In this document: positions 1 through 64,000 of the stretch, piece by piece
Numbering within the stretch: position 1 is the first letter of the stretch
How the letters are laid out: the number at the start of each line of letters is the position of its first letter
Origin: Schizochytrium sp. TIO01
Taxonomy: Eukaryota; Protista; Bigyra: Labyrinthulomycetes
Assembly (NCBI GenBank): GCA_004764695.1
Contig: SMSO01000007.1
Location: forward strand, 2,363,270-2,427,269
Reading direction: 5' to 3'
DNA: 64,000 bases
The notes under the pieces: model-generated
What the model was told of the DNA's origin: nothing
The model's input: the letters and a program-made list of their open reading frames with translations, nothing else
Databases searched by the model: none
Translations under genes and position numbers: made by a program

Positions 1-404
1 TTTATAACATAGACAGGATCCTGTTGTAATAGTAATATGAAAAGTAGAGGCATTCCTTCATCAGTATGATATTGCGAAAGCAAAACTTCCAGTGAAAGGT
101 CTTGGGGTCGTTCAATGAAATTATAAAGAGTTAGGCAAGAAATTTATTTATATCCTAAATCAAGCAAATCTATAATGAAGTTTGAGCTTGATTGAAGTGA
201 TAATTAAACAAAATAAGGGGCAATAAAAGATAGCGTGCATTTATAGGGGACATGTTTATGAACTATGGCGGACACCTTCCATACTAAATTGGAGTGACTT
301 GTTCTCCTTGAACCGTGACGCTAGATTTAGGAAATATGAGCGCCTATCTTTTTTATCTCTTTTTTTTTTAAACCAGGAGAAGAGTGAATCATGAAACGGT
401 ATGC

Positions 405-1040
405 CTAGGACATGCAAAAGGCAAATACTCGCTTAGCAAAACCGTGCAACATCTGGCGACCGTATGGAATATAGCTTGCCATGAGCCAAAGATAACTAGA
501 GAATTGGATAATAACCAAAACAAGGCAGATGATACCGATCTGTAGATATACAGCAAAAACAAATGTCAGGACTAGAGTAGATACGTACAAGATTGCTGCA
601 ACACGGCGAGTTTCATTGAAAAGGGTTGTGCAGAATCGAGTTGGTCCTACAAAAAACATACTTGATCCTAATGACAGCAAATTGCCCATGGTATAGGGCA
701 GCGCAAATTTCTCTGGTTTGAAGACAATTGATGGCACGAAAAAAGTTGAGGAGATACTCATGAACGTGCCGATGCAAAAACAAATGACGAAGCCATAGAG
801 CCGAGTTTCATAGCTGAGCCCAGCGCACATCGAATTAATTTCTGCGTCAACTTGAGACCCTTCTGGGGTTACACGTTCTGCATCTTCTGCCGCAGACATA
901 TTGAATGAAGGTAGCGATCGAAAAAAGCCCCATCTGCTGCTGCCTGTTCCATTGGCCTCCCCCAGCTCAGGGTCGTCCTCCTCCACAAGCGTTACTGTCT
1001 CAGCCGCATCATCTCTCGCTCCGCGGCCGAAAAGAAACAT
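405..1040 (-). CDS. SFT2: Got1/Sft2-family vesicle transport protein (211 aa)
   Basis: Motifs LSYETRLYGFVICF, PEKFALPYTMGNLLSLGSSMFFVGP and SYIPYGR; four hydrophobic helices. The first ATG is at 1040 in an ACCGCCATG context; the ORF-track start at 1259 is non-ATG. Confidence 0.93.
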   Translation of the reverse strand: MFLFGRGARDDAAETVTLVEEDDPELGEANGTGSSRWGFFRSLPSFNMSAAEDAERVTPEGSQVDAEINSMCAGLSYETRLYGFVICFCIGTFMSISSTFFVPSIVFKPEKFALPYTMGNLLSLGSSMFFVGPTRFCTTLFNETRRVAAILYVSTLVLTFVFAVYLQIGIICLVLVIIQFSSYLWLMASYIPYGRQMLHGFAKRVFAFCMS

Positions 1041-2008
1041 GGCGGTCGTAGAGCTTTGTGTTGTACCTCCTCGAGTATTAATTGGTTTCGCTGATGCTAT
1101 AGTTGCTGCTGCTTTTGGCCTCCTATTCTTTTCCCCAAGATATCCTGTGCAGGACTGCGTGCGATCAGATGAAAGGGCAGTCAGTAACTTTCTTGGCACT
1201 TTCTCCTGCGCTTCGTATCCGACACCCAGCGAGAGCCCAGCTGTTTGCCTGTTTATCAATGAATTGTTATTAGAGATAACCTGCCTGTCTGCCTGATTAC
1301 CTGCCAGGCTTTGCTCCGCTTAGTTTTGTTGAGGTTACTTGTTGGTGCATTGTGTCTTTTGGTCTTAACCTTCTCTTGTGTTCCTTCCAAACTGTAGTAC
1401 CTAATGTCTAATCGGAATGAATAGAACTCCCTACTCCCTTATAATACATATCATATAAGTTAAGTAGAATTTCAGCCAGCCCATCTTGGCATCGTTTCGC
1501 AACACATGGACAAAGAAGAATTCAAACGGGTAATACTATAATTAACATCGTCATTTCATTATTTATAATTTCAATCCTGCTCAGGATCTTAACTTGTTTA
1601 CGTCCTGTGAATAGACTAAAACTACATCCCCCTATTGGCTTTTCCCTATACTGTGCTTTTATTTTGTATGCACCCGTGCATATCATATAGCCGACCTAAA
1701 TGCACACCTAAGACATATATTTCATGGCGGAGGGTTTACAGATTATCAGAGAAGACATCAGAGCGATAGATAGTTCTTTTGTGGCGTTTACATAGTATTT
1801 GATCTCTTTTGTTGAAAAAATACAAAATGTAACAAAGAAGGCGGATGTAGTAGAACACCATCTATCAGGTTGAAAATGGTGTATAGAACAAGAGAAGGGT
1901 CATTTAGAAAGAATATGGGAGTAACAGAAAGATACACAATTTTCAATTAGCTAATCTGAAAAAATCAATAATAAACAAATAGGCACTGGTGAACGTAGTG
2001 TTCTAAGA

Positions 2009-4036
2009 TTACAATTGCTGGTTCATTCTACGAAGGCTAGAAAGCTGATCGGAAACCGCACTTGATGCACAACGTACATCATCAAGTTTACGCCGCCAAT
2101 CCATGTCCAGTTCTTCATCTGGCTCTGTCGTTGCGTCAGAGCGGCTCGATATACTCTGATTCTTGGTCAAGAGCAGAGCCTTCTTTCTCACTTCTGATAA
2201 GGTTTCTATAAACTTACGTGAGGCCACAACATCTCCATCGTCACTAAGATCTCCAGAATTAGAAGATTGTTCGCACGTAGATGATTCCTCACAAACCATA
2301 TCTTGGTGCTGAGAACCGGGTTCCTGTTCTTCAGCAAAGAAAGGAGTAAATGGACTTGCGCTGTTGGTCCCGCGCGTAATTTCTTCTTGTAACATAGCTA
2401 CACGGTTATCATACTGCATGGCCATTGAACGCACATAACCCACGCTTTCCGGGGTTGAATGTGAGCGAAAGTAAGGCCGGCGTGATGGAACCTCTACAGG
2501 TGGCGGTCGAGCAATTGATCTGTGCTCTTGCCCAAGACGCTCTTGAATGCGAGCTAGCGTCTGCCGCAAAGACTCATCTTCTCTGTTGAAGGTATCTCCA
2601 CTTTCGGCAAGCTCCTCGCGAAGAAAATCTAGAAGTTCTTCGATAGGGTCAACCGCACTATCGACCATCTGCGGCGCAGGTTCCGTGCCAACGTTTGCAT
2701 CTGTTCGCAAAACCTTGGGTTTTGTCTCAGTCTCTGTTTGAACTGCAGCGTCTACCTTTGAAAACTCTAACGAACTTTGGGAAACCCCAGTGAGATCTGA
2801 GTTCGTTTCAGTTGTTGCATCATGAGACTGAACAATATCTGTTTGAATTGAGGATTCCACCAGGTCACACGCCAGTGCCGAGACTAGCGTCTGGATAGCA
2901 ATACTCTCTGTCCTTGGTCTGCTGATGGCTTTTTCGTCAGCTTGAGAGGACATGCTAGTCCCTTCGTCTGAGGTTTGAACCCCAACAGACAGATGTGGTT
3001 GTCTATTTGTTGCCTGTGTCTCCCTCATTTCTACATGATTCGGTTGTTGCTCCAATGTAATATCCTTGTGACGAGGTGAAGGGGAGAGAGAAAGGATCTT
3101 CTGGCGGTTTGGTCGAACAAGGCGGATTTCTATGGCCTTGGCTACAGGAATATCCTCATCATCTATACCCCCCAGGAGGCTTCTGTTATACCTGGGCTTC
3201 TGGGTGTCTTGATGACGCAGCAGGTTATCAAGACCTGCTGTGGGGTTATCGCTAGCTGATAGCATTTTTTGAGCTTGATTTTTGGATACGTTGCGGGAAG
3301 ATGCGTCATCGCGATCAAGTTGAGATTTTAAAGCAAGCTTTGCTTGATCTGATACATGTTTGCTCTCAGAACTCAAGTCGCAGGCCTCTTCCTCAGCATC
3401 AACAAAAGCTTCCGCCTCAACCTCTTCTGCACCTTGGATTGCAAGCTTCTCAAGAAGCTTGCGGGAGGCTTCCGTTGGATTTGGAGATCGGGGAGACGCA
3501 GGTGGAGGACGGCGACTGAAGTAGGTGTGCTCACTCCCGACAACCGACCCGTGAGAATGAATCGAGGTCGAGCGTTGGGACATCGAAGCTGGCGACATTG
3601 GGTATGCCTGTGCAAATCTTGCTCCAGAGTGTACAGATTCATCGTATGGATACGCCAGAGCTGCCATTGGAGGTGGCGCCATGGTCATTACTGATGGATG
3701 GTGTTGCGGCGAAGAATAAACAGAGGATGGTTCAGGATTGGGATAATAGTGCTGCGGCATTTGGTACTGTTGCATTTGCTGTATTTGATAATCGTCTTCG
3801 TAGGATAATTCGTCTTCAGTATTGTAGCGTCTTTGACGCAAGCGCCGCCTTGAATCCAGCAGCTGTCTCACTGTCTGGAAATAGTCCGTAGACAACTCTT
3901 GAGAGGCAGTAGATCCATAGTCGAGGTATGAACAGTCGTCCAGACCTTTTCCAGGAGGTTGTCCAAGCCCCATAGAGCGAGCCTCTCCGTACCAGGTCTG
4001 CCCGCTGACCTCCATTGCAGTAGGTCGCCACTCCAT
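2009..4036 (-). CDS. Hypothetical, largely disordered 675-aa protein with an array of LC8-type (xxQT) motifs and short coiled coils
   Basis: 2-kb ATG-initiated ORF, S/Q/P-rich, with repeated SVGVQTS, SIAIQTL, SSIQTD, DAAVQTE and DANVGTE. Confidence 0.8.
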   Translation of the reverse strand: MEWRPTAMEVSGQTWYGEARSMGLGQPPGKGLDDCSYLDYGSTASQELSTDYFQTVRQLLDSRRRLRQRRYNTEDELSYEDDYQIQQMQQYQMPQHYYPNPEPSSVYSSPQHHPSVMTMAPPPMAALAYPYDESVHSGARFAQAYPMSPASMSQRSTSIHSHGSVVGSEHTYFSRRPPPASPRSPNPTEASRKLLEKLAIQGAEEVEAEAFVDAEEEACDLSSESKHVSDQAKLALKSQLDRDDASSRNVSKNQAQKMLSASDNPTAGLDNLLRHQDTQKPRYNRSLLGGIDDEDIPVAKAIEIRLVRPNRQKILSLSPSPRHKDITLEQQPNHVEMRETQATNRQPHLSVGVQTSDEGTSMSSQADEKAISRPRTESIAIQTLVSALACDLVESSIQTDIVQSHDATTETNSDLTGVSQSSLEFSKVDAAVQTETETKPKVLRTDANVGTEPAPQMVDSAVDPIEELLDFLREELAESGDTFNREDESLRQTLARIQERLGQEHRSIARPPPVEVPSRRPYFRSHSTPESVGYVRSMAMQYDNRVAMLQEEITRGTNSASPFTPFFAEEQEPGSQHQDMVCEESSTCEQSSNSGDLSDDGDVVASRKFIETLSEVRKKALLLTKNQSISSRSDATTEPDEELDMDWRRKLDDVRCASSAVSDQLSSLRRMNQQL

Positions 4037-7000
4037 CGTTGCGTGACCTAATTTGATCTCGAGAGTCTCGCTGAGAAAATTTGTAGTATTGATTCAAGAC
4101 TTCAAGGGCTTTGTTGGCGAGCCTGAGTTCTTTCTAGTTGATTCTGTGCTGTGCTGTGCAAGATGGCCAACCTAGCACGTGCTTTTCCTTTCTTTGGCCC
4201 AAGAGCGAGTGCATGCAAAGTTGCTCACGCACCAGCAGCACAGGAGACGAAAAGAGGGAGGAAAGGGAGAGAAAACCTTAGCAAGTTTTGGTGGTGGTCT
4301 AAAGCAACTTGAAGTAGTGAGGCTGCGCCCACGAGAGCTTGAGGTCGATGAAGTACGGCTTTCCTTCCTTGGAGAAACCACTAAGCCAAGTCAGAGCGCG
4401 ACCAACCTATGGATCAAAGAAATCAAACTAGCTAGTGCTGCGAAGTAATAAACTTGGTTGAATGAGCGAAAGAATGAATGATTGAGCTCTCGCACTGCCG
4501 TCGCGTGCACAGACTTTTTCTTTTGTCTTTCACTTTTTTATTTTTTTTCTCTTCAAGTTCAAGATCTCTGCAGCTCATAGGCATTTGCAGTACTTGTCTA
4601 TTAATAGTAGCTAGCGATACGCGCTGCAACATTGACTTAGCAATAAGCTAGAAGAAGGACCTACTAGTAGTATTATATGATTTGAAAATATTAAAAAAAA
4701 AATCAGATGTTTCAATGACCCGACGAGAAGAGCAAAGAGAGACAATCAAAGAGCGTGAGTTGCGAAAGTTTTTCCAGCGCACAAAATTTGGGAAACCAGA
4801 AAGGGTAATTTCGAGCTTTCCTTCGTTTTCATAGCTACGGGTGACATGAAAATGGGGTCGTTTGCCCACTTATGAGACGCGTCATGACAAAGGCGAACTG
4901 GATTTTGAGGCATCCAGCCTCCTAACCTATAATCATTATATTTTGAGGAGTCTGATAGTAGCACTAAGACCCCTTATCAATACCACCAGTAATGTTTTCT
5001 TTTCTCAATTTGTATGGTCACATTATAACCTTTGAAGAAAACAACTTGAAGAAAAAGAAAAGAAAAAACAAATTGGACTCCACAGGCCCATTAACAATCA
5101 TATATTAAAAACTATAAGAAAAGGAAAGTACACCTTATCTTATGAAAATAGTAATATTCCTACCAAGCATTTTATTTTCTTGTTCTAAAGAAGAAGGTTA
5201 AAAGGTGCTACTTGGGTTTTCTTCTACCGAGCTCTTAGTGCCAGCATTCATAGCTCAGCCGAATTGTTTATACTTGTGGGAGAAAAGAATCGCGAGTCGT
5301 GATTTTTCAAGTTGTGTGCTAGCGCGTGCGAATATAGGAAGTTGTGGGACATCGTTGTACATTACGCTGCCCCTCCTGTTAGTGCAGTATTAGCAAGAAG
5401 TACTAGTATAAAACACAGCTGTTGTCATACTAAGGATCTGTTTTAGAGATTAGGGAGAAAAGGAATAGATAGTGTTGCTTGCTATTCAAAATACACTACA
5501 TAGTAATTCTCTGTACCAAAATAATACTTTCGAATCAGCATGTGAACCTGGCTGCTTTCGTAAAATTAAAAAAGAATGAGGTTTGTCAACAATAAGACAC
5601 CACATTTTACTTAGTTATGACTTATTACACTCATAACGACTGTGCTTGAGAGATAAAGTTCGATCTGTTTTGACTTAACATTATTGACTATGATGAAAAC
5701 ATGCTATCGAGTAACAAGTGTAATTATTGTATGTCAGATGAGCATTGGGTGTATGCAAACATTATCATTAATCCGAGATGGGTAATTTTATCTTTTCAAC
5801 TTCGTAGACGAAAGGATGTTCACGTATTTTAAAGAGACCTCTCCTCCACACTAGTCTTGAGGGGAAACGTATAATTTTATTAATGAGAAGCCGTCAATCA
5901 AACAGTTATCCAAAGGCAAAGCCTCAAAGAGGTTTTTAAGGATATTAACGAACAAATTGTGTTGCAGTTTGCTGAGCCTCAGTTCCTATCTTGAACAATT
6001 GAATCCGTAATCTGAGTGTTCATTCCTAATTTGCCACACGATTTTACAAAGGGAATGCTACTTGTCGAATGCTTAGACTCGTGAGAACAGAGTAAACTTT
6101 TACGTTACAAGAATAGTCTTCGTTGCTCGTTCTGCTTTAGGTTCTGATCTGAGAAAGAGACTTCATATTTTGAAAGTACCATCCAACATCCTCACAAAGT
6201 TGTCCAGTCCATTGCTTCGATCAGAATTTGGAAAGGCTACTGCACCTAACTGTAAAAACACTCAAATTCTAAAACCGGGAACTGATGAATTAGCGCAATA
6301 AATCTAACAAAATCATAACACTGAGCAGCATTTAGATTAAACAAACAATTCTGACACGTAATTCACTATCTTCTTCGACGTTTTGTTGTTTCGAAACAAT
6401 GATACTACATGGTAAAAAAATTGTTTGTCCATTCAATGGGGTTGTCACTACGTTATGCAATGCTGAGAAGGCTAAACTTAGCGCAGGGCAAAATATTGTC
6501 AATCTCTGCCAAGTTTTAGGTTCTCTGCGTTTCGGACAGAGAAGATCCATTCATAAAGCGAGCTCAAAGACACCCCCACACAAAAAAGAAGGAAAAGCAA
6601 GATTCTGTAAATGAAAGATCAATCTTAAAGTTACATCACAACTTTTCTCCTTCACAAATTGTATGCTCAGTAAGAAACAGCTGCAAACTTGCACTGTAGT
6701 TTACAAGAGCCCTCTATGAACATTTCGACTCAGTTATGAAGTCTACATAGGACAACTAAATAGCATATATTAATAAGACAACACAGCTAGGCTCGGTGCA
6801 GTCTTTCAGGTTCGCTTGAGGATATTTAGCCTTCTTTTACAAGAAATCAAAACAGTATGCTTGCACGGTAAACAATTTAAAAAATAGAAGAAGAAAAACA
6901 GATTCTTAGCACGAGGTGGGCACTAGATGAAGCGACAGCCTTATACCAAGCTCTCACCACTCGTAAGTTTCAGAGGAGTAGTACCTGCATTACAAAGCAA

Positions 7001-9057
7001 ACATAACGCTTAGGTAGAGTACAGCGGTACGCAGTATCTTGTAAAAGAAGATGTTGAGATAAACTCTACATAGGTGAATCTTTTCATTGGGTAAGCTGGA
7101 AAGTGGTAAGTAAAGAGAGAGACCAGTCATATGAAATCCATAAATTTCTGGGCCACGAGCGTAGTTAAATGCTGGAAACAGGAAAAGTTGGCCAAACTTT
7201 GAAAGACCCGTGTAGGCTTTTATTCTACCAATATACTACTGCCTAACTACCTACCCACGGAGGGTAACTATAGGTACTACTATACATACTTAATATTCAT
7301 AGGCCTACTACCTATTACCATGGCTAGCTAAAAGTGACGAAGGGGGTTGTCAAAGTTAGTCTAACTCTTGGAAACACTCTCTGACGATCCGGTGGTGGGC
7401 AAAGGAGGTAAAGAAGGGCTACTAGTGACAGGGCTGCCACTCTCAGCAACGTTGTTCGACATAATACCTGCCACAGACCCTATCACATAAAGGGGTTATT
7501 ACTGAGTTTGGTTTCTGCTGTAGTTTCAACTGTGAGAGTTATTACTACCTCACTTTCAGATGGTCCAAGCATAGCGACAATTGTGAAAACTTGCATTAGA
7601 TAAGACATGTCTAATGCTAACTACATAGCAGAGACGTCTTTGTTGCCTACAGTGTGAGAGTCGGCCAAAGCTTGAGAACATTTTGATCACCGCCATCGGC
7701 CCTAGACTTTCAAGACTTTTACATTCAGATTTTCGGGTTTTCTTGATTGCTGAGTTCTTTGCGGGAGTGCACTTAACCAGTACCGTCTAAAAAGCTGCTT
7801 TTCGTATTCAGGCTTGGGACGTTGTTTTTGCCTCGAGGCAATACTGCAATCAATACCCTAAGGGAGCAGCGCCCCATCGTTTGGGACTCGTAAAGTCTAC
7901 TTGTACCTTGCTTCCGTATCATTTAGGTAGGCAGTCAGTTAGTCAGAGTCAGCCATACAGTCAGTCAATCAGAAACTCAAGCGATCGATTGGTTAATCAA
8001 TTCATCAACCACTCAACCTATCATTTTCCTGCCACCATTAACCAGGAAGTCAATCTCTTAGAGGCTGAAGCGAATTCATCGTTCTCGTTATCTTGTTCTT
8101 CACGATTGTTGAACTACCTCCAACTTGTATATCAAGATATCAGGTTGTTTTGTTTTTTAATTGCAACAAAAACTCAATTCGCATTTGCATCCTCTGCCCT
8201 TTATAATCAAGCAACAGCTAATTTATCGACTCAGCTCCCGTGGCTATCTCACCGACTGCACATACCGGCAGATTTTGTGTCTGGAAGAAGCTATTTGCGT
8301 CCGCTCCAGGGTGCGTTGCAAAAGTGCGGGTCTTAAATCTGGAGTTCTTCTAAACGTTGCCCTCCTTCAGTAGGTGTCGCCGAGACTTGATAAAGTCCCG
8401 AGACTCAAGGGTGATTGTTTGCTGCAATAGGAAGCAGCGCCGAAGAAAGCAAGTTCCACTCCTTGAACCGTCTTCGAAAAGACTCTCGGAACTCTTTTCT
8501 ATATTAGCTTTTTGTTTGGAGCTGCGCTGGGTCCTTCCTTGGTAATTAATAGCCATTCTTTTGCTGCGCCCAAACAAACAAGCAAATAAACAAACAAGCA
8601 AACAAGCAAACAAACAAACCAGATCCCTGGCAGAAAGGATTTGATAGAAACAGTTCAGGCAAAGTTTATCTCTGTAAGGAAAGAGATTTCGCAAGAGCTG
8701 ATAGCTGATAGGGCTCCAGTGTACTTCAGTGCTTACGTGGACATAGCTTGAACCCTGCTGCATTCGACACCAGCAGACACTCACAGTACTTTCTCTTTTG
8801 GTTGATCGCAGTTTCGTTGACCTTGTTATTGAGCTTTTCCGAGGTTTCGATAGAAGTTGCAATATTTGCTTTTTCTTTGAGCGTGAGATACTTCACTTTA
8901 CGTAGAGCTCCTTGAACGATAAAGGCAAATCTTGACTATTAATTGACCGAACACCAGCAAACAGGGTGCGCCGTAGCCAGAGAGCGCGCCCTCTTTTTAC
9001 GACTGTCTCCTTTGTTGGATATTAATAAATTGGCTTACCTGCCTTGGTGCTAACATC

Positions 9058-10212
9058 ATGGGAACTTGCATGTCTGCACATGCAAATGCTGCCGCGCAAT
9101 CCAGCAAAGTGCGAAGCAACCCTCCTGAACGTCTTAGCTCGGATTTCAAACGGCATGACAGTGCAGCTACCACTTCTTCAGAGAGTATTGCAAGTTTCTC
9201 GCACAATGCCACCCCATCAGACTCAGCGGCTCTAAGTTCCCATGCAACCACGAGTAATGCGGAATCAACATCAGCCTCCTTGGCAGCAGCTTGTTTGGTG
9301 GATGCAACAGAAACTCAAAGCATAAACTCCTCTGTTCTTGGCACACAAACTTTGTTAATAAATTCAAACGATGCCAAAAGTAGCCCTCCTACTCCTATAT
9401 TTGTCATTGAAGGAAATGACAAAGATGAATGTGCAAAATCGCCAGCACTTGTAAATACAGAAAAAGCTATGTTGAGGCCGTTAGCTTCTTATTGCGAACC
9501 AAAAGACCATTATGTCAGCGACAAGAAGATACCCTTGACTAGTCAATCTGATTCGACCTCTTCATCTGCTCAAAATAATTCTCGTGTGGCTCTCTTAGAA
9601 TCTAATGATCAAGAGCCTCAGTGCCCACAAGAAAGCAATATATATAAAAGTTTTTCAAAGTCACAAGCATCACTAAGCGGGGTAGTCAAAGAGAATAAAA
9701 AGACCACATCATCAGAAACGTATGCGCAGACTGCTGATAATCTTGATAACAAAGATATCACAAACCGGGATACTGAGAAAGAATATGTCCGACCGCGTCC
9801 ACTCTTAATTGATCATCAGCCAAACAGTCAAACTCGAGTGGTAGCATTACCTCGCCTAAATCGAGCTTCAACAGACGCACTTGTGTCTGCCTTGTCACCA
9901 GCTTCTTCATCATCATTAGATTCTTTAGTCTCACACTCTTCGGACGATGCTGACATTAGTGCCTTTCGCGATCGTTTGGCTCTTATGAGAAGGTACTATT
10001 CGTGGAAGGAGATTCCCTTGGACTTTTTTGTGGACTCGCATGTGACGATTGAGGATGCTGGACCTACGAGAAGGCGGCGCCATCAACCACAAAGATCTGC
10101 ATCCCAGCGAAACCCAAGACGAGCCACTGCTGATAGTACGAGTGGAAAACAACGTCGCCCCAAACCATCAAGACCTCAACAGCATCAAGAGATTTACGCT
10201 CAACCCGCTTAA
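9058..10212 (+). CDS. Hypothetical Ser-rich 384-aa protein with predicted N-myristoylation and palmitoylation
   Basis: 1155-bp ATG ORF. The N-terminus MGTCMS fits MGxxxS with Cys4. Confidence 0.75.
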   Translation: MGTCMSAHANAAAQSSKVRSNPPERLSSDFKRHDSAATTSSESIASFSHNATPSDSAALSSHATTSNAESTSASLAAACLVDATETQSINSSVLGTQTLLINSNDAKSSPPTPIFVIEGNDKDECAKSPALVNTEKAMLRPLASYCEPKDHYVSDKKIPLTSQSDSTSSSAQNNSRVALLESNDQEPQCPQESNIYKSFSKSQASLSGVVKENKKTTSSETYAQTADNLDNKDITNRDTEKEYVRPRPLLIDHQPNSQTRVVALPRLNRASTDALVSALSPASSSSLDSLVSHSSDDADISAFRDRLALMRRYYSWKEIPLDFFVDSHVTIEDAGPTRRRRHQPQRSASQRNPRRATADSTSGKQRRPKPSRPQQHQEIYAQPA

Positions 10213-13200
10213 CTGTGTCACCAGTTCTAGATTTGTAGCCTTACCTGGTTATGTTGAGGAATCAATACTAGTGCCAACAGTGTGGGGTAAACTACATATC
10301 TACGAACCTCATATGTAGTTCGTGGACTCGAACATGCTGCTCTTCATGTTCTATCGTTTTACTAATTTAGTGCTTTATGCTTGCTTGATCTGGATTTAAA
10401 ATTGAAACTTACTTGTATTTTGAAATTCAAATACTATTACACTTTGTAACCTGCTAGATAGGGAAGCTCTAATTTATGCTTTACAAATAGACTCTTTTCT
10501 TTGCATACCAACCGAGTCATGCTATTCGTGAAAAAAAAAAAAAAAGGATGCTAAGGGGAAGGGCTATACTCTACCTTTGACACCTTTACATAATTTTCCA
10601 TCCAAGCACAAAGTTGAAGGTCTAGGGTCTACTCTTGCAAATAAATATATGTGCCCTCGATATATTAAAGATGCATCTTTTTCATCTCTATCATAGACTC
10701 AGAAATTGATTGGAGTCGTCTTTTAAGGGGGGAAAAGTCTACAGGGAGTTTTCTAACGCAGAAACAAAGGGCAGAGGATTTAACAAGACCAGTTTAGTAA
10801 TATTCATCTCCCGATACAGCGCTCAAGTCGTTTGAACAGTCTAGCTTTTAAGCTATATCTAATCTGGGAGCGGTTAAATTGGAAAGAAATCGAGGTCTAC
10901 GCAAACTTATAACTATTATTGCCGTTACTACAGCCATCATTTCGAGAAACTTTTGTTCAATCTAAGATTTGACAGATTTATAGAAAAACCAATGACCCTT
11001 TATTCGATATTTCAGGCCTGAATTTAAGTTTGAATTTGATTTACCTCCCAGGAAGTCGGCGAGTGTCCTCATAGCCCAAAAGACTATCAATGGCTGGTAC
11101 GCTGTAAACGTTGTAAATGGTGCTACACAAGTATGAGCGATTAGCACCATACTATCCTTCTTTGTTGTTGCCTGGACTTTGTGCAGCAGCAACAATTAGT
11201 AATCATAATAATGTACTACCTACCTGATCAACTGATAGCTTAAAAGGAGAGTATTGAGATATCCAATCATGGGAACTAGCGAACGATGCATTGCTGGAAT
11301 TCTAGGTTCCATTGTAAGCCCTCAGGGATTTAAAGCTAACATAATATTAGAACTAGACAACTAGATGTGTGAACTCAATATAGCCAATAGCTGAAAAAGA
11401 ACATACATATTCGCTATAATTGGGTTATGAAAGAATCTCAATTGATGGTTGAAAGGCAAATTGATGTAACCTCTTCAATTGCGTCTATTCAGATCAGGTC
11501 TTTCTAACATTAAAGTCTCTTCTGGAATTAATTTCCAAAAACAGCAGATTGCTAACTCATAAAGTAGAACTTGGTCGAGTCTTCATAAGCCTTCTTAAGC
11601 TTCTTGCTTTCATCTTTATAGTCAATCTCTAGCTGACCAGATCTATCTTTCAGCAGAGAGTCTGAAATTGCAAACAGATGAAAAGAGATTTTTAACTGCT
11701 GTGCACCAATAACAGACTAGCTTTAACTTGTCTCACTTCTGTACATCTAGGAAAACAGGAAAACGAGATTGCAGAAAGCGTTTATTAACGTAAATCAAGA
11801 AATTAACACCTCGCAAAAGCTATCTACATTTTAATGTAAAAGTTTCGTCTTGCAAGATTTCAAACATCTACCTAGGTACGTTTTGAGCGTCTCGGTTAAA
11901 ACGTCTCACCTAAGCGAAACGTTGCGCATGATCATATCACTATGCCTCATTGTGATATACAGTGTACCCGTCCCCCATTCTGCGTCAAAACTAAAGAATT
12001 GAATGATCCATCAACACGAACTAACCAAATAAATTTGAGCGCCGCTTTCTTGACGCAGCTGGGCAAGAAATTGCTTCCAATGGGTCATCTGTGGAGAGGT
12101 CAGTAGGGAAGCACAACATGATACTAAAACCGTTTATCCTCTTATTTCTGTGAATTTCCTCCTCTCAATATACCTGTTCTGTGGGTTTTGCAAATTTTCA
12201 TGCACGGGGAAGCCACAACTCACGGTGCAGAACAGTGTTGCAACGTTCATCGCAGTGCTGGGGCTCAAGATCTTACGATTAGAAGACCACTTCGTACCCT
12301 GCATTAACACAAACAGAAGTATTGATATTCATCGCATAATTTGTTCAAAACTTCCTCTCTGGTATGATGAAATTGGCAGTAGACAGTGCATCTAATTCTT
12401 TTCTTATGGACCATCGCGAGGTGCATAATGATTATGGGATGGTGGCGCAGTGTGGCAACGAAGATTCTACAAATATCTTCATACCTAGAACGTGAGCTGT
12501 TGTGCACCCGACACTTCTGCAAATAAATATCTACCACATTGTCGATTTATACTCTACGCCTTTTAGCATTCTGATTTATCTCTTTGAATTTTATTCAGGA
12601 AGGTATAGTTCTAACTTTAAGGTCTCGATTTCAATCTTTCGCATCTCGGTGTGTCTCCTGAGCCACTCCACAGACGTGAGCTGACTATGTCGAAGCATAC
12701 AGGTCAAACTCTTCATGTTGAACATCAGCAGCATTCTCAGACGTGACGCAGTTCTTCTCTGAACATGGCTCCCCTGCGCAGTTTCTTTGGCATATGGTAC
12801 AGTAGCTTGTTGGCGGACATTAAAGTCTAAGACCTGTAGAACCGCACGCCAGTACATTGCCAAGAGCCACGTAATAGCCGATTCATTCAGTCAGAACGTT
12901 GCCACTTGCCGATGGTTGTGTTTCATCTATCAGCATAATAGTGAAGGCAACTGTTAACACAGGTTGTGAAGGTTGATTTTTATTCCTTCCTGGAACTCTT
13001 TTCAATAAAAGTTTTATAATTTTTATAATTTATAAATTATATTAAAATATTTTGTCTGCTACAGGTAGGCACATAGTAGGAAGACTCCTCAACCTACCTA
13101 CCTACACACTCCACAGATAATATCCATTTTATATTATGTGCGATATGAGGACCAGGTATCACTTGTGAATGATGCAGGTCCCAGAGAGGCGGGGAGACGC

Positions 13201-15211
13201 ATGAGTCCGCAGAAGAAAGCAGATGGAATGGTGAATTATGGTTGTATTAGAAATTTGAAAAGGGATTATGTCAGGACTCAAAATAAAATTAGGATTTCTC
13301 TGATTCTTTCAAAGGCTGCAATATATCTTCAACTCCGAAAAATTAGCAGCTTTTGTTCCTTGTGGAACCTTTGTTAAAACTTAGATAAAAATTTGAGCCA
13401 AAACACTTACACTCTAGTTAGGTAGGTACCAGGCAATCAGGATTGGTAGGTACGTGGTTCTCTTCTTATTTATATGAAATAATTAAGAAGAGAGAACAAC
13501 GCTTCATAATTTTTAGGCATTATGTACAGAGCAGAGCCACTGCTGTGGCAATAAACGAGTAAATACCGTATCTCAAGGCCAATACTGATCTATGGCCTTG
13601 TCCACTCTCCGCAGTTAGTGAATTAAGTAAATACACTGTAAAATCTTTTCTCTAAAGAAAGACCTCAATTGAAAAAGGGTCAATTCTAATATCAAAATAT
13701 AAATATAAACGCAGCTTGTGCATGTGCCAGTCGCTTCTTCATGGTCCACTCCTGCAGTGGCTCGATATGATCTGTTGCGTACAGACAGGCCGACTTCCTC
13801 TGTCCCGAACTCTGGATCGTCCTCGACACCCCACTGACCTTGAAGACTGCCGACGAACCTTCCGATCTACGGAACACGTTCGCGCTAGCGTTCTGTGGAA
13901 TGAAATATAAATATAGGGTACCCGTCACCTTCTCATTCCAAGGTGTCCCCGTGCCGACTGAGCTGACTTTCTCACGCGCTATTCAAATCAATTCTTTTCA
14001 AGGTAAAAGAAAGATTTTGACTTGAAATAATAAGCCGATTAAAGGTTTATGTGTATACATACATATGTATATAATAGGCGCTATATATGTAATATTCGAG
14101 AAGCATAAAAACACGAAACCAAATATGAACTTCAATGCAGCACACGCTTTGGTTCGCAAAGAAACACGAGTGCGCTCGTGCGTGAGCATATAACAGCAAA
14201 TCAAATCAAAGCATGCAAACAAGCAAGCAAAGAAATTCTTCTTAATAAATAAATAAAAATGGCTCGAATATATTTCAAAATGGCTCTTTCTTATTTTATT
14301 ATTTAGAGTAGATCGGTTGATATTAGACAAAGAGTTTTGACTGAATGGATACCAAAAAGGATATTATTATATATTCCTTTGCATACGGAGTCTAGCAGCA
14401 GAGACTCAAATGGTATTTGGCAATTGAAAAGTTTGATTGAATAGATACTATGACAAATTTACATTTTGCTTCCGCTGCCATATATAGTGAAAATACATAG
14501 CAAAGAGGGGATTTCTAACATCAGTATCTTTAGTTCTTAAACAAAGAAGTAAGATAAACAATTTGAGTAAACAGATTTCCTGAGAGTGACTTGGTGGGAC
14601 CGACTCTGCATCACTTCCATCATCGTCTCAAAAAAACAACTTGAAGTGCATAGCATCAATTGATAGCAATAATAACTTAATCAACGTCTGGAAAAGGTGG
14701 CCTAAAGGTGCAAGCTTGAGAGAAGGCTTTGTGTACGTGGGTACTGCGAGCTGTGGAGGAAACTTAGAGCTTGCACTGTCTCGGTCTCATGCCATGTGTC
14801 TGCCTTTTTATTCCCTGTTCGTGTAAAGAAACAAAAAAGGAAAATAGGATCCTACAAAATGCCTAATACTAGTCTAGCGCGTAAGAAGAAGAGATATGAG
14901 AAAAAGTGCTCCTTGGGAACGAGGTCCCATTAAAAAAAATCTTGAAAGAATTAATATTCAATATACATTTCTGGGAGATGTTACTAGATTTCAATTCCAA
15001 GTTCTTTTCCTGAGTGAAAACAGCCATTGGAATTGAGACATCGTTATTTACATGTCAAAACTCAGAGTTAAAAGCTTGGAGAAAGCGTTAGATATTGCTT
15101 TCTAACAGTGCCTAAACGATTGAAGGTTTGCGTTTGCAATACAGAGTTCAAGAGGATAGGTTCGATATAGAAAACTTGTTCATCATTCATAGATCTCCCA
15201 ATTACTATTTT

Positions 15212-15262
15212 CGTCATCATCGTCATCGTCATCGTCATCGTCATCATCATCAGCAGCAGCAG

Positions 15263-15297
<35 letters not shown>

Positions 15298-15319
15298 GCA
15301 ATATCAACAGCAGCAACAT
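15212..15319. repeat. Compound microsatellite (CATCGT)n followed by (CAG/CAA)n
   Basis: Seen directly; generates spurious HRHR/polyQ/polyL ORFs. Confidence 0.95.
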
Positions 15320-18300
15320 CCATTCTCTTGTGTGCCCTCTCCGAGTTTGCTATATTAAATCGATGGCCCATTGTTGCTAGCGATCGCCAAATCTATTTTC
15401 AGAAATACAAATATGTCTCCTTTACTTTTTGGGTAGGTAGTAGATGGGTACAATTTATTTACCTACTACTTAGGCTCAGCAGACTTAGCAATAATAAGAA
15501 AGACCTTTGAAAATGAAAAGTGATTCTCTTATTGAAAAACTATTATTAAAAAAAATAATAAAAAATAGAAAAGCTAAAATAGAAAAACTGAAAAACGTTT
15601 ATTGGATTCCTATCTATCCGAAGAGGGAGATTGCTACTGTTATCCTATCTACTAAGTTCTACGACTTCTTCCTTTTGTTTTGATCAGGAGACAGCGCGCA
15701 GGTGCTGTCCTCCCCCTCCTCTTACAACCGTTCCGTGTTCGGATTCTTGCTATATCTTAAAAATTAATTAATTATTTTTGTCAAAAAGTGATTTAAAGAT
15801 TGAAAAATATTAGAGTCAGATTAGAAGGTAGGTACTAGTAGTAGAGGCTTTGATAGGCATCATATGGAAAGCAGTTGTTGTTTGTGATGTCGCCAACCTA
15901 GACGTGCTCCGAACCAACGAATCAGATTAACCACCCAGCTATATTCCTAATTGAGGTTCAGAAAATGGATAGTGGCAGCCTGAAAGCAGTCTATTTCAAG
16001 CTGGTCCGGGCCAAGTAAAAGGTCCGTACCTTGGCCTTTTATTACACCCCTTCCAGGATGAATGCAAATAAAGACACAGACAATGCTGCTCTACTACCTA
16101 GTTACCTATCTACTAACGACAGCAGGAAGATCTGCTGTTTGTTATTATTATTTTCATTTAGAAGGAAAACATGTTAAATTTTAGTTATTTTAAAACATGA
16201 ATGAATAAAGAACCATTAAAAGATCGTAAGATCAGCACCTAATCTCCCTGCAAAATGGTTTCATTGTGTTTGTGGCTTTCCTTGTCACCAGCCGAAGCAC
16301 CTTGCTGCTCAACTAGCAGCACCAATCTCCATTGGGCCCACGCCTATTGCGATGAAACAAGGACCTCCTATGGGCAGACGACCTGTGCATATTCATCCAT
16401 CCATCCAAAGGTGTGAAGAAGTAGTAGCAGGGCAATCAAGCTAACCTGAGGCTTGATTTGCTTTGTATACTTTACCAGCTACTAGATACCCACCGTTTGA
16501 AGAAGACCTGGCACTCGAGGTTGATGTCTTGATCCGCTCGGCCCTCTGCTAGCTGAGCATGAGATGATCCGGGACTGACTGAAAGGAGTAAAGTGCTGTA
16601 CTGCAAATAATATTATGCTTACAAGACCAAACTTTCTCTTCCTTCCATTCTTTGTGAAAGTGGACAGATGCCTGCTATGTATCAATTGTCTTTGTCTTGA
16701 TTTTTGGTTGCCATCATTAAAGTTGTTTCCCCTACTTTTTATTGTTCGGTTTGGGTGCGACACAGATAGCTAATACAGTAATTCAAGTAGGAATGGTTTG
16801 CGAGCGAGTCTTTCACGCGCGGTTCCAAGTTGAAACGCCATGGTAAGACTCCTGCCGCTTTGCGATGTAGGTAGAAAGAAACAGGGAACGGCAGCTGTTG
16901 TATGAGGGGGTGTTCTTCTCTCCTCTGTCTCCATATTCTGTAGTGGAGACAGTGACGAGGGACTTCACTTGTGGAAGTAAAAGTGTTCACGCGCCGCTCG
17001 ATTGCAGCACGTCTCTTCTCGCCGACTCCTGTTTCGAAAATCATGATGAAACGAGAATAAAACGATGCTAACCTTGTTGGTTTTTCTTTCTGTCTCAGGC
17101 TGTCTCCTCCCACTTTTCAAACTTTAATCACTCTAGGTAGGTAGGTAGGTAGGTAGACAGCTTGTTGAAAATCCGAAAGGAACAAACAACATGTATGCTC
17201 TTCTTCACTCTCCATCTCAGGCTTCTCTCTCTCGGCTGGCCAGATCATGATCACAATGGGCGAACGCCGCTTTGCATGATGTTTGGGGCGTTTGGGACGT
17301 TGGGAAAGCAGCCAAGGTTGGCTTTGCCGTGAAGTCATTCACTGAGCTCCGCTGACCGCAGCCTATGATATATTGAAGTTGGGGAAAAGAAAAGATGAAA
17401 GGCTATCTTGTGAAAAAGCGAACTTCGTCCTACTACCCGTATTACTACCACTACCACTGCCTTTTACCAGACTACTTATGTGATAGCGCCTTCTTTCGTT
17501 TCCCTCTTCAAAATTGCAAAAAAAATAAAAAGACGTTTCTGTTGAAGCTTCTTCATTTTTTCCATTTGTTTTATAACTTTATAACTTTAAATGATGATGA
17601 TCACTAACATAATAATGATGATAACAATAATGATATTATGGTGACATTTATAAATAAAATAAAAAAAGACAAAGAAAGATATAGGCATGTATATAATAAA
17701 TGTTATAAAAGAGAACTAGTAAACAAATTATTGCATGGGTCCTCACAAACTCAAGTTGAAAACAACACATCAGCTTTGCTCTTGGTCGGTCCTTCAAATT
17801 GTGCTTTAATGGTTGTTTCTTCTCTTCTATACTTTCCATCATCGCTCATCGGTAGATTTTATTGCCTTTTGCTGTCCCCTCCCAATGGGATGTCAAGGCC
17901 CTCAAGCAACAACAACTAGGTATTGCTCCTCTCATTCAAGCACTTCAGTCAATTTTAAAATCTACCTAGGTACTGACTCCATCGGTCGTAGAGGTACTGA
18001 GACACCCCTGCATAATGTAAATGCCACCTTGATGGCAGCGTTTAGTATATAGGATAGGGAAACTATGAAAACCACTAAAGTAGTAGGTTGTAGCAAACCC
18101 ATCAGACGCAACGAGTGGTTCTCATGGAAACTGAGACTAGATTTCCATAAGCAGAATAGGTTTATGGAGCTCCAACTGATGGTCAGCGTGGCATGGCATG
18201 GCGATGCTGATGCTGATCGGATTAGAACCCGAGCTGACTTACACAGAGGCGTCCGCAAAACCTCTGAAGCTCTCGCCTCTTCACTGATTTATGACTTGTA

Positions 18301-19661
18301 TATAACCTGCAACCCCTCTTTTCTGCTTGAGACATTTCCTCTTTTGTAGCACCCTTTATTATCCTCCTTCTTCTCATTAGATCTTTCTTTTTGAACCAAT
18401 TTCTCTCAGAGCCTGATTTCTTCTTTTAAAACAAAAGCTATTTCTTTATTTATTTGGTGTTAGCAGTAAATGTTAATACTATTAGAGGCAGTCTCTTTCT
18501 ATTTTATTTTAATTTAATCATTTCCAGACAGTGAGAACTCTTTGCTAGCACGTTGAAGAGCTGAGAACTTTAATCGCAAGTTCTTGCTTTCGCGTTCCCT
18601 CCTTCCCAGCATAGCAACAGTTCTGCTCAATAAGTTGCAAAAGTATCAGCGACTGTCTGCTCAAGCCCATGTCGTCAAGAGCTTGTTTTGTTTTTGCCTT
18701 TGTCTTTATTTTTGCCTTTGCAATGTGAGTGTCTTGGTAAGCAAGAAAGACAATAATCTGCGCTTGGGTTCGAAAAATCATGTTTTTTGTTTGTTTTTTT
18801 ACGTTCTCAGACCAACTTTGGAATGTTCATTTATATTATTATTAATATTGTTATTATTAAAAAGGAAAACGTTCTGAAAAGTCAACAGGAATAATACAAA
18901 AAACCAACCAGCAGCATGCGGTTGGTCGGCTTAGGGTCTACTGAGTACGAAGCCAATAATACAACTAGTTTACTTGTGCTCACCTCTCAAACCCTGTTCT
19001 CCAAAAACACTTCATTCTACAAAATTACAAAGAGAGGTTATCATGGTCCTCGGCTTAAGGTGTTCGCAGCGGCATCCAGCAGCTCTTGTTTGTTTACGTG
19101 CTAAGAAAGAAAGAACTCGTATCTTGGAATCAACATCAGGTACTTGGGTGCCTATAGAACTAATAATTTTCTTCAATAAGTGATTGTTTCATCTTGAGCT
19201 TTTTATCCAAGTTGCGTAAAGATTTCAACTGTTTACCTCTGACTATAATTAGAGTGGTAACGAGTGATTATTTTGGCTTGAGTTTTCCCCAAGCTCAAAG
19301 ATTTGAAGGAGTTGCCTCGAAGTACCTAAGAGCATACCTATAAGTGAGAGTGCCTCGTTAAAGCTAGGATAATGGAAATGAAATAAAAAGAAGAACAGAG
19401 GAAGAGAACTCCAGACACAAGAACTCCATTGCAGAGTCGTAGTAGCTGGGCCATCAATGCCACAGGCTTTTGAGCGGGCTCCATCCAGCTCGTGCGATTG
19501 GCGTCAGCAACAGTCAGGAGATTGAGTCGCGATTGGAAAACCAGAACATGACTGTAAGATGAACAACAACGCAGTAAGGAACATCGTGAAAGGAAGAAGT
19601 TGCAGAGGTTCCCTCTCAGGAGCAGGAGCAGATGCAGATGCTGTAAACCACTGACGCAATA

Positions 19662-19662
<1 letters not shown>

Positions 19663-19744
<82 letters not shown>
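19663..19744. repeat. (TTGA)n microsatellite, about 20 units
   Basis: Seen directly. Confidence 0.97.
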
Positions 19745-21454
19745 AATTGAGTGCGAACGGTGGTGGGGGCACTCTTGCTGGAGACCACACAGGTTAGGCA
19801 TGCCAGTGGATCAACCAATCAATGTACTTTGTCACAATCATCTTATCATCTTCAGGCTAGCCAAGGGAAGCTCTCCGCATTCTAGTAAGTAGTTGAGTAG
19901 CAGATCCATGTCGAGCTTCTAATTCACTGGAAACTTGAGCGTTCTAGCTATAGCAGGTATCTCAGGCTGCATCAAAGTACCTAGCTACTAAGTGCTTATC
20001 TTTTGATGCATTCGACAGACATGGTGAAATTGGCAGCCAAGAACCCTGAGGACCAAGGCCGAGTTGGAATCTGCAGGACTGGAAGATTTGCAGTCCTGCC
20101 ATCGTCTTCTACCCATACCCTCCGGCAAGAGCAGTAGCACGAGCAGCAGCCTGGTCGAGCATGCCTAGGGTCCACAGCCCTTATCAGATGAGGATCTTTC
20201 TTCGACTAAGCTTCGTCGCATACCTTAACTACTTTGTTCCCCATACGCACATGATCATCTTCAAACACATTAACTATTTACTTTCTTCTTAAGAAAGTCT
20301 TTTGTTTTATGTCTATTAGGGTCTGGTTATTATGTTGGTAGGTATTGTTGCGACAAAAGAACAAAAACTCTAAAAACAGGGAATAAGAAAACTTTGAAGG
20401 GCAAGAAAAGAAAAAAACTATCATGAGGTCCAGAGAAGAGAAAAGGTACTAATCGCGCTAAATCGACCCCCCTTCGCACTCCACCTCAAAGCGAATCACT
20501 GCAAGTTTGCAAGGCAATACTTCTATTATACTTTGGAAGCTTCCATCGTCAACAATCGGCAGGAATTGTGGCCCGCTGCTGGCTAGTCATTTGGACCACG
20601 TACGTCCAGTATTCCTTTCCTTGATCGCCAAGCTCCTCTCGCTATTCCAACCCATGGAAGGAAGGATCTTGGTTCTCTGATGAAAGCTTAGGTATCGCCT
20701 TTCTTTTTACTTCAAAACTTTTCTTTTCAAGTTGCTTTATTTTTTAAAATAGTTAAAAACAACTTTAATAAAAGAACGATAAAAATAATATTTATATAGC
20801 CTGGATAGTATGTAGTTAAAAGAGGCAAACTTTCTTTAATTTATTGAAAAACACTTTTAAAACTTGTAGCTGCAGCCTCACGTGTTACCCTAGTGGTTCG
20901 ATTTTCAAAAGTGTTCTGTTAGAAAAACGTAACAAAAAAGTTCTGAAAGGAATAAGAACATCTAGGTGCTCGAAATACATAAAATTTTGAAGCAGCAAAT
21001 CGCAAACCACGAGGGCATTGGCGTGGCTGCCTACGCCCCCCTGCCTCATTACAGAGGCGGGTGGTAGGAGGCCTTGTAATAGCTACTACAGATTGAGCAG
21101 AGAGGAGAAGAAGGCATCGTCCATAGCAAACTAAAGGGTCTTTTGCTCCCTTGTTGTTATTTGCTTCTTAGGAGCAAGAGAAGTAAGTGCAAGCCAGCGG
21201 AGTAGAGGTTGTGCCCTTTCGCGTCACCAAACACTAGTTCTTTTGGCTGACAGATAAACTACGCGAAACTAATTGATAGTTTCAGGGTGAGGCACATTAT
21301 AGCTCATTGACGTGAGAAGCACGAAATAAAAGCGACATTGACGGTGATATCATCAAAACAGAATCACTTAGAAAGAAGCAGCTATAACTCGCACTTCTCA
21401 CTGATTGTAGAGCTTAGTTACTTGTTGGCTGGCGTAGAACTCGTACGCAAAACC

Positions 21455-23131
21455 ATGACCGAGGCCGAGTTCGAGACCGTTTGGGAATCAGATGAGCTGC
21501 ATGCACTGCGTGTAGCAGCACAGCGATACTCGCGAAAGACACACCCAGACAAGAACAAGAGATGGAAACTCATTGCGAAGGAAATTGGCAAGAGCAAACG
21601 AGAATGCTATAGGCGCTACCAGGAGCTGAAGGTAGAGCAAAGTGAATTACGTCGATGTCCATCTGACTCTAGCGTGCTCTCTAGTGTGAGAACGGTGTCC
21701 TCGGATAGTCTTCTCTCCAGTGGTGGAAACAGCGTCTCCAGTGGTGCAAGCGCCATGAATGCCAGCACAATAAGTAGTGCCAAAAGCTTCGGGAGCAGGG
21801 CAAGTTCGAGCATCAGAAAATTCAGAAAATCTAACAGCTCAAGATCTGTGGTGAAAACATCAAACTCCAGCAAGAGCTATCCTTTACCAGAAGCTACGCC
21901 TGACTTTTCATTCTGTGTTGAGGCGAAGTGCGTTCATGGAAATGCTATGAAGGAACATGCCGATCTTGCCATTTATGATCTTCATGAACCTGCAGAAGAC
22001 TCCGTCAGTGAATGCAAGCTCTCCAATGATAGCCTCGATACCTTTGTGGAGGCTTCCACCCTTACCTGCTCACCTCGTACAGTACGTTCCATCCGTACCG
22101 ATGAAGCTCGCGACATCTTATCTCTTCTTGTGGGGGGTGCTAAGCTACGTGTTGGCCTCGACACAGGTTGGCGTAAGCAGGGTTTCTTTTTTGGAGAAGG
22201 CGCAAAGCCACGCTATGGACTTGTCCAGCTAAAGGGTGGCCCTTGTGGCGCAATTGCAGTGGTTCAAGCATTTGTTCTTGTGGAATTGCTTTATGGAGTT
22301 AACATGCCTGCTGCCATCCGTTGGGACCGCCCTACCTCTGAGGAGCGTCGCCGAGCGCTCACAGAGGCTCTTACAACAATTATTTGGCAGGCTGGGGATC
22401 GTGTGGCTAACGTTTGCGTGGTAGATGACGGTGTTGCAGATAGTAGCTCAGGAACAGGGCAAATGATGGTTCACCAAGCACAAAGCCGCGAAGATGTTCG
22501 TGACATTGTTGACGGGCACATTGAATCCTTCATGCGCCCTCAAGGGCCCGGAGTACTTCTGCTTCTCTTTTCTGTCATCCTTACCAGGGAGGATATCAAA
22601 TCCGACATGGACCATGCTTTGCATCCAGGCGAGACTGCCCTCATTGGGCGTCACAACTACGCTGGTCAAGAGCTTGTGAACCTTTTGCTCTTTGGTCGAG
22701 CATGCTCAAATGTATTCGATGGGAAAAAGGATCTTGGTCAAGGCAAAGATAAAATGGTTCTGCAGGGTGTGGAGCGCCATTGCGAGGTCGGCTTTCTCAC
22801 GCTTTTTGAGCACTATGGCTATATGCAGGTTGGGTCGCTTCTCAAGGAGCCTCTTTTTCCTGTGTGGGTACTGTGCAGCGAATCTCATTACTCAGTTCTT
22901 TTCTCTGACGGTCCTGAATGTCTGAACTCAAGTGAACCATTTGATCTCTATTATTATGATCAACTTGGCAATCAAGAAGAACAGTATCGGTTGACCGTGA
23001 ATCCCGACCCTGACTGTCCAGTGGAGCATAGTACAGATGAGTCGCGGCTGGTCTCTCCCATTGATGACTGTATACGAACGAGATGGCCTGGTGCCACAGT
23101 TGATTGGAATGGATCGGATCCTCTTTTGTGA
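21455..23131 (+). CDS. MINDY4: MINDY-3/4 family deubiquitinase (DUF4205) with an N-terminal SANT/Myb-like domain (558 aa)
   Basis: LVQLKGGPCGAIAVVQA (catalytic Cys), PVWVLCSESHYSVLF (catalytic His), FDLYYYDQL, and C-terminal RTRWPGATVDWNGSDPLL. First ATG at 21455 (AACCATGA). Confidence 0.9.
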   Translation: MTEAEFETVWESDELHALRVAAQRYSRKTHPDKNKRWKLIAKEIGKSKRECYRRYQELKVEQSELRRCPSDSSVLSSVRTVSSDSLLSSGGNSVSSGASAMNASTISSAKSFGSRASSSIRKFRKSNSSRSVVKTSNSSKSYPLPEATPDFSFCVEAKCVHGNAMKEHADLAIYDLHEPAEDSVSECKLSNDSLDTFVEASTLTCSPRTVRSIRTDEARDILSLLVGGAKLRVGLDTGWRKQGFFFGEGAKPRYGLVQLKGGPCGAIAVVQAFVLVELLYGVNMPAAIRWDRPTSEERRRALTEALTTIIWQAGDRVANVCVVDDGVADSSSGTGQMMVHQAQSREDVRDIVDGHIESFMRPQGPGVLLLLFSVILTREDIKSDMDHALHPGETALIGRHNYAGQELVNLLLFGRACSNVFDGKKDLGQGKDKMVLQGVERHCEVGFLTLFEHYGYMQVGSLLKEPLFPVWVLCSESHYSVLFSDGPECLNSSEPFDLYYYDQLGNQEEQYRLTVNPDPDCPVEHSTDESRLVSPIDDCIRTRWPGATVDWNGSDPLL

Positions 23132-23799
23132 GCCTGAACAACTCATAACTGATTCTCGTAGACCTAAACTTTGCTTTTCTTCGTTATTCTCATTATACAC
23201 GATAGTGTCGACCGACTTCACCTTGAATCACTTCACAAATTGCACTCCTCACAACGAATATACTGTGCAGCTATGAGAGTTTTGCAATCGAGAGCAACTT
23301 TCTCGTTCCTCCTTTTCTTCTTTTCTCGTGTTTGTGACTTGCATTTATCTGGTTCTGACTTAGGCTCTTATTCGCCTACATATAAATACGCTTCACTAGA
23401 ATAATTATTCAAGCCCGTTAGACTAACTTTCACACATCCCTCGCGTATTCTCAAAAGGGCCATGAGCGGCCACTTTCTTTGCAATTAAATAGTACTCGTA
23501 TGATTGATTTTTTCATTTTTTTAAATTTCTTAGTTTCAATCATATCATTTGATTTTGACAACAATGTTGTGAAAAAGAAATACCAAAGCTGGATCCTTCT
23601 AAACTTATGGCCAGGAATATTATTATCCAATTAAAGCACTTATTAACAACACAACTGTCACACTGGTTCCAAGAAGGAAAATCATATTTATACAAAAGAG
23701 CAATGTATTATTACAAAAATTTAATAATCCTTTAAAGCGGCTCCAAAATATAGTTTCATGACCATGCATCTTTTTTGCGGGAGCGTTTACAAAAATGAA

Positions 23800-26700
23800 C
23801 TAGGTTCCATTTTTCTGCAGGCTGACGTTATAGCTAGAATGCCATCGCATGAAGCAAGACTGCTGCTCCTCTTGGTCGCGAAACACCTTATGCAGTGGAA
23901 CTTTGCACAAGGAGCACACTGATGTTGCCTGACCACCACAAACTACACATGTTTTCATTTTGGGACGAGCGACACCATTGGTTTCTGTGAAGCCAATTTT
24001 TTTGATATCATGTGGAAGCCCTCGGTTCCTTCTAATAGCACGAATTGCTGGCCGATTGAAAAAGCTACGACGAGCCTTTCCACGCTTTGGAGCTTTATTC
24101 ATAATCTCCTCTGCCTCGGAGAGAGCAATTTTCTGTAATTGTTGTTCAGAAAGCTTGTCAAGGTCGTCGTCGGGATCGATCGTAAAGGAAAGATTTTGTG
24201 ACCGCGTCTGGTCCTGCTCGTCCTGCTCGTGTTGACCCTGGTCATGTTCCTGGCCAGGAACTTGAAGTTGTTGTTGTTGCTGCTGCTGCTGCTGCTGCTG
24301 TTGTTGTGGTGGTGGTTGCTGTCGTTGCGCTTGTCCACGGGTTTGTATTGTTGTGTGAGATTGCGACTGAGCGTGGTGCTGATGATGATGACCAAAAGCA
24401 TGCTGATGAACAGAAGATCCAGAATATATAGCTCCAGAAGCATGTGTTCCCGTAGCAGCTCGAAGCTGCGCAACTACTAGATCAAGAGCAAATTGACGTC
24501 TTTGCGACGAGGTAGGCAAGGGTGACCCTGTATGCGAATTCGTATGCATGGAAAGAGCTTGTACAGTCACCACAAGAGCTTGCAACACAGATACAACCCT
24601 CAAATCCCCTTCAGTTGATGACATGGTTGCGCTCAGAGCATCTAAACTCTTGAGAACTTCCTCCGAGCTTTGCTCAGCACCTTCATAGCAACACTGCGCA
24701 AGACTTGCAAACGAGCTCACAGGCATAAGAGGTTGGCCACGATCCCAAAAGAGAATCTTGTCATTCAATGCCCTCCACAGACGAAAATTACGCAGTAAAG
24801 AGTTCGATGAAGACCTCAACTCAACAGGTACTGCTGGAGTGCTCCCAGGCTTGCTGTCAATCGCCCACTTACAAAGATCTGCAAACGGGTGAACAGCTCC
24901 AAGAAAGGCTTGTTTTGCATCCTTAGAAATATTCACAATGACTGCTCGAAAAACATCAATCTCGTCATACTGAATAAATAGAGCATAGTCTGTATCCAGA
25001 ACAGTCGCTTGGTGAAGCAACGTTGTACGACAATCTTCTGGGATATACGACCACCACGAGGTAGAACCAACATGATCAGCTATGAGCTCGTTCGGCGTCG
25101 CACTCCGCTGTTTGTCTGTACCAAGCCGGTTGCGAGTAATGCAAACAGGGGCAAGCTCACCTTCATCACTTGGAGCTTGAGGATGAGCCACAAGAGCTAC
25201 CAAATCCGGTGTTGAGCCCAAGTATGGGTAACTATGACTGACAAGGAGACCCGTCTGGAAGACTCCACGGCACCAAGGTTTACGTTTGAGTAGCTCTCGA
25301 GTGTGAGTAATTTCACTTCGGCGGTTATTCATATTCATTCCATGCAACCAGTCATTTACAAGAAGGCCAGCAGCTAAATGGACGTCCACGTTATTCCTTC
25401 CTTCTCTTATGGTATTCGTGACAAATTGTTGTGAATGTTTGTCGTGCAGGATGAGTTTACGGGATACGGTCTCGTTCACTAGGTACTGGCGTAAGACCTG
25501 CCAGTCTAGATACCCAGAAATAACAGTGATGGGAGCTACAGAGCGCCGCAAATCTCGTTCTATTGTTGTAGCCACAGTTTGACGAGAATAATTCGAATGA
25601 TCCGAGGCGGTCGCAAACAAATGCGCCGCAGCTTCCAACGGTCTAAGCTTTTGAAAACGAAGAGCTAAATGATCAGAGTGTCCAGAATCTATCATCTCAA
25701 CCCCTTGGTCTATGTACCACGCAGAGGGTTCCACTGAGTTTGCTACTTGATAGGCAGATAAGCAGATGGGTGCTGAGTCTTGCGTATCCCAAGAACGATA
25801 GTGACGCTGGCATCGATGTAGTTGAACGCCGCTATATTCAGTAGATACAGAGGGACTGGGGAGAACAGGAGTATGTTTAGAAAGTTTTGCAAGAGTAGAA
25901 ACGTGCCCAAAGATCCAAGACTGCCAAAGATCGCGGGTTAGAGATTCGCTGAAAATAAGTAGTGAGCCCATCTTTGGCTCAAAACTTTGCAGAAGTACAT
26001 GTCCTGCAAGAACTGCCTCTTCTTTTCCATATTCAGTTTGCGGCAACCCCTTTTCAAGAGATGAAGGAGGAGGAGGAGCAGATAGTCCGAGCTGGCTCTG
26101 GCTTGAACAAGGGTAAACACTCACTACAGCTTGTAGTGTTGCATCATATAAGCACATAAGGTTACCCTGTTTAGCCCTTAGCAAACCATACGAGCCAAAC
26201 TCCGTCGACGTAATCTTACGAATTATCTGAAAAGCCTGCTTAGAAAATTGGTGCACGAGTGCCTCGCACTCACTAGCATTAGATGACCAGTACGGAAATT
26301 CGACTGCATTCAGTAACTCAATAATTCGTGCCTTAGAAGACAACAGTTGGCTATCATTGGTCAATTTGGCTAGCATATCAAAGCTGGTATCAATGGGAAA
26401 CCCGAGTAGTTTTATACCAAGATAAATATAAATGAATTGCATCATCTCGTTGCGTAAACACTGCCTTTTGCGGTCTTGTCGCAGCTTGTGGTTAACGAGG
26501 TCTTGTAGAACGCCTATTGAGCCTGCAATGAGAACTTCGAAGATACTTCCAGGCGTTCGAGAGCCAAAATCAAATTCGGGTTCATGCTGATGATGTTGGC
26601 TCAGGAGAAGACTAGGCTCTGGTATTGAACCAAGAATATTTGGGTGTTGACTACTGCTGAGGATCGACGCAAGGTTAATCCGAACGGCGTCAATGTGTTT

Positions 26701-27291
26701 TGCATTTCGATCACCAAGAACATGTAGTCTTAGACTGTCCTCTTCGTAGATGTCGAATATGTTTGGCCCCGGATCATTTACTGTAGTTCTTTCTTGAAGA
26801 ATCCAATGTTCCTCGATAGGGGTTGCTCGCTTCAAAAAATGGTCCACGTTACCAATAAAATTTGAGCCTAGAACACCAAGTTTTGACCCAGCACCCAAAG
26901 AGCGCATTTCAGAATAAGATACACTAGACCCATTGCCCATGTTTGAAGAAAGTCTTGAACTCGAGCTTGGAAATGTAGAGTGAGTCAGCCCTGACTGACT
27001 ATTCGCACCGGAACTGCTAATCTTACTCAGATTTCCAGTTGCATTTGCACTAGTGCGCCCATTTACATTGTTGGTAATCGCAGGCTCTACCGTAGAGCTG
27101 ATCGTGCCAGAATTTATATGGTTGACTCTTAAGTGAGCTTCCTGGTGTGCATTAATCGAGTTATTACCGAGCTTGTCTTCGTTTGCAGCATCTTCTGTCA
27201 AAGAGTCTGCGGCAAGAACGCCGAGGCTATCGATACTGGTCAAAGGCGGCACCGAAGGGTCATGGCGAGCTCGCTTTCGTGACTCGCTCAT
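23800..27291 (-). CDS. Transposon-derived protein: degenerate piggyBac-like core with an embedded YqaJ-like nuclease domain, polyQ and a piggyBac-type C-terminal Cys-rich zinc domain
   Basis: 3.5-kb intact ORF. GLLVSHSYPYLGSTPD is the YqaJ motif. CVVCGGQATSVCSLCKVPLH...CFMRWH is the piggyBac-type Cys-rich domain. EMMQFIYIYLG...SSKARIIELLNAVEF and KQGNLMCLYDAT resemble piggyBac blocks. First ATG at 27291. Confidence 0.7.
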   Translation of the reverse strand: MSESRKRARHDPSVPPLTSIDSLGVLAADSLTEDAANEDKLGNNSINAHQEAHLRVNHINSGTISSTVEPAITNNVNGRTSANATGNLSKISSSGANSQSGLTHSTFPSSSSRLSSNMGNGSSVSYSEMRSLGAGSKLGVLGSNFIGNVDHFLKRATPIEEHWILQERTTVNDPGPNIFDIYEEDSLRLHVLGDRNAKHIDAVRINLASILSSSQHPNILGSIPEPSLLLSQHHQHEPEFDFGSRTPGSIFEVLIAGSIGVLQDLVNHKLRQDRKRQCLRNEMMQFIYIYLGIKLLGFPIDTSFDMLAKLTNDSQLLSSKARIIELLNAVEFPYWSSNASECEALVHQFSKQAFQIIRKITSTEFGSYGLLRAKQGNLMCLYDATLQAVVSVYPCSSQSQLGLSAPPPPSSLEKGLPQTEYGKEEAVLAGHVLLQSFEPKMGSLLIFSESLTRDLWQSWIFGHVSTLAKLSKHTPVLPSPSVSTEYSGVQLHRCQRHYRSWDTQDSAPICLSAYQVANSVEPSAWYIDQGVEMIDSGHSDHLALRFQKLRPLEAAAHLFATASDHSNYSRQTVATTIERDLRRSVAPITVISGYLDWQVLRQYLVNETVSRKLILHDKHSQQFVTNTIREGRNNVDVHLAAGLLVNDWLHGMNMNNRRSEITHTRELLKRKPWCRGVFQTGLLVSHSYPYLGSTPDLVALVAHPQAPSDEGELAPVCITRNRLGTDKQRSATPNELIADHVGSTSWWSYIPEDCRTTLLHQATVLDTDYALFIQYDEIDVFRAVIVNISKDAKQAFLGAVHPFADLCKWAIDSKPGSTPAVPVELRSSSNSLLRNFRLWRALNDKILFWDRGQPLMPVSSFASLAQCCYEGAEQSSEEVLKSLDALSATMSSTEGDLRVVSVLQALVVTVQALSMHTNSHTGSPLPTSSQRRQFALDLVVAQLRAATGTHASGAIYSGSSVHQHAFGHHHQHHAQSQSHTTIQTRGQAQRQQPPPQQQQQQQQQQQQQLQVPGQEHDQGQHEQDEQDQTRSQNLSFTIDPDDDLDKLSEQQLQKIALSEAEEIMNKAPKRGKARRSFFNRPAIRAIRRNRGLPHDIKKIGFTETNGVARPKMKTCVVCGGQATSVCSLCKVPLHKVFRDQEEQQSCFMRWHSSYNVSLQKNGT

Positions 27292-28625
27292 GGGGAAACG
27301 GTACAACGCGAGTAGCTTAGACTCTTACTGTTCGCAGCGCCCTTGGACAGTTCTTTGGTCGAGGCACAAGTGGATGAACTTCAGACAGTTGATCAACTGG
27401 TCAGCAAAATATGAAAGTGAATTGAACGAGACTGAAAAGTAACCGGAGCGCGCAAGTGCAGGACTGGTACCTAGAGCCAGGAACTGCTACGACTTGATTG
27501 CACTTTGCTGTTGTATAATATTGCTGCTGACTTTCAACATGGCAAGACTCACTCTACTTAGAACTCATTTTCAACTTTGTATGCAAATGGCTCGACTGTC
27601 TTTTCTAATAAGTCTCCCAGCAACTTGCTACCTAGGTGGTACTAGTAGAGCCTATGCATTAGTTAGCCGAAAGTAGGGCAGCTGGCCCCTGTATTTGTGC
27701 TTGAAAATGGCGTTCCTGCTAAGACGCATGCTCGTTTCAATTTATTCAATCAACGTAGCTACATTTTCCAGGATAAGCGATTGATACTAGCTAGCTTCAC
27801 ATATGGATGAAGAGCAAAGCCTTGAACACATCACGCAATCGATGAGAATCCCAACAAGTTGCTAGTCCTTATTTCTTTGAAGTATCTCAGGCTGCCGTGC
27901 AACCAGAACTCAAGAGGGAAAATGTAGAAACTCGAATAGCAGAAGATTTATACAAATGAGATAGTTTCGAGAAGATTATGACCAAACTGCACAGAGTGTT
28001 TATTGCAAGAGGTTATGTAGTATTCAATAATTTTTGTGAAATCTAAAATTAATAGATTATGCGTTATTCTCCAGTTTCCACGTACATGCGAAATCTAGTT
28101 TTGCGAATTAGCAAACAGCAAGCTGCTGCTGTGATTTCATTTCGCACAAGTACCAAACATTCTATCGTTCTACTAAGTTTTGTTAACTTTCATTACTTTT
28201 CTTGTAGATTTGTAGGTTATGCATGAAGCTGCATTTTGACAAGAAACAAGAAGAAATAATAGATATAGCTAAGATTTAAACATTTAGAAAATGCGCGATT
28301 CATTCAGCCTCTTGCAAGCTTGAGGTATATCGAAATGCAAAATTTGTGCAAGAGCGTAATCCCAACTTCAACTACTTAATGAAATAGTACCTACTCCTAA
28401 CTGCTAACTACTTACTGTAGATACATCTATTTTTATGAACAAACTCTAAATGGGCACTGATGGGAGGAAGCGGATAGGGTTCATTGCGAAGCAACGCTTC
28501 GCACGGACTTACCATTTAAAGCCATTTCTGCAAGAATATAGGTGTTGCAACCCTTGTTGCTGTTGTTCTCTAAACGCGAGTGCGTGAGTGGCCCAAGGTT
28601 AAAAAAAAAAAGACTCACACTCATC

Positions 28626-31550
28626 ATGGCAACTTCTGGAGCATCTCCAAATATTAGACCTCCAGAACTTCGCGAAAGCGCTTATGAAGAAAGTCGGCGA
28701 GAGCGCGAAGGGTATCGCCGGCGATTCCAGGATGAAGACACCCCAGCAGAGTTTCGCTACAAGTTTCTTGACCAAAAATTGGCGGTTCGCATGCTGCTGA
28801 GGACTCGGAGGAGACGCATACTTGTGCTGGAGTGCGCTGCTTATACAATATTAGTGGGCTTTTACTGCATTTATCTCTTTGCGTTCATGTCGCTTCCAGA
28901 CTCGTACTTGTATAAACGTCTCTTTGCACAGACACTTGCGACTAAGCCGTTTAACTTTGAAAGAGTCTTTTACCGATACTCTCCCGGTGGTGGCGAAACT
29001 CCTTCGGAACAGTGCACCCTGCCGCTTAAAAGTGCGAGCGACGTCTTCACAAGTAGCACTGCACAGAACAATTCAATTCCTTGTCTCCAAGGAATTCAGT
29101 CGCTTACATTTGCAGAGATTCAAGATGTGGACCATACATATAGCTGGCTGCAGTTCGTTCTACTTCGATCACCCCTTTTTGTGGGTGGTGAAGACCGATC
29201 TCAAGTTTTTGTCACTATGACAGCTTCTTTAGAGGGCCAAAGCGAAGACGATAGTCGTACGACACTAATAATGCCTGACAACTCGTTTATTCCGGTAGGC
29301 GCGGTTCGCCTGCGACAACTTCGCGTAAAACGGGCCCCATGCTCCAATGATACAGTATTCGAAGGCCAGACTTGTAATTTACCATTCAGCGAAGCAAATT
29401 TGAACACATCCGATATAGTGGGTACCTCCTCAGGCCGACTGTATTCCTTCCAAAGTGCGGATGACTTGGCTAAGGCAAGCTTTTCAGCTTCAAACATTGC
29501 GAGCGAGGTCAACCTCGACTCTGGAAAGCTTAATGCGCCAGACACATATCAAGGCATTCTGGAGAATTACCCTGGCTCCGGGTACGTGATTGATATTGAG
29601 GGTGGAAATGGAACAATAGCAACCGAAACATTTGAACAACTGCAAATGGACCGCTGGATCGACGAAAGTACAGTTGCTTTATTTGTTTCGTTTACGGCTT
29701 ATGCTGTCAATTTAGATACTTACATACACCAAACATTTCTTGTAGAGCTGAGTTCATATGGCCTTACTGCTACAAGCATGGAGACACGCCCGTTCAAACT
29801 ACTAATTTCTCAAGATGGTGCATGGGCTTTGGAGATCTTATTGATGACTCTTTCAAGTGTGTTATTGGTTTTAATATTTTATTATCACTTTTGGCCTGCT
29901 TTGCAAACATCTCGATCGATCACAAGCTTACTTCTCGGGTGGGATATGTATGATGTTTTCAACTTATCTATGGTGATTGCGTCAGTAGCTGTACGAATGA
30001 CTCTACGAACATCTAGCACGGCACAGCTTGCAACAAAAGAGGCAACACTTGTCTCCCTGATGACAGAAAATCGTCGTGTTTACCCTGCAGTGTATGAGAG
30101 TTATTCACGAGTATTAGTTAAAGCGCAAATGCTGGCTGGGTGGTCTCTCGTCATTTGCTTTCTCAAGTACTTTAAGTACGTGGACATGAATAAGCGGTTC
30201 AGCATTGCACTTGCAAGTCTTGTGGAAAGTCGAACTCGGTTGGCTGGTTGGCTTGTATTTACTGTGATTGTAATTCTTGGCTTGACATTCTTTTGCATGT
30301 TTGCTTATGGATTTTATTCATTACGATTTGCAGAATTTTCTGAGTCTTTGACTAGTTTGCTTCTCTTTATGGTGCAAATTTTTGGGGAGGGATTTGACCA
30401 TCTTTCTGGAAGCGATGCTGCTACCTCATCAAGTTGGAGTTCCTTGAGCTTTGTTGCTTTACGCTATGGAACTACAGGGCTGCCGATGAGTCTTTCTGCG
30501 TTTGAGGTAGTGGACAAATCGTATTCAATTCCTCTTGCACAGAGCCTATTTTTTTCAATTTTACTTGTGGTTGTAGTGATCATTCTTGTGGCTAATATGT
30601 TTCAGGCCATTCTGATTTTAGGCTATCAAACAGTGGCTCACCAGGTTCAAGAAGATGAAAATCTGCGCAAGGAGCAGCGCGAGGTTCTTTTACGTAGTCA
30701 AAGAATGTTAAATCAGAGTTGGTTAAGACGCCAAGTCAAAGAACTAGGCCGCATGCTACGATTTCGAGAGCATGCTCGGATTATCAACCAATTACAATCA
30801 GCCCCTGAAGCCCGAGCACGTAATCTTCTGTCATACGCAGAGGTTCGACGTCTTGTAGGAGAAATCGTGACCACTGATTCCCAAAGAGCATCAGAAATAG
30901 CCTATGAGCTAATGTCCCTGTATCAGACTACACTGTCTAGGATTGATGATGCTGTAATTTTGTTCCAGGATCGTGCAATTGCCTTACGGGAGGGCCGTTT
31001 GCACGAGAAGTTAGATCCTTCCGAGCTCCCTGTGATAGACCCTTCCCAAGGCTTTGACGCTGCTCAAGCAGAGCTGTGGCGTAGGGATCTCCAGTCCGGT
31101 GAGCTCCTTCAATCAATGCTATTAGTACATAGTTTGCAACTAGAGGCCTCATCAAAGCATTTCAAGAAGGATTTGGATCAAATTCTGCAGGGTGAAAGAG
31201 ACCACCGGGAGCTGTGCATCAATTTAGAGACAGCAATGCACGAACTCCAATCGAAGGAAATTGCGAAAAAGGGTGATATTCGTACATCACAGGACCCATA
31301 TGAAGCTCGGCCTGGATCTATTGTGGAGGTTCGAATTGATGGTTTATTTGATGCTCATTTTGTCAGTCAAGGCGGACACCATACATACCTGGGTTGTTAC
31401 CCTACACGTAGTGCTGCACAAGGTGCCATTGAAGACATGGCGGTTCGAGCCACGATGGAAGATGCTCAAACTCTTCGACTTCGTAATGTAAGTCGCGAAT
31501 CTGGTGCTACTTCTCCTCCCGGTTCTATATCATATCATGATGGGGAATAG
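28626..31550 (+). CDS. Polycystin-2 (TRPP/PKD2)-like cation channel (974 aa)
   Basis: TOP-domain motifs GAVRLRQLRV, YPGSGYVIDI and LQMDRWIDESTVALFVSFTAY; six TM helices; FLKYFKY; S6 ILVANMFQAIL. First ATG at 28626. Confidence 0.9.
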   Translation: MATSGASPNIRPPELRESAYEESRREREGYRRRFQDEDTPAEFRYKFLDQKLAVRMLLRTRRRRILVLECAAYTILVGFYCIYLFAFMSLPDSYLYKRLFAQTLATKPFNFERVFYRYSPGGGETPSEQCTLPLKSASDVFTSSTAQNNSIPCLQGIQSLTFAEIQDVDHTYSWLQFVLLRSPLFVGGEDRSQVFVTMTASLEGQSEDDSRTTLIMPDNSFIPVGAVRLRQLRVKRAPCSNDTVFEGQTCNLPFSEANLNTSDIVGTSSGRLYSFQSADDLAKASFSASNIASEVNLDSGKLNAPDTYQGILENYPGSGYVIDIEGGNGTIATETFEQLQMDRWIDESTVALFVSFTAYAVNLDTYIHQTFLVELSSYGLTATSMETRPFKLLISQDGAWALEILLMTLSSVLLVLIFYYHFWPALQTSRSITSLLLGWDMYDVFNLSMVIASVAVRMTLRTSSTAQLATKEATLVSLMTENRRVYPAVYESYSRVLVKAQMLAGWSLVICFLKYFKYVDMNKRFSIALASLVESRTRLAGWLVFTVIVILGLTFFCMFAYGFYSLRFAEFSESLTSLLLFMVQIFGEGFDHLSGSDAATSSSWSSLSFVALRYGTTGLPMSLSAFEVVDKSYSIPLAQSLFFSILLVVVVIILVANMFQAILILGYQTVAHQVQEDENLRKEQREVLLRSQRMLNQSWLRRQVKELGRMLRFREHARIINQLQSAPEARARNLLSYAEVRRLVGEIVTTDSQRASEIAYELMSLYQTTLSRIDDAVILFQDRAIALREGRLHEKLDPSELPVIDPSQGFDAAQAELWRRDLQSGELLQSMLLVHSLQLEASSKHFKKDLDQILQGERDHRELCINLETAMHELQSKEIAKKGDIRTSQDPYEARPGSIVEVRIDGLFDAHFVSQGGHHTYLGCYPTRSAAQGAIEDMAVRATMEDAQTLRLRNVSRESGATSPPGSISYHDGE

Positions 31551-32112
31551 GAGCTGTCAACCTCGAAAACTCATGAGAGCATTTGGGCGTTCAAATTCTG
31601 TGATATTGTAAAATATTGCGCATCATACTGCGACTTTGTAAAGTAATGAAATTTATATGTGCTTTCTGTGTTTATTTTCCACGAGGCTATGCGTATCTTA
31701 CATGTCTTGTGGTACATTCTCTTAGCACTTTCACTTATTCCAATTTTTATGTAATATTTTAAATGAAGATTATGTCTATAAATAGACAAAATAGGTGCAG
31801 TGAAAACTTTACTGTTTGTAAGATCTCTTCAACATGGAATTTTAACTAGAGTTAATTTGGTGTAGTAGGATATAGTTTCGAGTTTCCAGAATGAAAGATA
31901 TGGTTTGAAAAATTATTGTACGAAAGGGAGTCGAGTATGTGCATTACACTCGATCAAAAACCAGGCATTGTCCCACTGGATTTTTAGTCTCGGATGGACT
32001 GGAGTGTTAGTTTTGCGGAACTTTGAGATGGGTAATATGGAGTAGGCACGTATGCTTGTATGTGGTTGTAGACAGAGTTTTCCTATTCGGGAGATGACGG
32101 GGAAGCTGAAAT

Positions 32113-34554
32113 TTACTTCTTCTGAGCGGCATCACGACGCTCAATGTTGCGCTCAAACGCCTTACGGAGAGTGTCAGTATCAACCATGAATGCGTAGGAG
32201 TCATTCTCCGGGTTAGCAGCCATCCAGCCGATCTCCTTGGCAAGACCCATGGTAGCATGTCCGCCAACAAAGTGCTTGTCGTACTTCAGGGTGTCAAGCA
32301 CCTGGTCGATTGTCATGGTGTCAGGGACGAAGCAGGGGAGACCAGTGGCACCAACAATCTCGTAGTGCTCGTCGACAACGTTCTCCTTACAAATGCCGAG
32401 GAGGTAGGCGACCTCAGCAGAGACACACATACCGATGGCAACGGCCTCACCATGGAGCAGAGGCTCATTGCCATGATGCCAGGAAAGGTGCTCGATGGCA
32501 TGGGCCGGGGCATGGCCATACTGAGGCACCATCTCGTTGTAGGCGTGCTCAGCGTTATAAGCTGGTCCGAGAGTAGAGACCTTCTTCTCCATGCATTCAA
32601 TAATAAGGCGAAGAAGATAGTCTCCATCGTGGAAGACCTCGGAGCGGTTCTCACCAGCGTCACGAAGAGGGTCGACGATCAACTTTGTGAAGTCAGTGCA
32701 CTGGCACACAGCGTGCTTAAGGGCCTCAGCGATACCATTGAGAATGTGGCGGTCACTGAGAGACTTGAGACAGTCAGGGTCCATGACGAGGTAATCGGCA
32801 GGGTAGTAGCAACCCAAGAGGTTCTTACCAAAGTCCTGGACGTTGAAGGCCTTCTTGAAATCACACGAGGCATCGCACATACCCATGGTGGTGGTCGGGA
32901 TGGTCACGAGCTTGATACCACGATACAAAGTGCCTGCAATCGTACCTGTGATGTTGTCTACAGTACCACCTCCGAGTGAGATGAGACAGGTGTGCTTGGA
33001 CACTCCGGTGGCGAGAATCTGGTCAACGATGCGGTGAAACTGCTCCTTATTTTTGTAAGGTTCAGTAGAGGGCTCACCAGAGTCATCCATGGCTGCAGAA
33101 GGAATGACAATCTTGTCAATGGTGAGCCCAGCGTCGCGGAAGCCCTGAAGGACCTCATCTGCGTAGAGACCGTCTACGATCTCATCAGTGACGAGATAGT
33201 TGTGAGCCTCATGGGAAACCTCAGGGACAATGGTCTTGCCGATGGTGGCAAGGTTCTTGAGGATGCCACGCTGGATGACGATCTCTGTCTCGAGGTATTT
33301 TCCGGGTCTCTCGAATCTGTTACGGAAGCATCCGTTCTCGTCGACTTCACAAGGCGTACGGAATGCCTGCGTTCCGGGATGTCCTCCACGCACACAGTAT
33401 TCGGAGTCCTTGTCGAGATCGAACCAAGGAGGGCTCACGAAGCGAAATCCGCGGTCAAGAGCGTTGATACGCTCCATCTGAGGGTTCGTAAGACGCCAGT
33501 CGAGTACATCGCGGTTGGCGTGAATTCGCTCTGGGTTAAGGCTCTTGGGGATTACAGTGGTGCCACGCTGGATACCCCACCGGAGGAGTACCTGGCCAGG
33601 CGCCTTGCCAACCTCTTCGGCGATCTCAAGAATGGTTTCGTCCTCGAGAAGCGAAGGGTCACCCTTGTTGCGGTAACCGACCTTGCCAAGAGGCGAATAG
33701 GCGATGACGTTCACACCCTCGGTCTGGCAAAGCTCAAGGAGGCTGGGTTGCTGGAGGTAGGGATGCATTTCAACCTCGAGAGCGAGAGGACGGATGTCGC
33801 ACTTCTCGAGAAGAAGCTGCAAGGTGCGAGCACCCATGTTGGAGACACCAAGGTAGCGCACGAGTCCGAGACCGACGAGGCGTTCCATGGCCTCATAAGT
33901 CTCCATGATCTGGTCGATGTCAGTTCCGTCATGAACAACGTCGTACTCAAACTCGCCTCCGAAATCTGGTGAGACCAGCTTGCCTCCCTTAGCCATGCGG
34001 TTAGGCCAATGCATCATGTAACAGTCGAGGTATTCGACTTGGAGGTCCTTCAAAGTGCGACGGCAGGCATCCTCCACGTCTTCCGGCGCGGCATCCCAGC
34101 ACCAAAGCTTGCTACATACAAAAAGGTCATCGCGCTCGACAAGACCTTCATCGAGGGACTCGGAGATGGCCTCGCCAACCTCCTTCTCGTTTCCATACAG
34201 TGCGGCGCAGTCAATCATGCGGTAGCCCTCTCCAATGGCGACCTTGACGGCCTCCTTTACACGGTCACCATCCTTGAACTCGTTGAAGGTACCGAATCCG
34301 AGGAGAGGAACAGCCACTGTAGGTTGTGAGACAGTGGAGCTGGTTCGGGAGCGGGTCTCGATAAGGTCATCGAGGGTGCTGAGAGCGGCAGAGCTATAGT
34401 TGGAGCTCATTTTGGTCTCGCTCTCAGAGCTGCGGAGAGAATCAGTGGTGCGAATGGCATCATCCTTGGAGGTGTTGTCTACAACCTTGGGGGTCAGGAT
34501 AGTGTCTTCCTGCTGCTGCTGGGTCTGCTGCTCGATCTGATTGCTGATGGCCAT
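32113..34554 (-). CDS. Fusion of an aldo-keto reductase and a 2-deoxy-scyllo-inosose synthase-like sugar phosphate cyclase (813 aa); putative quercitol synthase
   Basis: AKR (about 34317-33440): GFGT, IDCAALYGNE, SKLW, MHWP, GVSN, AYSPLG, IPKS. Cyclase (about 33290-32113): GGGTVDNITG, LYRGIKLVTIPTT, DASCDFKKAFN, GKNLLGCYYP, AEALKH, QYGHAPAHAIE, LLHGEAVAIGM, DKH. Confidence 0.9.
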   Translation of the reverse strand: MAISNQIEQQTQQQQEDTILTPKVVDNTSKDDAIRTTDSLRSSESETKMSSNYSSAALSTLDDLIETRSRTSSTVSQPTVAVPLLGFGTFNEFKDGDRVKEAVKVAIGEGYRMIDCAALYGNEKEVGEAISESLDEGLVERDDLFVCSKLWCWDAAPEDVEDACRRTLKDLQVEYLDCYMMHWPNRMAKGGKLVSPDFGGEFEYDVVHDGTDIDQIMETYEAMERLVGLGLVRYLGVSNMGARTLQLLLEKCDIRPLALEVEMHPYLQQPSLLELCQTEGVNVIAYSPLGKVGYRNKGDPSLLEDETILEIAEEVGKAPGQVLLRWGIQRGTTVIPKSLNPERIHANRDVLDWRLTNPQMERINALDRGFRFVSPPWFDLDKDSEYCVRGGHPGTQAFRTPCEVDENGCFRNRFERPGKYLETEIVIQRGILKNLATIGKTIVPEVSHEAHNYLVTDEIVDGLYADEVLQGFRDAGLTIDKIVIPSAAMDDSGEPSTEPYKNKEQFHRIVDQILATGVSKHTCLISLGGGTVDNITGTIAGTLYRGIKLVTIPTTTMGMCDASCDFKKAFNVQDFGKNLLGCYYPADYLVMDPDCLKSLSDRHILNGIAEALKHAVCQCTDFTKLIVDPLRDAGENRSEVFHDGDYLLRLIIECMEKKVSTLGPAYNAEHAYNEMVPQYGHAPAHAIEHLSWHHGNEPLLHGEAVAIGMCVSAEVAYLLGICKENVVDEHYEIVGATGLPCFVPDTMTIDQVLDTLKYDKHFVGGHATMGLAKEIGWMAANPENDSYAFMVDTDTLRKAFERNIERRDAAQKK

Positions 34555-35302
34555 TTTGTATTCTTGTGTTTTCGTTCTACTTGTACAACTACTGCTCTTT
34601 CTACAATAACTTGTTGGTGATTTGTTATCTACAGGAGTTGTGAATTTGCTTTGCTTTCGATTTGTTTGCTCGAGAACTCTTCGAGTTGAGGTTTTGGATT
34701 TGCTGGCTTGGAATTTCGGGTCTGCTGATCTTGAAGGTCTTGCGAATAAACATAAACTTTTGAATTATAAAAGTCCAGCTTCGTTTCTTTCTCAGAACAA
34801 ACAGACAGACGCTAGGAACCTATTAGGACTCGGTAGACTTTACCCTTTCTTTCAAATTTATTTATAATAAAAATGAAGAATAAAATATTTATTACTTTAC
34901 TTCTTCCCATTGTGTGTGAGAGGAGAGGAGAAAATGATTCTGCAAAAGAACAGTTTGTTCGCAGATACGGAGTGACAAATTCTCCTTTGTGATTGCGTGC
35001 CGAGAGAGTCTGTGGGTAGCTAGGTTTGCTCTAGAGGTACCTTCGCGTGCGTATGTTGCGCTCGTCAATCTGAAGTTCTGCAGCTTTACCTATCCAGTGC
35101 GCAGCTTCTTTCTAAGTGACTCATTGTGTTAGCTCTTGTCTCACTAGCCAACTGTCACAGCCATTCTGCATGTTCAAGTTCTTTCCATCACGTTCAATTT
35201 AAAAAAAAATCGTCTGCGCATCATCTTTACTTCCACCATCGTGGAGGGGATCGATGATCTTCGTCCCCCTTCGCTTCCTCTGTAGTCGGAACTTTGAGCA
35301 AG

Positions 35303-35326
35303 TCTCTCTCTCTCTCTCTCTCTCTC
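35303..35326. repeat. (CT)n microsatellite; an extended pyrimidine tract follows at about 35690-35790
   Basis: Seen directly. Confidence 0.9.
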
Positions 35327-36445
35327 CCTCTATTTCTTTCTTTCTTTTGTCTTTCTTAAACTCAAGTTGTTTGCTCGTTCCTTGCCCTTTCGTTTGTCGG
35401 CGTCTTGAGCCCTCAGCTGCGTAGTGGGCAGTGACCTCAAGCCCGGCTCCTTTGTCTCAGGCTGCTTCGAGTAGAAATCATGCGCTGCAGGTCGAGTTGA
35501 GAAAGGGGAGAAAGTGGGGTTTCTTGCATTTTCCCGCTTTTCATGATCTTGCATGATCCATATCTTCCTTCCGTATGTCTCCTTTGCATTTTTCCTGAAA
35601 GAGTGAAAGAAAGAAAGAAGCAACAAAGAATGCAATGGAGAATTCCCAAACCTTCCAAGTGTGCAGTGCTGAACAGCATCGTCACTCTCAATTTTTTCTT
35701 TCTTCTTTCTTCTTTCTTCTTTCTTTTCTTCTTACTTCTTTCTTCTTTCCCTTCTTTCCCTTCTTTTCCTTTTCCCCGTTGTTTCTCGTGCTTTTCTACA
35801 GAAATGGTAAAAGTGCTCCTGCTTCGTTTTCTCGATCATTCTTCTTTTCCTTTCTTCACGCTGCGGCGTCGACCCCTCACTCTTCGCCTCTTTCTTGTAC
35901 CGCATGCGTGTTCTTCAGTCCCTCCCTCTTCGGCCGCGGTGCATGCTTGCAAAGCAACGCAAGGCCTGCCAGTCTTCTTGATATTTTCGCTATTCTCTCT
36001 CACTCAACATCAGAGAGCCGCGTCGCTCCCTTTCTTCATCCACCTCCCACGCCCTCTGCTCAGCCCTCCCTTCGAGCTCCAAGTCTTTAGCACGATAGTA
36101 GTAAGGGCGCCACCGCCCTCGCTCGTCTGATCTTCAAACTGCACGCGATACCGCTTGATTGTGAAGCTGCACTAGATGCACCTAAGCACAAACCATGCAA
36201 GCTTATGCTGTTTCGATTGAGGTGCGGCATGCCGGGTTTTACGAAAACCTGCAGGCATGTTGTATCAAAAGATGCGTAGAGCTGCAAGCTTTGCAATCTG
36301 AGCAGAGACAGTTTATTCACCTTCAGGCTTGTCATTGAATCGAGCAATATTCATGTTTCTTATTTGACATCATTTGCAAAAGCGGATGCTGTAAGAGGTG
36401 GAGAATTTGCATGTTCTACTAGAGTAGCCCTGCGTCGACCCCGTG

Positions 36446-36691
36446 CACAATGTTGTGCTAAACCACTCCTTGTGCAAAACAGCATTCGCAGCAGCAAAAA
36501 TGATCTTAATTCACTGCATTGGATCTCCACAATCTTGTGCTAAACCACTCCTTGTGCAAAACAACATTCGCAGCACTAAAAATGATCTTAATTCACTGCA
36601 TTGGATCTCCACAATGCTGTGCTAAACCACTCCTTGTGCAAAACAACATTCGCAGCAGTAAATATGATCTTAATTCACTACATTGGATCTC
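36446..36691. repeat. Minisatellite: 3 tandem copies of an 82-bp unit
   Basis: TAAACCACTCCTTGTGCAAAAC starts at 36459, 36541 and 36623 (82-bp period), with few substitutions between copies. Confidence 0.96.
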
Positions 36692-38400
36692 GGCCGCTCG
36701 CTTTCCTTCGGAAGATTATCAGCAGCCAAAAATGCATTCTTTTCTGAGAAGAAATCGGATGAATACATCAAATTTGATGGAGTTTTCTGAGCAATCTAGT
36801 ATCAGGCAGGGACCAGCCCCCGAAGGAGGACCAAGAACTTGATGTTCAAAAATCCAATAAACAGAAGTCAAGATCGTTCCCCCCACTTCTTCGTCCGCCT
36901 AGCAGCCTCGCATGTTTGTCTGGCACTCCTTGTTCTTCTCTTCTTCAGCCAGGCCTCGGTCCTCGTGATTCCCAAGGCCCAGCCCCCAAAGTAAACCGTC
37001 ATCACCACTGTGCTCACCTGAAACAAGAGTGATGCAGCGTACTTTTCCACTCCATACTACGACACCTTGGGAGACAGCGCTCGGTCTACCACGGTACACA
37101 CCGGGTGGAAGGTTAATTAAGGGACTTGAAAGGAGAGACCCCGCGCACTCTTCTTCTTTCTTTCCTTGGTCTTTCTCCTGTCCAAAGCTTCCTCCAAGTC
37201 CAAACTCACACCTGCCCCATCATACTTATTTATTTGGGCTGGTAAATAGATAGATAAATAAACTAATAAATAAACTGATTAATAGATGGATACAGCATAC
37301 CTCGGTTGATCATCATCATCATCTTCTTCTTCTTCTTCTTCTTCTACTATTTGGAAGGCATTTGCGAGGCCAGAGATCATAAGCAAACATGCTGCACGTG
37401 GGATCTAGTGGCTGGCCTGGCAGTGTAGAGCGACGCGCCAAGAGCTCACCAGCAAGCCACCGCCTTCTTAGTGTGGCAGTGCGTGTCGTCCTATCTTCTG
37501 TCGAGTCTCCGCTTCTTTAACGGAGATCCTTCCTTGCACGGACCAGGCCTCTGCATGTCTCTAAGAAGGTAAGTAAAGTGTCTAGCTAGTGAGAGGCACT
37601 TAAATCCTGTAAATCTGTAAACCAAAAAGTCACTCTCAGGCCAAGTTTATTCTTGAGAAATAAAGTATATCGCAAAACAGCTCGCTCCGCAAAAGCAACC
37701 CCAGCTCAATCTTTCATGATGAGCTACTAAGTACAGTGTCTCCTCGGTTAGTACGAGGAGTCGAAGATGAAGTTGAAGATGAAGTTGAAGTTGAAGTTTG
37801 AAGACAAAAATGAAAATGAAAATAATGTTCAATTTAATCTATATTTGCACTTTTTTAAAATTAAATTTTTACTTTTTATTTAATTATTAATAATAATAAT
37901 AATAGTAATAAAAGGATCATCATATGATTATCACCCCAAGATCCCAAAGCCTCCTCTGCCGAGTACTTCGATGGCGACAGACAGCAGACACAAAGCCCGC
38001 GTCCCTCTGCACGACCTGGCTTCTAGAGACACATTGGGTGAGTCATAGAACGTCCATGGCTTCGATGGTTCGCGCGAGAATTCCCCGCGGCACAACCACT
38101 TTTCATGAATCACTTACACAAGGAACTCTAGCTAGAGAAGCATTTGAACGCCTGCCTTGCAAGCAAGCAAGGATCACTACATTTAGTTGTGATCTGGAGA
38201 CTTCTCGAGGGTATAGGGAGGAGGAGGCCACGAAGTCAAAGGCAAGTTCCGTGTCTCGAGAAGTAAATAGTCAGCTAGCCAGCTGGCCATCTATCCATGC
38301 ATGCATGCATCCATTCACGTAGTAGTCAAACTATGTGCTTGCTCCAAGGCGGCTTCGGCTTCTCAAGGAGGGTCGTCGTGAGGTGCAAACGCCAGCCTGA

Positions 38401-38860
38401 CATACATACACACAAACATACATACAAACATACACATACATACACACATACAAACACATACATACATACATACATACATACATACATACATACATACACT
38501 CAGGAAACGCCTGGCTCTGGTAGCGTCGCGGCGAAGAACTCGCAGAGGCGGCTCCTACGAACCACTCGCTTGGCAGGACAGGCAGCCAAGAGGAGGCCGA
38601 CAGACAAGGAGGAGTCACGCTCGAGGGCGATGAATGAAGACCTCGGGCGGCAGCTGTCCGGTGTATCTCAAGCTAGCTATGGAATGGAATGGAATGGAGT
38701 GGAGTGGAGTGGAGTGGAGTGGAGTGGAGGGGGGTTCCTGCGACGCCAGACCTTCCTTGGAGTTCTTGAGAGCGGGGATGCACGCACGCACGCACGCCAA
38801 CCAGTCAGTCAGTCAGTCAGTCAGTCAGTCAGTCAGTCAGTCAGCCAGCCAGCCAGCCAG
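38401..38860. repeat. Microsatellite cluster: (CATA)n 38401-38498, (GGAAT/GGAGT)n 38680-38728, (GCAC)n, (CAGT/CAGC)n 38801-38860
   Basis: Seen directly. Confidence 0.93.
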
Positions 38861-39091
38861 CGTCCAGACTCCGGAGCCCGGCGGGTTTCTCGCCAAGAAC
38901 TCTTGAGCTAGACGGCGAGGCCTGAGGACTTGGCCTTGCCCAGCCAGAGATAAATCATCGCGCAGCATCGAGAGAGGCCTCCAAGCGCAAGACAAGACCG
39001 GGACGAAGGCCGTCGAGATCGCTCCGCACCGCAGGATGGCTTGCGTGCCGACTGGCTAGAGAGAGCTCCAGAGTGGAGACGAATTAGTAGT

Positions 39092-39150
<59 letters not shown>
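39092..39150. repeat. (CAG)n microsatellite, non-coding
   Basis: Seen directly; no credible ORF around it. Confidence 0.95.
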
Positions 39151-39367
39151 TACTTGGATTTGAACCTTGGGACTCGGCGGCGATCTTGTGGGAGTTCGTG
39201 AGCGGGTTTTTCGATCAACGCACAGCGTCAGAATCGAAAGGAGTGCAGTGGAAGAGAAGCGAGTGAAGTGGAACAGCTCGCGTGCGGCGAAGAAGCCGTG
39301 GTTGTCTGCCTACTTGGATACTTGGATGCACCGCGATGCCAAACTAAGACAGCAGAAGAGCAGAAGA

Positions 39368-39369
39368 GC

Positions 39370-39413
<44 letters not shown>
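39368..39413. repeat. (CAGA)n microsatellite; another lies at about 40453-40480
   Basis: Seen directly. Confidence 0.93.
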
Positions 39414-39414
<1 letters not shown>

Positions 39415-42400
39415 TCTTGAAAGATCAGAATAGCGACAAGCACTTCAACGCCACTCAAGCCCGAAGTTCTACTACGAGGCCCAAGGGCGATGGCATTGCC
39501 TGAGGTTTCATAGCATTCCAACCTACAACATTCGTCCCAGGTTCTGAAAGCAAGTTGAAGGCTACAAATTGAAGATGTCCCACTACTAGTGGAGAAGAAG
39601 AACTGAAGTTGAAAACATTTTTAAAAATAAATCTAATAAAATTTAAATTTTTAATTTTTTTTTAAACTTAAAATTCAAAAATTCAAAAGCAAGCCTCTCA
39701 GTCTTGGAGTTGGTACTACTGCTTGTAAGGAACAAAAGGACTTGCGCTGTGCTTATTCGTGTAGTTTCTGGCGTTCGATTTCTATAATTCTCAAGCGATT
39801 GGCATTGCCTCTTTTCCTCGCGCCCTCTTGTCTGACTACGTAGCAGCCGGCGGATTAGTGCATCCACGGCAGGCTGGCTCGAGGCAGATTCGCTCCTTCG
39901 AGCGTAGCTGTGAACGATTCTGCCTTCACACCGTGGCTACCGAAGCACCTAGCTACTTATAGAAAGACCAGCCCCGAGCTCTGTTCTCCTTCCTCGCGGT
40001 AGTACCTCTCAGTAACCACTAAGTGGGCACCAATCAACAAATCATGGTACCTTTTCATGACTAAACTACACTAAACTACACTAAACTAAACAAACATCTC
40101 ATGAAATCAATCCTTGTGCAAATAGATAATAGGTGTAGCACCTAGCTAGCTACTAGCTAGCTGCTACTCTACTACTTGTAACAATGGTTTCCCCGGTGAC
40201 GCTGAGAGCGTTCTGCCCTCAGCTTCTTGACGAAAGGGAGGCCTCAAGGAGACCTGAAGGAGGCCTATCGACCCATAATGGAGAGGAAGCTTGGCAACTG
40301 CCGAGTTGTTGCGGCCGCCGCGCTATTCTCGTTGGTTTTCAGAATAGGCGTCGAGTTGTCTCCGTCTTGCGAAGATCGTTGACAGGGATCTCCGCCATCG
40401 TTTTGGGGCGAAACAGTGGAGTCATGGTTGGAAGGAGACACGGCAATCAGCAGCAGACAGACAGACAGACAGACAGACAGCCTGGCCAGAAGGAGTACTA
40501 CACTGGCAGCAGGCGCATGGACTTCTGGAGCTGGACTAAGCCGGGCTCTGTCTGTTGATGGGATCATCGAAGGAGACTTATCTGCACCGACCTCGAGATG
40601 CCGGAACGCCAGTTCCTCACGTCCATGAGCGGCAGGCGGCTGCTCGAGGGGCGTTGACGAGGCCAAAGCTGAAAGAAAGGGCCCGAGGCTGGCTGGCGGC
40701 TGGCTGGCTGGAGTATCTCTCTAGCTAGAGCCAGGAAGGGCACAGCAATATTCCAGAGACAGAAACTAAGCGGAACTTACCTCTTTGGCACTTGCTCTCC
40801 CTGCATTAACGTGTGGGACAGCACTGAGGGGAGGCGACTACTACCTAATACCGAGCATCTACCTACCTACTACCTACGTGCTGTTTCCCGCTATTACCAT
40901 ACCACGACTCTCACTCACTATTCGGAAGTACAATCAGTCAATCAATCAATCGATCAATCAATCAATTCTCGCGTTCGGTAAAAAGGCGCGAAAGCTAAAG
41001 CGTAGTACCTAGCTGCCTAGGCGCCCCTAGGCCTAGCTAGCAATGGGTAGGGTTTGTGTTACTTATTCACGCGTAGGTTATTAGTAGTAGTAGTGATGAG
41101 AGACACGCGTCTGAGAGCCTCTCCACTCGCAAGTTGCAAGTTCGCAGGTTCTGCCTACTAGTATGCTATTAAATTATCCAAAAACTAAACTAATGAAAAA
41201 AAAAAATTAAAATTAAAAAAGCACTTTCAATAGTTATTTTCAATTGTAAACATCATTCAAGGAGTAGAGTTTTCTCGACCAATACTATCTTCCTGAGAGA
41301 GGAGGAGAGTCCTCAACTTGAACTCGCAACAGTTCAAGGAACTCATAGCTAGCTAGCTAGCTAGCTAGCTAACTAACTCAGAGAGGGAGAGATTGTTTGC
41401 TTCAAGTTCAACTTAACACTTCAAAGGTCGCTTTGGTTTAGAGCAAACGGGTCGCATGCTGGCTCGGCCTGCACTCTCTTTAGGCAGAGGCAATGAGTTC
41501 AAATGTTCTAGCTTCAATTTGGGTAAAACCTCAAGCAAAACTATCGCCCATTGCTCGGCCTGCCTTATACAGTTGCGCGGGGCTTTCCCGGTCTCCGACT
41601 TCCATGCCTCGGAAAACCCCCAAACTCAAACTGGGTCAAGTTGTCGCTCACTTATTGCAGCTGTGCACACTTGTCTTACGATTCTTCGCGATATGCCTTG
41701 AGTTTTGGAAATCCTTTTCGGCCCAGTTGATCGAAGCAAACAAAAGATTGATCGTGATCAGTAGAAGAACTAGACAGACCCAGGAACTTCTTCCCATGCC
41801 CTCTCACTATTCGAAGGCAACTCCTTCAAATCTCCAAGCTGGCGTTGTTAAAACCTCACGCCAAAACATGACTTTGGCTAGTCGTTTTAGAATTGGGGAG
41901 TTGTCGATTAGTCGCATTCGATTCACTGCTGCTTTGAATGAAGTCCATACAAAACTTTGAGAACCTGCGGCCCTCTCATGATAGAGTGACGTACTATCCA
42001 CAATCTTCAACGCAGACTAAAGGCGATGCGTCGACGTTTGACCGTTCTGAGCCGCGAGGCGGTAACACTCTCGGCAGATCTGTCTGCAGCTATCCGCTTA
42101 GAGCAAGCTCCTCGGCACTCGAGTTTCATTCCCTGCAATTACATGTCCGCCCATAATGACACTAGTGCGGGTGAGGAAGCATCGAGGAAAACTTGTTGTT
42201 GTTCCATATGCACCTACTTTGATCTTTACTTCTCCGCCTTCCTACCCCCATACTTTCCCTGCCTTTCCTCGGTAATGTCTGTAGATTGTTCTAATAACTT
42301 CTGTCGCCCGAGATTGTTCCTATTAGCCTCATTTGATGGTGCATCAGCCTCTGCTAATGATTTTTCTCACTTCTTTCTTTCAAGTCAGAAAAAATAAACT

Positions 42401-44822
42401 TTAACTTTGAAGAAAAAGAAAAAAAGAAAGAGTTAAAACAAAAAGAGGACTACAGCAATCGTTATCTATCATCATGATAGCTAGGTAGGTGCCTAGGACT
42501 CAATAAACAGTGTCTTATAGAGTAGAAGTAGCAAAGAAATGATTCTGGGGTGAGAAACAAAATAGCGTGATAGCAAGGCAGCAGCAACCTATCGTATGGC
42601 AATCAGTTTCTAGTATGTTAATTCGAAGCAAGGTAGATTGAAGCGAGTGTGGTATTCCCCCGCGTTTTTCTGCTGCGAGCTCTATACACACAGCGGTATG
42701 TGCTGTAAACCCAATTTTTTATGCTATTGCAGCTACGTGAAGGCTTGCCAGTCACCGAGTCTGTCACGTCAATGTCTTTCAAACCAGCACAATTAGCGCC
42801 CGGCTTAAACCTAAATTTATCTGAGCTCATATTCTACGGTAATGAGTAAGGAAACAACACTACTATTTTTCGCCAGTCAGTAAGAAAATAATTACCTAGT
42901 ACTGCCATCATGCCAATAGAACCATGGCATTGCCTCAGAACACAGATGTAAATGTGTCCAGTTGCAAAACATACCTGCACTAAGGGCTCGTATTACATAT
43001 CTTGCAAGATGCAAACGCAATACAGGCGATTGCGCGTATGCCACCCGCCTCGTCGATGAGGGCCAGGGGCTAAAAACCACCTAAAGTTTAACGTGATGTG
43101 AGTCCCAGCCTCAATAAAGGTAGATTTCGAGGGATTCTGAGATTCAGGAGCCTGGTATCGACCCAACACTAGGGCATACCACGATACGTTATGGCATTTT
43201 ACGGCTTTTCTAGTTTTGACCCGTCCAGGAAAAGAAACCTACTATTGAACTTATGCCAAATCTGGACATCGGAAGTTCACAAGAAGCTAAGAGTTGTCGA
43301 GGACGCTTCTCTGCTACGAGCCTCAAGTGGAGTACAAGGGTGTTCAAACTTCCATGCATGTTAGATTTATAGGCCTCAGAAGATAAAACCACTTCATTTG
43401 GTACACTGACGATGTACCTTGCTTTCAGCCTTCAAATTGTTAGTCTAAGTTTTTCAGTCTGGCCCAAAAGAGATAAATAACACTTGCTTCTCTTCTAGAG
43501 TAAGATATTTGATGCAGAAATAGACACATTTGGGAAGAAGGAACGAGGTTCAAGTTTCTACAGAGAATAGCTTCGGCGTTCTGCAGAATCATAAGACAAC
43601 TAAAAAACCACTGATTCTTTCGTGCGCTTTTTAATGAATTGTAGCTACCTAGCTACAAGATTAATTTAGACAATTTTTGTAATTCAGTCAGAATACCAGA
43701 ATGGGCTTTTACTTTGAATGAGTTCAAAACACAGTAGAATACTGTCTCAGCACATCGTTTATTCCAAAGCTTTACAAGATTTGACAACTAGGGAATATTT
43801 AAAAACACTGAGTTCCCAGTCAAAAACAACTTGAAAAATATAAATTACAAAGTCAATTTACAACAACTTCTCAAAAACAATATTATTCTTTCTTTTTTAT
43901 TCATTTTCTTTTTGCATTCCCTTTTCAAAGCGCAAAAATTAGTTGAATAGTTGGAAGTACTTCAGCTCGATTTCGAAGTTTTTTTAATTCCTCAGTTTCT
44001 CCATACATTCTGATTTATCTAGAGGTCATTGCCTAATTCGGGACTCTCAATCTTCTCATGAAAGCTACGAAATCAATTTTCTTGTGTTTTGATAGGCTCG
44101 TTCAAAGGAGAGAAGACATAACGCAAAGAACATATTTGGATATGAAGCGCTTAATCTTCTCCCTTGCCTTGCCAGAAAAATGCAGAGCTGCTTATGGAGC
44201 TCATTGCAAAACATATTTATCTAGTTTATTTGCTGTAGATCATGTGAGACAAAGAGCCAAGCATGATGATTCAGCTATTATAAAAAATGCGATAGTTCAA
44301 AAATTCCTCTAGTACTCATGAGTTAGATAGAAAAATTTTGGCCCGTTGCAGGTTTGTTCTAAGGACTGCTTCAAATGCAATTCACAATAATTCTACCTCG
44401 TGGAGGAGAGACGAATCAACTAACCCTGTAAGTACTATTATCTGCAGAACATCAGTTACCTTGATATCTCTCGTAGAGGATACCTTTGCATTGCAATCGA
44501 TTTGCAAAACTAGACTGTATAAGTCTCCCAAGAATATACATTTCTATCTAAAATCCTTGCTTCTGTGGGAATACCCGCAAATATCAAGAATATATGGAGT
44601 TGAATTCAACGTGCAATGATATGCTTTAATCTAAAGTGACACCTCAAAAGATCAACTAAGGGAACTAAGGGAACAACCTACTTATTACCAAACTTAGTAG
44701 TTCGTACTCTAGAGGTTAAGTGCTATGAAAGGAAAAAAGACGTTCACCTTCGTTTACCGGTGCAGACTTTCTGCAAACGTTGCCACGCCAAACACAATTG
44801 TACGTATACAACTTGTACCACC

Positions 44823-45947
44823 ATGGCAGCTAGCACACGCACCTTTACTGCTCTCGACAGTGCTGCTGCACGCGGTGTCAAACTGTCGACTACAGAGCAA
44901 GATCATCGCAAGAACTTCGCAGCCGTTGCAAGCATGGCACAGAACGCTTACGCTGCGGACCGAAACAACTTGGGGAATACTTCGTCTAGTCAGACAAATC
45001 AGATGTTTGAAGCTGGTAGAGTTTTTGAGCGACATCGCAAAAATGCTGGCTTTACTCAAACTAGCTTTCTAGAAGTGTTCTTTGATCTCGAAGGTGATCG
45101 GAGGGCTGCATTTCGGCAACGCGGCAATCTCGATTTTTGCGCGGGCAGGCTCTTTGAGCGATTTAGTATTCGCACAACCCAACAAAACGCAGAATTTCTA
45201 ACTGCAGATCGCTTCAAAGAAATGCTTTCAAAATTTGGTACTGGGCAACCAATCATTGATCCTTTTGATGCGGGACGAATTTACGAGAAGTACGCAGTTA
45301 CATCCTCTGCAGAAGGTCTTACTCAAGAAAATTTCCTGAACCTGTGTCGCGTTTCCGAACTTGGAGAGAATATGGCTAGTCGCCTCGAAAACGATACTGG
45401 AATTATTGACGGCCACGCTGACGCTGCAACCAATAATAAACATTCCAGACGCTTTCAAAGTAAATATGATGAAAATTATCGTGATCGGACCAAGAAATAC
45501 ACTCACAGGCCTCCCAAAGTGAGTACTTTTGGCACAGATGAGGATTCAGAAGCTTCTAGTGATAATGAAAGTGCAAATGGGGTCCAATGGGCCCGCACCA
45601 CGGTAGAAGGAGACCATAAGCTTTTGCTTTCACAAATCGAGCTGACCTTGGACAAGCTAACGAAGGTAGACCAACAAATTGCTGGCCTTGAATCCGAATT
45701 GCATGCTGAAGCAAGTTTAAAATATGAGCTTCCCGAAGCTTACAGCGAACCAAAGGAGCGTATGATCCAAAAATACATTGCGGCAATTAAGCAGAGACGA
45801 GCTAAATATATCGACACTCTCAAGAGGCTTAAACGTCGGTCGGAGATGCCATCGCATAAAGACGAAATTCACGACTATGCAAAATTCCGTGGAAACCTAC
45901 CAGGCATTGTTCCAGATTTCCCCCTCGCTGACTATGAACTCATGTAA
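44823..45947 (+). CDS. Hypothetical protein with three degenerate EF-hand-like FxAGRx(F/Y)E repeats and a C-terminal coiled coil (374 aa from the first ATG)
   Basis: 1.1-kb ORF with ACCATGG at 44823; repeats FEAGRVFERH, FCAGRLFERF and FDAGRIYEKY. An upstream exon cannot be excluded. Confidence 0.75.
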   Translation: MAASTRTFTALDSAAARGVKLSTTEQDHRKNFAAVASMAQNAYAADRNNLGNTSSSQTNQMFEAGRVFERHRKNAGFTQTSFLEVFFDLEGDRRAAFRQRGNLDFCAGRLFERFSIRTTQQNAEFLTADRFKEMLSKFGTGQPIIDPFDAGRIYEKYAVTSSAEGLTQENFLNLCRVSELGENMASRLENDTGIIDGHADAATNNKHSRRFQSKYDENYRDRTKKYTHRPPKVSTFGTDEDSEASSDNESANGVQWARTTVEGDHKLLLSQIELTLDKLTKVDQQIAGLESELHAEASLKYELPEAYSEPKERMIQKYIAAIKQRRAKYIDTLKRLKRRSEMPSHKDEIHDYAKFRGNLPGIVPDFPLADYELM

Positions 45948-46073
45948 AAATTACTCATTTTTGTAATCTATGATCTGATGTCAACAGAATTTAATGATAT
46001 TCATCAACTAAATTTGCCCCGTGCTCAACTTGCTGCCTATGCAAAAGAGAAACCAAATGCGCATCTTTCAACC

Positions 46074-46910
46074 TTAACGAGCGACTGACTTTGCTCTGAC
46101 ATCCATAAAGCGTTGCTTAATTGATGCTACAATCTCAGTGTCTAGTAGAACTTCGCGTAACACACTCACTAAAGCTTTCCTGTCTGTTTGCCCATTAATA
46201 AAGGTGGCTGATTTTGTTTGATTAGCATCGAAATCGTTCATATGCCGCATCATGTCAAGATAAATAGCTTCAAATGTATCTTCAGCTAAGATTAGCTGTG
46301 TACGTCGTGGTGACTCCTTTGCCTGCGATTTCGCATGTGTGCTGTGAGATAGATTTGCTTCATGGTACTTTGAGTTTTTTTCTCTCTTTGATGATGTGTT
46401 AGTAATCTTTGTTCGGAACGCGGGTCTTTCTTTTGAAAGACTTAATTGTTCTTCCTTCGCCATAATTCGTAAGACAAGACTTAACAGTGCCTCGTCTTCT
46501 CGGATTTTACCCATTGTACTTCTCAATGCGAGCTCTAAACGGTCTTGTATACTCAAGGACTTGTTACTGGGAGCCCCTCCACGAAGCTTCCGTAAAGCAT
46601 CTTGCGCTTGTTGCGGAAGAAGAATTTCTCGGAGGTTTTCAACAATCGGGTCTTCAGGGTCTGAAGTTTCTAAATTTCTACTATTCGTGTGTTTGCCCTT
46701 TGAAACAGTATGTAAGCAATTTGTTACATTTGTTTGACTTGCAAGAGTATCAGCCTCTGATATGAGCTCTGCTGCAGGCCTGATAATCTCGAACGTGCCT
46801 CCTTCCTCATCTACCTCGAAACTTCGTCGCAAATGCTCGCGAGTGCATCGTGCCCAATCAACTCCATTACGCTGGCCTGGACTTTGCTCCTCTTCTATGA
46901 GCTCCTCCAT
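46074..46910 (-). CDS. Hypothetical protein (278 aa from the first ATG)
   Basis: 0.9-kb ORF with protein-like charged/helical composition, convergent with the previous gene. The start is uncertain. Confidence 0.65.
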   Translation of the reverse strand: MEELIEEEQSPGQRNGVDWARCTREHLRRSFEVDEEGGTFEIIRPAAELISEADTLASQTNVTNCLHTVSKGKHTNSRNLETSDPEDPIVENLREILLPQQAQDALRKLRGGAPSNKSLSIQDRLELALRSTMGKIREDEALLSLVLRIMAKEEQLSLSKERPAFRTKITNTSSKREKNSKYHEANLSHSTHAKSQAKESPRRTQLILAEDTFEAIYLDMMRHMNDFDANQTKSATFINGQTDRKALVSVLREVLLDTEIVASIKQRFMDVRAKSVAR

Positions 46911-47640
46911 TCTCGCTTCGGGAGCTTTATAGAGTTTTGGTACAGCAAAGACCTCTCTCTCCCCGGGCAGCAAAGGACTTTCGGGACTCCCTTTATTTCC
47001 TCTTAGTTAAAACTCTACCAGTAGTTGTATTTACTTTACATTTTTCACCGGATATATACGTGAGAAATAAATACTATGTCATCAGTAGCAGAAATGTTAA
47101 ATTAGTTTGAATCAATCAGCTCCCACAGTATCCATATGCACTCTGCTACGTGCAAAGACGAAAATTGATAGAGGTTAGGCCTTTGTATCACATTAGATAC
47201 AAAAAAAAAGGCATGCTCAAGTTTTCTTGTGAAATACATTCTCACAAATACACACGTACATGGAGGACTATTGCATTGAATCCAAGTTAGATGTAAGTCA
47301 TGTCCAAATTTCTTTACTTTGGATTCCAGTTCAATATTAGAGTGCTTAAGTTATGTTTGCCTTTCCCCCCAGAGAATCTGGAATGCCACATGGTTCACCA
47401 AATACCTGACCATTCTGGTCCTTTAGCTTTAAAGAAAACATGATAGCTCAGGAGAAATAAACATATACCATTAACTGTAAATGAATTGTCCAACCTGAGC
47501 TGAATATTCACTCTAGCCCTACAGGCTTTATAGTCTGCTTTCCTTTTCTTTTCCATTTTGGCGAACTTGGAACAGCACAGAATGAGTGCTTAATTTTTCA
47601 TATACAATTACTAAAAACTCTTTATAGACAGTGAAGGTAG

Positions 47641-48741
47641 TTAAAGACGCGAGATTGCTTGTTTGTATGGCTCGAGATCCATCCCAAGAGCACCCCAGCG
47701 AACCTGGGCGGCCTCTAAAGTAGCAAGTGTCCAGTACGGATCTCCTGGCATAGGAAATCCTAGGACTCCTCGTTGCTTTGGCGTAAGAGAGACAAACAGC
47801 TTTTCAAAGGCTCCTATAGAGGGCTTTGTTGGATATAAGTCCCCCCCAGCAAGAACGTGTTTGATGTTGTAGAAGAACCTTGCAAACCCCGTGTTCCAAC
47901 TATTTACTCTGTCTGTGGCAGCCCGTTTAAAAACAAGATTACATACTAAACGTGATGCACCCGGACGAACGGGTCTTCCCCTATGCCAAACATCGTGACG
48001 ATATAAAAGAACTGTGCCAACACTGAAATCAACGAATTCCTCACGACAGTAGAGCTCTTTCCTTTGCGCATAAAGCTCTGGGTCAGCATGGCGGAGGTAT
48101 TCCTCTGCCTGAATACGGTCGTTGATCCAAGGTAGCACCCCAAAGCCCGGCATTCGGTATGGCCATGCATAAGCAGGATCACAATCTCCTCTGCGTGCTA
48201 CAATTCCCGTACGCCCATCACATACGGAGGAATCATCTAAATAAACAATCACCGCAACTGTTTCAGGTTCATGGAATGGCGGAGGATGGTTCAGATCATG
48301 GTTGGGGAAGTCCATGTGCATGCGTTGCTCAATACTCCCGTATGGACTCCGCTGTGTTGCCTCCATTGAAATTAAACCTTGGAGATTTCTGTCATCTTCG
48401 CCGTGCTTGAACCAGGCGTCTGCTTGGGTAAGACGGATGTCTTCGCATGCCAAGAGGTCTCGTGCGGCATCCTGTAGAGCGGGAGCAAGGAACAAATCAT
48501 TCAAAGATTCCTGAATTGCAGGGAACTCGAACTTTCCTTGGGATCCAAACGGCATCTTACCCTTTGTAGGCTGGCGTCTCTCTTGTTCAGCCAAGTTGGC
48601 CTGCTGCGATAGAGCGGATGTTTTGCATGCAGCTCGAACTTGTTCGCAGAAGTCAAGACTGTAGATTCGACCAGGCTCTAGAACACAAAAGCCATTTTCT
48701 CTCCATTGGCGTTTCTCTTCGGCGGTGAGTACTGAAGTCAT
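47641..48741 (-). CDS. PhyH-like Fe(II)/2-oxoglutarate dioxygenase (366 aa)
   Basis: N-terminal LTAEEKRQWRENGFCVL, HMD (HxD), GTVLLYRHDVWHRG (distal His) and SRLV (2OG-binding Arg). Confidence 0.87.
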   Translation of the reverse strand: MTSVLTAEEKRQWRENGFCVLEPGRIYSLDFCEQVRAACKTSALSQQANLAEQERRQPTKGKMPFGSQGKFEFPAIQESLNDLFLAPALQDAARDLLACEDIRLTQADAWFKHGEDDRNLQGLISMEATQRSPYGSIEQRMHMDFPNHDLNHPPPFHEPETVAVIVYLDDSSVCDGRTGIVARRGDCDPAYAWPYRMPGFGVLPWINDRIQAEEYLRHADPELYAQRKELYCREEFVDFSVGTVLLYRHDVWHRGRPVRPGASRLVCNLVFKRAATDRVNSWNTGFARFFYNIKHVLAGGDLYPTKPSIGAFEKLFVSLTPKQRGVLGFPMPGDPYWTLATLEAAQVRWGALGMDLEPYKQAISRL

Positions 48742-49467
48742 TTGGGGCTTCTTACCTTTCCAGAGCGCTAAAAATGGCCAAATTCGTGAACTACAATCTC
48801 TTCAATTTACTCTTCTCTTCATTGATCAACGAAGGTACCTATTACCTACATAACCTACCTACTACTTGTTAACTTGTATTTTAATATTATTCGAGTTCAT
48901 GTTATGTTATCATTACTAGGCTTTTATTTTTTACTTTTTAATATTTCTTTCATTTTTAAAATTAAAAGTTAGAAAAAATTGGGTTTTAGTTTCAAGTTTT
49001 AGTTGCCACAGATTTTGTTGTTTTAGGAATAGCAATATCCAATACCTAACAGATGAACCATTGATTCGGCAAAAGACTGTTTGAAAGAACTCGCTCCTTC
49101 CTCTTGGCAACCTCCCTGGGGCCTTATAACGACAGTCCTGGCTATGTCGTTTAGGAAGCCTTATGTTTGTTGGTCTCACCTCCTCTCGTAAAAAGGTCGT
49201 AAATGAAAGATGTATTTGCCAACATCGATGGTCTAAAATGGTATAATGCATCGCGTAATAGTTCTCAGAGATCCATGTTTACCACAGCGCAGCTTAGTGA
49301 CGCTTGTTTTGTATTTCTTCATAGGCAGATATTTGTTGTTTGGCTTTTGATACTTTTCATGAAATCTAGCCTTCCACAATGCTTTAGGAAATACAACCAA
49401 ACATAAGCGCAGAGAGGATACATTCAATACATATATATATTCGCTTTAATTTCTTGCTTCTTTCTAT

Positions 49468-51891
49468 TTAAATGAGGCTGCACATTGATATTTTGCATCG
49501 ATTACTGTCCCACAAATGTTTCTTAGGTCGTGCAGGACGCCGACTTGCTGCAACCTGAACATTCTCGTATCCGCTCCGACCAAGTTCATCACACCACTTT
49601 TCAGCCTCCGTTGTGGATTCAGCCTCAAAATATAGTTGACGTCCTACGCGAGTTTCTAGTTTAAACTGAGATGGGTTCCCACTAAGTACCTCAACTGTAG
49701 CATTGTCGAGGAGAGCAACCACAAGAGGGCGTGCAGAATCCTCTGTCCGATAGATATAGAGGAAATTGTGATGAACAATAACCCAGCGCTGCTTCCACGC
49801 TGAAGCCTTTGCTCCAAACACTGTTTGGGCGGCGGTTGTCGAATAAGTGCGCGCGAGAGGCTTGATACGAAGCTGACCTCTAATTCGAACCTTTCGAGCA
49901 TCCATGGTGGATGATGGTCTAAGAAGCTCCTGGCAAGCTAGTGATTCGTTATCATCTTCTTCATCACCCTCTCTGTCCTCTTCCATATTACTCACTTCAT
50001 CATTTTGAACATTGAGTACTCTATTCATTGCGGTGTTTTCTTGAACGACAGAATCTTCTTGTAAGAGCTTGATGTCAGAAGACACGTCTTGTTTTTCTCG
50101 AATGATACCACTTGCTATAGCACCGATGGCAGACCCTTGAATCATATACAGGTTTGGGCTGCTGAGCCCATCTCCATCAGAATCTGGACTTAGTTGGTAC
50201 TCCAGTGGGCTCGCGAGGCCGCTAGAACCTGACACCATTCCGATGTCGAGGCTTGCAAGACTAGTGGTACCAACTTTTCCTGGGGAATCCATATTAAAAC
50301 TGGATTCGCTACTCGGAGGACAATGGCTAAGAAAGCGCAAGCCTACAAGATCAGTGTCATCCTGATTCAAGATGGGTATTTCGGCAGAAGCTGAGATTTC
50401 CACACTTTGCTTTAGAGCCATGGCAACAACCTCAGCAGTAAGAGACTGAGCAAGACGGTAGGCGCTGACTGCCATAATATCGTTTCGTGCCTGGACATAT
50501 ATGGAAGGTTCATGTATTGAGGTAAGTGAGACCTCTTCGCTGATCTTTTCGGATTCGGTTGCAGTTTTCTTTTTTGCTTCAGCCTTAGCACGCGCACGTA
50601 AAACTCCCATGGCTTTAGCTCGGCCACGAGCAATTGCATATGCAGCCATGACTCGTGCTACGTGCTGACGCTGAGCATGGACCATGCGTTCTCTTTCTTC
50701 CTCTTTCTGCTTGGTAAGCATTGCCACGCGCTTCTGCTCTAGCCCAACATCTTTTTCCAGTACAAATGATGGCATTTTAACCTCGTGTTTCAAAGTTGTT
50801 GCCGAATGTGATAAAGGGGACGGCAGTCCTGGTTCTCTGTCTACTATGGCACCGCAAGCTGATCTAGAAGATGGAGAAGGCACAGAAGAATGTCGCGGAG
50901 AAATTAAATTCTCTTGCTTGTCGTAACCCACAATACTTCGCCTCCGAGCACGGGATTCAACCGGAGAACTCGATGGTGACTTTGATCCAGACAATGACAT
51001 ATGAGAACTCGGTGTGTTTCCTGCCGAGCTTGAATTTGTAACAGTTCTCTTGAATGCAAATGGAGATGCAACAAGAGCTGAAGCTGGCACAGAACCCATT
51101 GCTATGCGATGTGAATGGTCAAACGTATTTAAAGGTTTTTCCGCAACTGTTGATGCTGAACTTGAGTGCGTGCGACGAGCAGGGCTCAATACACTTGGAG
51201 AGAGGCCACGGATATATGCTCCAACAGGCGATGAAACATTTGCATACTTTCCAGAGTTCGTAATTGGACTGCCTCTTGGGGAGCTCTCCACGCTTCGAGG
51301 ACTCGGAGCTGGGCTCACTGCAGGACTCCTCCGTGGGCTTCTCTTATCAGATGGTTTGATACCACGAATGTAATCTGCAACAGGAGAAGAAACCTTGATG
51401 TATCGTCCTGCATGCGAACTGGTTGCTGGTCTACCCTTGCTTGTTCCAGCGGCGCCACGTTGAGATTGCCGAGAACTGATCGAGCTGGCCGAGTCAGCAC
51501 TGTTTTTACGTTCTCTCGGTGAAGGCGTTAGCGTTTGCTGAGCTACACCAGCACTATTCCTACTCGAGGCTGAGTTTGTGCGTGCACGGGTTCGGATTCC
51601 TGAAATGCTAGGGCTACCCCTTAGATTTTCATCTTGAAGGCGTGGAGTAGCTTTCTTCCAACCAACGTCATCTCTCTCGGAAAATGGAGAGCTCGAGGTC
51701 TGATCTCCCATTTTAGTCCTTTCGGAACTCTGCAGCCTTGTGTCATGTTGAGTCAATGGACTACCTTTATGCTTAGTCCCAGCCTCTGTTGGTGAGTACG
51801 TCTTGCGTTCTTCAGTTTGTAGAGCTTGTCGATGCTTCTCAAGAGCATCCTTGCGCTCTATACTGTTCGAGTTAGCCACAACGTTCTCCAT
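49468..51891 (-). CDS. PH-domain protein with a Ser-rich N-terminus, coiled coil and C-terminal CaaX (807 aa)
   Basis: PH domain at about 49895-49575 (IRGQLRIK...WKQRWVIVHHNFLYIYR...LYFEAESTTEAEKWCDEL); ends CKISMCSLI. Confidence 0.87.
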   Translation of the reverse strand: MENVVANSNSIERKDALEKHRQALQTEERKTYSPTEAGTKHKGSPLTQHDTRLQSSERTKMGDQTSSSPFSERDDVGWKKATPRLQDENLRGSPSISGIRTRARTNSASSRNSAGVAQQTLTPSPRERKNSADSASSISSRQSQRGAAGTSKGRPATSSHAGRYIKVSSPVADYIRGIKPSDKRSPRRSPAVSPAPSPRSVESSPRGSPITNSGKYANVSSPVGAYIRGLSPSVLSPARRTHSSSASTVAEKPLNTFDHSHRIAMGSVPASALVASPFAFKRTVTNSSSAGNTPSSHMSLSGSKSPSSSPVESRARRRSIVGYDKQENLISPRHSSVPSPSSRSACGAIVDREPGLPSPLSHSATTLKHEVKMPSFVLEKDVGLEQKRVAMLTKQKEEERERMVHAQRQHVARVMAAYAIARGRAKAMGVLRARAKAEAKKKTATESEKISEEVSLTSIHEPSIYVQARNDIMAVSAYRLAQSLTAEVVAMALKQSVEISASAEIPILNQDDTDLVGLRFLSHCPPSSESSFNMDSPGKVGTTSLASLDIGMVSGSSGLASPLEYQLSPDSDGDGLSSPNLYMIQGSAIGAIASGIIREKQDVSSDIKLLQEDSVVQENTAMNRVLNVQNDEVSNMEEDREGDEEDDNESLACQELLRPSSTMDARKVRIRGQLRIKPLARTYSTTAAQTVFGAKASAWKQRWVIVHHNFLYIYRTEDSARPLVVALLDNATVEVLSGNPSQFKLETRVGRQLYFEAESTTEAEKWCDELGRSGYENVQVAASRRPARPKKHLWDSNRCKISMCSLI

Positions 51892-52887
51892 GGTCTCCGC
51901 AAGCGTGATCTACCTCTTGATCTCAACGCCTCTGTATTTTGCTCAGGCTTGAGCTTACAAGTTGTCAGCCCTGCAGATAGCTAGCAGAGGAGACCACGTA
52001 CTACAGACAAGCAATGTGACTGTTGAAAGTCCCAGGTCTGCGCCTGCAAGCTACAATAAACGAAGCAGAAGAGGTTATCTACCTTCGAGCAATGTAAGAA
52101 TTGGAAAGAGAGAAGATTAGCAGGTTCACAGTGGATGATTGATCCGCAGCTCGCGCGTATGCTTATTGGCCCTTTTACGCACTAGTTCATGATTTTTCCT
52201 GGTTGACGTTGAGGATCCTTCAGATTTGAAAGAGTGGCGTTGTGTTTATAAAATCATAGTACCCAGGACTAGTAGTGGCATTATTATTGCGAAACTCTAA
52301 AAGGTGCATAAGTATAAATAGGTAGGTACTATCTACCTTTAACCGCTAATGTTCTTAAAAAAAAGCTTAGACGAAGTGTCATATGGAACGTTCTAAAGTG
52401 TTCTATCCCACAACCTTGGTTATCTTGCTTCAGTTAAAAATGGCTTGGTAAAACTTTCAAACAAGTTGAGATTACACCTTTGACCAGGTTGAATTGTATT
52501 GTGTAGATCTAGCTGTGTAATATAATATGTTGTATTTGGGAATATTGCAATTTGAGATGCGCATATCCATCACTATAACATGATTTGTCGATGCTAAAAT
52601 GTGAAAAGAATTTGTTTTTGCAATCGTTTCTGACATTATATTTTTCTGTTTTCTTGAGACTTTAGAAAACTAAATTGAGCAGGACAATATGTCATCGAAT
52701 AAAAGCTGTGGAGAGAAGCTTTGAATACTAAGATTCACGGTATATCTCATTACCTTGAGTGCAAAGCACACCTATCTTTCCAAAACAAGTACTAACAAAA
52801 TTGCGTCAGAATGAGAATTGAGACACAGCTTCTATTTGTGCAAGTTGAGATTACAGGACTCTATAGCCATGAATTGCAGCAACTCAT

Positions 52888-54393
52888 TTAAGAACGTTTC
52901 TTACGCTTCTTGAACTTGACCTTGGAACGTGCCTGCACCTCTTCAGCGTTACCAAACACCTCTTCCTCTTGCTGTCCATCCAAATTGACACCCTTGTAAT
53001 CTCCACCAAAGGGGTTAAAGGTAGCGTACGCATCTGATCCGCCTAGCGGGTGGTGAGCAATTTCTTCCTGCGCTGAAGCTATGGCGTTCAATGATGACGA
53101 TTCAGGCGGGCCCATACTGCCAGATAACGAGGTGGAATTTGACTCGGCATCTGTAGCAGCACGAGATGCGGCGGATCGCACAGCAGCAGTCAGAGACGAG
53201 ACTGGGCCAGACTCTACCCCTGGTGCAGCGGAGGCTAATGGTACGTCTGGCACCAAAGTTGAAAGCGAGCTGGACTTGGTAGGTAACTCATCCTTGATTT
53301 GAACCTGCGGCGCAAGAGTCACTACGCCCGCAGACTTTTCTGCTGAATCGTTAGCTTGTTCTGTATGCGAAGGGGTAGAGGTTTCACCCTTTATAGCTTC
53401 TGTGCGACCAATAACCTCACTCTTGAGAGAAGGGTTTGAAGATTGTGACAAGGATATCTCATCAGCTTTTTGATGCTTCTCTTGCTTGATTTTTGAAGAA
53501 GATGGTCCTACCCGTTTATCATCAAGCTCGGCATAACGAACAGAAACAGTGGACCAACCTCCATTTTCTGATGAACTACTATCAGGCATATCAATGCAAG
53601 CTTGCTGCGGTGGAGGTGGTGCCACGATGCGCAAATCTGTGCATGGGAAAGATCGCTCCAAGCCATCTTCATCAAAGCGCACTGTATATTCACGCTTCCA
53701 TTGGTCAGTTGTAGAGTCAAACTCTGCACTCACTTTGACAACTTTTGCAGACCTCCAGTCCTCCTCTGGCTCTTCATCGTCCTCACCATCTTCTTCAGCT
53801 CCTGGAAATACCTCATTCTCTGCATCTTCTTCTACCTTTGAAATAATACGCACAGCCTCGCAAACACAACCCTCTTGCAAAAGGTCCTCGTGTAGCACTC
53901 CCTCCAAATAAAGTACACCATCTACGCTATACTGCCCTAGCACTGCATCCTCCTCTACTTGATAAGCCTCCACGGTATCCTCATCATATTCTTCGTCGCC
54001 CCCGGGTAAAGAACTCAGTCCTGTTCTTGAATCCTCGGAACCCTCTTTAAATCCTTGCCCTGAATTCAGCCGTTTGGAGTTTCGTGTCTCAGAATCAGAA
54101 GCCCTCAAATCTGAAGGACTCCTTTTCCAGCTCCTTGCTTCTGGTGCGCTAGTTGCTGTCCTTGCGGCGGCATCGAGTCGCGCGAGTTCTGTCTCGAGGC
54201 GCGCCTTTTCGCGGTCCTCGCGTTCTCGGTTTCGCTCGCGGTCCTGCTGAAGGCGACGCAGATTGTTCTTGTGGCGATTATTGAGCTCATGGTGCAGGAT
54301 ACTCTTCTTGTCGGGCTGGATGAAGATCTTGCAGACCTTGCAGAAGTGTCGCTGTGATGCCTGAGGGCCCCAGCGCTTTGGCATGGACGACAT
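52888..54393 (-). CDS. WBP4/FBP21-like spliceosomal U1-type zinc finger protein with a Tudor-like domain (501 aa)
   Basis: HFCKVCKIFIQPDKKSILHHELNNRHKNN (matrin/U1 C2H2), a coiled coil, GGWSTV, and C-terminal VKFKKRKK. Confidence 0.83.
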   Translation of the reverse strand: MSSMPKRWGPQASQRHFCKVCKIFIQPDKKSILHHELNNRHKNNLRRLQQDRERNREREDREKARLETELARLDAAARTATSAPEARSWKRSPSDLRASDSETRNSKRLNSGQGFKEGSEDSRTGLSSLPGGDEEYDEDTVEAYQVEEDAVLGQYSVDGVLYLEGVLHEDLLQEGCVCEAVRIISKVEEDAENEVFPGAEEDGEDDEEPEEDWRSAKVVKVSAEFDSTTDQWKREYTVRFDEDGLERSFPCTDLRIVAPPPPQQACIDMPDSSSSENGGWSTVSVRYAELDDKRVGPSSSKIKQEKHQKADEISLSQSSNPSLKSEVIGRTEAIKGETSTPSHTEQANDSAEKSAGVVTLAPQVQIKDELPTKSSSLSTLVPDVPLASAAPGVESGPVSSLTAAVRSAASRAATDAESNSTSLSGSMGPPESSSLNAIASAQEEIAHHPLGGSDAYATFNPFGGDYKGVNLDGQQEEEVFGNAEEVQARSKVKFKKRKKRS

Positions 54394-55255
54394 TGTGTGT
54401 CCCTGGAGTAAGAAAGTAAGAGTCGGGAGGCTAGGATAAACGTTTATACCCTAGGCGCGCTCCGTTAGCGCGAGAGAAAGAAGCCTGGAGAGGCTTCAAA
54501 AAGGCTTTGAAATCTCCCAGGTCGCAACCAGTATCATAATTCAAACTCAATCACCATGATGGTCAAATGGTTCTCTAGACATTCGTACTCCAAGAGTTCT
54601 AATAGTTCTAATAATTCCATAAAATCCTCAAGTTCTGTAAGTTCTTAAAGATCCATAAATTCAAGTGTTCTATATTCTCAGGATTTGAGTGTCTTTGTCC
54701 CCTCGTATAGCAGAGACGGAATGAAGTAGGTATCTAAGCATGACTTAGACGCAATTTTCTTCAACTTGAAGATCTTCAAGTTGAATAATGTCTGTGCGTA
54801 GACCGTTTTGGCAAGTGGGGAATAGAGCGCAAGGAAGAGGGGAATGAAGATTCTGCTCTGACTTGGCTCACGTGCGAGAGAGAAAGCGAGAAAGACCAAT
54901 CTTGAAATTGGTTTGGGATTATCTAATTACTGCTATTACCTCCTAGGTGTCAGATTTGAAGTTTAATATGGTACTGTACCACTAGACTAGAGTACAAAAC
55001 TTGCAAACCAAGCTTTTTCGTACAATGCACAGTGACTGAGGCACGGACTAGCAGAACCTGAAAGAAGTAGCCTTTGACGAGGTGTCAAGGGGTTTTAGAG
55101 AGTTCTTAAGAGACCACAAGAATCAGCAGTGGTCAAGACAAACTCTGGCTGGCAACGTGGGACAGACCTAAGACTCCAAGGTGCTCTGGAATCGAATCGC
55201 AACGTTTAGTTAAAAACTTGCTTCTTGTTCTTCAAGCTATCGGACTCATACAAGA

Positions 55256-56965
55256 ATGGCTATTCTTAATGGAAAGCGAGCTGTAGTTTTTGACCTCGGT
55301 GGCGTGGTCCTCGGATCACCTTTGCAAGGAATTGCAGAGCATGAAGAAGAGTTTGGAATTCCTGAGGGCTTTGTGAACATCAGCATCGTTACCAAAGGCA
55401 GACAGGGTGCATTTGAGCGTCTTGAGCGAGGCGAACTTCCCCTGGATGATTTTTACCGCGAATTCCGAAGCGAGCTTGCAGAGCCGGAGAATATCAACAA
55501 CTTCAAAAGCTATCTTCGGAAAAAGGGCCGTCCTGTACCAGAGAACCTCCCCGATCATTTCGACATTGACACTGAGGTCATGTTTAACACAATGATGGAG
55601 AGAGCTGCAGCCATCAACGAAGACATGTGTCATGCCCTCTTTGTACTACGTGGCCTCGGTCTCAAAGTTTGTGCTCTAACAAACAACTGGAAAATGGGAG
55701 GCGATAAGGACTCGAGCTCCACTCAAGCACTCACAGCCTTTTTCGACGATATCCTCGAAAGCTCCGTGCTTGGCTTACGTAAACCCGATGAGAGAATTTA
55801 TCGCTACACAGAAAACCATCTCGGTGTTCGGTCTGAAGAAATTTGCTTCCTTGACGATATTGGAACTAATGTAAAAGCTGCACGTGAACTTGGGTGGACT
55901 ACTGTTAAAGTAGAACTGGGAAATAAAAAGAAAGCTCTTCGCGAGCTCGCACTCGCCTTAGGACTGGCTGAAGACACCTTGCTAATCCATAAGGACAAGC
56001 CTACAGAACTTCGTTTGCCCGTTTCCCCAGGAGGTGACTTAGTTTGCGACTTGTATGGTCGAGCCATTGATCCAGTCGTGCTCTTTCTTCACGGAGGCGG
56101 GCAGACCCGCCATACGTGGGATCGTAGCGCTCTTGAATTTGCTGCTCAAGGTTACTGTGCTATTCTTGTTGACATGAAAGGTCACGGTGAAAGCGCTTGG
56201 GATATGCGTAACGACGTGAGTGATCAGGACCGCTACTCTGTGACAGCATATAGTGAAGACATTGACCGCATTGTCAAGTATCTGAAGCTTCAGGAGCATC
56301 CGCGTGGCTACGCTATCATCGGAGCCTCTCTTGGTGGTATTTCTACTTTGGAAAGTAAAATTGCATTTCCAAATGCACGCGCAGTTGTGCTTGTGGATAT
56401 TATTCCTGAGATGGAGGCCGCGGGTGTCAATCGCGTGATAAGTTGGATGCGTGAGACAGGTGAAAGTGGGTTTGCTAGTCTTGAAGAAGCTGCCAATGCG
56501 ATTGCGGCGTACAATCCCAATCGCCCTGCACGTCCTATCGAAGATGTTATGCTTGGTCTGCAAAAGAACCTTCGACAAACACCGGATGGTCGATGGGTTT
56601 GGCACTGGGACCCGAAATTCGTCCAGTCGCAGGTGCAAGGGCCAGAAGCAAAAACGGACCTTCAGAACTACAAGAACAAAATCACCGCTGCTGCAGCAGA
56701 GTCTCAAACACCTTGCTTACTCGTTCGTGGACGTCAAACAGACCTTGTGAGCGAGGAAGCTGCTGAGGAGTTTGTCAAAGTTATGCCTAACGCTCGCTAT
56801 GTCAATGTTGAGAATGCCGCTCACATGGTGGTTGGGGACCGCAATGATGCCTTTGCACGGGAGGCAATCGGCTTCTTAGGAGAATACTTAACGCCCGATC
56901 CACAAGCTAAAGATACGCCCATACCTGCTCTGGGAGGTTCTGGTTCACCTTCTGCTAAGCTTTAA
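55256..56965 (+). CDS. HAD-like phosphatase + alpha/beta hydrolase fusion with PTS1 (569 aa)
   Basis: HAD motifs AVVFDLGGV, LTNNW, GLRKPDERIY and FLDDIGTNVKAARELG. Hydrolase motifs LHGGGQ, DMKGHGES, GASLGG and AAHMVVGD. Ends AKL. Confidence 0.92.
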   Translation: MAILNGKRAVVFDLGGVVLGSPLQGIAEHEEEFGIPEGFVNISIVTKGRQGAFERLERGELPLDDFYREFRSELAEPENINNFKSYLRKKGRPVPENLPDHFDIDTEVMFNTMMERAAAINEDMCHALFVLRGLGLKVCALTNNWKMGGDKDSSSTQALTAFFDDILESSVLGLRKPDERIYRYTENHLGVRSEEICFLDDIGTNVKAARELGWTTVKVELGNKKKALRELALALGLAEDTLLIHKDKPTELRLPVSPGGDLVCDLYGRAIDPVVLFLHGGGQTRHTWDRSALEFAAQGYCAILVDMKGHGESAWDMRNDVSDQDRYSVTAYSEDIDRIVKYLKLQEHPRGYAIIGASLGGISTLESKIAFPNARAVVLVDIIPEMEAAGVNRVISWMRETGESGFASLEEAANAIAAYNPNRPARPIEDVMLGLQKNLRQTPDGRWVWHWDPKFVQSQVQGPEAKTDLQNYKNKITAAAAESQTPCLLVRGRQTDLVSEEAAEEFVKVMPNARYVNVENAAHMVVGDRNDAFAREAIGFLGEYLTPDPQAKDTPIPALGGSGSPSAKL

Positions 56966-58073
56966 ATAGGAAAACAAGCGTTATTAAAATAACTTATATT
57001 CGGCTATCGCGCCATCTGTTTGATCATAAAATCATTCATTGTGCAGATTTGGGGTTTCATACATGTTTAAAACTTCAACATCATTTCTAGTGAAAGAGAT
57101 TTTGCTGAACGACGCGCATGTGCCTGCGACTCTAGTCGTTGCGGTCTGAGCTGTCATTACGTTCGTTGTTTGATTGCAGCGCGTACCAAAAGTCTTAATA
57201 TAGGCTGAACAGATTGTTTCTGCACTGCTCATTCATCATCTTGGGTGTTGTTTCCCCACTAATAGTACCACCTCTTCTATCGATGTTTTCGTCTACGAAT
57301 TTGCCACTACTATAGATGAGTTAAAACGATGTGCCTCAACCACATACTCGTTTTTGTAAAGACACTCCCACTTACAAATTATCATAGCGCCGCGTGTATT
57401 TACTTGTCGTCGTTTGCTCCAGTGACTCCACCCGATCACAAATGTATTAAAACCAGCCTAAACCTTCTCATGTGACGCAAACATCAGATTCTTTAGTTCT
57501 TCCAGCACATCTTATACAGCAAAAGATAGCTGTTTCCACAGTTTCGTATACTTCAAGTGGTGGCATTCTGTAAAACCTCTTATTAGCACGATTGCAAAGT
57601 GAAAGAAAAGACTATTCTAGCTCATCAAACAGCTCTTTTCCTCGCAGGCGGAACATTGAGTCTTGCTTGGCCCTTTTTTTCAAGCTCAGCGCTATCAATT
57701 TTGACTGACCACCTGCGAAGAAATGAGTTTCGAGCTTAGCGAAAGCTATTGATCTGGCTTCGTCTGATCCGGTTTTTCGCTTTACCACTAGAACCTTTAA
57801 TCATAGCATTGAACGAACAAACAAACAAAGTTAATGTGCATTCTATAATGTCATGTTTAGGATATTTCCACAAGCACTTATTGAAGCATCTACACTCTTC
57901 GTAAGTTTGCTCGAGAAGCGTTCAAGACAGCTCGGCTTCGAACTTGCTCCTCCGCCAACTTCACGTAAACTAACCGCAACTCCAATTTCAAGTACTCGAA
58001 AGCTCTCATTCGAACTAGCCATGGCAGCTCACTTCGTCTCACCTACATCTTACAGGACCCCATGTCTCACATG

Positions 58074-58122
58074 CATTCTCACATTCTCACATTCTCACAT
58101 TCTCACATTCTCACATTCTCAC
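58074..58122. repeat. (CATTCTCA)n 8-bp tandem repeat, about 6 copies
   Basis: Seen directly. Confidence 0.93.
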
Positions 58123-59891
58123 TCAGCCTTGCTTGCTATGAGAGCTGTGGTTTCTGCCTATGCACATTCAGTAGTTAGTTCTCGCTTATGCTCCCTGGGG
58201 TCTACCTTTCCATTTGGTCCAAAAGGGAAACTAACTTTTTAAATTAGAGCGCCCTTTCACAGTTTCATAGAAGCCTCGAACTCTGCGCTTCCGGTTGATC
58301 GCCGCTGGCAAAGGCTGTATTCTCGCTTGTTGTTCTTGTTGTCATTGATTGCACCCCCATATCACAAAGTCAGAAGTGCCAAAGTGCACGTGGGCTTTGT
58401 CACGGCCGACACTGCCAGCGGCCCTTGCTGCTGCTGCTGTAGAAGCAAGGCTTGACTAGTCCCTCGTGGCTACTCTGGGAATTTCAAGCACGGACTAATT
58501 AATCAGCAGGAGCAGGACTTGCTTCGGTTCTTGCTTCTTTTTGTGAGACTTCAAGTTCGTCGCAGCATCTTTTCCTCCTCGTGTGCTTTACTTATTTTAT
58601 ACAAAATTATATCATACGTGTGTTACTTTGGTGTTTTCATTTTAAAATACCATTACTTTATTCTCAAGACTTGCTCTTTTACTTATTTTATCATTTATTT
58701 TCAAAATTAAAACTTTTGACCCGAAGACTTTGAAAGAAGAAAGCACGAAAGAGAGCCTAAATGAAACTTGAATAATGTCTTCGACATCCTTCTCGCTCAA
58801 CGGTTCTCTCGCTTGCTTTCAAGATCCTGATTCTTTGGCCGGCCATTCGCAAGTTATCAACGAGGCAGCGCCGCGGCGGCCGTAGAGAGGGAGAGAGCCC
58901 GGCCGCAGGAAGGACCTCGTGGCTGTCTCGGGGGGCTTTCTCCGCCCCAAATTGCCGCCTGGAATTCGTTTATCCTGAAAAGATGTGTCAATTTGCGTCA
59001 GGGACTTTTGAGGCGCGGGTCGAAACGCTCGAGCAAAGAACTGGCAACGAGGGCAAAATTACTTCGAACCGAAGCAGCACAGGCGCCCTAAAGGCTGCCT
59101 AGAAACCACGACAGGTGGTCCTCTCCTCAACACGGGATCTCTCTGTAAAGGCGTCAGCTCCTGTGATTGCGCTGTCAATCGAAGAGTTTGCAGAGAGGTC
59201 CGCTTTGAGAGCTTTGAGCAATCCGCATCATTTTCCTTTCTCCTTTTTCCTTTCTTCAACTTTTTCCTTTTCCTTTTACGTTTTTCCTTTCCTTTTTCCT
59301 TTCCTTTTTCTTTTCTCCTTTTTCTTTTCTCCTTTTTCTTTCTCAAGCTCATTCTTAGGCACCTACTACCGTTGGTGGTTTGAGAAAGTGCCATGGTGAA
59401 ATAAGCTCGCCGCAGACTCGGGGTGTGCGGCAGTGGGTCTTTGATTGGCCTGGCCAACAGTAAGCTCGGCGGAAGGCTTCGCTGTCGATCCGCTTGTTTC
59501 CTCTTTCGCTTTCATGAGTACGTAGGTATCTCTCTATCTTTCTCGAGGTTAGATAAACGAATCAAATTAAGTAAAACAAGTGAACAAATGCCGCTTGGCG
59601 CATTACGCATGCAGCAATTTAACTCGCGCGCAGTGTAAAGTGAAGAGGTTCAACGAACGCGGCAATTGCAGCGCAGTGGCGCTTCGAAGAGTGTCGACGT
59701 GAGAGTGGCAGTTTCGAGGATGCAATTTTGTGTTGGGAAATCGACCATTCGTCATTCGACAACCTGAATGAACCTTGAGGATGTGAGCGCTCCAGGGAAT
59801 CAATATAAACTCTTCTCTACAAACGTGCTGCCATGAGACAGATCATCGTCCTTTACAGAGATTGCAAACATTGTCTTTATCTTAGTCCTGT

Positions 59892-59925
59892 CCACCACAT
59901 CATCGATGCCTCGATGATGTGGTGG
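59892..59925. other. Perfect 15-bp inverted repeat with a 4-nt loop
   Basis: CCACCACATCATCGA-tgcc-TCGATGATGTGGTGG. Confidence 0.9.
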
Positions 59926-61287
59926 CTATCGATTGATGGTAATGAAAACTACGAGAATCTGGTGCGTGGCATCCTGGCCTACTAGAGCATTAACGGGTTC
60001 TGCTCCGCGCGATCGGATGAGATCATCGACGTCCTCCACGTATGGGACCTCCAAGTCCCTCTGAGTTCTGCAGCAAGAATGCCTTCCTTCGAGACTGTCT
60101 GTTGGCTAGGCACTTTGGGGACGGCGCGGCGACTCTGATGCGGAGACTCGATCGAGGTCCTCAGCACTCACAGGACAACTTGAAGACTTTGTCGCGGACA
60201 AGACTGCCACGATCACCATAATCACTGCGACGTCGACCGAGACGCAGAGGAGATCTTGGGGGCGGGCGAGCGAAGCCTGCAGCAGTAAAGTCACCGGCGG
60301 ACGTTCACTCGCTCGTTTTGACAAGCAAGAGCTTGCCCGATCAGAATGAGTCCGTTTGCTGCTCGCCAACACCTCTCGGCACAAGCTTTAGCGGGACACA
60401 CGAAGTTGGATTTGCACGTGGGTAAAGCTCAGCGAGAACTGAACGCGGAGGCGCGAAGGCTCCTGGTCGTGATGAAACTGTCGTGGCTTCGCCAGAATAA
60501 GTCAGGCTCGTCAAATCACTGGCGATGTTCTGCAAAGAATCGTCGTCATCAAGATTGAGGTACTTTGTGACCAGACAGGAGGTTCTAGCTAGCCACAACT
60601 AACACACAAAAAGGAGACGAAGAAGAAGAAGAAGAAGAACTCGAGCCAACCAAGAACTTGAGGGAAACAAGTTCTCTCTTTGCTTTGCGCTCGAGACGGC
60701 TCGCGTCATCAGCTTGGGTGATTGGAGCAAGTGATCGCAGCTAGCCTAGCAAGAAACGACCAGACGAACCCGAGGAATAGCACAAACTCTGCGACCTCAT
60801 TCATGGCAGCCCAAATCAACCTTTGTGCCTGTGGGAACAGGCCTTGCGGGCCGCAACTTAGTACACAGGAAACTCAAGCTTCGCTTCGTTGAGAGGCGCG
60901 AGCCAAACGAGCCCGCCCCAGGAGCTGCTGCCTGCAATCAAGCCCAGCGGAGATCGATGCAAGGAGCTCATTGCAGGCATAATGACTTTAGCAACTCTGG
61001 CGAGATACAACAGCTATTCATCAATTGTCTTTCAAACCTCGTTTTGATCTCTTGCGAACCGCATACGCCAGGTCCTGTGTGCTCCGGCCACCCGCAAACG
61101 TAGCACCAAGAAAAAGCAAAATCAAAAGCAAAATCAAAGAAAAAGAATAGGAAAAATAAAATCGCTTCAGCGGCTGCTCGCATATCCACTACTTGCTCGC
61201 GCTTGTCGAGTGATGCATAAATATATATATGCAGGGACCTCTAGAGGTAGTAACTCGATGACATGAATTGTTTAACTCGAAACGTTG

Positions 61288-61719
61288 GTTTGTTTGTTTG
61301 TTTGTTTGTTTGTTTGTTTGTTTGTTTGTTTGTTTGTTTGTTTGTTTGTTTGTTTGTTTGTTTGTTTGTTTGTTTGTTTGTTTGTTTGTTTGTTTGTTTG
61401 TTTGTTTGTTTGTTTGTTTGTTTGTTTGTTTGTTTGTTTGTTTGTTTGTTTGTTTGTTTGTTTGTTTGTTTGTTTGTTTGTTTGTTTGTTTGTTTGTTTG
61501 TTTGTTTGTTTGTTTGTTTGTTTGTTTGTTTGTTTGTTTGTTTGTTTGTTTGTTTGTTTGTTTGTTTGTTTGTTTGTTTGTTTGTTTGTTTGTTTGTTTG
61601 TTTGTTTGTTTGTTTGTTTGTTTGTTTGTTTGTTTGTTTGTTTGTTTGTTTGTTTGTTTGTTTGTTTGTTTGTTTGTTTGTTTGTTTGTTTGTTTGTTTG
61701 TTTGTTTGTTTGTTTGTTT
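61288..61719. repeat. Perfect (GTTT)n microsatellite, 432 bp, about 108 units
   Basis: Seen directly. Confidence 0.98.
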
Positions 61720-63078
61720 TTTCAAGAAGATGATGATGTTTTCTTTTTCCTCATTGCATTTGTTCTTTCCATTTCACTTCATTTCTATTTACCAATTCAT
61801 TCTATTTTCTATTCTCTTTCCTCGAGTCCTTTCAAGTGCAGGCGCACTTGGAAAGAAGGAGAAGACAGCCAAAGTCCTATAGAGTAGGGCCAAACGGGTA
61901 CGTCTGTAGAGAGAGAAGACCTCCAAGCTGATAGGAAGGGCGCCTGCCTGCCTCTCCAGGCTCTGCACGGTTCTTCTCTGGGCCGATGCTCGACTATGCT
62001 CGACCCACTCAGAGTTACTTACGCACGGGCGAGGCCAATGAAGAAGCTGGAGCGAGTTGGTTTCGTTGTCTCCAAACGCCTTTTTGATTTCTGCCAGAGA
62101 GGAGGTTGGTTGCCTCGAGTGGCTTTTGCCGTCTCTTTCTTTGTGTTTCAAGTTGTTCTGTGAAAAATCTTTCTCTTCTTTTCTTTCTTTCCTTCTTTCT
62201 TTCTTTCTTTCTTTCTTCCTCTGTTTCTTTCTCTCTTTATTGGCTCATTCGCTGTTATGTTAGTCTGCGGAGTAGGGACAAATGAGCTCTGAGTTGGAAT
62301 GTTATTCATCGGCGCGGGGACCCACAGAGCAAGTTGGAGCAAGGAATCGATCGATCGACTGCGCCAAAGAGAAGCACGCAACAAAACTAAGCGACGCGAA
62401 GGCGCTCTCCGGGATATTTGCTCTAGCACTAGGGAGTGAATGGTTACCTGGTTACCTGGAGCTAGCTAGCTCTTTTCTGCTTTATCATGCAAGCGCTAAG
62501 TGATTTATATTTGTGTCTTCATCTTTTCTGTTTATTTTTAGCTAAAACTTTTAATTTATTAAAATAACAAAAATCGACTTTAAAGAAAGAAAGAAAGAAA
62601 GAAAGTCTCTATTCTTCAAGTTCAAGTTGAAGTGCTTCTTCAACTTGAAAGGTTGTTTATTATCTGGGTGGGCAAGCGCTTTGAAGAACAGCAGCAGACC
62701 GCCTTTGCCAGAACCTGTAGAGGAACGGACCATTCCTCGCGCCAACAGCACTGACATTGACATTGATTGCCAGCAGCAGTGGCTGCGCAGGGGATTCAGG
62801 AGGACACGTACGACCACCCCTGCCAGGCAGCCAGACCATAACGTCATTGCTGCCGCTGTTGGATGATTCATTGAACGAGCGACTGTGCCCAATTTTATAG
62901 AAGGTACTACCTACTAACTAGCTAGTAGTACAGAGTAGTAGTTCAAATAGAACCCAGGGCATATTTGGGAGTTGATATTGGCGTTTCGCTCCGGCGCCCT
63001 GGCAGAACTGTGACACCCGGGCTTCACCAGGTCCGAAGCTGCTCGCGAGTTGGACAGCTTACACGTGGGTAGATCAAA

Positions 63079-64000
63079 ATGATTAACAACAACAATAATA
63101 ACAATATAACTAGCAGCCACAGGGGTGCAGAACCTAATTCGAGCCTTGACAACTCAGGAATTCCATCTTCACCATCTGCTTCATCATTAACAGCACCAGC
63201 ACCACCTGGATCGACAGAGACGAGCATGGCAGGGTCTAGAAACCCAAGCGTTCATCATTATGACCATGCAAGTTTTTACGAGGTTTACGAAGATAACATC
63301 TCGCTACAGAAGACGCTTCCATCTGCAAAAGCCCTGTACAGCAACAAAAATGCCATGGAAGCGATGAATCCAGGAGATAACTCGTCCGATGATGATAACA
63401 ATGCTGCCAAGCGCTTCGGCACCATGTTTGGCGTCTACTTGCCATGTCTGCAGAACATTCTTGGTGTTATTCTCTTTATTCGTCTGCCCTGGATTGTATC
63501 ACAGGCAGGCACAGTTCTTACAACTGTTATTGTTGCTTTGTGCGTCTTATCCACCTCTCTCACAGCGCTTTCCATGAGTGCACTCGCGACCAATGGCAAG
63601 GTTGGTGCAGGTGGCCCCTATGGTATCTTGTTACAAAACCTTGGCCCAGAAATTGCTGGCAGTATCGGCGTGCTTTTCTATCTTGGCACAACCATTGCTG
63701 GCACCATGTATGCTTTGGGAGGTGTTGAGGCCATGTTCACAAGCTTTGACTTGGCGGACTCTCTCTTTACCTTTGACCGCCAGATCATTGCCATTCTCTG
63801 GACTTTGATGCTTGGCTCCATTGTCTTCGCTGGCATGAAATGGGTTGCTAAGGTTTCTTTGCTTTTCCTTACTATTGTTCTCATGGCAGTCACCTTGATG
63901 ACTCTTGGCGCTTTCTTATTTGCAGGAGGTGCAAAATCTCCTGACGGTGTGGAGCACGCCAGCGCTTTGAACGAGAATATGCGATCAAATTTTACGCTCG
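63079..64000 (+). CDS. Cation-chloride cotransporter (SLC12, KCC-like), 5' part, running off the window
   Basis: Translated by hand; absent from the ORF track because there is no stop. ATG at 63079 follows an in-frame TAG. Motifs FGTMFGVYLPCLQNILGVILFIRLPWIV, TALSMSALATNG, GGPY and LGPEIAGSIGVLFYLG. Confidence 0.93.
   Translation, partial: MINNNNNNNITSSHRGAEPNSSLDNSGIPSSPSASSLTAPAPPGSTETSMAGSRNPSVHHYDHASFYEVYEDNISLQKTLPSAKALYSNKNAMEAMNPGDNSSDDDNNAAKRFGTMFGVYLPCLQNILGVILFIRLPWIVSQAGTVLTTVIVALCVLSTSLTALSMSALATNGKVGAGGPYGILLQNLGPEIAGSIGVLFYLGTTIAGTMYALGGVEAMFTSFDLADSLFTFDRQIIAILWTLMLGSIVFAGMKWVAKVSLLFLTIVLMAVTLMTLGAFLFAGGAKSPDGVEHASALNENMRSNFTL

What the first reader, a model, noticed from the sequence alone, without database searches (positions are those of the whole stretch)
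32440..32975. Altered cyclase pocket and stereochemistry point to mannose-6-phosphate, a new cyclase specificity
Seen: DOIS-type motifs are changed at substrate-proximal positions: GGGTVDN (DOIS GGGxxGN), DFKKAFN (xKQAVN) and QYGH (EYGH, whose Glu is implicated in BtrC catalysis). The catalytic Lys and metal ligands are kept. Inference: glucose-6-P gives DOI, whose reduction yields only scyllo- or (-)-vibo-quercitol. The 1D-1,3,4/2,5 pattern of (-)-proto-quercitol is what D-mannose-6-P would give, with hexose C2-C4 retained and both new carbinols trans to their neighbours. A galacto configuration would give the (+) enantiomer. I know of no described mannose-6-P cyclase.
Basis: inference. Interest (0 to 1): 0.8.

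Follow-up and report, generated by a model that had tools for sequence, protein, structure and literature searches.

The report
Candidate quercitol synthase in marine protists
This gene fuses a sugar-phosphate ring-closing enzyme to a reductase and likely makes the salt-protecting sugar alcohol (-)-proto-quercitol of thraustochytrids, possibly from mannose-6-phosphate; a mannose-6-phosphate cyclase is already known, but this family, found in many marine algae and bacteria, would have to close the ring with the opposite handedness.

Summary
The three motifs are real. They lie in an intronless 813-aa ORF (32113-34554, minus strand) from a thraustochytrid: an aldo-keto reductase fused to a dehydroquinate-synthase-fold cyclase with intact catalytic and metal residues. 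The novelty claim fails: EboD/DEIS is a described mannose-6-phosphate (M6P) cyclase. The motifs do not diagnose M6P. Q at the BtrC-E243 position is in 119 of 119 homologues and DFK in 109, across diatoms, Nannochloropsis, haptophytes, pelagophytes, a choanoflagellate and bacteria. Only D533, K568 and a few others are thraustochytrid-private. The protein is not EboD (136 bits versus cut-off 333; separate clade). The stereochemical bookkeeping holds: 1D-proto-quercitol needs a manno (or altro) skeleton with an alpha-like new carbinol, which neither DOI nor EboD's product has. So what could be new is the product stereochemistry and an uncharacterised family, coupled to a reductase twice (AKR fusion in eukaryotes, adjacent SDR in 9 of 10 bacterial loci). 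Genera with canonical members include reported 1,4/2,5-cyclohexanetetrol producers, and the D-tetrol is formally 3-deoxy-(-)-proto-quercitol. Substrate is untested: M6P to (-)-proto-quercitol about 45%.

The parts
32113..34554 (-). Single-exon ORF, 813 aa: low-complexity N-terminal tail + aldo-keto reductase + sugar-phosphate cyclase
   Evidence: full-length 814-aa match in a named transcriptome entry (P0268); no intron-type joint in 4 runs laid; strongest codon bias of 13 window ORFs measured (ENC 41.6 vs 53.6-60.8)
34312..34554 (-). Ser/Thr/Gln-rich N-terminal extension (aa 1-81), not conserved with the paralogue
33430..34311 (-). Aldo-keto reductase domain (aa 82-375); catalytic tetrad D115, Y120, K149, H182 and IPKS motif intact; closest solved relatives are AKR1A aldehyde reductases
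   Evidence: PF00248 E 6.9e-51; 2alr E 1.3e-76; positions; tetrad roles recalled
32116..33345 (-). DHQS-fold sugar-phosphate cyclase domain (aa 404-813), QYGH family
   Evidence: PF01761 + PF24621; model pLDDT 95.5; Z 46.7 to DHQS 1nr5, 41.7 to BtrC 2gru, 41.2 to ValA
32953..32973 (-). GGGTVDN NAD-binding loop/helix; family consensus GGGVVNN; T531 and D533 thraustochytrid-private
32842..32862 (-). DFKKAFN; K567 = BtrC K141 / DHQS K152; DF family-wide, K568 (for Q) private
32713..32727 (-). EALKH: metal ligand E610 and K613
32512..32583 (-). K658 ... AEHAYNEMVPQYGH loop: E674 at the DHQS R264 / BtrC G239 position, Q678 at BtrC E243 / DHQS N268, metal ligand H681; S660 and H670/A671 differ from family P and SD
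32443..32454 (-). HGEA: third metal ligand H701
32272..32280 (-). DKH: K760, equivalent of the DHQS phosphate-binding lysine (role recalled)

Best explanation
The ORF encodes a DHQS-fold sugar-phosphate cyclase fused to an aldo-keto reductase, and it likely acts as a two-step quercitol synthase that would turn D-mannose-6-phosphate into (-)-proto-quercitol, the thraustochytrid osmolyte. Inferred steps: the cyclase (NAD+, divalent metal) oxidises C4, eliminates phosphate, re-reduces C4 and closes C6 onto C1 with the new OH alpha-like (trans to the manno C2-OH), giving 2-deoxy-3,4-di-epi-scyllo-inosose; the AKR domain (NADPH) then reduces the C5 ketone trans to C4-OH. Shown: domain architecture, fold, intact catalytic residues, family membership, repeated coupling to a reductase. 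Inferred: substrate, product, osmolyte role. Substrate choice is more likely a family-wide trait (QYGH, DFK, E674) than a result of the thraustochytrid-private residues.
For: Intact cyclase and AKR catalytic sets. AKR fusion in 40 of 119 listed homologues. An SDR is fused or adjacent in 9 of 10 bacterial loci scanned, followed by a kinase in 8 and a second nucleotidyltransferase in 7, so the cyclase product behaves like a ketone that is reduced to a free cyclitol. The clade is sister to EYGH DOIS-like proteins (SH-aLRT 97-99, quick tree) and keeps DOIS-type N534 and, in the family, KQA: a hexose-6-P cyclase lineage. E674 replaces the DHQS carboxylate-binding Arg (role recalled). The 90% cluster holds two Hondaea fermentalgiana fragments and two paralogues from a named transcriptome. 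(-)-proto-Quercitol is a principal compatible solute of thraustochytrids (title of Jakobsen 2007, seen in reference lists). Strong codon bias fits high flux. Formal stereochemistry: zero inversions from alpha-manno, one from DEI, two remote ones from DOI. EboD proves the fold can cyclise M6P. Amide at 678 resembles DHQS N268, whose product has the alpha-like OH (recalled).
Against: No biochemical, genetic or salt-induction data link the gene to the compound (searches found none). No residue is shared with the known M6P cyclase at the discriminating sites, and EboD is on a separate branch. The nearest characterised lineage uses glucose-6-P. No mannose isomerase or mutase was seen among the 93 of 142 neighbour ORFs scanned. 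The residue at 678 does not predict the aldol face across known enzymes (N, D, E occur with either outcome; recalled). Whether this window's species makes (-)-proto-quercitol was not shown. No genome is held, so competing routes from myo-inositol could not be checked. Many family members lack the AKR fusion.
Confidence: 0.45

Rival explanations
1. It is a divergent DOI synthase: G6P to 2-deoxy-scyllo-inosose, reduced by the AKR to scyllo- or (-)-vibo-quercitol. (-)-proto-Quercitol is made by further epimerases or by a separate route from myo-inositol.
For: Sister to EYGH DOIS-like proteins. BtrC is the best non-DHQS PDB hit (E 5.5e-29). DOI is readily reduced to scyllo- and (-)-vibo-quercitol by yeast reductases (PMC7348060). 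Bacteria make quercitols from myo-inositol (PMC9363598).
Against: E243 is Q and G239 is E throughout the core family. DOI needs two inversions remote from the ketone to reach the 1D-proto form; the easy one-inversion route gives the (+) enantiomer.
Confidence: 0.2
2. It is an M6P cyclase with EboD-like outcome (DEI), evolved independently, and the C1 carbinol is inverted later or the product is epi-/talo-quercitol.
For: The only proven M6P cyclisation gives DEI, and DEI is one inversion from the 1D-proto skeleton.
Against: No EboD-like residues or ebo genes. An extra epimerase would be needed and none is fused or seen next to the gene.
Confidence: 0.08
3. The substrate is another sugar phosphate: an altro-configured one (D-altrose-6-P/L-galactose-6-P giving the same 1D pentol, or sedoheptulose-7-P giving a C7 cyclitol that the AKR reduces).
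For: The altro skeleton is the second formal solution for 1D-proto. SH7P is altro-configured and is cyclised by three members of the fold (PMC12904256). L-galactose is a thraustochytrid wall sugar (recalled).
Against: Lower similarity to ValA and DDGS (E 9.5e-24, 1.4e-14). The clade sits with hexose cyclases. Altrose-6-P and L-galactose-6-P are not usual metabolites (own knowledge).
Confidence: 0.12
4. It is a dehydroquinate synthase of the shikimate pathway, as database labels say ('3-dehydroquinate synthase', 'Pentafunctional AROM polypeptide').
For: Top sequence and fold hits are DHQS; source labels.
Against: TIGR01357 188.8 bits versus cut-off 305. DHQS fingerprints GD, GGKT, R264 and N268 are replaced. 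Outside the DHQS group in the tree. Partners are carbonyl reductases and cytidylyltransferase-like genes, not shikimate enzymes.
Confidence: 0.03

Closest known systems
[quoted passage not shown] 2024, seen through PMC12904256 and bioRxiv 10.64898/2026.05.21.724671)
   Same: DHQS-fold cyclase; M6P substrate if the best explanation holds; also present in eustigmatophyte algae.
   Different: Separate clade, different pocket motifs (GGGAVID, GVKN, DFGH in L054), lives in the ebo operon. Its product, read from its name, keeps the DOI-type aldol carbinol and would reduce to epi- or talo-quercitol, not proto.
2-deoxy-scyllo-inosose synthase BtrC (PDB 2D2X/2GRU)
   Same: Fold (Z 41.7), K141, metal triad, N at 534, KQA in the family, nearest lineage in the tree; C6 inosose then reduced.
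   Different: E243 to Q, G239 to E, G107 to N/D, SIK to DFK; fused to AKR; no aminoglycoside context.
3-dehydroquinate synthase (AroB/AROM)
   Same: Best fold match (Z 46.7), amide at position 678, all phosphate- and metal-binding residues.
   Different: Below the equivalog cut-off; carboxylate-binding Arg replaced by Glu; GD and GGKT replaced.
EEVS / EVS / DDGS (sedoheptulose-7-P cyclases)
   Same: Precedent for two enzymes making opposite aldol epimers from one substrate (EEVS vs EVS) and for extra chemistry by the cyclase itself (DDGS; dehydration recalled).
   Different: C7 substrate, lower similarity, different partner genes.
Bacterial QYGH-family operons (L083, L084, L086, L089, L090, L091, L095, L101, L001)
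   Same: Same cyclase motifs; coupled to a carbonyl reductase.
   Different: SDR instead of AKR; fused nucleotidyltransferase, kinase and CDP-alcohol phosphotransferase suggest a CDP-cyclitol for surface glycans. No characterisation found.

Membership tests
Sugar-phosphate cyclase (DHQS-like) superfamily | Two-domain DHQS fold | tested here: met
   Pfam PF01761+PF24621; Z 39-47 to DHQS, BtrC, ValA, DDGS versus 28.6 or less to alcohol dehydrogenases
Sugar-phosphate cyclase (DHQS-like) superfamily | Glu/His/His metal triad, GGG loop, catalytic and phosphate-binding Asp/Lys/Asn/His/Arg | tested here: met
   E610, H681, H701, D561, K567, K577, N578, K613, K658, H685, K760, R545; roles recalled
Sugar-phosphate cyclase (DHQS-like) superfamily | NAD+/metal-dependent phosphate elimination and carbocyclisation | not testable with these tools
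   needs assay
DOI synthase (BtrC) | Glu243 (EYGH) and Gly239 | tested here: not met
   Q678 and E674
DOI synthase (BtrC) | Falls within the EYGH clade | tested here: inconclusive
   QYGH clade is sister to, not inside, EYGH DOIS-like sequences; quick tree only, BtrC itself not included, no clade test run
DOI synthase (BtrC) | G6P to DOI | not testable with these tools
   needs assay
EboD / DEIS | Sequence family of EboD | tested here: not met
   NF004852: 136 bits vs cut-off 333; L054 protein beside EboE scores 567 (equating NF004852 with EboD is my inference from this locus); separate long branch
EboD / DEIS | ebo operon context | tested here: not met
   window neighbours are MINDY deubiquitinase, polycystin and others; bacterial relatives sit in SDR/kinase/NTP-transferase operons
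EboD / DEIS | M6P to DEI | not testable with these tools
   needs assay
3-dehydroquinate synthase | AroB equivalog score; GD, GGKT, R264, N268 | tested here: not met
   188.8 vs 305 bits; DN, DFKK, E674, Q678
EEVS / EVS / DDGS | 14-residue fingerprint of Kean et al. 2014 | not tested
   paper not held; only lower overall similarity seen
Aldo-keto reductase superfamily | Asp-Tyr-Lys-His tetrad and IPKS cofactor motif | tested here: met
   D115, Y120, K149, H182, IPKS 335

The most novel reading that the evidence does not exclude
The QYGH family is a second, independently evolved mannose-6-phosphate cyclase that closes the ring with the alpha-like carbinol, giving an inosose (2-deoxy-3,4-di-epi-scyllo-inosose) that no enzyme I found described makes. 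It is the missing entry step for a whole class of marine osmolytes: (-)-proto-quercitol in thraustochytrids and D-1,4/2,5-cyclohexanetetrol (formally its 3-deoxy derivative) in diatoms, haptophytes and Porphyridium. The thraustochytrid-private pocket changes (D533, K568, S660, H670/A671) would mark loss of a dehydration step, and bacteria use the same cyclitol, CDP-activated, to decorate surface glycans.
Probability: 0.22. Interest if true: 0.78.

Novelty: new variant of a known kind. Interest (0 to 1): 0.56.

Why it matters
No gene for (-)-proto-quercitol or algal cyclohexanetetrol synthesis turned up in my searches, although these are major compatible solutes of industrial DHA producers and of diatoms and haptophytes. 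A single bifunctional gene makes the question testable in one expression experiment, could explain salt tolerance and a carbon sink in thraustochytrid fermentation, and would offer a one-enzyme route to a chiral carba-alpha-mannose-like building block. It also flags a widespread family labelled as dehydroquinate synthase or AROM in databases. The headline claim (first M6P cyclase) is already taken by EboD.

Tried and rejected
Own genome: none held, so other cyclases, MIPS, PMI and copy number were not checked. Primary papers on proto-quercitol (PMC2074927), EboD (PMC11567786) and ValA (PMC4095911) were not held; the search for BtrC residue roles gave nothing usable in the 20 of 41 papers listed, so those roles are recalled. 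The genome-contig scan covered 2 of 64 parts and returned mostly ordinary DHQS; it says nothing about absence. The family motif gave 0 matches in viral contigs (exact pattern only). No salt-induction data: none of the 20 of 48 papers listed held 'dehydroquinate synthase'; PMC12472049 passages and the one supplement file of PMC6923395 held nothing. No paper tied quercitol to Nannochloropsis. RNA runs are contigs only; X15 and X16 are guessed RNA and X17/X20 cover 9 and 3 of 30 bins at depth under 4, so they do not show expression level. The '+'-strand ORFs 32257-32979 and 33211-33972 have no Pfam hit and are taken as antisense shadows. The idea that the AKR is a mannose-6-P/aldose-6-P reductase found no support among the best 60 of 138 PDB hits, led by AKR1A/1B. 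The 100% conservation at 533/568/678 in the 180-sequence 'core' is circular (selected on those columns); the counts quoted come. The careful tree did not finish; the quick tree was used. The taxon id on the named transcriptome entries resolves to a fungus in NCBI and is probably a source typo; the thraustochytrid assignment rests on the Hondaea members. Earlier scan findings: three look-ups, nothing returned.

Full report
The locus. Pfam gives an aldo-keto reductase (aa 86-367) and the two DHQ-synthase domains (aa 496-761). The AKR keeps D115/Y120/K149/H182 and is closest to AKR1A aldehyde reductases. A model of aa 404-813 built on 70 sequences has pLDDT 95.5 and matches DHQS, BtrC, ValA and DDGS at Z 39-47. 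Neighbours are unrelated eukaryotic genes. The 90% cluster has 5 members: two near-full-length entries of one named transcriptome (one identical over both domains, one paralogue 92% identical in the cyclase) and two Hondaea fermentalgiana C-terminal fragments (88-90%). Hondaea is a thraustochytrid. Contigs of two runs also show a second diverged copy and no intron. The gene has the strongest codon bias of the 13 window ORFs measured (GC3s 0.63 vs 0.33-0.44; ENC 41.6 vs 53.6-60.8), which fits but does not prove high expression.

The motifs. All three are there, and the BtrC alignment places K567 on K141 and Q678 on E243; metal and phosphate ligands are kept (numbering counted from the printed alignments, roles recalled). 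But the protein belongs to a large family. One search found 452 proteins and listed 120; among the 119 non-self ones Q678 is in 119, DFK in 109 and N533 in 110. Named members come from Nannochloropsis, Nitzschia, Entomoneis, Cylindrotheca, Chaetoceros, Prymnesium, Chrysotila, Pavlovales, pelagophytes, Porphyridium, Erythrolobus, a chlorarachniophyte, euglenids, amoebae, Salpingoeca and bacteria. What is private to the thraustochytrid pair is D533 and K568 (0 of 119), plus T531, T551 and S563 at columns 95% or more conserved, and S660 and H670/A671 (the latter also in both Hondaea fragments). Of 306 near-complete cyclase domains, 2 carry DN/DFKK. D533 and K568 are charge-complementary and may simply compensate each other (inference).

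Relatives. A quick IQ-TREE tree of 75 rows (SH-aLRT only; careful search unfinished) puts the window protein with its paralogue, Nannochloropsis and P0024 (97) inside a eukaryotic clade (99), inside a 53-row QYGH clade (99), which is sister to a group holding EYGH DOIS-like proteins; DHQS and an EboD homologue fall on the other side (97), the latter on a long branch. The EboD homologue (L054, next to EboE and an EboF-like phosphodiesterase) scores 567 on NF004852 where the window protein scores 136 against a cut-off of 333. AKR fusions are 40 of the 119 listed homologues. A motif scan of metagenome contigs gave 35 loci. In the 10 bacterial QYGH loci scanned (93 of 142 ORFs, including two control loci, were sent to Pfam), 9 have an SDR fused or next downstream, 8 then a kinase, 7 a second nucleotidyltransferase and 5 a CDP-alcohol phosphotransferase; L002 has none of these. 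Two independent couplings to carbonyl reductases argue that the family's product is an inosose that is reduced to a free cyclitol. No mannose-pathway gene was seen there.

Literature. [quoted passage not shown] The primary paper was seen as a title only. So M6P specificity is not new. Jakobsen 2007 was seen as a title only: (-)-proto-quercitol is endogenously made and a principal compatible solute of Schizochytrium S8 and three related isolates. PMC7348060 (passages): DOI is reduced to scyllo- and (-)-vibo-quercitol. PMC9363598 (passages): (+)-proto-quercitol resembles beta-D-galactopyranose, (-)-vibo beta-D-glucopyranose, and Salmonella makes both from myo-inositol. PMC5334607 (passage and references) cites cyclohexanetetrol as an osmolyte of Nitzschia ovalis and Chaetoceros muelleri; PMC3721227 gave only the same reference; PMC7998644 (passages) reports putative D-1,4/2,5-cyclohexanetetrol in Isochrysis, which was not among the named hits. 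Its occurrence in Pavlova and Porphyridium is recalled. PMC4426668 (passages) gave background on fingerprints. Searches showed no paper assigning a gene to proto-quercitol or describing this family; the library lacks most subscription papers, and bioRxiv supplements were closed.

Stereochemistry. Three additions. A D-altro skeleton gives the same 1D compound. DEI, read from its name as DOI epimerised only at hexose C2, reduces to epi- or talo-quercitol, so a proto-quercitol cyclase must differ from EboD in the face of the aldol step, as EEVS differs from EVS. And the 1D-1,4/2,5-tetrol has the same C1, C2, C4 and C5 configuration as (-)-proto-quercitol, while DOI would lead to the 1L tetrol. 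Three or four genera with canonical family members are reported or recalled tetrol producers; this is a genus-level coincidence without negative controls.

Verdict. A real and probably active cyclase-reductase of an uncharacterised family. A quercitol-type synthase acting on a hexose-6-phosphate is likely (about 0.75). M6P directly to (-)-proto-quercitol is the best single mechanism (0.45), resting on product stereochemistry and host chemistry, not on the motifs. It works like DOIS/EboD plus a reductase but is a member of neither. Novelty: new variant of a known kind. Interest 0.56, for making an open biosynthetic question testable with one gene.

Noticed in passing
L084:3551-10811, L086:3336-10485, L089:4249-11488, L090, L091, L101, L083: Conserved bacterial operon: glycosyltransferase, CDP-alcohol phosphotransferase, nucleotidyltransferase-cyclase fusion, SDR, APH-type kinase, second nucleotidyltransferase, methyltransferase, inside surface-polysaccharide loci. 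It looks like a pathway that makes a CDP-quercitol for glycan decoration; I found no description of it.
   Followed up: partly
P0363, P0364, P0403; P0056, P0062, P0067: Porphyridium purpureum and Prymnesium parvum carry several paralogues of the canonical family, mostly without the AKR; two Porphyridium ones are labelled 2-deoxy-scyllo-inosose synthase by similarity.
   Followed up: partly
P0183, P0194, P0197, P0200, P0203, P0222; P0122; P0179: Other cyclase variants with unusual residues at the E243 position (V, Y, L, M, H) or a D/K pair like the thraustochytrid one: further uncharacterised specificities.
   Followed up: no
L048:7821-9008: DOIS-like (EYGH) cyclase in a planctomycete beside a sugar ABC transporter rather than aminoglycoside genes.
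   Followed up: no
window 21338-23131 (+): MINDY-3/4 deubiquitinase domain with a weak N-terminal Myb-like hit.
   Followed up: no
window 28542-31550 (+): Polycystin-type cation channel gene directly convergent with the cyclase gene; no evidence of a functional link.
   Followed up: no
window 55256-56965 (+): HAD-like hydrolase fused to an alpha/beta hydrolase.
   Followed up: no
window 23800-27306 (-): 1168-aa protein without Pfam hit, with a poly-Gln tract and a C-terminal Cys/His cluster.
   Followed up: no
window 38300-40600: Dense tetra- and pentanucleotide microsatellites that create spurious ORFs.
   Followed up: no

Follow-up and report, generated by a model that had tools for sequence, protein, structure and literature searches.

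A fused aldo-keto reductase and sugar phosphate cyclase of Schizochytrium sp. TIO01 as a candidate bifunctional cyclitol synthase

The window analysed here, a stretch of 64,000 nucleotides from the thraustochytrid Schizochytrium sp. TIO01, carries an open reading frame in which a complete aldo-keto reductase (AKR) is joined to a sugar phosphate cyclase (Table 1). The frame opens with an ATG and contains no internal stop; its second Met is residue 49. A transcriptome-derived protein (P0124, from MMETSP0958) is the same as the product of this frame, save that it has an additional Gln in the N-terminal poly-Q tract, a tract which differs by one Gln also from the JGI protein P0001; this near identity indicates that the AKR-cyclase fusion is present in mRNA. 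A paralog with 86% identity lies on contig C34, both fusion paralogs have full-length transcripts, and in the whole genome the PF01761 genes comprise only a DHQS and these two fusions. Of the public sequencing runs, 22 contain this stretch, none of them recorded as RNA. The neighbours of the gene are a polycystin-like channel, a MINDY deubiquitinase and a PhyH-like protein; among the genes of the 64-kb window no functional link to the fusion is seen.

Table 1. Features of the AKR-cyclase fusion gene, in positions of the window.
Feature	Position	Strand	Basis and remarks
Whole gene, AKR-cyclase fusion	32113..34554	(-)	ORF listing and Pfam; 813 aa, intronless, stop codon 32113-32115
N-terminal extension, residues 1-85	34300..34554	(-)	Ser/Thr/Gln-rich, without domain match (Pfam)
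Aldo-keto reductase domain, residues 86-367	33454..34299	(-)	Pfam PF00248, 6.9e-51
Interdomain linker, residues 368-432	33259..33453	(-)	Without match to either Pfam domain
Sugar phosphate cyclase domain, residues 433-813	32116..33258	(-)	PF01761 and PF24621, DHQS fold
Class-defining pair, one short helix	32521..32535	(-)	E674, 32533-32535; Q678, 32521-32523

The reductase half shows both features by which the AKR superfamily is recognised, an (alpha/beta)8 domain and an Asp/Tyr/Lys/His tetrad: the PF00248 match spans positions 3-290 of the 291 of the model, the tetrad (D115, Y120, K149 and H182) is intact and aligns with the motifs of AKR1A1, and the NADPH-type IPKS motif is intact at residues 335-338 (33541-33552). 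Its best solved relatives are the aldehyde reductase AKR1A1 (2alr, 2.4e-76) and the aldose reductase AKR1B1. The original prediction of an AKR with a D/Y/K/H tetrad and an IPKS motif, fused in frame to a cyclase with E/H/H metal ligands, is thus borne out by the reading frame, the Pfam matches, the residue positions and the transcript.

In the cyclase half, Pfam recognises the N-terminal DHQ_synthase domain at residues 496-604 (PF01761, 2.5e-25) and DHQS_C at residues 607-761 (PF24621, 9e-19). The conserved residues of the superfamily map by alignment to R545, D561, K567, N578, E610, K613, K658, H681, H685 and H701; the metal ligands E610, H681 and H701, together with R545, D561, K567, N578 and K613, are each invariant across all 148 aligned sequences (the universal pocket residues being R130, D146, K152, N162 and K197 in A. 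nidulans numbering), and all residues of the metal, NAD and phosphate sites are present. The motifs GGGTVDN (528-534), DFKK (565-568), GKNLLGCYYP (576-585), QYGHAPAHAIE (678-688) and LLHGE (699-703) lie where the original prediction had placed them, with one departure from the BtrC pattern that it had read into them: EYGHTIGHAIE of BtrC is QYGHAPAHAIE here, Glu243 of DOIS being replaced by Gln. An AF2 model of the domain (pLDDT 93.7) matches the DHQS of A. nidulans (1nvd) with Z 42 over 341 residues and rmsd 2.1, and DOIS with Z 37; since the values for DHQS, ValA, DOIS and DDGS all lie at Z 36-42, structure comparison does not tell the classes apart, and the second rank of a DOIS cluster (0.94) in an Atlas look-alike search is a lead only. 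By its fold and its universal residues, the domain is assigned to the DHQS-like sugar phosphate cyclase superfamily.

A 2026 review of sugar phosphate cyclases distinguishes the classes DHQS, DOIS, EEVS, EVS, DDGS and DEIS. From all of these the fusion cyclase is set apart by two residues in a stretch that is helical in the AF2 model (residues 240-246 of the domain): Glu674, in place of DHQS Arg264, and Gln678, in place of DHQS Asn268 and DOIS Glu243. This Glu/Gln pair is invariant in the 128 family members (128/128; 95 eukaryotic and 33 bacterial) and differs from the pair of every labelled class, which is Arg/Asn in DHQS and Gly-or-Ala/Glu in DOIS; by these sequence criteria the Glu/Gln clade is a distinct, previously undescribed class of sugar phosphate cyclase. 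A reading of the domain as a DHQS, with quinate as the end product, is rejected by the fingerprint, by the HMM cut-off and by the separate canonical DHQS of the genome: Arg and Asn are found in all seven labelled DHQS, and TIGR01357, the aroB equivalog model, gives the fusion cyclase 188.8 bits against a cut-off of 305, whereas the genome's own DHQS (L001, on contig C35) reaches 328.9 bits.

Nor is the domain a DOIS of the BtrC type, as had originally been predicted, because the position of Glu243 holds an invariant Gln and the family forms a separate clade with its own fingerprint. Glu243 (BtrC numbering), the catalytic Glu of the E-Y-G-H motif, is present in BtrC and in all three labelled DOIS, and its loss in the fusion is the ground on which membership of DOIS is rejected. 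The scores agree: the domain obtains 105 bits against 2d2x (BtrC) and 117 bits against a DHQS, while true DOIS reach 248-266 bits with 2d2x and no more than 178 with DHQS; BtrC is thus no clear best match, and the domain lies outside the DOIS clade. The phylogeny of the C-terminal domain that the prediction had called for nevertheless puts DOIS closest among the characterised classes. In this labelled maximum-likelihood tree (LG+C20), the bipartition uniting DOIS with the Glu/Gln family has a support of 100/98, the stems that separate the two being long (1.79 and 1.18), and among 96 family-conserved columns 11 are common only to DOIS, three only to DHQS, four only to the sedoheptulose cyclases and two only to EboD; the residues common only to DOIS include the Asn of GGGxxxN, the YYP after GKNL and the Tyr of YGH. 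Since constraining the family with DHQS costs 16 log-likelihood units and is not rejected by the AU test (p 0.152), the placement of the Glu/Gln cyclases as a separate clade, sister to DOIS, is favoured, not proven.

The Glu/Gln family is not specific to thraustochytrids, for it has members among diatoms, eustigmatophytes, haptophytes, pelagophytes and choanoflagellates as well as in many bacteria. The fusion of AKR and cyclase is shared by diatoms (e.g., Nitzschia) and Nannochloropsis, and a stand-alone cyclase is found in Prymnesium, Monosiga and Salpingoeca. Of 17 bacterial loci, which span Patescibacteria, Alpha- and Betaproteobacteria, Campylobacterota, Chloroflexota and Bdellovibrionota, 16 have an orthologous SDR (50-66% identity) no farther than about 4 kb from the cyclase, and some bacterial proteins are NT-cyclase-SDR fusions. 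In stramenopiles, a non-homologous AKR takes the place of the SDR; this class of cyclase has been joined to a ketoreductase twice. The conserved coupling makes it a well supported prediction that cyclase and ketoreductase together would yield a neutral deoxy-cyclitol. Operons of the Patescibacteria type further contain an APH-family kinase, an IPCT-like nucleotidyltransferase, a CDP-alcohol phosphotransferase and TagF-like transferases; the best matches of the nucleotidyltransferase are inositol-1-phosphate cytidylyltransferases (2xme, 1e-7; NF041135, 9e-21), and the presence of an IPCT-like domain with a CDP-alcohol phosphotransferase suggests a CDP-cyclitol intermediate in these bacteria. 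A neutral cyclitol would fit such an operon, and a CDP-cyclitol route that has gone unrecognised is suggested by the operons for Patescibacteria as well as for the O-antigen-like clusters of Rhodopseudomonas and Burkholderiaceae.

We consider it somewhat probable that the Schizochytrium fusion is a bifunctional cyclitol synthase and, with its C34 paralog, the most likely source of (-)-proto-quercitol. The bifunctional reading is based on the architecture, the catalytic residues, the class fingerprint, the separate DHQS, the fused transcript and the bacterial coupling to a ketoreductase; substrate, stereochemistry, product identity and a role as osmolyte are inferred. The C-terminal cyclase, NAD+- and metal-dependent, would act on a hexose 6-phosphate by the DHQS/DOIS mechanism, that is by oxidation, phosphate elimination, re-reduction, ring opening and aldol closure, releasing a deoxy-inosose free of phosphate; its ketone would next be reduced with NADPH by the aldose-reductase-like AKR at the N-terminus, which would yield a deoxy-inositol, namely a cyclohexanepentol or quercitol. 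The pocket of the cyclase appears to be of the hexose rather than the heptulose type, K250 and H275 being kept as in DOIS and DHQS, and quercitol is a plausible candidate product.

According to papers citing Jakobsen (2007), (-)-proto-quercitol is a principal and abundant compatible solute synthesised by thraustochytrids. In the literature searched we found no report of another thraustochytrid deoxy-cyclitol, no gene assigned to quercitol biosynthesis, in agreement with the original prediction, none for the cyclohexanetetrols that diatoms and haptophytes contain, and no salinity transcriptome mentioning the fusion gene. Stereochemistry restricts the route considerably: yeast with BtrC forms quercitols from DOI by reduction, and reducing 2-deoxy-scyllo-inosose leads to the scyllo or vibo form of quercitol rather than the proto form; therefore a route from glucose 6-phosphate through DOI cannot give (-)-proto-quercitol, and a version of the predicted pathway in which DOI is the intermediate on the way to the thraustochytrid solute is excluded. 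The configuration of (-)-proto-quercitol points instead to mannose 6-phosphate, which should be the substrate if this quercitol is the product. As neither DOI nor DEI, the deoxy-inosose formed by EboD (see below), is expected to be reduced to proto-quercitol, either an aldol closure of unprecedented stereochemistry or an additional epimerase would be needed; ring closure would have to give the new carbinol a configuration opposite to that of both DOI and DEI.

This hurdle lends weight to an alternative that we regard as less probable, namely that the fusion is a cyclitol synthase-reductase with a product other than the osmolyte (-)-proto-quercitol, the quercitol of thraustochytrids being made otherwise, for example from myo-inositol, a conversion known in bacteria. 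Such a product could be another quercitol (the scyllo, vibo or epi form), a compound on the way to cyclohexanetetrol, or a cyclitol destined for a lipid head group, a glycan or a signal. The family is wide among eukaryotes for which we found no report of quercitol (diatoms and Nannochloropsis among them, in the literature searched), and the cyclitol reported from diatoms is a cyclohexanetetrol; the occurrence of the fusion in such taxa means that its product may differ, or that its role is wider than thraustochytrid osmoadaptation. In the bacterial operons, moreover, the cyclitol would be activated and transferred rather than accumulated, as judged from gene content; against an extension of this to Schizochytrium, no kinase, nucleotidyltransferase or transferase partner is seen beside the fusion gene in the window. 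The abundance of (-)-proto-quercitol, the only deoxy-cyclitol that we found reported in thraustochytrids, and the two expressed paralogs, which suit a high flux, likewise argue for the osmolyte.

Decidedly less probable is the use of another sugar phosphate by the cyclase, such as sedoheptulose 7-P, an amino sugar 6-phosphate (e.g., GlcN6P) or a deoxy sugar phosphate, with a C7 cyclitol, an aminocyclitol or a more deoxygenated cyclitol as product. Because DHQS binds the carboxylate of its substrate at the position of Glu674, this residue should face the anomeric end of the substrate, where an amine or an additional hydroxymethyl group could be a partner for its acidic side chain. Sedoheptulose 7-P cyclases (EEVS, EVS and DDGS) are recognised by Met at K250, Pro at H275 and Asp at N268 (Ala in DDGS), Met and Pro being found in 6/6 labelled references; the fusion has Lys658, His685 and Gln678 at these positions, and its family groups with DOIS, on the opposite side of the 100/98 branch from the C7 cyclases. 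Membership of EEVS or DDGS is rejected on these residues, as the original prediction had held, and for thraustochytrids we found neither a C7 cyclitol nor an aminocyclitol reported in the literature searched. A caution comes from EboD, a DHQS-like cyclase of bacteria and stramenopile algae, whose substrate had been predicted by phylogeny to be sedoheptulose 7-P and which in fact converts mannose 6-P to a C6 deoxy-inosose, DEI (2024, as cited in PMC12904256); guesses of substrate from phylogeny can thus fail. The fusion cyclase itself is not an EboD/DEIS: NF004852, the PRK06203 model, gives it 136 bits against a cut-off of 333 (an EboD scores 594), Lys658 and Gln678 stand where EboD has His (K250) and Asp (N268), and no ebo genes lie near the fusion gene in the window.

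It is very improbable that the cyclase is a divergent DHQS paralog whose substrate is DAHP, the AKR then reducing dehydroquinate to quinate, or that the fusion joins unrelated functions by chance: the best PDB matches in sequence and structure are indeed DHQS, and database names read 'DHQS' or 'AROM', but the invariant Glu at Arg264 would repel DAHP, Asn268 is a Gln, the aroB score lies well under the cut-off in a genome with a canonical DHQS on contig C35, and the pairing of cyclase and reductase recurs with another reductase family in 16/17 bacterial loci, none of which has an aromatic amino-acid context.

The bifunctional cyclitol synthase reading makes the fusion the best candidate so far for the pathway to quercitol-type salt-protecting cyclitols of marine protists. 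More tentatively, and with less confidence than for the fusion itself, the Glu/Gln cyclases may be viewed as a new and widespread class on which deoxy-cyclitol pathways are founded: together with a reductase, either a fused AKR or a separate one, they may be entry enzymes for the deoxy-cyclitol solutes of marine protists, for thraustochytrids (-)-proto-quercitol and for diatoms and haptophytes perhaps 1,4/2,5-cyclohexanetetrol, the thraustochytrid enzyme being a mannose 6-phosphate cyclase with a new aldol stereochemistry; in the bacterial branch, Patescibacteria included, cyclase, SDR, kinase and IPCT-like nucleotidyltransferase would lead to a CDP-deoxy-cyclitol for envelope polymers or lipids. 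If this is true, one class with a distinctive active-site pair is added to the sugar phosphate cyclases, and a single polypeptide would convert a hexose phosphate to a chiral quercitol, useful for precursors of carbasugar drugs. Schizochytrium and Aurantiochytrium, which have (-)-proto-quercitol as a principal compatible solute, are industrial producers of DHA, and the gene would also offer a lever on the salt tolerance of thraustochytrids in fermentation.

Compared with known systems, the fusion cyclase has in common with DHQS (AroB, or the corresponding domain of AROM) the fold, the cofactor and metal sites and, presumably, the multistep mechanism, and departs from it by Glu for Arg264, the residue that binds the DAHP carboxylate, by Gln for Asn268 and by a score under the aroB cut-off, in keeping with the original claim that it does not follow DHQS. 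With DOIS it shares the fold, the metal, NAD and phosphate-site residues, K250 and H275, and probably the chemistry, from a hexose 6-phosphate to a phosphate-free deoxy-inosose; it differs in that the residue four positions before that of Glu243 is an invariant Glu and not Gly or Ala, and its product cannot be DOI if proto-quercitol is the end product. DOIS, furthermore, belongs to an aminoglycoside cluster, where its companions are an aminotransferase, a radical-SAM dehydrogenase and a PIG-L deacetylase, whereas the cyclase described here is fused to a reductase, or in the bacterial loci adjoins one, outside any such cluster. The likeness to EboD lies in mannose 6-P, its substrate and also the one to which the configuration of (-)-proto-quercitol points; EboD, however, belongs to another clade, next to the sedoheptulose cyclases, and reduction of DEI would not yield proto-quercitol. 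[quoted passage not shown] Finally, the AKR domain has the D/Y/K/H tetrad and the IPKS NADPH motif of AKR1A1 and AKR1B1, enzymes that convert sugar carbonyls to polyols; unlike these, it is joined to a cyclase and to an 85-residue Ser/Thr/Gln-rich extension, and its substrate is presumed to be an inosose, hence a ketone in a ring, instead of an aldose.

The AKR-cyclase fusion is probably a bifunctional cyclitol synthase-reductase whose cyclase domain represents a new class. Its gene is an uninterrupted open reading frame, as seen in the ORF listing, with a GC content of 0.54 against about 0.42-0.47 in the flanks. The nearest solved relatives of the aldo-keto reductase domain are aldehyde reductase AKR1A1 (2.4e-76) and then aldose reductase AKR1B1; the catalytic tetrad D115/Y120/K149/H182 is kept and the IPKS motif lies at residues 335-338. 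Evidence of expression comes from MMETSP-derived proteins: P0124, from the MMETSP0958 transcriptome of the same organism, equals the fusion except for one added Gln in the N-terminal poly-Q run, so that the fusion is real at the mRNA level, and P0121 matches a paralog, L003. The in-frame fusion with a full tetrad, as originally predicted, is thus confirmed by the reading frame, the Pfam domains, the motif positions and P0124, and every cyclase motif then quoted was found where it had been placed. The window sequence has one Gln fewer in its poly-Q run than P0124 and the JGI protein P0001 have, which may be a polymorphism in length or stem from the assembly; the N-terminal extension of 85 residues, rich in Ser, Thr and Gln, could be regulatory.

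Coordinates of the fusion gene, its domains and neighbours, and of related loci
Feature	Location	Strand	Details
AKR-cyclase fusion gene	window 32113-34554	-	813 aa, ATG start
N-terminal poly-Q run	window 34519-34554	-	
Aldo-keto reductase domain	residues 86-367		Pfam, 6.9e-51
3-dehydroquinate-synthase-type domain, N-terminal half	residues 496-604		Pfam
3-dehydroquinate-synthase-type domain, C-terminal half	residues 607-761		Pfam
Part of a T/C-rich low-complexity intergenic stretch	window 35687-35771		upstream of fusion gene
Adjacent ORF	window 28542-31550	+	1002 aa; Polycystin domain 5.9e-22, weak PKD-channel match
Fusion paralog L003	G000:C34:1011166-1014492, ORF 7-2457	+	816 aa, contig C34
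Canonical DHQS L001	G000:C35:81615-84953, ORF 1420-2616	+	contig C35
NT-fusion operon	L023:8252-16990		MAG contig CAZMHV010000002.1; two TagF-like transferases
Cyclase-SDR in polysaccharide cluster	L033:5486-17070		Paraburkholderia atlantica; GT4 glycosyltransferases, UDP-GlcNAc 2-epimerase
Cyclase-SDR in polysaccharide cluster	L038:2181-15587		R. palustris BisB18; GT4 glycosyltransferases, RgpF, DUF5672, ABC-2 exporter, RmlD

In the genome (64 Mb in 37 contigs) the DHQ_synthase model matches three genes and no more: the fusion, L003 and L001. L003 shares 86% identity with the fusion over the whole protein and 92% within the cyclase domain, and the Glu/Gln pair described below is also found in it. 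L001, a stand-alone reading frame of about 400 residues carrying GGKT and RALLNLGHT and not embedded in a pentafunctional AROM, is the canonical DHQS. A DHQS identity for the fusion is rejected, and with it a place in the shikimate pathway, because it scores 188.8 on the curated aroB model (cut-off 305) where L001 scores 328.9, and because Arg264 of DHQS is replaced by Glu674. Two sources, the thraustochytrid Hondaea fermentalgiana and the MMETSP0958 transcriptome, supply the entries that cluster with the window protein; the Hondaea entries for the cyclase domain are fragments publicly named "pentafunctional AROM polypeptide", which looks like a misannotation. Among the window neighbours (a polycystin-like channel, a MINDY deubiquitinase and a PhyH-like protein) no functional link to the fusion was found; the adjacent reading frame is, by its predicted domain, a polycystin-like cation channel beside a putative osmolyte gene.

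Against solved structures the cyclase domain scores 117 bits to DHQS, 105 to DOIS (BtrC), 87 to EEVS (ValA) and 57 to DDGS, and appears about equally distant from all four. All residues of the universal pocket are kept (R130, D146, K152, N162, E194, K197, K250, H271, H275 and H287 in A. nidulans DHQS numbering), while the position of Arg264, which in DHQS binds the DAHP carboxylate, is occupied by Glu674 and that of Asn268 by Gln678. Labelled references for comparison were annotated genes from plasmid records, vetted by gene context: three DOIS, two of them in aminoglycoside-type clusters (PIG-L deacetylase, glycosyltransferases, radical-SAM enzyme, DegT aminotransferase); five sedoheptulose-7-P cyclases plus the Nostoc DDGS from a mys cluster; two EboD, one adjoining eboE, UbiA and eboA and the other scoring 594 bits on PRK06203; and, for DHQS, six aroB genes and the genome's own enzyme. 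The two DOIS searched against solved structures (L004 and L005) score 248-266 bits to BtrC. Glu at position 264 and Gln at 268 occur in all 128 relatives (95 eukaryotic and 33 bacterial), without other differences, and every labelled class departs from this pair: Arg and Asn in DHQS, and Gly/Ala and Glu in DOIS, both likewise without other differences; Ser/Ala and Asp in EboD, which has His at 250; a variable residue and Asp in the sedoheptulose cyclases and Asp and Ala in DDGS, these last two with Met at 250 and Pro at 275.

In the phylogeny (IQ-TREE, LG+C20 PMSF, 60 rows by 370 columns) the family forms a single group (support 100/100) on a long stem, with its eukaryotic members monophyletic inside it (100/99), and a 100/98 branch separates the family and DOIS from DHQS, the sedoheptulose cyclases, EboD and two unassigned Streptomyces proteins. 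Thirty of the 96 family-conserved columns set the family apart from all the others; DOIS alone shares 11, the sedoheptulose cyclases alone 4, DHQS alone 3 and EboD alone 2. The predicted structure of the cyclase is confident (pLDDT 93.7) and matches all cyclase classes at Z 36-42, so that it does not discriminate between them; domain residues 240-246 form a short helix in this model, on which Glu674 and Gln678, four residues apart, should share one face. The cyclase of the fusion is read here as a distinct class of sugar phosphate cyclase, with DOIS most probably its sister group. The earlier description of it as DOIS-like, and neither DHQS nor EEVS, holds as an affinity but not as membership, and the grouping on the DOIS side has to be read with the AU test, which does not reject a tree holding the family with DHQS (delta lnL 16, p 0.152; long branches are involved). 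A BtrC-type DOIS is rejected: in BtrC the catalytic Glu243 stands at the Asn268 position, where the fusion has Gln678, and the family is separate and its Glu/Gln pair invariant.

Relatives at 45-58% identity are found in diatoms (Nitzschia inconspicua, Entomoneis), eustigmatophytes (Nannochloropsis, Microchloropsis), a chrysophyte, pelagophytes, the haptophyte Prymnesium (three copies) and the choanoflagellates Monosiga and Salpingoeca, and roughly half the cluster representatives from eukaryotes have the N-terminal AKR domain. A JGI metagenome protein (P0002, 935 aa) has tandem family cyclase domains (residues about 203-589 and 616-914) but lacks an AKR domain. Bacterial relatives (40-46% identity) often have a fused N-terminal nucleotidyltransferase (NT) and some also a C-terminal SDR. 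Scanning a single genome for each species gave 19 loci, with stand-alone cyclase genes in, among others, Rhodopseudomonas palustris BisB18, Rhodopseudomonas sp. AAP120, Paraburkholderia atlantica, Trinickia symbiotica, Burkholderia diffusa, a Sulfurovum, a Chloroflexi bacterium and a Bdellovibrionales bacterium. Leaving aside the query's own, 16 of 17 loci have an orthologous SDR (50-66% identity to the L023 enzyme) no further than about 4 kb from the cyclase, in most cases immediately downstream. One cyclase class is found with two non-homologous ketoreductases, the bacterial one an SDR and the stramenopile one an AKR; this double coupling, which is independent of the reasoning behind the original prediction, is the strongest computational evidence here for a putative two-step cyclitol synthase.

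The NT-fusion loci are ordered as CDP-alcohol phosphotransferase, NT-cyclase fusion, SDR, APH-family kinase, second nucleotidyltransferase, methyltransferase and TagF-like glycerophosphotransferases, an order that recurs from L023 in L024, L026 and L029 and in part in L027, L030 and L031. The top solved and curated match of the fused nucleotidyltransferase is inositol-1-phosphate cytidylyltransferase (2xme, 1e-7; NF041135, 9e-21), far below family cut-offs. On the simplest reading of the gene order, a keto-cyclitol formed by the cyclase would be reduced by the SDR to a neutral cyclitol, phosphorylated by the kinase, converted by the nucleotidyltransferase to a CDP-cyclitol and passed by the transferases onto a lipid or polymer. 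That a kinase should be needed agrees with a cyclase which, like DHQS and DOIS, eliminates the phosphate. The operon is a candidate pathway by which Patescibacteria-type genomes would supply a CDP-deoxy-cyclitol to a lipid or wall polymer, and no report of such a pathway was found in the literature. In the two proteobacterial loci examined, L033 and L038, the O antigen- or capsule-like clusters around the cyclase and SDR hint at a cyclitol residue in a surface polysaccharide of culturable bacteria.

(-)-proto-Quercitol, according to papers citing Jakobsen et al. (2007), is synthesised by thraustochytrids as a principal compatible solute, and no gene assigned to it was found in the searchable literature. 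The fusion, originally taken as its complete pathway, is a candidate for the source, the case for and against being evenly balanced, and through this gene the old open question of the cyclitol's origin becomes directly testable. Its product is not simply to be equated with quercitol: diatoms and eustigmatophytes also have this fusion, and the deoxy-cyclitol reported from them is 1,4/2,5-cyclohexanetetrol; moreover, phylogeny-based guesses of substrate have been wrong before in this superfamily. Should quercitol be the end product, the label DOIS (glucose 6-phosphate to DOI) would still be unlikely for the reaction on stereochemical grounds: by DOIS atom mapping (hexose C6-C1 bond, C5 to ketone, C2-C4 unchanged) reduction of DOI can only yield scyllo- or (-)-vibo-quercitol, in line with what was seen in yeast expressing BtrC. 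A review from the Ogawa group likens (-)-vibo-quercitol to beta-D-glucopyranose and (+)-proto-quercitol to beta-D-galactopyranose; (-)-proto-quercitol would then be D-manno at the carbons of hexose C2-C4 (the alternative being the uncommon L-galacto/D-altro), which would make a two-step route from mannose 6-phosphate chemically possible. Such a route to (-)-proto-quercitol would require the ring to close with novel facial selectivity, followed by reduction of the ketone to an equatorial alcohol, and that selectivity would be set at Glu674 and Gln678, which by analogy occupy the DHQS positions touching the carboxylate on the anomeric carbon and the phosphate. In (-)-proto-quercitol the hydroxyl at the carbon derived from C1 would be trans to that at C2, whereas DOI and the mannose-derived DEI of EboD have the opposite configuration.
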